Assembly: GCF_000013905.1 (NCBI RefSeq) | Contig: NC_007969.1 | Location: 1,950,001-1,982,000 of the forward strand | Reading direction: 5' to 3' | DNA: 32,000 nucleotides | DNA from: Psychrobacter cryohalolentis K5 | GTDB taxonomy: Bacteria > Pseudomonadota > Gammaproteobacteria > Pseudomonadales > Moraxellaceae | Shown here: positions 1 to 32,000 of the stretch, one piece after another | Position numbering within the stretch: position 1 is the stretch's first letter | How the letters are laid out: each line of letters starts with the position of its first letter | Program-made: the position numbers and the translations under genes | The notes under the pieces: model-generated | Databases searched by the model: none | Told to the model about the DNA's origin: nothing | The model's input: the letters and a program-made list of their open reading frames with translations, nothing else

Positions 1-180
1 CAAGCATAAAAAAACCATGATGGCAGTAAGACAGCATTTTGCGTACAGCTTTGATCCTACGGTATCATCGATATCAAATAACATAGATGAATTACTTTAT
101 GACACGAGACAAGGTTGAGTTTGTTCAATACAAAAGGCAAGCTCGCAGCTTATCATCACCACAGACATCATACTCATTAA

Positions 181-212
181 CAATACCAATACCAATACCA
201 ATACCAATACCA
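181..212. repeat. Hexanucleotide tandem repeat (CAATAC)x5 plus CA
   Basis: Read directly: caatac repeated five times at 181-210, followed by ca. It translates as IPIPIP, LVLVLV or GIGIGI depending on frame and strand. Confidence 0.95.
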
Positions 213-226
213 GCGACCCTATGGAA

Positions 227-472
227 TCATCGCGAATACAGCACGAGGAATACCGAAGCAAACGTCCCCTGAATATCGGTATCTGGATACGCAAATATCG
301 TCGAGCGATTGGGCAATTGCTGTAATAACTGCCTAGCAATTTTGGGCTTAATCAGCGCTGTGATATCGACAATATCACTAGGACGTAAAGTCTGCACCGC
401 ATCAATCGCGCGCTTAAAATCCTGTCTTTCAATAGTATCGCTTAACTTTACTGATATGTCTTTATTATTCAT
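227..472 (-). CDS. Short ORF (81 aa from ATG at 472), possibly a gene remnant, with weak resemblance to an MgtE N-terminal domain
   Basis: Part of track ORF 227..532. The internal ATG at 470-472 is preceded by GGGATAAGGTG. The motif LRPSDIVDI...LLQQLP recalls MgtE_N (from memory, weak). The ORF stops about 15 nt before the hexamer repeat and no other frame continues the similarity. Its start lies only ~40 nt downstream of the bdhA terminator. Confidence 0.25.
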   Translation of the reverse strand: MNNKDISVKLSDTIERQDFKRAIDAVQTLRPSDIVDITALIKPKIARQLLQQLPNRSTIFAYPDTDIQGTFASVFLVLYSR

Positions 473-511
473 CACCTTATCCCTGCGCTCAAGATAGCCC
501 AACGAGTACTC

Positions 512-540
512 ATAAAAAAGAGCCAATATCATTGGCTCTG
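512..540 (-). terminator. Rho-independent terminator of the scoAB-bdhA operon
   Basis: Perfect 8-bp stem gagccaat (520-527) / attggctc (531-538) with a 3-nt loop. A run of A at 514-519 on the plus strand gives a T run on the minus strand after the hairpin. It lies ~95 nt downstream of the bdhA stop. Confidence 0.6.
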
Positions 541-633
541 GTCAATATAAAACTAAATCCTAGTCGATTGGTCTTTTTTAGGAAGCTTATAGCAATTAAG
601 CTGACTGACCAAACAAGTTCTTAATTCGTACTA

Positions 634-1437
<804 letters not shown>

Positions 1438-1560
1438 TTATCCTTAATAATAGGTGATGGTGTGTAGTGATGAATGAAGCCTATAAATAAGCCACTAAAA
1501 TATAGTGGCTATTAAAAAATTTACTAATCAGTATTTGAACTATTAAGTGGTTTATCAAAG

Positions 1561-2190
1561 CTATTGAGCAATGCTCACTGGTGTTTTTTCTTGTAGCTCA
1601 TCGAAGCTAACACCATCTGCTAACTCAACCAGTTTTAGACCATTATCAGTCACATCAAGTACCGCAAGCTCTGTGATAATACGATCAACAACGCCTTTCC
1701 CTGTCAGTGGTAATTCGCAATTGGCAAGGATTTTTGGCTCGCCGTGTTTATTAACTTGCTCCATGAGCACAATCACACGCTGTACGCCTGCGACCAAATC
1801 CATCGCGCCGCCCATGCCTTTAACCATTTTTTTGGGAATCATCCAGTTTGCCAAATCGCCCTGCTCTGAGACTTCCATCGCGCCCAATATTGCAAGGTTA
1901 ACATGACCGCCACGAATCATCGCAAACGACTCTGAACTACTAAAATAACTCGCACCTGATTCGGCAGTGACCGTTTGTTTACCTGCATTAATCAAATCTG
2001 CATCGACGTTTTCTGCAGTAGGAAACTCGCCAATACCTAATAAGCCGTTTTCTGACTGTAGCCAGACATCGACGTCTTTAGGGATATAGTTTGCAACGAG
2101 TGTCGGTAGACCGATGCCTAAGTTAACATAATAACCGTCTTGTAACTCTTGTGCGGCACGCTGTGCCATCTGCTCTCTTGTCCATGCCAT
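1561..2190 (-). CDS. scoB: Succinyl-CoA:3-ketoacid CoA-transferase subunit B
   Basis: 209 aa. The N-terminus [30 protein letters not shown] and the catalytic-Glu motif LQSENG are characteristic of the family I CoA-transferase beta subunit. Confidence 0.92.
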
Positions 2191-2266
2191 GATAGCTTCC
2201 TTAATTTTTACGATATTCTATTACTATAAATTTAATAATTTATTAATTATGCTGTAATCGCAATGA

Positions 2267-2980
2267 CTAAGCGCCTTCGACCACTTTAGTTGTTGTCTTT
2301 TCGATACGCTTTTCAGGGCTGCTATTCAATACGATACGCTGCACAAAAATACCCGGCAGATGAATCTCATCAGGATTTAAGGTGCCTGTTTCTACGATCT
2401 CTTCAACTTCAACAATAGTAATCTTGCCCGCCATCGCACAGTCTGGATTAAAATTACGCGCCGTTTTATTAAAGATTAAGTTACCTGCTTTATCCGCTTT
2501 CTGCGCTTTGATTAGAGACACATCAGCGCGTAATGAATGCTCAAGCACATAAGTACGACCGTCAAATTCGCGGGTTTCTTTGCCTTCAGCAACTAAGGTA
2601 CCAACGCCGGTTGCGGTATAAAATGCCGGAATACCTGCACCACCTGAACGTAGTTTTTCTGCTAAGGTGCCTTGCGGGGTCAGCTCAACTTCCAACTCGC
2701 CTGCCAAGTACTGGCGCTCAAACTCTTTATTTTCACCCACATAAGATGAGATCATTTTTTTAATTTGGCGCGTCTGTAATAACAATCCCAAGCCAAAGTC
2801 ATCGACACCAGCGTTATTACTGATGCACGTCAAATCTTCAACACCACTATCCCGCAATGCTTCGATTAACGCTTCAGGAATACCGCATAGACCAAAACCA
2901 CCGATCGCCAGCGTTTGTCCGTTACGCACAACACCACTCAACGCCGCTTCTGCGCTGTTATACACCTTTGATTGACTCAT
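2267..2980 (-). CDS. scoA: Succinyl-CoA:3-ketoacid CoA-transferase subunit A
   Basis: 237 aa. The motifs ...[13 protein letters not shown]... and ...[14 protein letters not shown]... are typical of the alpha subunit. It lies directly upstream of scoB. Confidence 0.92.
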
Positions 2981-3033
2981 GCTTATCTCCTTGCACGTCT
3001 CATTTTTATTATTTACATTGATTCATTATAGGT

Positions 3034-3051
3034 TTTGCTTATTTAAGCAAA
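3034..3051. promoter_or_regulatory. Candidate operator palindrome in the scoA / permease divergent intergenic region
   Basis: tttgctta-tt-taagcaaa, with perfect 8-bp arms and a 2-bp spacer. It lies ~55 nt upstream of the scoA start codon. Confidence 0.3.
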
Positions 3052-3278
3052 CACTAGACTACCAATCAGTTTTATATTTAAAGCAATACAATTTATATCA
3101 CTATAAAATCTAGCGTACAGCTGTAATAACTTAACATATAATTCTAGCAGCGACTAGACAATAATATAAAGCGCGTACAAGGCAGCGCAGCTTGAGCAAT
3201 ATGGGTGAGGTTACCATTCTAATTGTCTAAAATAATGTTTGATAAAATACGTTAAATTGCCCGTTACGTTTAATTTTA

Positions 3279-3307
3279 TTGACGTATTTCCCTATGCCCT
3301 GCATACT
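3279..3307 (+). promoter_or_regulatory. Candidate sigma70 promoter for the GntP-family permease gene
   Basis: TTGACG (3279-3284), a 17-nt spacer, then CATACT (3302-3307). A strong SD AAGGAGGG at 3326-3333 precedes the ATG at 3339. Confidence 0.35.
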
Positions 3308-3338
3308 CTCAGGCTTAACTTAGCCAAGGAGGGCGATC

Positions 3339-4754
3339 ATGTTTAGCACACTTGCTATTATTATTACTTTATTACTTTTGATGTTCTTTGCTTATCGCGG
3401 TTATTCCGTACTGATTTTAGCGCCAATTATGGCTGCTTTAGCCGTACTGCTTTCAGGTGATTTTTTAAGCAGTATTCCTGCTTATACTGATGTCTTTATG
3501 GGCGCATTGAGTGGCTTCCTACTCAAATTCTTTCCTATCTTCTTATTGGGCGCACTCTTTGGCCGTTTGATGGCAGATTCTGGGGCGGCAACAGCGATTG
3601 CCAAAACGGTGGTCGAAAAGCTTGGTGCCAGTAAAGCAATTTTGGCGGTTATCTTAGTTTGCGGTATTTTGACCTATGGCGGTGTGTCACTGTTTGTCGT
3701 GGCATTTGCTATTTATCCAATCGCCAAAGACTTGTTTAAAGCTGCTGATATTCCTAAGCGCTTGATTCCAGCAGCGATTGCCCTAGGTTCGTTTACCTTT
3801 ACCATGACAGCATTACCTGGCACGCCTGCCATTCAGAATGCTATTCCGATTCCTTATTACAATACCAACGTATTTGCCGCACCTGTCTTGGGGCTTATTG
3901 GTGGTACGATCATGTTTGTCTGTGGTTGGTTGTGGTTGCAATCGCGTGCCAGAAAAGCGAATGCCGCTGGTGAAGGATATGGTCAGCATGATGAGAGTGA
4001 TGTAGGCGGTGTTGGTGGAGGCGCAGCAGAGACCAACTTGCTTAGTACCCATCATACCTCATTCACCGTTGCGATGATTCCTCTGATACTGGTCATCATT
4101 TTGAACGCTTTACTAACTTACTTTGTCTTCCCATCGATGGATTTTAGTGGTCTACAGACTCAGTTCCCAGATTTGAATATCGCAGGTTCGCTTGGTCTAT
4201 GGTCGATCATCCTCTCATTGGTTGTAGCTTGTATCGTGCTAATCGTCATGCGTCTCGGTCATTGGACCAACCTACAAAAAACCATCAACCGCGGTACTTA
4301 TGACTCGATGTTACCGATCTTTAACACCGCGTCGGAAGTAGGCTATGGTGCCGTTATCGCGTCATTAGCAGGCTTTCTTCTCATTCGTGATAGTATCTTG
4401 AATCTAACGCCAGACAATCCGCTCATCTCAGAAGCAGTCGCTATGACCACGCTGGCTGGTATTACTGGCTCATCATCTGGTGGTTTGAGTATCGCACTTT
4501 CAACCTTGGGTGAAGACTATCTAAGAATGGCAGTCGCAGCCGGTATTGATCCAGAACTCATGCATCGAGTGGCGGTAATGGCAGCAGGCGGTTTGGATAC
4601 TTTGCCGCACAGTGGTGCGGTCATTACCTTGTTGGCCATTTGTGGTCTGACACATAAACAGTCCTACTTAAACTTGGCAATGGTCACTATGATTATTCCA
4701 CTGATTGCTGTCGTCGTTGTCATTACCTTGGGCACGATGTTTGGTTCATTTTAA
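3339..4754 (+). CDS. GntP-family (gluconate:H+ symporter family) permease, probably a 3-hydroxybutyrate or short-chain hydroxy-acid transporter given its neighbours
   Basis: 471 aa and polytopic. It has a hydrophilic central loop and hydrophobic halves as in GntP-type permeases. It is divergent from scoAB-bdhA. The substrate is inferred from context only. Confidence 0.75.
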   Translation: MFSTLAIIITLLLLMFFAYRGYSVLILAPIMAALAVLLSGDFLSSIPAYTDVFMGALSGFLLKFFPIFLLGALFGRLMADSGAATAIAKTVVEKLGASKAILAVILVCGILTYGGVSLFVVAFAIYPIAKDLFKAADIPKRLIPAAIALGSFTFTMTALPGTPAIQNAIPIPYYNTNVFAAPVLGLIGGTIMFVCGWLWLQSRARKANAAGEGYGQHDESDVGGVGGGAAETNLLSTHHTSFTVAMIPLILVIILNALLTYFVFPSMDFSGLQTQFPDLNIAGSLGLWSIILSLVVACIVLIVMRLGHWTNLQKTINRGTYDSMLPIFNTASEVGYGAVIASLAGFLLIRDSILNLTPDNPLISEAVAMTTLAGITGSSSGGLSIALSTLGEDYLRMAVAAGIDPELMHRVAVMAAGGLDTLPHSGAVITLLAICGLTHKQSYLNLAMVTMIIPLIAVVVVITLGTMFGSF

Positions 4755-4816
4755 TTGGGTTGAATCAGTAAAGCATATAATGAAGTCAATTTAAAAAACG
4801 GACAGCTTTACTGTTT

Positions 4817-4876
4817 TAAAGCGCTCATAAAAACCCCGCTAAGCAAAAGCTTAGCGGGGTTTTTATGAGCGCTTTA
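4817..4876. terminator. Bidirectional rho-independent terminator embedded in a 28-bp perfect inverted repeat
   Basis: Left arm 4817-4844 (taaagcgctcataaaaaccccgctaagc), loop aaaa at 4845-4848, right arm 4849-4876. I checked every base pair by hand. The GC-rich core ccccgc/gcgggg is flanked by A5 and T5. Confidence 0.75.
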
Positions 4877-4939
4877 TAAGGATTTACTATGTTGGACTTT
4901 TATCATAAATATCAATAAATACATTACACTTATTATAAC

Positions 4940-5015
4940 GCACTACTGGTATAAACTTTTCTTGCTTGCTATGCCTACGCAGACAGAGTCTACGAATAAT
5001 TAATACCAGTAGCGC
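4940..5015. repeat. Intergenic imperfect-palindrome repeat element, copy 1 of 3
   Basis: Terminal inverted arms gcactactggtat (4940-4952) and ataccagtagcgc (5003-5015). The core ...cttgcttgctatgcctacgcagacagag... is the reverse complement of the core of copy 2 at 12667-12743. Confidence 0.8.
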
Positions 5016-5159
5016 TGCACTCTTCTAAAAATGAATCAACTATAGCGCTTATTACCGTATTAATTCGTAAGGAATATCACAAATTTAGCCGAATTACGGT
5101 ATCATAGGCACACTTTTTCAATTTCTATTGATAACCAACCCGTTTATATAAGAATATAG

Positions 5160-7265
5160 GTGATGAAAGTGCGTGAGATTTTAGTAACCAGTGCCCTGCC
5201 CTACGCCAATGGAGACATTCACTTGGGGCATCTTGTAGAGTATATCCAAACTGATATTTGGGTACGGTCGATGAAGGCGCAAGGTCATAAGGTGACTTAT
5301 GTCTGTGCGGATGATGCTCATGGTACTGCCATCATGCTCAAAGCCGAAGACAATGGCGTAACACCAGAACAGCAAATTGCCAATGTGCAAGCTGCTCATG
5401 AAGCCGATTTTGCTAAGTTTTTGATTAATTTTGACAATTATCATTCAACGCATTCAGAAGAAAATCGGGAATTTTCTGAGCTAATTTATCGCCGCCTTAG
5501 AGATGCAGGTCATATCTCTACTCGTGATGTGGAGCAGCTATTTGACCCTGAAAAACAGCTGTTTTTAGCCGATCGTTTTGTTAAAGGTACCTGCCCTGAG
5601 TGCGCCGCTACCGACCAATATGGTGATAATTGTGAAGTTTGTGGTACGACTTATGATGCGACAGAACTTAAAAATCCGTACTCTACGTTATCAAATGCGA
5701 CGCCTATTCTAAAGACTTCAAAGCATTATTTCTTTGACTTACCAGAGTTTGAGCAATTTTTAAAGGATTGGACGCGCAGTGATAATCGCTTGCAAACCTC
5801 AGTTGCTAATAAGCTGCAAGAGTGGTTCGATGCCGGCTTGACCAGTTGGGATATCTCGCGTGATGCGCCCTACTTTGGCTTTCAAATTCCAGACACGCCA
5901 AGCGATGAGCCAGACAAATACTTCTACGTATGGCTAGATGCGCCTGTTGGCTATATGGCAAGCTTTCAGAACTTGTGTGATAAACGTGCAGGTACAGAAG
6001 AGGCTCTAGACTTTGACCATTATTGGGCGCAAGAAAACGAGCATAAAACCGAGGTTTATCACTTCATCGGTAAAGACATCGTTTATTTCCATGCGCTATT
6101 TTGGCCTGCCATGCTTGCTGGTAGTGAACTCCGTACACCAACTGGCGTCTTTGCTCATGGCTTCTTGATGGTCAACGGCGAAAAAATGAGTAAGTCGCGC
6201 GGCACCTTTATTAAAGCCGACACTTATGCTGAGCATTTGCATCCTGAGTACTTGCGTTATTATTTTGCGAGTAAGTTATCTGACAAAGTCGAGGACATTA
6301 ACCTTGATTTAGAAGACTTTATGCAAAAGGTTAACTCTGATCTCGTTGGTAAAGTAGTCAATATCGCCAGTCGCAGCGCTGGATTTTTGGTCAAAAAGTA
6401 TGATGGTATGCTGACAGACGTCTGTGCTGAGCCAAGCCTATTAGAAGACATCACCAAGACGGGCGATGAAATTGCTGCGGCTTATGAAAACCGTGAATTT
6501 TCTCGTGCCATGCGCCTGATTATGCAGTGTGCTGATAAAGCCAATGAATACATCGATGACAAAAAACCGTGGGCGCTTGCCAAGGTTGAAGGCGCAGAGC
6601 AAGAAGTTCAAGACGTCTGCTCAGTAGCAATCAATATCTTCCGTCAATTAATGGTATATCTTGCGCCTGTATTACCTGAGCTGACTGCCAATGCTAAAGA
6701 ATTTTTGAACATTGATGATTTAAGTTTTGCCAGCCGTAATGAGTGGTTGCTTGGTCATCAAATTAATAAGTTTAAACCACTGATGCAGCGTATTGAAGAA
6801 AAAGATATTGCAGCGATGGTTGAAGATTCTAAAGCCTCATTGACACAAGTAGGTGCGCCTACCGCTAGCCAAGACGATAAAGCAGCAGCAAAAAATACCT
6901 CGCCTGCAGCAATGCCAAGCAGTACCGAACAAGCAGACTATATCGGTATCGAGGACTTTGCCAAAGTCGAGATGAAAGTCGCTCATGTTATCGCTTGCAA
7001 CCATGTCGAAGGCGCGGACAAACTGCTTCAGTTCACACTAGATGTTGGTGAAGCACAACCTCGCAACGTCTTTAGTGGTATTCGCAAATTCTATGAGCCT
7101 GAGCAATTACAAGGTAAAAAGGTTATTTGCGTGACCAATTTGGCACCGCGTAAGATGAAATTTGGCATATCAGAAGGCATGGTATTGTCGTCAGGCGACC
7201 CGAAAACAGGTCTGGTGGTAATTACCTTACCTGATGAAGCCGTTATCGGTGATTCACTGGCTTAA
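5160..7265 (+). CDS. metG: Methionyl-tRNA synthetase
   Basis: HIGH motif (DIHLGH), KMSKS, a zinc knuckle CPEC...CEVCG, and a C-terminal EMAPII-like tRNA-binding domain. The start is ambiguous between GTG 5160, ATG 5163 and GTG 5169. The SD AGGTGA at 5158-5163 favours 5169, giving [15 protein letters not shown]. Confidence 0.95.
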
Positions 7266-7304
7266 AAACGTTAAATTAATCAAGTAATAATAAAAGAACA
7301 AAAC

Positions 7305-7332
7305 AAAAAACGGTCTAAATAGACCGTTTTTT
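7305..7332. terminator. Bidirectional rho-independent terminator between the convergent metG and the secreted-protein gene
   Basis: A6 (7305-7310), stem cggtct (7311-7316), loop aaat, stem agaccg (7321-7326), then T6 (7327-7332). Confidence 0.7.
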
Positions 7333-7364
7333 ATGTTAAAAAGAATAGAAAGTAAGCTTGCTGT

Positions 7365-7802
7365 TTATCTGGTCAAAATATCAATGATCTGCAACGTATC
7401 ATTAACGACCGTCACAATTTTATTTTCTGGCGTGCGAATACGAACATAGCGGTCATCATAACGGTCTAAAATTACCGAACGATCATAAATATCTCTATCA
7501 ATGTTGCCGACTACTCTGTAACCGTATTGATCGAGATCACGCTTGAATGAGGCGTTAGAGTTAGCATGATGATAAGCATTAATGTTAGGCTGGGCATTGC
7601 TGCTATAACCATTTTTAAATTTATATTTTTCTAACTGATGCTGCTTAAGCTGTACTTGTTCATGCTTATCTTTACCGACATACGCAGATTTGCCCTTGCC
7701 ATGATTATTACCGTGACCCTCTTTTGCCATAGCAGGTAAGGAAATCAATGAGATCGCTGTAATGCCAGCGATGGTTAATAACTTAAGATTAGTAGTGTTC
7801 AT
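7365..7802 (-). CDS. Hypothetical secreted protein with a His/Lys/Gly-rich N-terminal region
   Basis: 145 aa. Signal peptide MNTTNLKLLTIAGITAISLISLPAMA followed by KEGHGNNHGKGK. SD AAGGA lies 7 nt upstream of the ATG. I recognise no family. A faint RcnB-like C-terminal pattern is not reliable. Confidence 0.6.
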   Translation of the reverse strand: MNTTNLKLLTIAGITAISLISLPAMAKEGHGNNHGKGKSAYVGKDKHEQVQLKQHQLEKYKFKNGYSSNAQPNINAYHHANSNASFKRDLDQYGYRVVGNIDRDIYDRSVILDRYDDRYVRIRTPENKIVTVVNDTLQIIDILTR

Positions 7803-8224
7803 AATGTCATCCTTAAAATATTCATTTGAAAAAGATTAAGTAGATGGTAGAGTCTGTTGAACATTCACTAATGTCAGCATGATTAATAATGATATGGATT
7901 TCAGACTCACTGTAACTTTCGTATAGAAATTAGCTTGCGTTCATTATAAAGTGCGTTTGTAATCGCTGAATTGCTGGTTTGTGCGTTTTTTAAGCAGCGT
8001 TTTGCCGAATAAAGATGATTTTGCCAAATAAAACAGTCAATACTTGCTTTAATAACACTGGTGACGAATACGCTTTAATTTTTTATTGCGATAAGTTACA
8101 TTACTGTCATAATATGAACATAATGATCAATGGATTGATTACTTTGATGTTAGCCCGTTATCTCAGCATTCACATAACATTGACTCGGGTAACCTGCACT
8201 TTCTAACCTACGAGCCACTATAAA

Positions 8225-9274
8225 ATGATTTTTGCTACTACTTTACGCTTTAGCCTACTTGGTGCTGCGATGAGCGCCGCGCTTGGATTATCAGCCTGCT
8301 CTAAACCTGCAGATACTACAACGACCACCGATGACAGTACCACTACTGCTCAAAAACCTACCAAAACATTGGCAATCACTCAAATCGTTGAGCATCCCTC
8401 ATTGGATGATATGCGTCGCGGCATTATTGATGAGTTGGCGGACAACGGTTATGTCGAAGGTCAAAATCTAAAGGTTAACTTTCAAAGTGCGCAAGGCAAT
8501 ACCGCAACCGCAGGACAAATCGCCAAGCAGTTTGTCGGCGACAATCCTGATGCCATCGTCGCTATCTCAACCCCATCGGCACAATCTATCGTCTCTGCAA
8601 CCACGACCATACCAATTATATATACCGCTGTCTCAGACCCACTGGGTGCCAAATTGATCACTGCAGATGGTAAACCCTTTCAAAGCAATTTAACCGGATT
8701 ATCAAGCCAATTACCATTAGAGCCACAGCTAGATTTGCTACAAAAAATCAAGCCTGACCTCAAAACCATTGGCTATGTATACAGTCCTGGTGAAGCCAAC
8801 TCGGTATCATTGCGTGATGCGCTTAAAAAAGCGCTGCCGGCACGTGGCTTATCATTACTAGATATTCCAGCCAACCGTCCAACCGATATCGGTATGGCGA
8901 CACGTAGCTTACAGGGTCGCGCAGATATTATTTATACCTCGTTTGACAATAATGTTGCCTCAGCCTTTGAAGCGATGGCACAAGCTGCCAATGAGCTAAA
9001 GCTGCCTATTGTTGCCTCTGATGAATTCAGTGTCCAACGCGGCGCCACAGCAGCACTTGGTGTCAATGATTATGATTTTGGTCGTACGACAGGTAAGATG
9101 GTTTATCGCATTTTAAATGGTGAAGCGGTCAGTACCGTTAAGCCTGAAGTCATGAACGAATTGACACTCTACGTCAGCCCTAAACATGCTAAAACGCAAG
9201 GTGTAGTACTGTCAGATGAGCTGTTGAAAAATGCTATTAATGTCGATGAAAAAGTAAAAACTGCCAGCAAATAA
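8225..9274 (+). CDS. ABC transporter substrate-binding lipoprotein (ABC_sub_bind family), paralog 1
   Basis: 349 aa. Lipobox LSAC followed by a Thr/Asp-rich linker. The block ITQIVEHPSLDDMRRGIIDEL...NFQSAQGNTATAGQIAKQFV is nearly identical to the same block in the next gene. Confidence 0.85.
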   Translation: MIFATTLRFSLLGAAMSAALGLSACSKPADTTTTTDDSTTTAQKPTKTLAITQIVEHPSLDDMRRGIIDELADNGYVEGQNLKVNFQSAQGNTATAGQIAKQFVGDNPDAIVAISTPSAQSIVSATTTIPIIYTAVSDPLGAKLITADGKPFQSNLTGLSSQLPLEPQLDLLQKIKPDLKTIGYVYSPGEANSVSLRDALKKALPARGLSLLDIPANRPTDIGMATRSLQGRADIIYTSFDNNVASAFEAMAQAANELKLPIVASDEFSVQRGATAALGVNDYDFGRTTGKMVYRILNGEAVSTVKPEVMNELTLYVSPKHAKTQGVVLSDELLKNAINVDEKVKTASK

Positions 9275-9413
9275 TCGCTGGTAGATAAGAGTGAATACGC
9301 AGTAAATATCTTATAATTTATAACAAACACTGTTTATAACCGCAGTACGTAAGACCTTCTATCTATCTTTTATATAATGTACGGACACATTATTATTTTC
9401 AGGAGTAAGACCC

Positions 9414-10439
9414 ATGTTGTATCAGAATCGTTTTGCCAAAGCTCTTTTATGGGGCGGTATATGTACCGCTATTTTGACTGGTTGTAATCAGCCAGCTAAA
9501 GAAGGTACCGCGACTGATGGTACTGCGGGCACCGATACCACAACAGAAATGAAAACGGTTGCTATTACTGCTATCGTTGAGCATCCAGCACTTGATGCCG
9601 TACGTAAAGGCGTAATCGATGAGCTAAACGATGCCGGCTTTAAAGATGGTGAAAACCTGAAAGTCAACTTCCAAAGTGCTCAAGGTAATACTGCTACTGC
9701 TGGTCAGATTGCCAAGCAATTCGTCGCCGACAATTCAGACGTTATCATTGCTATTGGTACGCCATCGGCTCAGTCAGTTGCTGCTGCCACCAGCAGTATT
9801 CCACTGGTATTTTCAGCAGTTACTGATCCGGTTGAAGCCAAACTGGTCTCAAAACTTGATGGTTCTGGCACCAACGTCACCGGTGGTTCTGATGCGCTTC
9901 CTTATGAGCCACAAATCGACTTGATGCGCCAAATTATTCCTAGTCTCAAAAACGTCGGCTACGTCTATAGCCCAGGTGAAGTCAACTCAACGATTATCCT
10001 AAAAAATCTAAAAGAAAAACTGACGCCACTTGGCATCAAAGTACATGAAGCCCCTGCCCAGCGTAGTACTGATATTGCGATGGCAGCACGCAGCCTAGAA
10101 GGTAAGGTCGATATGATCTATACCTCAACGGATAATAACGTGGTTTCAGCTTATGAGTCACTATATCAAGCCGCTAAAGAAAGTAAGATTCCGTTAATTG
10201 CTTCGGATACCAGCTCAGTTGAGCGCGGTGCTATCGCAGCATTGGGCGTCAACTATTATGATCTTGGTCGTGAAACTGGCAAAATCGTTGTACGTATCTT
10301 AAATGGTGAAAAAGCAGGCGCAATTCCCGTATACACGCCAAAAGTTCTTGACTTATATGTCAGCCCAAAACATGCTAAAGAGCAAGGCATCACCTTACCA
10401 CAAGCGGTTATTGATAAAGCAAAAGAAGTGGTAGAGTAA
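9414..10439 (+). CDS. ABC transporter substrate-binding lipoprotein (ABC_sub_bind family), paralog 2
   Basis: 341 aa. Lipobox LTGC. It aligns collinearly with the upstream paralog along its full length (ITAIVEHPALDAVRKGVIDEL...NFQSAQGNTATAGQIAKQFV...YVSPKHAK). Confidence 0.85.
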   Translation: MLYQNRFAKALLWGGICTAILTGCNQPAKEGTATDGTAGTDTTTEMKTVAITAIVEHPALDAVRKGVIDELNDAGFKDGENLKVNFQSAQGNTATAGQIAKQFVADNSDVIIAIGTPSAQSVAAATSSIPLVFSAVTDPVEAKLVSKLDGSGTNVTGGSDALPYEPQIDLMRQIIPSLKNVGYVYSPGEVNSTIILKNLKEKLTPLGIKVHEAPAQRSTDIAMAARSLEGKVDMIYTSTDNNVVSAYESLYQAAKESKIPLIASDTSSVERGAIAALGVNYYDLGRETGKIVVRILNGEKAGAIPVYTPKVLDLYVSPKHAKEQGITLPQAVIDKAKEVVE

Positions 10440-10563
10440 CTGCCTTTTACATAATCAGTATAAAACAAACAGTAGATGATAATGTTGATTGCGCAAGCTG
10501 CCATTATCGTCTACATTAGCTTTACCTTGCTATTTATTGGTACGAATTATTGCTACAAACAAA

Positions 10564-10599
10564 ACCCAGCTATGTGTCAGTAGGCTGGGCTTGTTGTTT
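10564..10599 (+). terminator. Possible partial terminator or attenuator between the binding-protein genes and the permease gene
   Basis: acccagc (10564-10570) pairs with gctgggc (10584-10590) over a 13-nt loop, followed by the T-rich ttgttgttt. It lies within the 348-bp gap before the permease gene. Confidence 0.35.
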
Positions 10600-10787
10600 A
10601 AAGGCTTTCAATAAGCAAAGATTATGATCATTTATGACAGTGATCGGTTGCGCTTTACCCTAGCTGCAGATTATACAATCTGTTAAATTCACCGCCTAAG
10701 TGTTTGGCTTGTAGATGATGCTGATATATGCCACTCATCTCAACCTCATGGTTCTCTAAACACTTGGTTATGACTTACTGATCTCTT

Positions 10788-11687
10788 ATGTCTTTAATTG
10801 CTTTTTTTGGTGCACTTGAAAGTGGTCTGATTTATGGCCTAGTGGCGCTTGGCGTCCTTATTTCATTTCGTACCCTCGACTTCCCTGATTTGACCGCTGA
10901 CGGCAGTTTTCCATTAGGTGGTGCGGTCGCTGGCATCTCTATCATCGCTGGTGTCAATCCATGGCTTGCCTGCGCCTTTGGTATGCTAGCCGGCTCAATT
11001 GCTGGTATCGTCACTGCTTGGTTGCACGTTAAGCTTGGCATACTACAGCTCCTTGCCAGTATCTTGGTGATGGTTGCGCTCTATTCTATCAACCTACGTA
11101 TTATGGGTGCGCCAAACTTGCCGCTATTGGGTGAAACGACTGTCTTTAGTACCTTAGTCAATGATGGCAATGGCTATTGGATGCGCTGTCTGATCATTGG
11201 TATTGTCGTACTACTGGCCATGTTATTTTTAAATTGGTTTTATAGTACTGAAACAGGTTTATCTATGCGAGCAACCGGCTCAAACCTACGTATGGCGCAA
11301 GCACAAGGTATCAATACCTCATGGATGACCATCATCGGTATGGCCATTTCTAACGGTTTGATTGCTCTAGCAGGTGCACTGTTTGTACAGACACAAGGTG
11401 GCGCAGATATCTCAATTGGTATCGGTACTATCGTTATTGGTTTGGCAGCGGTCATCATCGGTGAGACGATTATTCCCGCTAAACGCATTTGGCTGATTAC
11501 ATTTGCGGTGGTCGTCGGTGCGGTGTTATACAAGCTGTTTATTCAAGTGGCACTATCGAGCGATACGCTACGTAGTATCGGCTTTGGTCCGCAAGATTTG
11601 AACTTGATTACTGCCCTACTCGTGGTATTGGCATTGGTATTGCCGAAAGCTAAAAATAAATTCTTAAGTCGTAAAGTTCGGGCTTAA
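10788..11687 (+). CDS. ABC transporter permease (branched-chain/BPD_transp_2-type) of the same uptake system
   Basis: 299 aa and highly hydrophobic with multiple TM segments. It sits between the binding-protein genes and the ATPase gene. Confidence 0.85.
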   Translation: MSLIAFFGALESGLIYGLVALGVLISFRTLDFPDLTADGSFPLGGAVAGISIIAGVNPWLACAFGMLAGSIAGIVTAWLHVKLGILQLLASILVMVALYSINLRIMGAPNLPLLGETTVFSTLVNDGNGYWMRCLIIGIVVLLAMLFLNWFYSTETGLSMRATGSNLRMAQAQGINTSWMTIIGMAISNGLIALAGALFVQTQGGADISIGIGTIVIGLAAVIIGETIIPAKRIWLITFAVVVGAVLYKLFIQVALSSDTLRSIGFGPQDLNLITALLVVLALVLPKAKNKFLSRKVRA

Positions 11688-11718
11688 TGTCAATGTGCAC
11701 CCATAAGGAATAATAATT

Positions 11719-12513
11719 ATGATGCAAGCTACAGATTTGCGGTTGACCTTTAATCCCGGAACGCCCATTGAAAACCCTGCCCTACGTGGTATCGATTTAA
11801 ATATCGCTGATGGTGAATTTGTCACTGTCATCGGTACCAATGGCGCGGGAAAATCGACCTTTTTAAACGCGGTTAGTGGTACCACTCGCGTCGATAGTGG
11901 CTCAATCTTACTAAATGGCATTGACGTCACCAAAAAGACCGCGCACCAGCGTGCTCATTGGGTGGCTCGTGTATTTCAAGACCCAATGGCGGGAACTTGT
12001 GAAGCGTTAACGATTGAAGAAAACATGGCGCTTGCCTATAAACGCGGTGGCAAACGTGGTTTAAACTTTGCTCTAAACCAAAATAACCGTGACTTATTTC
12101 GCGAAAAATTGTCGGTCTTAAAACTTGGCTTAGAAAATCGTTTGACTGACCGCATGGGTCTGTTATCCGGTGGTCAGCGCCAAGCCGTTAGCCTATTGAT
12201 GGCATCACTACAGCCTTCTAAGATTCTATTACTTGATGAGCACACGGCGGCGCTTGACCCTAAGACTGCCGCTTTTGTGTTAGAACTAACCGATAAAATT
12301 GTCACTGACAATCAGCTTACTACCATGATGGTCACGCACTCGATGCAGCAAGCGCTCGCTCATGGCACGCGTACCGTGATGCTACATCAAGGTCAAGTGG
12401 TATTAGATGTGGCTGGTGATAAACGTCAAGGCATGACTGTGCACGATCTACTCGATATGTTTGAGCAAACGCGCGGCGAGAAAGTTGATGATGACAGCTT
12501 AATATTAAGCTAA
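11719..12513 (+). CDS. ABC transporter ATP-binding protein
   Basis: 264 aa. Walker A GTNGAGKST, signature LSGGQRQ and Walker B LLLDEHTAALD. Confidence 0.93.
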   Translation: MMQATDLRLTFNPGTPIENPALRGIDLNIADGEFVTVIGTNGAGKSTFLNAVSGTTRVDSGSILLNGIDVTKKTAHQRAHWVARVFQDPMAGTCEALTIEENMALAYKRGGKRGLNFALNQNNRDLFREKLSVLKLGLENRLTDRMGLLSGGQRQAVSLLMASLQPSKILLLDEHTAALDPKTAAFVLELTDKIVTDNQLTTMMVTHSMQQALAHGTRTVMLHQGQVVLDVAGDKRQGMTVHDLLDMFEQTRGEKVDDDSLILS

Positions 12514-12548
12514 CCGATAACCCGTATTTCTTTGAATATAGATAAAAA

Positions 12549-12575
12549 ACGCCTACTTAATCGTAGGCGTTTTTT
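12549..12575 (+). terminator. Rho-independent terminator of the ABC transporter operon
   Basis: Stem cgcctac (12550-12556) / gtaggcg (12563-12569) with a 6-nt loop, then T6 (12570-12575). Confidence 0.75.
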
Positions 12576-12666
12576 GCTTTTAGTTTACGATAAAAATAAT
12601 ATCTGATCGTTATTCCCAATTTAGAATCTAACGTCACTATAGTTAACATACCCTAAAAACGCTACG

Positions 12667-12743
12667 GTACTGCGGGTACAAATTTTTTTGCAGCCTCTGT
12701 CTGCGTAGGCACAGCAAGAAAGAAAAATTGATACCAGCAGTAC
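12667..12743. repeat. Intergenic imperfect-palindrome repeat element, copy 2 of 3 (opposite orientation to copy 1)
   Basis: Arms gtactgcgggtac (12667-12679) and ataccagcagtac (12731-12743). The core cctctgtctgcgtaggcacagcaagaaagaaaaatt matches the reverse complement of copy 1 with a few substitutions. Confidence 0.8.
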
Positions 12744-12969
12744 ATAATATGTCGATATTACTTTTCATTGACTATATCTTTTGAATCAGCTCGCTTTTTA
12801 TATACCAAAGTCCTCTACTCATCAGCCACGCCTGATTTGCTTTGAGGTTTTTGTTATTGATAGGTAATGATATCGCCACTTTGCCACTAGCCATTATATA
12901 GTAAGCGTTTATACATCTGCTCTTAGTAAAATGACCGTTATCTATCAGCACTCGCCTATAAGGTTTATC

Positions 12970-15312
12970 ATGCGCAAAATTCCTGTTTATATACACCCTG
13001 CAGCGGGCTGGCCTGCACTGATTGCCTCTACGCGTACCTTAATGGATTACAAGGCTTTTTTGCGCGGCAGTATCAGCGTCTTACATAGCAATCAGCCAAA
13101 GGACGGCTTTGATTGTCCGGGCTGCGCATGGCCGGATCACAAGTCAAATAAGGCCATAGATGTCTGTGAAAACGGTATCAAAGTCATCGCCAGTGAAACG
13201 ATGAACAGACGAGCAGACGCAACTTTTTTTGCTAATAATACAGTCACAGCGTTACAAGGCTGGTCAGGCTATGAGCTTGAACACAGTGGACGCTTATCAG
13301 AACCACTCTATTATTATGCTGCTCAAGACCGCTATCTGCCGATTTCTTGGCAAGCGGCTTATGAGATTATCGCTGACCAATTAAAACAGCTTGATTCGCC
13401 AGATGAAGCACTGTTTTATACCTCAGGACGGGTGACCAACGAGCCTGCTTTTATGTTTCAACTATTTGTGCGCTGTTTTGGCACCAATAACTTGCCTGAT
13501 TGCTCAAACATGTGTCATGAGCCAACGTCAGTGATGCTTGGTAAGCAGTTAGGCATCGGTAAAGCAACCGTAATATTGGAAGATTTTGAGCAGGCTAAAT
13601 TGATTTTATTGTTTGGACAAAATCCTGCAACCAATCACCCACGTATGCTTGAGATGCTCGCCCATGCCCATAAGCAAGGCTGCCGAATTATTTCTATCAA
13701 CCCCATGCGTGAACAGGGTCTAAGCAAGTTTAGAAACCCACAAAAACCCTCCCATATGGCAGCAGGTCAAAGTGATGAGATGGTCGATGAGGTTATCCAA
13801 ATACAAATCGGTGGCGATGCGGCTTTATTAACCGGCATGGCCAAATGGCTCACCAAAAACGGTAAAATGAACAGTGGTTTTATTGAGCAGCATACCTCAG
13901 GCTATGACGCTCTGGATGCTTGGTTACATCAGCAATCTTGGACGGATGTAGAGCTTGGCTGTGGCATTAGTAAAGCAGAGATTATTATGCTCGCAAAGTT
14001 GGTTGCTGAGAGTCCAGCAACGATTTGTACATGGGGCATGGGCATCACTCAGCATGTCCAAGGCGAAGATAATGTTGCCATGATTACCAACTTGCTATTG
14101 TTGATGGGTATGATTGGTATCGATGGTGCAGGCGCATCGCCTGTACGTGGACACTCAAACGTGCAGGGTGATCGTACCATGGGTATTCATGAACGCCCTA
14201 AGCAGAGCTTGCTTGATAGTCTTGAGCGTGTTTTTAAGCAACCGATGCCACAAGAAGATGGGCTTGATGTCATCGCCGGTGCAAAGGCACTAATAAAAGG
14301 CGACATCAAAGCCTTTGTTAGTATGGGTGGCAACTATGCGGTTGCAGCACCAGACAAGAGTGCCATTCAAACTGCACTGACCTCTACAGAGCTGAACGTC
14401 TTTGTAGCAACCAAACTCAATGAAACCATGTTATATCCGGGCAAAAACAACCTTATCCTGCCTTGCATCGGTCGTACCGAGCGCCTCATCACTGATAAAG
14501 GTGAGCAGTTTGCCACTATTGAGGACTCAATGTGTCAAGTTGTGGCGACCAGAGGACGCATAAAGCCTATCAGCGACGCGCTAAAATCCGAAGCGCAAAT
14601 CGTTGCAGATATGGCAACTCATGTACTTGGAACTGAATCCTCAATCCCTTGGCAAGCGATGAGTACGGATTTTGATATTATTCGTGATTATATTGCGCAA
14701 GCGATTGAAGGGTTTGAAAACTTTAATCAGCGTATTCGTGCCGCTGAGCGTGGTTTTCACTTGTATCATGCGGCGCGTCATCGGATTTGGAATACGGATA
14801 GTGGTAAAGCACAGTTTGAAGTACCGCAATATCCGATTACCTACGTTGCCGCGCAAATGGCACAAACGACATTCGATTATCAAAATAATTCAGTAAACAA
14901 TCAAATCTTTGATATGAACCAGTCCGCTGAGCAAAACGTCTGGCAACTAACAAGTGTCCGTAGTCATGACCAATTTAACACCATGATATTCGGCTTCCAA
15001 GATCGCTACCGACAGACTGATCGTCGTGATGTGCTCTTTATGCATCCAGATGAAATCAGTCGCTTAGGTTGGCAAAAAGGCGATCAAATCATGGTATCGC
15101 GCCAAGACAGTCAAAATGCTGAGCGCACGTTAGGACCTTTGATACTAACAGAGATGGATATTGCAGCGAATGCAGTGGCAACCTATTATCCTGAATGTAA
15201 TGACCTCCTTGATTTGGACAGTCATGCGCCGGAATCCAGAACACCTGCTTATAAGTCTGTTACCGTGGTATTGAAGTGTGTTGAACAAAGCAGTATGGCA
15301 ACTGCCGTATGA
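12970..15312 (+). CDS. YdeP/FdhF-like molybdopterin (bis-MGD) oxidoreductase alpha subunit
   Basis: Motifs GFDCPGCAWPD...DVCENG (N-terminal Cys cluster), SNMCHEPTSV, RGHSNVQGDRTMGI and SVRSHDQFNT match my memory of E. coli YdeP along the whole length. The track ORF begins at 12931. I prefer ATG 12970 (MRKIPVYIHPAAGWPAL) because AAGG lies 7 nt upstream and homologs start there. Confidence 0.88.
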   Translation: MRKIPVYIHPAAGWPALIASTRTLMDYKAFLRGSISVLHSNQPKDGFDCPGCAWPDHKSNKAIDVCENGIKVIASETMNRRADATFFANNTVTALQGWSGYELEHSGRLSEPLYYYAAQDRYLPISWQAAYEIIADQLKQLDSPDEALFYTSGRVTNEPAFMFQLFVRCFGTNNLPDCSNMCHEPTSVMLGKQLGIGKATVILEDFEQAKLILLFGQNPATNHPRMLEMLAHAHKQGCRIISINPMREQGLSKFRNPQKPSHMAAGQSDEMVDEVIQIQIGGDAALLTGMAKWLTKNGKMNSGFIEQHTSGYDALDAWLHQQSWTDVELGCGISKAEIIMLAKLVAESPATICTWGMGITQHVQGEDNVAMITNLLLLMGMIGIDGAGASPVRGHSNVQGDRTMGIHERPKQSLLDSLERVFKQPMPQEDGLDVIAGAKALIKGDIKAFVSMGGNYAVAAPDKSAIQTALTSTELNVFVATKLNETMLYPGKNNLILPCIGRTERLITDKGEQFATIEDSMCQVVATRGRIKPISDALKSEAQIVADMATHVLGTESSIPWQAMSTDFDIIRDYIAQAIEGFENFNQRIRAAERGFHLYHAARHRIWNTDSGKAQFEVPQYPITYVAAQMAQTTFDYQNNSVNNQIFDMNQSAEQNVWQLTSVRSHDQFNTMIFGFQDRYRQTDRRDVLFMHPDEISRLGWQKGDQIMVSRQDSQNAERTLGPLILTEMDIAANAVATYYPECNDLLDLDSHAPESRTPAYKSVTVVLKCVEQSSMATAV

Positions 15313-15372
15313 TGGGTATCTCGGCATTAGGACTTTTATTTTATTGATAACACAGGCTAATAAGCACTCACA

Positions 15373-16386
15373 ATGGCAAACAAACCTCACTTGGCTGCAG
15401 AAGATAGCTTTAAGAAAGATGCGCCATTATCACGGCTACATGTGGCATATAAACACAGCTATGCATCAGATACATTTTTAGATGCTGCTAAGAAGGCGCC
15501 GCTGGATATTGATACCAAGTCAGGAATGTTGGCTGTTGAGGCAGCTGTAGCCATTGTAATTAATGGCATTCATTACGCTGTCTTGATGGCAAGTCCTTAT
15601 CAGCTCGAATACCTTGCCATCGGCTTTTTATATAGTGAAGGATTGATTCAGCATAGTCATGAATTACTAGATTGGGATATTACTCAATTAACAGACGATG
15701 AAAGTTATCAAGACTTTACTCCTGATTCTTTCATTCAAAATTCTTCTAATAAAGATTCTCTTAATTCTAATGTGACTGATGAGCTTATAAGCTTGGATCA
15801 GCTCTCAGAGCAGCTACAAGACTATGATATATACGTGGTCGAGCTAGTCTTAAACCAGCGCTGTCATCAGCGTATTCAAGCGCAAAAACGCCAACTGGCA
15901 GGACGCACAGGATGCGGTATGTGCGGCATAACGGGTTTAACGCAAGCACTACCCGATCTAAGTGAATATCAGATAAACAAGCTATTGCTTAGTAGAGCGA
16001 TGCCTAGTCTTGACGATTTACTGAGTATACAGGCGCAAATCAATGCAGCCCAGCATACCCATCAGCTCACAGGCGCTGTCCATGCTGCTGCAACCCTATA
16101 CGAGCAGCAGCTGTACCTATTTGAGGACGTGGGGCGCCATAACGCCCTTGATAAGCTCATAGGATGGCAGTTGCATCATAAGGTAGAGGTTGACTATGTG
16201 CTAATGACTTCGCGTTTATCGATTGAGCTGGTACAAAAATCCATTCGTAGTCGTATACCTTGGCTGATTGGTATGTCTGCACCGACCAGTACCGCGGTAC
16301 GTGTTGCCGAGCGTTATGGCTTAGGCCTAGCAGGATTTTTACGTGATAACCGCGTGACTTACTACGCAGGTTATGCCGACTCTTAA
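15373..16386 (+). CDS. fdhD: Formate dehydrogenase accessory sulfurtransferase FdhD
   Basis: The Cys loop AGRTGCGMCG and the motif EDVGRHNALDKLIG are diagnostic of FdhD. It lies directly downstream of the molybdoenzyme gene. At 337 aa it is longer than typical FdhD (see findings). Confidence 0.88.
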   Translation: MANKPHLAAEDSFKKDAPLSRLHVAYKHSYASDTFLDAAKKAPLDIDTKSGMLAVEAAVAIVINGIHYAVLMASPYQLEYLAIGFLYSEGLIQHSHELLDWDITQLTDDESYQDFTPDSFIQNSSNKDSLNSNVTDELISLDQLSEQLQDYDIYVVELVLNQRCHQRIQAQKRQLAGRTGCGMCGITGLTQALPDLSEYQINKLLLSRAMPSLDDLLSIQAQINAAQHTHQLTGAVHAAATLYEQQLYLFEDVGRHNALDKLIGWQLHHKVEVDYVLMTSRLSIELVQKSIRSRIPWLIGMSAPTSTAVRVAERYGLGLAGFLRDNRVTYYAGYADS

Positions 16387-16810
16387 AATACATACACCCT
16401 CTTCTACTCTAATGTTTGAACACATTCTTTGTCTAACCACTTCCATCAAACTTTGTTTTTTAATATCTTCCTCATCTGTCGAACAGACTTTTCAATGATC
16501 AAATTTATATATCATTATTTATAATAATTAACCATAAAATTTGTGATTGATAGCAGAATAGGTTAGTCTTAAGGCACAAACATGTTACTAATATTTAACA
16601 TTACTGTAGTTTTAATTATCAATGCTACATATGTCAGGTTAAATGCTTAGACATTTATCACCTGCCATCACGATTACGGATTATGTTTATTAGACCATAG
16701 ATAAGTAAAGCAATATTCGATCCATGGTTATATATATCTGATACACGCTATCTAAACCTAGCATAAGTCAAGCAGTTGCGACTTACCGCTCATCCGTATT
16801 ATTGCTATAG

Positions 16811-16826
16811 ATGCTTGTACAAGCAT
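16811..16826. promoter_or_regulatory. Perfect 16-bp palindrome in the long leader upstream of the symporter gene, a candidate regulator binding site
   Basis: atgcttgtacaagcat equals its own reverse complement (checked by hand). Confidence 0.3.
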
Positions 16827-17012
16827 TTATCAGCAGCCAGCTATATCACGTATGCATCATTCGTAGCGTAATGGTTCAGCCATTTACAGACGCATATCGA
16901 GCGTTGCCCCTATGATTTTTGACATATCCTTCATAATTTATGATGAAGTCATGCAGAGGCAAAAGCATCCGCTTTCAAATTTTTTTGTGACGGTTCATCT
17001 CGTTGCGTGCTA

Positions 17013-17049
17013 CCTATAATTGACCTATAGGCTGAATAGGTCGTTTTTG
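17013..17049 (+). promoter_or_regulatory. Candidate -10 box plus attenuator-like hairpin ~55-90 nt upstream of the symporter start
   Basis: TATAAT at 17015-17020, with only a weak -35. Hairpin gacctat (17022-17028) / ataggtc (17036-17042) is followed by gttttt. An alternative pairing of cctata (17013-17018) with tatagg (17026-17031) overlaps the left arm of that hairpin. Confidence 0.25.
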
Positions 17050-17102
17050 CATACCTCATAGTCTAGGAGAATACGTTTTAATCTATATTTTACTTATAAC
17101 AA

Positions 17103-18788
17103 TTGCGAGGTAGGAATTTGAAAACTGAGTCATTGTTCCAATTTTCAGCATTAACCATCATTTTGCTATTACTGGCATTTTATGGTGGTACTTATCTGCT
17201 GTCTTTATTAATAAAAAAAGATAAGGAGACGACCTCAGGTTTTATGGTCGCCGGTCACAACGTCGGTTTTGGTATGGGCGCTGCTAGTATGACCGCTACT
17301 TGGATCTGGGCAGCGTCATTTTATGCAGCTGCCACATCCGGCTATAAATATGGCGTCTCAGGACCGTTACATTATGGTTTTTGGGGTGCCTTGATGATTT
17401 TATTCATCTACCCTTTTGGGATGCGATTTCGTGAACTTGCCCCTAATGGACATACCTTGGGTGAACTTATTCACGCCCGCCACGGCTCATCAAGCCAATT
17501 AATTTTAGCCATATCTAACCTTATGGGCAGCTTAATTAGCTTGATGGTCAATTTCACCGCTGCTGGCGCATTGGTATCAGTATTATCACCTTTGTCATTC
17601 CAAACAGGGGTGATTATCGCTGGCGTCGGAGTGCTAAGCTATACCTTAACTTCTGGATTTCGTGCTTCAGTGTTCACCGATTTTGCCCAATTGGTCGCGT
17701 TAATGGCGATTGGTGTCATCATTATCCCAGCGGTACTGTTTTCCATGGGTGGTCCTTCTGCCATGGTAAGCGGACTTTCAAATCTAACCTTGCAGCAACA
17801 AGACTTCTTTTCATCTGAAGCCTTTTTTCAGCAAGGTGCGCCCTATTTTGTCGCAGTATTGGCTTATGCCATCGGCAATCAAACCATTACCCAACGTCTA
17901 TTTGCCATTGATAAAAGCAAAATTAAAGCAACCTTTATTACTGCTACTGTCGGATATGCCGGTATTGTAATTGGTCTCGGCATGATTGGACTTATGGCAT
18001 TAACCATAGGTATTGAGCCGCTCAATGGCAATATGAATAATTTGATTCCGCAAATGGTCAGCACGTATCTACATCCGGTATTCATCGCCTTATTCTTTAT
18101 CTTGGTTATTGGTGCCCTGTCCTCAACGGCTGATTCAGATTTATCAGCACTATCTACCATTATGATGGCTGACATCTATGGCAAGAATATTGCCAAAAAA
18201 GGCGGCGTAAACCCAAAAACCATGATGCTTGTCGGTCGGGGAACCATGATTGTCGCTACGGCTGCCGGATTGATTTTTGCCAGCTTTAAGCTTGATATTC
18301 TCGTGATGTTAGTCTTTGTCGGTGCGTTATGGGGTGCGATTGTATTTCCAGTGATTGCCAGTGTGTTCTGGAATCGCGTGACAAACACTGCCTTTACCTC
18401 AGCCGTCATCGTCGGATTATTGTTATTCTGTATCGCTCGCTTTGAGCTCATACCTATCATTGGTGTTACGGCGCTATTTTTTGAAGTATTGGCAAGCGTT
18501 GGTGCTGCTGTGGTGATTGGCCTCATGGTATTTGGCTTTTTAGGTCGAAAAATGGCTGTGGCAGCTGCTGCCCTTACACTGATACTGATGCTGATATTTG
18601 CCACTGGTTTCTTACGTCAATATATGGTGCTGCTTGCATCACTGACCGCTTATGGTGCCAGTACAATCGTCTGCGTCATTATCAGCCTTATGAGCAACGA
18701 GCATTTTGACTTTGATCTTATTAAACAGCGCGTTGGCGACTATGACAATAAACCCAACATACCGCCGACCACCAACGTTCAAAACTAG
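17103..18788 (+). CDS. Sodium:solute symporter (SSS) family transporter, substrate unknown
   Basis: 561 aa and polytopic, with SSS-like Gly/Ala-rich TM segments. No ATG or GTG lies upstream of the first TM segment, so the start must be TTG. The TTG at 17118 with GAGG at 17107-17110 is more plausible than the TTG at 17103. Confidence 0.8.
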   Translation: MRGRNLKTESLFQFSALTIILLLLAFYGGTYLLSLLIKKDKETTSGFMVAGHNVGFGMGAASMTATWIWAASFYAAATSGYKYGVSGPLHYGFWGALMILFIYPFGMRFRELAPNGHTLGELIHARHGSSSQLILAISNLMGSLISLMVNFTAAGALVSVLSPLSFQTGVIIAGVGVLSYTLTSGFRASVFTDFAQLVALMAIGVIIIPAVLFSMGGPSAMVSGLSNLTLQQQDFFSSEAFFQQGAPYFVAVLAYAIGNQTITQRLFAIDKSKIKATFITATVGYAGIVIGLGMIGLMALTIGIEPLNGNMNNLIPQMVSTYLHPVFIALFFILVIGALSSTADSDLSALSTIMMADIYGKNIAKKGGVNPKTMMLVGRGTMIVATAAGLIFASFKLDILVMLVFVGALWGAIVFPVIASVFWNRVTNTAFTSAVIVGLLLFCIARFELIPIIGVTALFFEVLASVGAAVVIGLMVFGFLGRKMAVAAAALTLILMLIFATGFLRQYMVLLASLTAYGASTIVCVIISLMSNEHFDFDLIKQRVGDYDNKPNIPPTTNVQN

Positions 18789-18876
18789 ATTTATATCTTA
18801 TCGACGTTTTGATGAATTTTTTAATGGCTTGATGTATTCATCATTCATTTTTAATACCTAAAATAAAGGAGTTAAT

Positions 18877-19011
18877 ATGGAAACCACGTTTTTTTATGGG
18901 CTTTATATCTTAATCTGGCCAGCAATCACGCTGGGTGTACTGATACTTATTTGTACTGCGACTTATAGAGATGTAAAAAAGGCCGTAAATAACAATAAAA
19001 GTATCGTTTAG
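18877..19011 (+). CDS. Candidate small membrane protein (44 aa) downstream of the symporter, not in the supplied ORF track
   Basis: SD AAGGAG at 18867-18872 lies 4 nt before the ATG at 18877. The translation is METTFFYGLYILIWPAITLGVLILICTATYRDVKKAVNNNKSIV, with one clear TM helix and a basic tail. I checked the frame and the TAG stop at 19009-19011 by hand. Confidence 0.45.
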   Translation: METTFFYGLYILIWPAITLGVLILICTATYRDVKKAVNNNKSIV

Positions 19012-19097
19012 CGGCTTAATTGAGGCTAGGATTTATCGTGATATGACGCTAAATACGCCTAACCTGATAAATAATCGGTCTTTATATCAAAAAGGGC

Positions 19098-19125
19098 TTG
19101 TAATTTAAATTATATTTGCTAATAT
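19098..19125 (+). promoter_or_regulatory. Candidate sigma70 promoter for tRNA-Cys
   Basis: TTGTAA (19098-19103), a 16-nt spacer, then TAATAT (19120-19125). It ends ~15 nt upstream of the mature tRNA 5' end. Confidence 0.4.
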
Positions 19126-19139
19126 AGGCGTCCTTGATT

Positions 19140-19213
19140 GGCTGGGTGGCAGAGTGGTCATGCAGCGGACTGCAACTCCGTTAACGCCGGTTCGATTCCG
19201 ACCTCAGCCTCCA
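19140..19213 (+). tRNA. tRNA-Cys (anticodon GCA)
   Basis: 74 nt, folded by hand. Acceptor GGCTGGG/CTCAGCC has one G-T pair. The anticodon stem is GCGGA/TCCGT and the loop CTGCAAC carries GCA. The T loop is TTCGATT and CCA is encoded. The T stem has one C-A mismatch. The sequence is close to E. coli tRNA-Cys. Confidence 0.9.
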
Positions 19214-19257
19214 ATTATTTAGGTTAAAAATTTATTAGGATTTATATTAATTTTAGC

Positions 19258-19285
19258 TTGCTTTATTAATGTAAATGCTTATAAT
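19258..19285 (+). promoter_or_regulatory. Candidate sigma70 promoter for tRNA-Leu
   Basis: TTGCTT (19258-19263), a 16-nt spacer, then TATAAT (19280-19285). Confidence 0.4.
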
Positions 19286-19338
19286 AGCGACCACTATCTA
19301 ACAAGTAGAAAGCTTACTTATTAGATAATACAAGTTTT

Positions 19339-19425
19339 GCCCGGGTGGTGAAATTGGTAGACACAAGGGATTTAAAATCCCTCGCTAGTAATAGCGTGCC
19401 GGTTCAAGTCCGGCTCCGGGTACCA
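19339..19425 (+). tRNA. tRNA-Leu (anticodon TAA), class II with a long variable arm
   Basis: 87 nt. Acceptor GCCCGGG/TCCGGGT. The anticodon arm AGGGA-TTTAAAA-TCCCT carries TAA. The variable arm is CGCTAGTAATAGCG, the T arm is CCGGTTCAAGTCCGG, and CCA is encoded. It is nearly identical in layout to E. coli leuZ-type tRNA. Confidence 0.95.
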
Positions 19426-19460
19426 TTACATAGTCCTATACTAACTTATAGAACAGCTAA

Positions 19461-19487
19461 AGCCCCTGATATCAGGGGCTTTGTTGT
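19461..19487 (+). terminator. Hairpin terminator downstream of tRNA-Leu
   Basis: Perfect 20-nt palindrome agcccctgat/atcaggggct (19461-19480), followed by the T-rich ttgttgt. Confidence 0.55.
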
Positions 19488-19589
19488 ATCTGGCGTTCTA
19501 TACTGTCCTATGAATCTATCCTAATCCATGCACTTTGAGTATACTGTCAAGTATACCGAGTTTTGAGTCTACTCATGGAGACGTAGGAT

Positions 19590-20936
19590 ATGGAAAGAAA
19601 AGCGATCAGTTCAGACCGAAGCATTAGCAGTCATAAACCTGAAGATAAGAAGTACTTCGTTGCTGTCAAAAATCATCCCAAACTCTTCTTAATGGTGCGT
19701 CCTACTGAAACCAAATCATGGATGTATCGCTATTACCCACCTTCAAACCCCAAACAAAGTATTATCTCCATCGGTATATATCCAAGTATCTCATATGCTC
19801 GTGCCTGTGAAGTTTGGCGTGAGTATGAAGATCTTTTAAGCAAAGGCATTGATCCTAAAATCCACCGTGAAGATATAAAGAAAAGTTTTATTAGTAAAAC
19901 TAAAAACTCTTTTAATCACTTTGCTTGGGAATACTTCGATACTCTTGAACAGAGTCAAAAAGGTAATACGCTCATTCGTAAGAAGGGTCGCTTGGAGCTT
20001 ATATGCTCCTACATAGGTAATGAGCCAATTAGTGAAATTGGCTCTCCTAGAATGCTTGAAGTGCTTTTAGATATTCAAGCCAAGTCTTTAAATAAAGACG
20101 ACAAGCCTACTGACAAAGCTGAACGCTGCGCAGGCATCGCTAGTGATGTATTTGTTTATGCTAATGCTCGTGGGTTTTGTAGTAGCAACCCTGCGGCGCT
20201 TATTAAAAGCCAATTAGCTAAATCTAGTTACGGTCATCGTCCAGCTGTTACCAAGCCGAAAGACTTAGCCAAGTTACTACGAGCTATTGAAACGATAGAG
20301 GGTGATCCAAACACCATTAACTCCCTTAGGCTATTAGCGCTTCTCTTTGTTCGCAATGGTGATTTAAGACGTATGTGCTGGATTGATCTAGACCTAGAGG
20401 CTGGCAGGTGGCGGTTAAAGCCATTGAAAGGACAAGGCAAGGTAAATATGGTCAAGGACATGGTTGTTCCCCTACCTCGTCAAGCCGTAGCTATATTGCG
20501 TGAGCAACAAAAGATTAATGGGCATACCAAGTATGTCTTTTTTAGCCAGACGGCAAAAAAGCATCAGATCATATCTGACGCTACTGCTAATAAGCGTTTA
20601 AAGGATTTAGGCTATAAAGACATACATTGTGCTCATGGCTTTAGAGCGACAGCGAAGACCATCCTACAAGAGCAGTTAAAGTATCCGCTTGTTCTTGTTG
20701 AGATGGCTTTAGGTCATACTACTAAAGACCCTAATGGAACTGCTTACGGTCGGTTTGAATACATCGACGATCGTAGCGACATGATGCAGAAATGGGCAGA
20801 CTATCTAGATGCTTTACGAGAAGGTAGAGATACGGCAAAGTTTAAAGCAGATGCAGAAGATAAAGCTAATCCTACCACCCAGCTGCAAGCATTGATCGCC
20901 CAGCTAGGAAAGGATAAGGTTTTAGAGCTATTGTAG
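19590..20936 (+). CDS. Tyrosine recombinase / site-specific integrase, P4-like, with an N-terminal arm-type (DUF4102-like) DNA-binding domain
   Basis: 448 aa. The N-terminal ...FLMVRPTETKSWMYRYY...IGIYPSISYARACEVWREYEDLLSKGIDP matches the P4-integrase arm domain. The catalytic signature has VRNGDL (Arg), HGFRATAKT (HxxR), LGH and AYGRFEY (Tyr). Confidence 0.9.
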   Translation: MERKAISSDRSISSHKPEDKKYFVAVKNHPKLFLMVRPTETKSWMYRYYPPSNPKQSIISIGIYPSISYARACEVWREYEDLLSKGIDPKIHREDIKKSFISKTKNSFNHFAWEYFDTLEQSQKGNTLIRKKGRLELICSYIGNEPISEIGSPRMLEVLLDIQAKSLNKDDKPTDKAERCAGIASDVFVYANARGFCSSNPAALIKSQLAKSSYGHRPAVTKPKDLAKLLRAIETIEGDPNTINSLRLLALLFVRNGDLRRMCWIDLDLEAGRWRLKPLKGQGKVNMVKDMVVPLPRQAVAILREQQKINGHTKYVFFSQTAKKHQIISDATANKRLKDLGYKDIHCAHGFRATAKTILQEQLKYPLVLVEMALGHTTKDPNGTAYGRFEYIDDRSDMMQKWADYLDALREGRDTAKFKADAEDKANPTTQLQALIAQLGKDKVLELL

Positions 20937-21113
20937 AAGAATAAATAGCTCATATTAAACTTTCTTTGAAGCACTCACTTTTAAAAGTATTGAATTATAT
21001 ATCATATACGAAAAGGCTATTTTCTATTTAGAACCACCAGTGACGAATATTTAAGCGATGAATTATGTCAGATCATTATTACGATATAGTCTAGTTACTT
21101 TAAAAACGATACA

Positions 21114-21184
21114 GTACTGCTAGAATGAATTTTTTGAAGCCTCTGGAGCGCACAGCAAACGAGGAAAATTCATACCAGTAGTAC
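21114..21184. repeat. Intergenic imperfect-palindrome repeat element, copy 3 of 3 (same orientation as copy 2), inside the island
   Basis: Arm gtactgctagaatgaatttt (21114-21133) pairs with aaaattcataccagtagtac (21165-21184) with 3 mismatches in 20. It shares GCCTCTG, CACAGCAA, GAAAATT and ATACCAGTAGTAC with copy 2, and its core is ~6 nt shorter. Confidence 0.7.
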
Positions 21185-21227
21185 GTCGCTACTAACGTAT
21201 CGATTTTATTTGGTACAGACTATACTA

Positions 21228-23327
21228 TTAATAAACACTTTCGCCCATCTGCTTTTCCAAGCCCTGTCTAATAAGCCCCATTACATAGGGTAAATCAGAA
21301 ATATCGCTCAGCCCAATCTCAGCATCACCATTACCCCAGCGACCAAGACTGCTAACATCTCTAGCCATTTCTTTAGGATCATTTAGCTCATGAAAACGTA
21401 GGTTAATAGATAATCTCAATTTGCTTTTTAGTGGCACTACATCAACAAAATTAGTTTCTGCTTTGAATGCGACATATAGCTTTAAGATATCTTCAGTAAC
21501 GCTAGGATCAAGAGCCATTACTTCTTTACGAAGCTGCTGAAAGAGATCATACATTGGCGCATCTTCAGCAAGATGAACATGGTCTGCCAGCGTATAGCCT
21601 TCATGCTGTAAAGGTATATCAATATAAGCCTGTAATATACTCTCTGGTAAATGAGGTGCCACCCATACTTCAATAGCGCGATTGGCAAGTTTTCTAGCTC
21701 TCGCGCTAATTGCGCTTTCATTCCATACGCTACAGCTTCTTAGATCTTCGTTAAGTACAAGTGGACTATTTTTAAAACCACCTGTCATATCACGCTTTTC
21801 AATAAATGGGCGGTCACTGTACTCAGAGTTATAACCAGTTAGTGTTAGGTTGCCAAGTGTATGCAAATAGGTTGCATGCACTTGTTGCCAGTCAGCGCCA
21901 AGCTCTTCTTGCCACTGCTTCGAAAGCCTTTCATTCTGAGGCATGATATGCTCAATAGTATATTCATCTACTAAAACATGCTCTTTGCGCTCAAAATTCT
22001 CGAAACGACGTAACCAGTAAGTGCGGCTACGGAAGTTATATAAGTCACGAATAACGAGTTCACGCTTAAATTCATCGTCATTTGGGAATCTTTTATAAGA
22101 ACGTAATCCGATCAAGTGAGCTTTGATACTCTCTAAATAACGATCTTTATCAAGCGCTTTATGAAAAGTTGCAAAGGTTTTATTTAATGAATTTGTAGGG
22201 ATTGCACATACCGCACGACGGAAAACATACGATTCAATCAGGCGTACCGCATTATAGAAGTCATCTTTGCTAAGCTGTTCTAGACTATAGTCATGATAAA
22301 GTTCAAGTAAGAAAGGATAAGCAACATCAACTTTGAGCTCACGCAAATCTTTAAATGCCACTGCTAGTTGTTTATCAGTTTCTTTGTCTAGTGCCATTGC
22401 ACAGAAGTATTTAGCGAAAGAGTGAATGTCGGCAACCAGTTGATCTACATTTGATCCTTTTGCTTCAAGTCTTTGAGCATGCTGTTTAAAGGCCTCATAT
22501 ACACCATCAAGCCTAGGAATATCACCTGTTTTTACCGTCAAATAGTGACGCATAAAGCTATCGAAGTAATCACCATAGCTCTCCTGACCAAACTCGACCT
22601 CCATAGGCCGCCAATGGTCATAATAGAGATCAGCTTGATGATCTGGCTCCAACCCCATCAATACAAAGTTGCGAATTAAATCAGCTTGGCTCAGTGCTTT
22701 GCCAGTAGAGTTCATGCTCTCAAAAATCAACTGTGGATTATCTTGATCTCGACTCAAAGCAATATCAACAATAATTACCTTTGCTAGACCACGGCAGAGC
22801 TGCTCTAAATTGCCATTTAGTTTTGCTATCTGTGTATCAAAGAAATCGAAGTTCTCTTTAATTCGTAAAGAGAACTTCTGTGGCAGTGACTTTTGTGTCA
22901 CTAGGGATAAGAAACTATCTTTGTCAGTCTGCGTTAAAATCAGTTTATATCCACGCTCACCGTCTTCTAATGGATTTAGCAGATAGTAATTGCGCAGTTT
23001 TTTAGCAGAGAATCCCTCAACAGGTTCAGTATCGCCAAGGTGACGAGATAAAGCTTCTAAAAGAAGCATAGCTGTTGTTAATCTTTGCTGACCATCAATT
23101 ACCAGTAAAGGTGACTGGCTAGAAACCTGATATAAGCCCTTCTCGATATAAACTACAGAGCCAATAAAATGAGCCCCAACAGCATCATTATTGCCTGCGC
23201 GCATGATATCATCCCACAATTGACGGCACTGCTGTTCAGTCCACGAGTAGGTGCGCTGATATATAGGAATAATAAATTGTGGTGATTTCTTTAAAAAATC
23301 GAGTAGTTTGGCTTCTGTTGCTTTCAT
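21228..23327 (-). CDS. DUF262/DUF1524 two-domain protein (GmrSD / SspE / BrxU-like putative NTPase-HNH nuclease) with an extra C-terminal domain
   Basis: 699 aa. The N-terminal FIIPIYQRTYSW and VIDGQQRLTT are DUF262 (ParB-like) signatures. The motif YTIEHIMPQ...LHTLGNLTLTGYN is the DUF1524 His-Me/HNH-like signature. About 130 further residues (...LYVAFKAETNFVDVVPLKSKLRLSINL...) form an additional C-terminal module. It starts 83 nt downstream of the pglZ stop, with GAGGA upstream of the ATG. Confidence 0.85.
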   Translation of the reverse strand: MKATEAKLLDFLKKSPQFIIPIYQRTYSWTEQQCRQLWDDIMRAGNNDAVGAHFIGSVVYIEKGLYQVSSQSPLLVIDGQQRLTTAMLLLEALSRHLGDTEPVEGFSAKKLRNYYLLNPLEDGERGYKLILTQTDKDSFLSLVTQKSLPQKFSLRIKENFDFFDTQIAKLNGNLEQLCRGLAKVIIVDIALSRDQDNPQLIFESMNSTGKALSQADLIRNFVLMGLEPDHQADLYYDHWRPMEVEFGQESYGDYFDSFMRHYLTVKTGDIPRLDGVYEAFKQHAQRLEAKGSNVDQLVADIHSFAKYFCAMALDKETDKQLAVAFKDLRELKVDVAYPFLLELYHDYSLEQLSKDDFYNAVRLIESYVFRRAVCAIPTNSLNKTFATFHKALDKDRYLESIKAHLIGLRSYKRFPNDDEFKRELVIRDLYNFRSRTYWLRRFENFERKEHVLVDEYTIEHIMPQNERLSKQWQEELGADWQQVHATYLHTLGNLTLTGYNSEYSDRPFIEKRDMTGGFKNSPLVLNEDLRSCSVWNESAISARARKLANRAIEVWVAPHLPESILQAYIDIPLQHEGYTLADHVHLAEDAPMYDLFQQLRKEVMALDPSVTEDILKLYVAFKAETNFVDVVPLKSKLRLSINLRFHELNDPKEMARDVSSLGRWGNGDAEIGLSDISDLPYVMGLIRQGLEKQMGESVY

Positions 23328-23410
23328 AATAGTGATCCTATCCTCAAATCCAACTTATCCATTGTTTTTATAGTTGTCTACTTAGCTATTAAATTATTTC
23401 AGTGATTATT

Positions 23411-25909
23411 TTAAAAATCAAAATCACTACTAAATGAACGTCTTACTGTATATTTAAGCGATTTGTATTCTTTGTAGTGAGAAGTTCCGCCTACTTTTTC
23501 TTCTAGCTTTAAAATAACCTCTTGACCGTTAAGCTCATCGATCCTACGTGTGAAAATCAAGTTTACCTGCTGCTCACGCGCGCGTGGGTTTTCTGAGCGT
23601 AAATCGAATGTCATCTCATAGCTATCTGAGATCAACTCACCTGATTCAGTGTAGACACCTACTCTCAGTACGCGAGGCTGATTTTTTTCAGTGACAGGGG
23701 TACTTTGGTATAAGCTAACGGTAAGCTCCTCTGTAGTAATTAAAGAGTTCGATCCGCGTAAAATATCCACTTCAACTGCTGTAGTATCACTTTGCCTTTT
23801 TTTATTAATGCTAACGACGGGCACGACAACTTCCTGTAATGATGCTCCGCCATGTACAAATCGACTTCCCGAGCCACTAAGTCTTAAGCGATTAATCGAC
23901 TTAGGTATCTGCACTTCAACATCACCAATTAAACCGAGCGCTTCAGAGCTAAACTTATGCAAGCTTGGTGAATCAACTAGCCCCTTACCCAGTATAAATC
24001 GACGATCTCGATATAGTATTTCTTTACCTTTGGGCTCTGCGCTCGAAAAGTCGCTCTCTTCTATGGCACGGTTTTGGTATATAAAGCCATGATCAGCCGT
24101 TATTAAAATGTTATTAGCATTAGCTGCTGCTAATTTCTTAATGATTTTCATCAAATCGCTAAGCGTCTTTTCTGCCGCTTCAAACGCTTGCCCTTCAGAG
24201 TGCATTTTATCGCCAGTATGATCAATCCGATTATGATAAATATAAATGACGTCATTAGCTTTTAACAGCTCTCGACTACCCTCTCTATTGAGCTGCATAA
24301 AATTATCGGCAGTGATCGCATCTCCTCGATCTTGCAACGCAGCTTTAAGTATCTTACTTCTGTTAGATGTCCCCTGAGAGCTTTGTCCATTCACAAGCAC
24401 TGTGCCTGAAGTGTTGTCTGCTATGGATAATGTATCGTTCGGTAGGAGCGCTGCCATACCAAGCTGAGTATAGCTAGGTAGCATAGACAACATAGGCGCT
24501 ATATCAGCACTGTAGCGATCTTCTTGACGTATTAAGCTGACTAGTTCATCCGCTATCTCATAGCGCATGGCATCTGAGATAATGACGTATATCTTGTTGT
24601 TGTTATCTAGAAACGGTTTCACCCAATGACCAAAAAAGTTATCCTGTCTGAGAATTGGCGCAGCATTCCATTGGCTTTCAGATTCTACGAATTCCTGAAA
24701 GCGATTACCTAACTTAAGCAAATAGTTATTAGAGTATATATTCTCTATTTTATCGTTGAGGTGGTTGAGAAGTGATACTTCTCCAGACTCAAGTTTGTGG
24801 TAGATAAACTTACGATAAAGTTGATCAAGCTTGTACCAAGACTGGGTATAACGCTCTACCCCTTGTACAAGGCTATCCATATCGATTTTGACTTGATTAA
24901 AAGTAGCTATAAACTGCGCTGCATTATCAAGGGCTTGATAGGTATGCTCAAACTCAGCGTACCAGTGACTCTGACGACGCTGGCGAATCCAAATAGCCAT
25001 TTGTTCAGCGGTAAAGTCACTTTGTAAGACTGCATTAGCTAGCGCGCTAATTATCTTGTTATCAATTAAGCGGAAGTAGTCTATATCGATGAGCTGTTTA
25101 AAATCTCTACTACTAAGATCATCTCTAATATCAAGATCATCAGAAAATTTATCGGATAACATCTCAAAGCTGTCTTTATATTGTCTACTGTCTTTCCAAC
25201 GTTTCAGAAATACCAAAGCATCATTGGACAGCTTTACCTGACCATCAGTTGCCATTGCATAGCTAGATTTAAAGAGTTCAATGGCAAAATCATGAATACT
25301 AGGCTCAGTAGAGTTATAGCCATAGTAGCGATTCATTTGCTCCCAGAAAAAGCCATCAAGAGCAGATCGACTAATCAGGCTCATTTTTTCACCTTTATCA
25401 TTGGCCAAGTCCTGCAACAGACTCTCAACGACTGTGTCCATTTTAGGCTCGCTCTTAGCACAAACAGCCAGCATCTTTAGCTGAACCATACCTGAGCTAT
25501 CACTGGGCTCTATAAGCTTACCTAGAGCATCTTTACGGCTTTTAGCGCGAAAGAACTCTGCATGATCTTTTAAGACCTCTGCAAACTCAATACCTAATGA
25601 TAGCTCCGAGAGCCAGATAGCAACTTGGTCAGTACGAAATTCCCCGTGAGCCAGCTGTACATCCAATAGCCAATTATCAAATAGCGCAGGCTGAGCACCT
25701 GCACGATAAAGCAGAAACTTTTGATTAGGCTGCTCGCGTATTATTTTATATTTAACACTGAACTCATTGTTATCTAGGACGATTTTTTCAATATCTTCTA
25801 GTACTAGACTGTCAAAATCATCACGCAGCTCATGCTTGGCATCGTACCAAAAAACAATACGATGTTTTTTAAAGAGCTGCTGTAATGCGTTGATGATGCG
25901 ATCATTCAT
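23411..25909 (-). CDS. pglZ: BREX type 1 alkaline-phosphatase-superfamily protein PglZ
   Basis: 832 aa. The N-terminus ...RIVFWYDAKHELRDDF...NNEFSVKYKIIREQPNQKFLLYRAG...NWLLDVQLAHGEFRTDQ is characteristic of BREX-1 PglZ. PglZ-domain motifs VIISDAMRYE and ITADHGF are present. The start overlaps the pglX stop (TAATG). Confidence 0.93.
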   Translation of the reverse strand: MNDRIINALQQLFKKHRIVFWYDAKHELRDDFDSLVLEDIEKIVLDNNEFSVKYKIIREQPNQKFLLYRAGAQPALFDNWLLDVQLAHGEFRTDQVAIWLSELSLGIEFAEVLKDHAEFFRAKSRKDALGKLIEPSDSSGMVQLKMLAVCAKSEPKMDTVVESLLQDLANDKGEKMSLISRSALDGFFWEQMNRYYGYNSTEPSIHDFAIELFKSSYAMATDGQVKLSNDALVFLKRWKDSRQYKDSFEMLSDKFSDDLDIRDDLSSRDFKQLIDIDYFRLIDNKIISALANAVLQSDFTAEQMAIWIRQRRQSHWYAEFEHTYQALDNAAQFIATFNQVKIDMDSLVQGVERYTQSWYKLDQLYRKFIYHKLESGEVSLLNHLNDKIENIYSNNYLLKLGNRFQEFVESESQWNAAPILRQDNFFGHWVKPFLDNNNKIYVIISDAMRYEIADELVSLIRQEDRYSADIAPMLSMLPSYTQLGMAALLPNDTLSIADNTSGTVLVNGQSSQGTSNRSKILKAALQDRGDAITADNFMQLNREGSRELLKANDVIYIYHNRIDHTGDKMHSEGQAFEAAEKTLSDLMKIIKKLAAANANNILITADHGFIYQNRAIEESDFSSAEPKGKEILYRDRRFILGKGLVDSPSLHKFSSEALGLIGDVEVQIPKSINRLRLSGSGSRFVHGGASLQEVVVPVVSINKKRQSDTTAVEVDILRGSNSLITTEELTVSLYQSTPVTEKNQPRVLRVGVYTESGELISDSYEMTFDLRSENPRAREQQVNLIFTRRIDELNGQEVILKLEEKVGGTSHYKEYKSLKYTVRRSFSSDFDF

Positions 25910-28900
25910 TAGCTAAGCCCCGTTACTTTCTTTAATGCTTTACCAAATTTAGGATAGTTTACTTTTACGCCATCATCTAAGTCTATGTCGATCTGTTTGG
26001 TCGCTAATGGATAGAGTACATCGCGCTCATACTCTTCCATCTCAGTAATCATTTTGGTAGTAGTTTCTAGCTTCTTTATTGCCTTTGTTTTTTCACTTTG
26101 GCTTTGACTACTACTAATTTTGATCGTATCAAGCTGGTCTTTATAAGCATTAAGCTTAGTACGGAACTCACGTAGATAGTCATTGAGCACGATACTTACC
26201 GTATCGGGCTGATAGCGATGCATGTAGATAAGCGCACTGAAGTTACCACTGGTAAATAGCCAATATATTGGACGTTTCTTATAACGTTTTACGTGATCGT
26301 CATAGAAGTCTTTTAAGAAATAGTCACGAATATCACGTGGCTTGTCATTCTTGCCAAGCGACTGTTCAATGAATTGCATATTGCTCTCATACTGCTCTTC
26401 GCCAAAAGCTACCTTAATGAATTTACGGAAGCGCTCAACAATATCGTCGCTGAACCAACCATCGTCTAAGATAGGAATAACGTTGTTTTTATCAGGCATG
26501 AAGCTTGGATCAGGTATCTGTTCAAAGTACTGCTCTATTTTGTCACCTTGATTGGCAAGTATCAGCCCAGGCTTGTCTAAGCTATAGCGACCAAACATAC
26601 AGCCGACTGCATAAGAGATCAGCTCACGCATGGTATCGGCTAGCAATAACGCCTCCAGCTCATCGTCTGTCTTGACGCCACCATAACGATAGTATGGGTT
26701 ACTGGTCAAAGTCATTTCTTTTAGCGGAACATCTGGCGTAAGCTCATCTTGTAAGCCATAAGCGTCGATAAAAATGCGGTTATTCTCTTCTTCTAAGTGT
26801 TGCATGTCATTGGTCATTTGTTGCCAATGAGTGCGTAGTCCTTTATAAGTGTCTGCTAAATTTGACTTGCGATATTTTTCTTCGAGCAGTGTTAATGTAG
26901 TAAAGTCCCATGAGGTTTCGTAAGAATCCCAATCAAACTTGCTATATTCAACTAATTTTTTCACTAACTCATTTACTCTTTTACAATTCTCTTCATCCAA
27001 CTGAATCCAAGGTAAGTTATTTATATTAACTACCTGAAAATTAAGAGTAGGATTAGTTGCTTTAAGAAATTCAAAACAAATTTTAGAACATAAATAACCT
27101 GCTGCTAAATAATAGTTATCACCTTCTGGAAAAATGCTTGATCCACCTACATCGAATATAGCCCCACCTAACGAACATCGAACACCAAAACTATTGGAGC
27201 TAATGAATGACCATGTTAATGATTTTTTAAAAAAATCTGACTCATTAGTGATTTTCCATCCTAGATTATCCCAGCTAAGCTGCGGATACTTGATAAGTGT
27301 TTCTTCTTTAATATCATAACCATCATTTTCCCAAAAAACTAAAAACTCATTGTTACCATACCAGCGACGAAACTCACCACCTTTGTTATAAGGAAACCAG
27401 CTTTTTGGTAGTTGAATATCTTGGTCAGAATTAAGATCAGAAAAGCTACATTTGATTAAAGATGTTTCATACCACAGTCGTAACCATTTGGCATTATCGC
27501 CAGTACGCATGCCTAGTTTTGCAGGAAAAACATCCTTAATTAATTCACCATTATCATAGCAGTCTATATATGGCTTACTGATCCAGTAAGTTATAGGTCT
27601 TCCTGGTATCTTCTTAAAATCGTTGGCTGAAGATTGATATAGGTTATTAAATTTCTTTTCCTCGCTAATTTCAAGTATCATCCTGTTTTTTTGAAATTCA
27701 GAATTACCATCAACTAAACGTAAGTAATTTCCCTTATAGTCAAGGTCACTCAATTTTTTCATAATAAAAGCTGTTGTTTGAACTACCTCTCCGCCAATAC
27801 TATCAAATGCTCTCGAGCCTAAATGAGCCATAGAAGTTATCGTAACTTGATTAAGAAGCTGTTCTCTCAACTCTTTAAATGAAGATAAGAACATCCAACT
27901 ATGCATAGTTATCATAGCTACTAACCCTTGATTACAAACTAAATCAAGACTTCGCTCAATGAACATAGCAAATAAATCAGACTTGCTATTTGGAAACTCT
28001 TTCTTTGCCCATGCCTTTAATCGATTATTCATGCCACTGCCACCCATATAAGGCGGGTTAGCAACAACGACATGATACTGCGGACTTAAATAATCTGCCT
28101 GCTTTAACAGCTTAAGCACTTTTTGATGCGTATGACCTAAAAATAACTGCCCTGAGACATCAGTCGCTTCCAACTGCTCTAAAATTTCAGCAACATTTTT
28201 TAGCTTTGGTCTGATCAAAGAACCAAAATTATCGACCTCATCAAACTGGCGCAGCGTTTCCTCTAAGTCAGCGGTAAATATATCACGGCCGATAAAGTCC
28301 ATATACTCATCTAACTCATCGTCATCAAAACTAATGGGCTCAAGCACACAGATATTTGGACGCACATCTGTATTGAAGAATCGACGATGACGATCTCTTG
28401 CCTTCATAGTCAATGCAAAAGCAGCCAACTCACCAGCTCGTTCATCAATCTCAATACCGTACAAGTTATGCGTTAAGATAAGCGAAGGTATGTCTGCTGC
28501 ACCATAGCCTTGCTCTTCATAGATCGCGTATAGCAGATCAAACGCATAAGTCAGCATGTGACCTGAGCCACATGCTGGATCGCAAATTTTAAGATCTTCT
28601 GGACGCGCTACCTTGAGATAATCAGAGTCATCATTATCATCAGCAGGCTTTATATAGTATTCCATGCTGTCTGCTAACTTGGACTCTGGATGATTAAGCA
28701 ACCATAATCGCCCAAGCGAGTTCTCTACCAAATAACGTACGATCCAATGTGGCGTGAATAGCTGAGTAGCCGCTGGAATATTTTCTGGTGTCACTTTCTC
28801 ATTTTTCTTTAATCTTGCAAATACATCATCTTTTTTATCTGATATGTAAAACTGATACAACCAACCAATGACTTCAACGTCTTTACAAGCGCTTGCTGGC

Positions 28901-29457
28901 ATGGCTTCACGCATATCAGTTAATACTGAGCTACTGGACAGCAAGTCATCAGGCATTAGCAACTCTGTATAGTCGTCGATACGCTGGAATAAGAATGGCA
29001 TGGACTCATGCCATTGATTACAGTATGCGACCAGTAGCAGACGATAAACTTCTGCTTCAGGATTTTGACTGGGCGCTCTGCCATTTAACAGATTGAGGAT
29101 TTGCTCACGGACTGGTTCTGATACCACTCGCTCATCAATGTCTCCAGCCTTTGCCAGCGCCAGTACTTCAGGTTGAGTATCATCGGCAGCAGCAGAGACC
29201 ACGAGGCTGCGGTTATAGCGATTCATATCCATGAAGCGAAGGGCACAGAAACGGTTGAACCAGATGTATGCGATACGCTCGACGATTTCCTGTTCGGACT
29301 GCTGCTTGATTAGCTCCTCTAGCTTTTTAACAGCGATAGGATTCTCACGTCTGGCTAAACTTTCTTCTGCGCGTACAAATTTGAGCTTAGTAGCGACTTG
29401 CTCAATCAAAGTGACACGTGCCTGTTGAGCAAATTTTTTGAGTTTGGTCGTTTCCAT
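25909..29457 (-). CDS. pglX: BREX type 1 N6-adenine DNA methyltransferase PglX
   Basis: 1182 aa. The N-terminus METTKLKKFAQQARVTLIEQV...IAYIWFNRFCALRFMDMN is typical of PglX. It has the SAM motif DPACGSGHML and the catalytic motif VVANPPYMG. The start overlaps the brxC stop (TAATG). Confidence 0.95.
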   Translation of the reverse strand: METTKLKKFAQQARVTLIEQVATKLKFVRAEESLARRENPIAVKKLEELIKQQSEQEIVERIAYIWFNRFCALRFMDMNRYNRSLVVSAAADDTQPEVLALAKAGDIDERVVSEPVREQILNLLNGRAPSQNPEAEVYRLLLVAYCNQWHESMPFLFQRIDDYTELLMPDDLLSSSSVLTDMREAMPASACKDVEVIGWLYQFYISDKKDDVFARLKKNEKVTPENIPAATQLFTPHWIVRYLVENSLGRLWLLNHPESKLADSMEYYIKPADDNDDSDYLKVARPEDLKICDPACGSGHMLTYAFDLLYAIYEEQGYGAADIPSLILTHNLYGIEIDERAGELAAFALTMKARDRHRRFFNTDVRPNICVLEPISFDDDELDEYMDFIGRDIFTADLEETLRQFDEVDNFGSLIRPKLKNVAEILEQLEATDVSGQLFLGHTHQKVLKLLKQADYLSPQYHVVVANPPYMGGSGMNNRLKAWAKKEFPNSKSDLFAMFIERSLDLVCNQGLVAMITMHSWMFLSSFKELREQLLNQVTITSMAHLGSRAFDSIGGEVVQTTAFIMKKLSDLDYKGNYLRLVDGNSEFQKNRMILEISEEKKFNNLYQSSANDFKKIPGRPITYWISKPYIDCYDNGELIKDVFPAKLGMRTGDNAKWLRLWYETSLIKCSFSDLNSDQDIQLPKSWFPYNKGGEFRRWYGNNEFLVFWENDGYDIKEETLIKYPQLSWDNLGWKITNESDFFKKSLTWSFISSNSFGVRCSLGGAIFDVGGSSIFPEGDNYYLAAGYLCSKICFEFLKATNPTLNFQVVNINNLPWIQLDEENCKRVNELVKKLVEYSKFDWDSYETSWDFTTLTLLEEKYRKSNLADTYKGLRTHWQQMTNDMQHLEEENNRIFIDAYGLQDELTPDVPLKEMTLTSNPYYRYGGVKTDDELEALLLADTMRELISYAVGCMFGRYSLDKPGLILANQGDKIEQYFEQIPDPSFMPDKNNVIPILDDGWFSDDIVERFRKFIKVAFGEEQYESNMQFIEQSLGKNDKPRDIRDYFLKDFYDDHVKRYKKRPIYWLFTSGNFSALIYMHRYQPDTVSIVLNDYLREFRTKLNAYKDQLDTIKISSSQSQSEKTKAIKKLETTTKMITEMEEYERDVLYPLATKQIDIDLDDGVKVNYPKFGKALKKVTGLS

Positions 29458-32000
29458 TAGATATAGATCCTTTTACCTTTACGTATTTCGCTGAGCAGTG
29501 CCTCACTCATCGCCTCTAGATAACGCTCTACATCGGTCTCGTTCTCTATCCAAGCTCGATCGTAATCCACCCTGATTTTGTTTGAGTTGATATACTCATT
29601 TTTAGGCTCACTCACCTGTTTAGGCTCAGATAGCGCAGACACTTGTGATTGGTCTTTATCACTCTTATCACCGTTGTTAGTACTTACCTTTGCAGGCGTT
29701 GGTGGTGGCTTGGGCGTTGCCATTACTACCATTTTCTGCAATAAAGTTGCATAGCCCTTGTCTTCAAAGTATCGCAATCTATCATTAATAACGGCAATCA
29801 ACTTCTCTTCATTCACCTTATCAATCAGTTGTGTATAAGGAGCGTCAAGTTCTGCCTGTCTGATATCTGGAAGTTTTTTATACTCATCCATCTCTTGCAT
29901 ACGCGACTGCATTTGTTTAAGCGCTTCAATCGATTGGCTACGAGCTTCCTGTAGGGCATCATTGACCTTGTCTTTCAAGCTGCCTAATAGCACTTTGACC
30001 TGTTGGATCTTACTGCCTTTATATATAGAGGTATCGTTTAGACTGGCCTCAAGCACCCTCACCTGTTCTCTTTCGATATAATCAAAGTTCGCTGATTGAT
30101 CTTTCAAGAAATTTTGAGTGTTATCATATATTTCTCTTTGAGAACCATTCATAAAATTGTAAATAGGATCTATCAGCTGCTCTTTGATCTTCAGAAGCTC
30201 ATCTTCAATATCTTCGTTAAGGTCAGTTAAAAACCATGCGTAGGATGATTTTGAAAGCTTTTTGATTTGCTGAATAGCGGGATCTAATGCACTCAAGAAA
30301 GGATATCGTGCGGACTGTGCATACCAACCCTCCAAATCTTGTAACATCTCTTTGAATGCATCAATCGTTTCATTGCCTAGTGCTTTTGCCTCATTATTAC
30401 TAGCAGGCTTAGCAAAAAAGTCTTCATAAAACTCTTTGAGATGACGAACTTGTGACGAAGAAAATTCAACTTGGGGCTCTAATACCAGGTTGCTTTGACG
30501 TTGACTATTTACTAAAGCGCGCGCAAGCTCACTGTCCTCTAATATGTTGCCATCCATTCGAACTTCGACTTTGCCATTTACACATAGCTTTGCAAGGGTG
30601 CTGAGCACAGCTGCGTATGACCATCCGTATGGTTTTTTTTCAAACTGTTCTAACAACCCTTTTACTGTCGTCCGTATAGCCGCACTAGCATTTCTTTGGA
30701 TAAAAGATAATACATCACGCTCTGGCTCGGCTAATGTAGATATATCGGCACCCAACATGTCTTGTTGGGTAGAGTCGAGAATCTTGGCAACATCAGCCTC
30801 TGTGTAAGATGCATCGCGTAGCATACGTAGATGAGGGTATGATCTAGAAACAAGCTCATTGAAGCCTTTCTCAATACGTAATTGAGCGTCTTCTGAGCTA
30901 ACATTTAGCTCCGTACCTGCTACGAGTAGTTTTGCCTGACTCATGAGACTTTTTATTCGCTGTAGCAACTCGGCCTGACGCTTAGTATTTTGTTGTCCTT
31001 TCTCGCCTAAGATACGTTTTACTGTCTCTTGCTGAGCAATAGAATAATTTTGTCTGACATATTTCTCTGTACGTTTGTACATCGTTATATCACTCATCAA
31101 GCGAGAATCGGCTGGCAAGATTACAAATAATTCATCGCTAGAAAAGTTAGATTTATTAGACATCATCTCTTCATTTTCAGCATGCTCATAAAATGGGCTG
31201 ATGACATTGATACCTATCTCGTATTCACGACCATATAACTTATCATCAAGCTTTCGTGAAAAAGAATAGTCTTGTCCTTGGCTACCTGATGCGCCGCTAC
31301 TGTAACGAATCTTGCGACTTTTAATCACTTGATCAAAGATTATGCTTTCAAGCTCACTAGCCACATCAGCTGCTTCTACTTCCGTATTTTTTATCTCTTC
31401 TTCAATATCTTTTTCTTCGTCCGTCAAATACTCGTACATATCTCCTGTACGTTGTACGTAGGTCTCGTCTTCTAGTAGATTAAGCGCCTCTTCAACACGC
31501 TGACGGAGTATAGCTACATCCTCACCAAAGCTACTCAGCATTAAGACACATATATTACGAATTGTTGATTTGAATCCATCAACATATTTCACTAAAAACA
31601 AGGCTTTTAATACCTGCACTGCAAATTTGTTATCTAAATGGGTTTCTGCATTGATGACAGCTCGTTGGATGTTGGACTTCAATGCGGTACGAATACCTTC
31701 AAACATTAAATCAAAAGTTGCTAGCTGACCTATGTCATGATCACCTACTTTTATTGCTACTTGTTGAAACACACCCAACATCGAACGCTCACCAACTGAG
31801 CTATGCTTACCCTCAAAAGCATTATGTAAGGATAGATCAGCAATTGCAGACTGAAACAAGCTGAACTGGTAAGGGATGAATGGATAGCTGTTTATAAAGT
31901 GTTCTTTGTCTTTAAAATTTCTATATGTCTGTGATCCATCAGCAAAATCAAACAGCGTTTTGAAATTGTTTGACTGATTATCATATATGCCTGATAACAA
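29457..32000 (-). CDS. brxC: BREX P-loop ATPase BrxC (PglY family), 3' portion only; the N-terminus lies beyond the window
   Basis: An 847-codon open frame runs off the right edge, so the leading M in the track is an edge artefact and the Walker motifs are not visible. It sits directly upstream of pglX and is translationally coupled to it. The motif SYPFIPYQFSLFQ, its size and its coiled/acidic C-terminal part fit BrxC as I remember it. Confidence 0.8.
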   Translation of the reverse strand: MLSGIYDNQSNNFKTLFDFADGSQTYRNFKDKEHFINSYPFIPYQFSLFQSAIADLSLHNAFEGKHSSVGERSMLGVFQQVAIKVGDHDIGQLATFDLMFEGIRTALKSNIQRAVINAETHLDNKFAVQVLKALFLVKYVDGFKSTIRNICVLMLSSFGEDVAILRQRVEEALNLLEDETYVQRTGDMYEYLTDEEKDIEEEIKNTEVEAADVASELESIIFDQVIKSRKIRYSSGASGSQGQDYSFSRKLDDKLYGREYEIGINVISPFYEHAENEEMMSNKSNFSSDELFVILPADSRLMSDITMYKRTEKYVRQNYSIAQQETVKRILGEKGQQNTKRQAELLQRIKSLMSQAKLLVAGTELNVSSEDAQLRIEKGFNELVSRSYPHLRMLRDASYTEADVAKILDSTQQDMLGADISTLAEPERDVLSFIQRNASAAIRTTVKGLLEQFEKKPYGWSYAAVLSTLAKLCVNGKVEVRMDGNILEDSELARALVNSQRQSNLVLEPQVEFSSSQVRHLKEFYEDFFAKPASNNEAKALGNETIDAFKEMLQDLEGWYAQSARYPFLSALDPAIQQIKKLSKSSYAWFLTDLNEDIEDELLKIKEQLIDPIYNFMNGSQREIYDNTQNFLKDQSANFDYIEREQVRVLEASLNDTSIYKGSKIQQVKVLLGSLKDKVNDALQEARSQSIEALKQMQSRMQEMDEYKKLPDIRQAELDAPYTQLIDKVNEEKLIAVINDRLRYFEDKGYATLLQKMVVMATPKPPPTPAKVSTNNGDKSDKDQSQVSALSEPKQVSEPKNEYINSNKIRVDYDRAWIENETDVERYLEAMSEALLSEIRKGKRIYI

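Follow-up and report, generated by a model that had tools for sequence, protein, structure and literature searches.

BREX systems of type 1, reportedly defined by Goldfarb et al. in 2015, have been characterized in E. coli HS, Acinetobacter NEB394, Salmonella D23580/LT2 and E. fergusonii pEFER, and the BrxHI and BrxHII helicases of other BREX types provide a model for how the BrxL protein might be functionally replaced. An earlier note on the DNA analyzed here took BrxL to be needed for restriction. This holds for E. coli HS and Acinetobacter, in which, according to the account cited in PMC11341690, deletion of brxL abolishes restriction and leaves methylation in place, but not for Salmonella, in which BrxL is dispensable and its deletion enhances defense (PMC11341690). 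Nor is BrxL universal, being found in only 74–76% of type 1 loci, with about 24–26% lacking it (PMC12839542); apart from these statistics, our literature search on natural loss of brxL returned little. A BCXZ complex and a nuclease activity of PglZ have also been described (PMC12205998).

Nucleases of the GmrSD family are a prominent class of auxiliary effectors beside BREX, and auxiliary nucleases have been proposed to respond to nicks made by PglZ (PMC12839542). BrxU of E. fergusonii pEFER (PDB: 7P9K), a GmrSD-family protein with DUF262 and DUF1524 domains, is encoded co-directionally with a type 1 BREX operon, and the two are independent and complementary (PMC8565348). HEC-06, tested from the Hma system, is a validated standalone defense protein that requires its DGQQR and EH motifs, and the same study reported GmrSD-like genes within type I R-M operons (Payne et al., bioRxiv 10.1101/2024.01.29.577857); PMC11411939 points to TgvAB of the V. 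cholerae VPI-2 island as a further such case. DndI (PDB: 9JFL) and SspE (PDB: 6JIV) are GmrSD-like nickases that sense phosphorothioate and work alongside the dnd and ssp phosphorothioation genes. Hence, the two features combined in the locus described below, a type 1 BREX without BrxL and a GmrSD gene beside BREX, are each already in the literature.

The window, by which we mean the whole 32,000-nucleotide stretch of Psychrobacter cryohalolentis K5 DNA, contains the following features:

19140-19213, tRNA-Cys (ARAGORN)
19339-19425, (+), tRNA-Leu(taa), probable integration site (ARAGORN)
19590-20936, (+), tyrosine integrase, 448 aa (Pfam Arm-DNA-bind_3, Phage_int_M, Phage_integrase)
20960-23410, no strand assigned, variable cargo slot from the pglZ stop to the integrase stop, delimited by homology breakpoints against sister islands
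21114-21133/21165-21184, no strand assigned, imperfect 20-nt inverted repeat, 85% complementary with a 31-nt loop, 3' of the GmrSD stop
21228-23327, (-), GmrSD-family protein, 699 aa (Pfam GmrSD_N 3e-35, GmrSD_C 5e-24, DUF5655 1e-12)
21258-21560, (-), DUF5655 C-terminal domain of that protein (Pfam 1e-12)
21681-22085, (-), its DUF1524 HNH nuclease domain (PF07510 5e-24)
22662-23300, (-), its DUF262/ParB-like NTPase domain (PF03235 3e-35), with a helical linker between the NTPase and nuclease domains
23328-23410, (-), 83-nt spacer with a GAGGA ribosome-binding site and a promoter-like site
23421-23393, (-), putative promoter-like site TTGATT-17-AATAAT with TG, a consensus match only
23411-25909, (-), pglZ, BREX-1 type A, 832 aa (TIGR02687 973 bits against a cutoff of 270; PADLOC PglZ 1113 bits)
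25909-29457, (-), pglX, BREX-1 N6-adenine methyltransferase, 1182 aa (NF033452 1498 bits against a cutoff of 500)
26818-27960, (-), hypervariable central region of pglX, residues ~500-880, putative target-recognition region, from alignment with six sister islands
29457-32000, (-), C-terminal 847 codons of brxC, running past the window edge (NCBIfam BREX_BrxC NF033441 2e-215, profile positions 351-1172)

The earlier note had described brxC, pglX and pglZ as coupled through TAATG overlaps, and the same coordinates, with a stop/start overlap at both the brxC/pglX and the pglX/pglZ junction, were recovered here. The matched profile positions of BrxC place its N-terminus beyond the window; Pfam recognizes the BrxC 4th, wHTH and helical domains in the part that is covered, and the complete protein of 1208–1221 aa carries the Walker A motif GFFGSGKS (source contig, L001). 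Extension to the right, which the earlier note had advised as a check for brxA, brxB and brxR, revealed the first two upstream of brxC in the source contig, giving the order brxA-brxB-brxC-pglX-pglZ, whereas no BrxR was seen in the window or the extended source locus. In its type A PglZ, its PglX with a catalytic NPPY motif at residue 467, its BrxC P-loop ATPase, its BrxA and BrxB, its gene order and its translational coupling the locus resembles BREX type 1, and the Psychrobacter proteins are 29–36% identical to those of pEFER over their full length. It differs from this type in having no brxL downstream of pglZ, as does the Psychrobacter clade as a whole, and no BrxR.

Three BrxL queries gave no tblastn match at E<=10 in the window and the extended source locus (L171), a search that at the source covered the 32-kb window and 5 kb upstream of brxA (~37 kb) and in which the positive control worked, and no match at E<=1 in eight related loci. 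The earlier observation that no BrxL is encoded between pglZ and the island end is thereby confirmed and extended. [quoted passage not shown] In nearly all loci with a PglZ identity of <=68%, BrxL directly follows pglZ. Judged by gene content, the Psychrobacter five-gene BREX is a clade that has long been without brxL. Apparent PglZ-BrxL fusion proteins in some sister loci were dropped, as translation in the PglZ frame terminates ahead of the BrxL start.

All five BREX genes are intact, with dN/dS of 0.04–0.16 at dS of ~1–2 against sister islands (0.05–0.09 for pglZ). The central region of PglX retains only 20–40% identity across six sister islands, versus 85–100% in its flanks, and has been swapped repeatedly between islands with 98% identity elsewhere; the GC content dips to 0.334 at 27001-28000, in this part of pglX. 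This strong purifying selection, together with the exchange of the recognition region, indicates that the module is unlikely to be a decaying remnant. Of the earlier suggestion of a methylation-only remnant, the remnant part is therefore improbable, and a methylation role without restriction is a possible one, weighed below.

An 83-nt gap followed by a 699-aa GmrSD-like gene had been noted after pglZ, and our analysis agrees, adding a C-terminal DUF5655 domain unmentioned there. The protein shows the two hallmarks of GmrSD-family type IV enzymes, an N-terminal NTPase domain with DGQQR and a C-terminal DUF1524 His-Me/HNH motif; its QRTYSW (24–29), DGQQR (78–82) and EHIMP (459–463) motifs and H489/N493/N500 are invariant in 20 homologs. 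By analogy with this family, it would probably cleave DNA in a modified-base-dependent manner. The gene has a dN/dS of 0.04–0.07, and the GmrSD/DUF5655 family retains 66–78% amino-acid identity between phyla, archaea included, with synonymous sites saturated. PADLOC assigned the protein to 'Orf5' (PDLC02693, 7e-206), a name absent from the DndI paper, and to HEC-06 (1e-65). It resembles these in its full-length profile match, in DGQQR, in an HNH motif of the E-H type (EHIMP in the window, EHICP in HEC-06) and in being habitually embedded in or beside other defense systems, and differs from them in the extra ~130-aa DUF5655 domain, which lies outside both profiles.

Among solved structures, a profile search places DndI (1.6e-14) and SspE (2.6e-07) closest. 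A fold search of the full-length model also matched these two; the model is poor (AlphaFold, 20 close homologs, mean pLDDT 61), and its matches carry weight here only through their agreement with the sequence-profile search. DndI and SspE share the DGQQR NTPase and HNH architecture, but are only ~16% identical to the window protein, lack DUF5655 and have the phosphorothioation genes as partners; no dnd or ssp phosphorothioation gene turned up in either the window or L171, where the neighbors are the BREX genes and the integrase. BrxU likewise shares the DUF262 and DUF1524 domains and the co-directional placement with BREX, but it carries an RLFDS motif and lacks DUF5655, and its gene is flanked by brxC and pglX at a locus with brxL, unlike the window gene, which follows pglZ. 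With the E. fergusonii BrxU as tblastn query, no Psychrobacter locus matched at E<=1e-5, and we do not regard the window gene as its ortholog. The BrxL-containing sister clade does have BrxU-like genes (34% identity), located between pglX and pglZ. The DUF5655 domain, on which we found essentially no literature, was modeled with a pLDDT of 91 and gave weak fold matches to YjbR (2fki, E=0.03) and to DUF1801 (2oc6 and 3h9x, TM ~0.5). YjbR is described as having a 'double-wing' DNA-binding fold, and a DNA-binding role for DUF5655 would be a guess from this modeled similarity.

The gene arrangement around these modules is that of the integrase-proximal end of a Psychrobacter defense island integrated at tRNA-Leu, and its PglZ shows 100% identity to a P. 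cryohalolentis protein. Orthologs of the integrase (83–92% identity) terminate the sister islands, and the tRNA-integrase arrangement matches in L004, L011, L092 and L093. DNA homology with the sister islands stops at the pglZ stop and restarts at the integrase stop; in relatives the slot between these points is empty or holds an IS element, Bunzi, PDC-M09A or PDC-M40B, the last three being known or candidate defense genes. The homology of the GmrSD gene covers the ORF only, marking it as a single-gene cassette. Elsewhere in this island family, a 94% identical copy comes after a type III Mod+Res pair on the same scaffold, and type I R-M systems have copies of 79% and 92% identity next to them. 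None of 80 species-level homolog loci (0/80) is BREX-linked, whereas Hsd genes lie within 6 kb in at least 51 of the 80, flanking on both sides in 19, and a same-strand Hsd gene lies within 150 nt in 37. Type I R-M operons, in which GmrSD-like genes were known to occur, are therefore the usual home of this GmrSD/DUF5655 family, with BREX as the partner in the window instead.

From these observations, namely the gene identities, the intact catalytic motifs, the purifying selection, the mobility of the cassette and the clade-wide absence of brxL, we consider it probable that the locus combines two independent modules, a BrxL-less five-gene BREX of type 1 and a separately acquired, standalone GmrSD cassette. 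We infer that both are active and act independently of one another. In the first, PglX would methylate a host motif and a BrxB-BrxC-PglX-PglZ complex would restrict unmethylated phage DNA through the nuclease activity of PglZ, as in Salmonella, whose brxL-deletion state, still restricting (PMC11341690), would be the functional counterpart of the Psychrobacter BREX. This is an extrapolation from one experimental system, and the E. coli and Acinetobacter systems need BrxL. In the second, the GmrSD enzyme would most likely couple NTP hydrolysis to the cleavage of phage DNA, as do GmrSD, BrxU and HEC-06, probably of DNA with modified bases, and would thereby cover phages whose DNA modifications evade methylation-based systems. 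The dependence of DndI and SspE, its nearest solved relatives, on a partner modification system may speak against such a standalone type IV role.

The earlier note had correctly stated that a remnant, a brxL encoded elsewhere and a replacement of BrxL by the GmrSD protein were inseparable from the window alone; the comparative data largely separate them. A brxL elsewhere in the Psychrobacter genome completing the system in trans is scarcely credible: in ~60 sister-clade loci brxL always lies immediately 3' of pglZ, no BrxL signal was recovered in the searches of the ~37 kb around the locus and of the eight related loci, in L185 and L187 an AbiLi-like ATPase gene and the cargo slot directly adjoin the two ends of the BREX module, and the loss is common to a clade with dS of 1–2. 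It is unlikely, though less remote, that the BREX module merely methylates, in an epigenetic or self-marking role, so that restriction at this end of the island would fall to the GmrSD protein alone. The brxL deletions in E. coli HS and Acinetobacter, as cited in PMC11341690, would produce just this state, and the purifying selection on brxB, brxC, pglX and pglZ would be expected here too, all four being needed for methylation. Against it, repeated swaps of the PglX recognition region are the expected product of an arms race over restriction specificity, and the module always travels in an island with defense cargo. The dispensability of BrxL in Salmonella, where its deletion can raise defense (PMC11341690), the quarter or so of type 1 loci without BrxL (PMC12839542) and the nuclease activity of PglZ itself (PMC12205998) also weigh against it.

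The replacement reading, in which the GmrSD/DUF5655 protein is a BREX-coupled, DNA-cutting effector in the role of BrxL that, like SspE and DndI, senses a host modification and nicks phage DNA, appears very improbable. The gene is co-oriented with pglZ, 83 nt downstream, and no terminator-like hairpin was found in the intervening spacer, so the two may be co-transcribed and to some degree functionally coupled. In both sequence and fold, the solved structures nearest to the protein are modification-sensing partners of modification modules; auxiliary nucleases may answer PglZ nicks (PMC12839542); and the family accompanies adenine-methylating systems, be they BREX, type I or type III. However, GmrSD is absent from six distinct BrxL-less sister BREX islands under equal purifying selection, the 94% identical protein is encoded behind type III and type I systems that are complete, nucleases included, and the cassette boundaries are those of the ORF. 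Co-evolution, which the earlier note had proposed to look for along with a recurrent pglZ-DUF262/DUF1524 order, is not apparent, because GmrSD is 100% identical between islands that diverge by 9% in BrxC and differ in the recognition region of PglX. With no BREX linkage in any of the 80 homolog loci, the consistent co-inheritance with the BREX core expected of a BrxL replacement is missing as well. A related and equally doubtful idea is that the GmrSD/DUF5655 protein is a portable 'plug-in' effector reading a signal of whichever adenine-methylating module lies ahead of it, BREX here and type I or III elsewhere. By analogy with the phosphorothioate sensing of SspE and DndI, that signal may be the N6-methyladenine status of the host or nicks made by PglZ. 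If so, GmrSD would supply the DNA-degrading step in BrxL-less BREX, and the strong conservation of the family would stem from the need to engage a signal that is universal.

Should the reading as two independent modules hold, the locus would be a natural example in which BrxL is not an obligatory effector of BREX type 1, and GmrSD-type nucleases would form a complementary layer alongside methylation-based systems. Beyond this, the modest added value lies in a well-resolved evolutionary series, a Psychrobacter five-gene BREX clade with purifying selection, exchange of PglX recognition regions and a hot-swappable cargo slot, which would make a convenient natural system for studying BREX restriction without BrxL. 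The very widespread and uncharacterized GmrSD/DUF5655 subfamily could also repay biochemical study.

As for expression signals, a promoter and terminator scan of 19000-23700 found sites no more frequently than in shuffled sequence, and the scan did not call the inverted repeat at 21114-21184 as a terminator. Of the repeat element and island integrase that had been described after the GmrSD gene, the integrase stands and the repeat is just this imperfect 20-nt inverted repeat, which is possibly a transcript-end hairpin.

The open reading frames described in the earlier note coincide exactly with the ORF map of the window, and a domain search adds to the 699-aa product a C-terminal DUF5655 domain that the note had lacked:

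19140-19425: tRNA-Cys/tRNA-Leu(taa), island end
19590-20936, plus strand: tyrosine integrase, island end
21228-23327, minus strand: GmrSD/DUF5655 gene, 699 aa; GmrSD_N (DUF262), GmrSD_C (DUF1524) and C-terminal DUF5655
23411-25909, minus strand: pglZ, BREX-1 type A, far over curated cutoffs
25909-29457, minus strand: pglX, BREX-1, far over curated cutoffs
29457-32000, minus strand: brxC, C-terminal two-thirds, far over curated cutoffs

The TAATG stop/start overlaps of brxC with pglX and of pglX with pglZ are both found in the sequence, as is the 83-nt gap between pglZ and the GmrSD gene, which contains a GAGGA ribosome-binding site. The integrase was likewise recovered, but the reported repeat element is merely an imperfect 20-nt inverted repeat. 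There is indeed no BrxL match between pglZ and the island end, nor in window positions 1-19000, which hold ordinary chromosomal genes. Extension to the right brought in brxA and brxB, though not the brxR that had also been considered, and the full order in the contig is brxA-brxB-brxC-pglX-pglZ-GmrSD-integrase; neither brxL nor brxR occurs in this locus, including the 5 kb upstream of brxA. The genes of that flank all lie within 1-4743 of L171, the window locus with its upstream flank, the first three of them in divergent orientation:

AAA_15/21 ATPase gene, island backbone; the orthologue in sister island L185 matches PADLOC AbiLi at 1e-74
Holliday-endonuclease-like gene, 178 aa, island backbone
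CoiA-like gene (CoiA_N/DUF7830), 298 aa, island backbone
membrane/zinc-ribbon-like gene, 359 aa, no Pfam match, island backbone; 67% identical to a 355-aa gene of the type III restriction-modification (R-M) version of the island
Sel1-repeat gene, 232 aa, island backbone

BrxL was found neither in the window nor in the extended locus or the sister Psychrobacter islands (tblastn, three BrxL queries, E<=10), and in a positive control the Psychrobacter and E. fergusonii BREX proteins detected each other at ~29% identity. A metagenome scan with PglZ yielded 80 loci at 60-98% identity. Nearly all those with a PglZ of at most 68% identity and enough downstream sequence have a canonical BrxL directly after pglZ, and in many loci of this sister clade a BrxU-like gene additionally lies between pglX and pglZ. 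In the four closest loci (PglZ 82-98%) the genes brxA-B-C-pglX-pglZ come first and an orthologue of the window integrase (83-92% identity) after them, with neither BrxL nor GmrSD. In the protein database, PglZ retrieved ~32 clusters at >=82%, all named ones being Psychrobacter, with an identity gap down to the next at 71% and 68%. Exact protein matches assign the window to Psychrobacter (GCA_904845985.1), its PglZ being 100% identical to a protein that bears the name P. cryohalolentis at NCBI. Only one PglZ of intermediate identity was detected, that of L189 (71%), a contig of only 4 kb, where pglZ is followed by a 143-aa ORF (3184-3615) that is not BrxL and has no PADLOC match. In Salmonella D23580 defence proceeds without BrxL, and brxL deletion raises it up to 10,000-fold (PMC11341690); a robust BREX complex is formed by BrxB-BrxC-PglX-PglZ, of which PglZ is a metal-dependent nuclease (PMC12205998); and a 2026 survey found BrxL in just 74-76% of canonical/type 1 BREX loci, judging it not indispensable (PMC12839542). 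The module is most likely a natively BrxL-less five-gene BREX type 1 and is probably active in restriction.

A methylation-only remnant had been offered as another reading of the same locus. In comparisons with L091-L094, the sister islands that have diverged most, the BREX genes other than PglX have a dN/dS of 0.04-0.16 and PglX one of 0.12-0.26; for three of the four islands synonymous divergence is as high as 1-2. The NPPY and Walker A motifs are retained. PglX has a mosaic structure: its ends, like the other BREX genes, are 85-100% identical between islands, and residues ~500-880 only 20-40%, a pattern that fits an exchange of target-recognition regions; such exchange matters solely where specificity matters. 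The low dN/dS, the exchanged region and the retained motifs together speak against a remnant. The central region of PglX (window 26818-27960) coincides with the GC dip of the window (0.334) and differs in every island sampled, PglX length being 1154-1182 aa.

DNA homology between the window island and its relatives ends exactly at the pglZ stop and restarts at the integrase stop, and homology to other GmrSD copies is confined to the ORF. The GmrSD gene is therefore cargo made up of a single ORF, placed in a hot spot for defence cargo (~20960-23410), as the contents of this slot in sister islands also indicate.

Contents of the slot between pglZ and integrase, with PglZ identity to the window; BrxL is absent from all these loci
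Window (L001, L004, L006), PglZ 97.7-100%: GmrSD/DUF5655
L091 12544-13581, PglZ 98%: one PDC-M09A-like gene (345 aa)
L183 12740-14784, PglZ 96%: IS transposase and PDC-M09A-like gene (310 aa)
L185 12790-15893, PglZ 93%: PDC-M09A-like and PDC-M40B-like genes, 92-aa ORF
L092 (12719-16275) / L187, PglZ 85%: Bunzi (BnzA and BnzB, E ~1e-183 to 1e-208)
L093, L094, PglZ 82%: empty

BrxL loss is older than the arrival of GmrSD. An AbiLi-like ATPase gene abuts brxA in L185 and L187, and the BREX module there is thus enclosed at either end. The integrase of L092/L187 (16352-17733) consists of two separate ORFs, ~233-256 aa and ~219-227 aa long, which suggests that the Bunzi-carrying island is frameshifted and immobilised.

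The GmrSD/DUF5655 family, surveyed with one genome per species, is encoded by at least 571 species, ranging from Gammaproteobacteria to Cyanobacteria, Actinomycetota, Planctomycetota and the archaeon Methanothrix. The best 80 loci of these are all at >=65% amino-acid identity and extend over many bacterial phyla and to Methanothrix. Within up to 10 kb on either side of them there was no match to PglZ, BrxC, BrxA, BrxB or BrxL. Instead, an Hsd gene of a type I R-M system lies within 6 kb in 51 of the 80, on the same strand within 150 nt in 37, and on both flanks in 19; the window arrangement, whose recurrence the earlier note had raised, thus does not recur across species. Type I R-M operons are where the family usually resides, in line with what Payne et al. 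reported on GmrSD-like genes generally (bioRxiv 10.1101/2024.01.29.577857). BrxU-like genes of sister-clade BREX-1 loci are ~34% identical to pEFER BrxU; in L124-L129, L135-L141, L148 and L149 (mostly ~8136-9956) they lie between pglX and pglZ with BrxL present, so that GmrSD-type insertions in BREX occur at more than one position.

The same GmrSD gene also stands behind other systems in this island family. Copies 94% identical occupy the same scaffold, bounded on one side by the Holliday-endonuclease-like, CoiA-like and 355-aa genes and on the other by the integrase; a complete type III R-M pair (Mod and Res) lies upstream of these copies, and a DUF6615 gene comes after them. The 79% copy of P. 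faecalis is preceded by three genes matching HsdM/HsdS/HsdR and by a gene for a YgjP-like peptidase, and beyond it come the same integrase and tRNA-Leu; a 92% copy is found beside another type I system, then Bunzi. Because these type I and type III partners have their own nucleases, there is no missing function for GmrSD to replace. The DUF6615 gene after GmrSD in type I/type III island versions (~296-298 aa; L011 12271-13167, L174 12277-13167) is absent from the window and has no PADLOC match.

The proposal that GmrSD replaces BrxL accordingly failed on both recurrence and co-inheritance, as none of the 80 best loci is BREX-linked and sister BrxL-less islands lack GmrSD. We give a small probability to a functional coupling of GmrSD with the BREX module, for which the main ground is that the nearest solved structures, DndI (9JFL) and SspE, are modification-sensing partners of phosphorothioation systems. 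BREX-linked islands share one GmrSD protein sequence (100% identity) despite BrxC differences of up to 9% and dissimilar PglX recognition regions, which argues against co-evolution. Picton et al. (PMC8565348) describe Pgl/BREX with GmrSD as 'one common pairing' of defence islands and show that BrxU works independently of BREX, the two being complementary. The window protein gives a full-length match to the profile of HEC-06, a GmrSD-like protein validated by experiment as a standalone defence dependent on its DGQQR and E-H motifs (bioRxiv 10.1101/2024.01.29.577857). The GmrSD module is most likely an independently acquired, predicted standalone GmrSD-family nuclease that occupies a variable cargo slot in a tRNA-Leu defence island of Psychrobacter, and both modules are already known kinds of system.

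The motifs QRTYSW (24-29), DGQQR (78-82), EHIMP (459-463) and H489/N493/N500 are invariant in 20 homologs from several phyla. The dN/dS against relatives is 0.04-0.07, with synonymous sites saturated in the cross-phylum comparison, where amino-acid identity is 66-78%; the family is strikingly conserved for a defence gene. DUF5655 (window 21258-21560), on which we found essentially no literature, matches 1453 representative proteins at E<=0.001, and is a mobile domain occurring standalone (~105-190 aa), in tandem as two or three copies, and at the C-terminus of various 300-870-aa proteins. Its domain model is confident (pLDDT 91) and weakly resembles the YjbR and DUF1801 folds; a role in DNA binding would be our guess.
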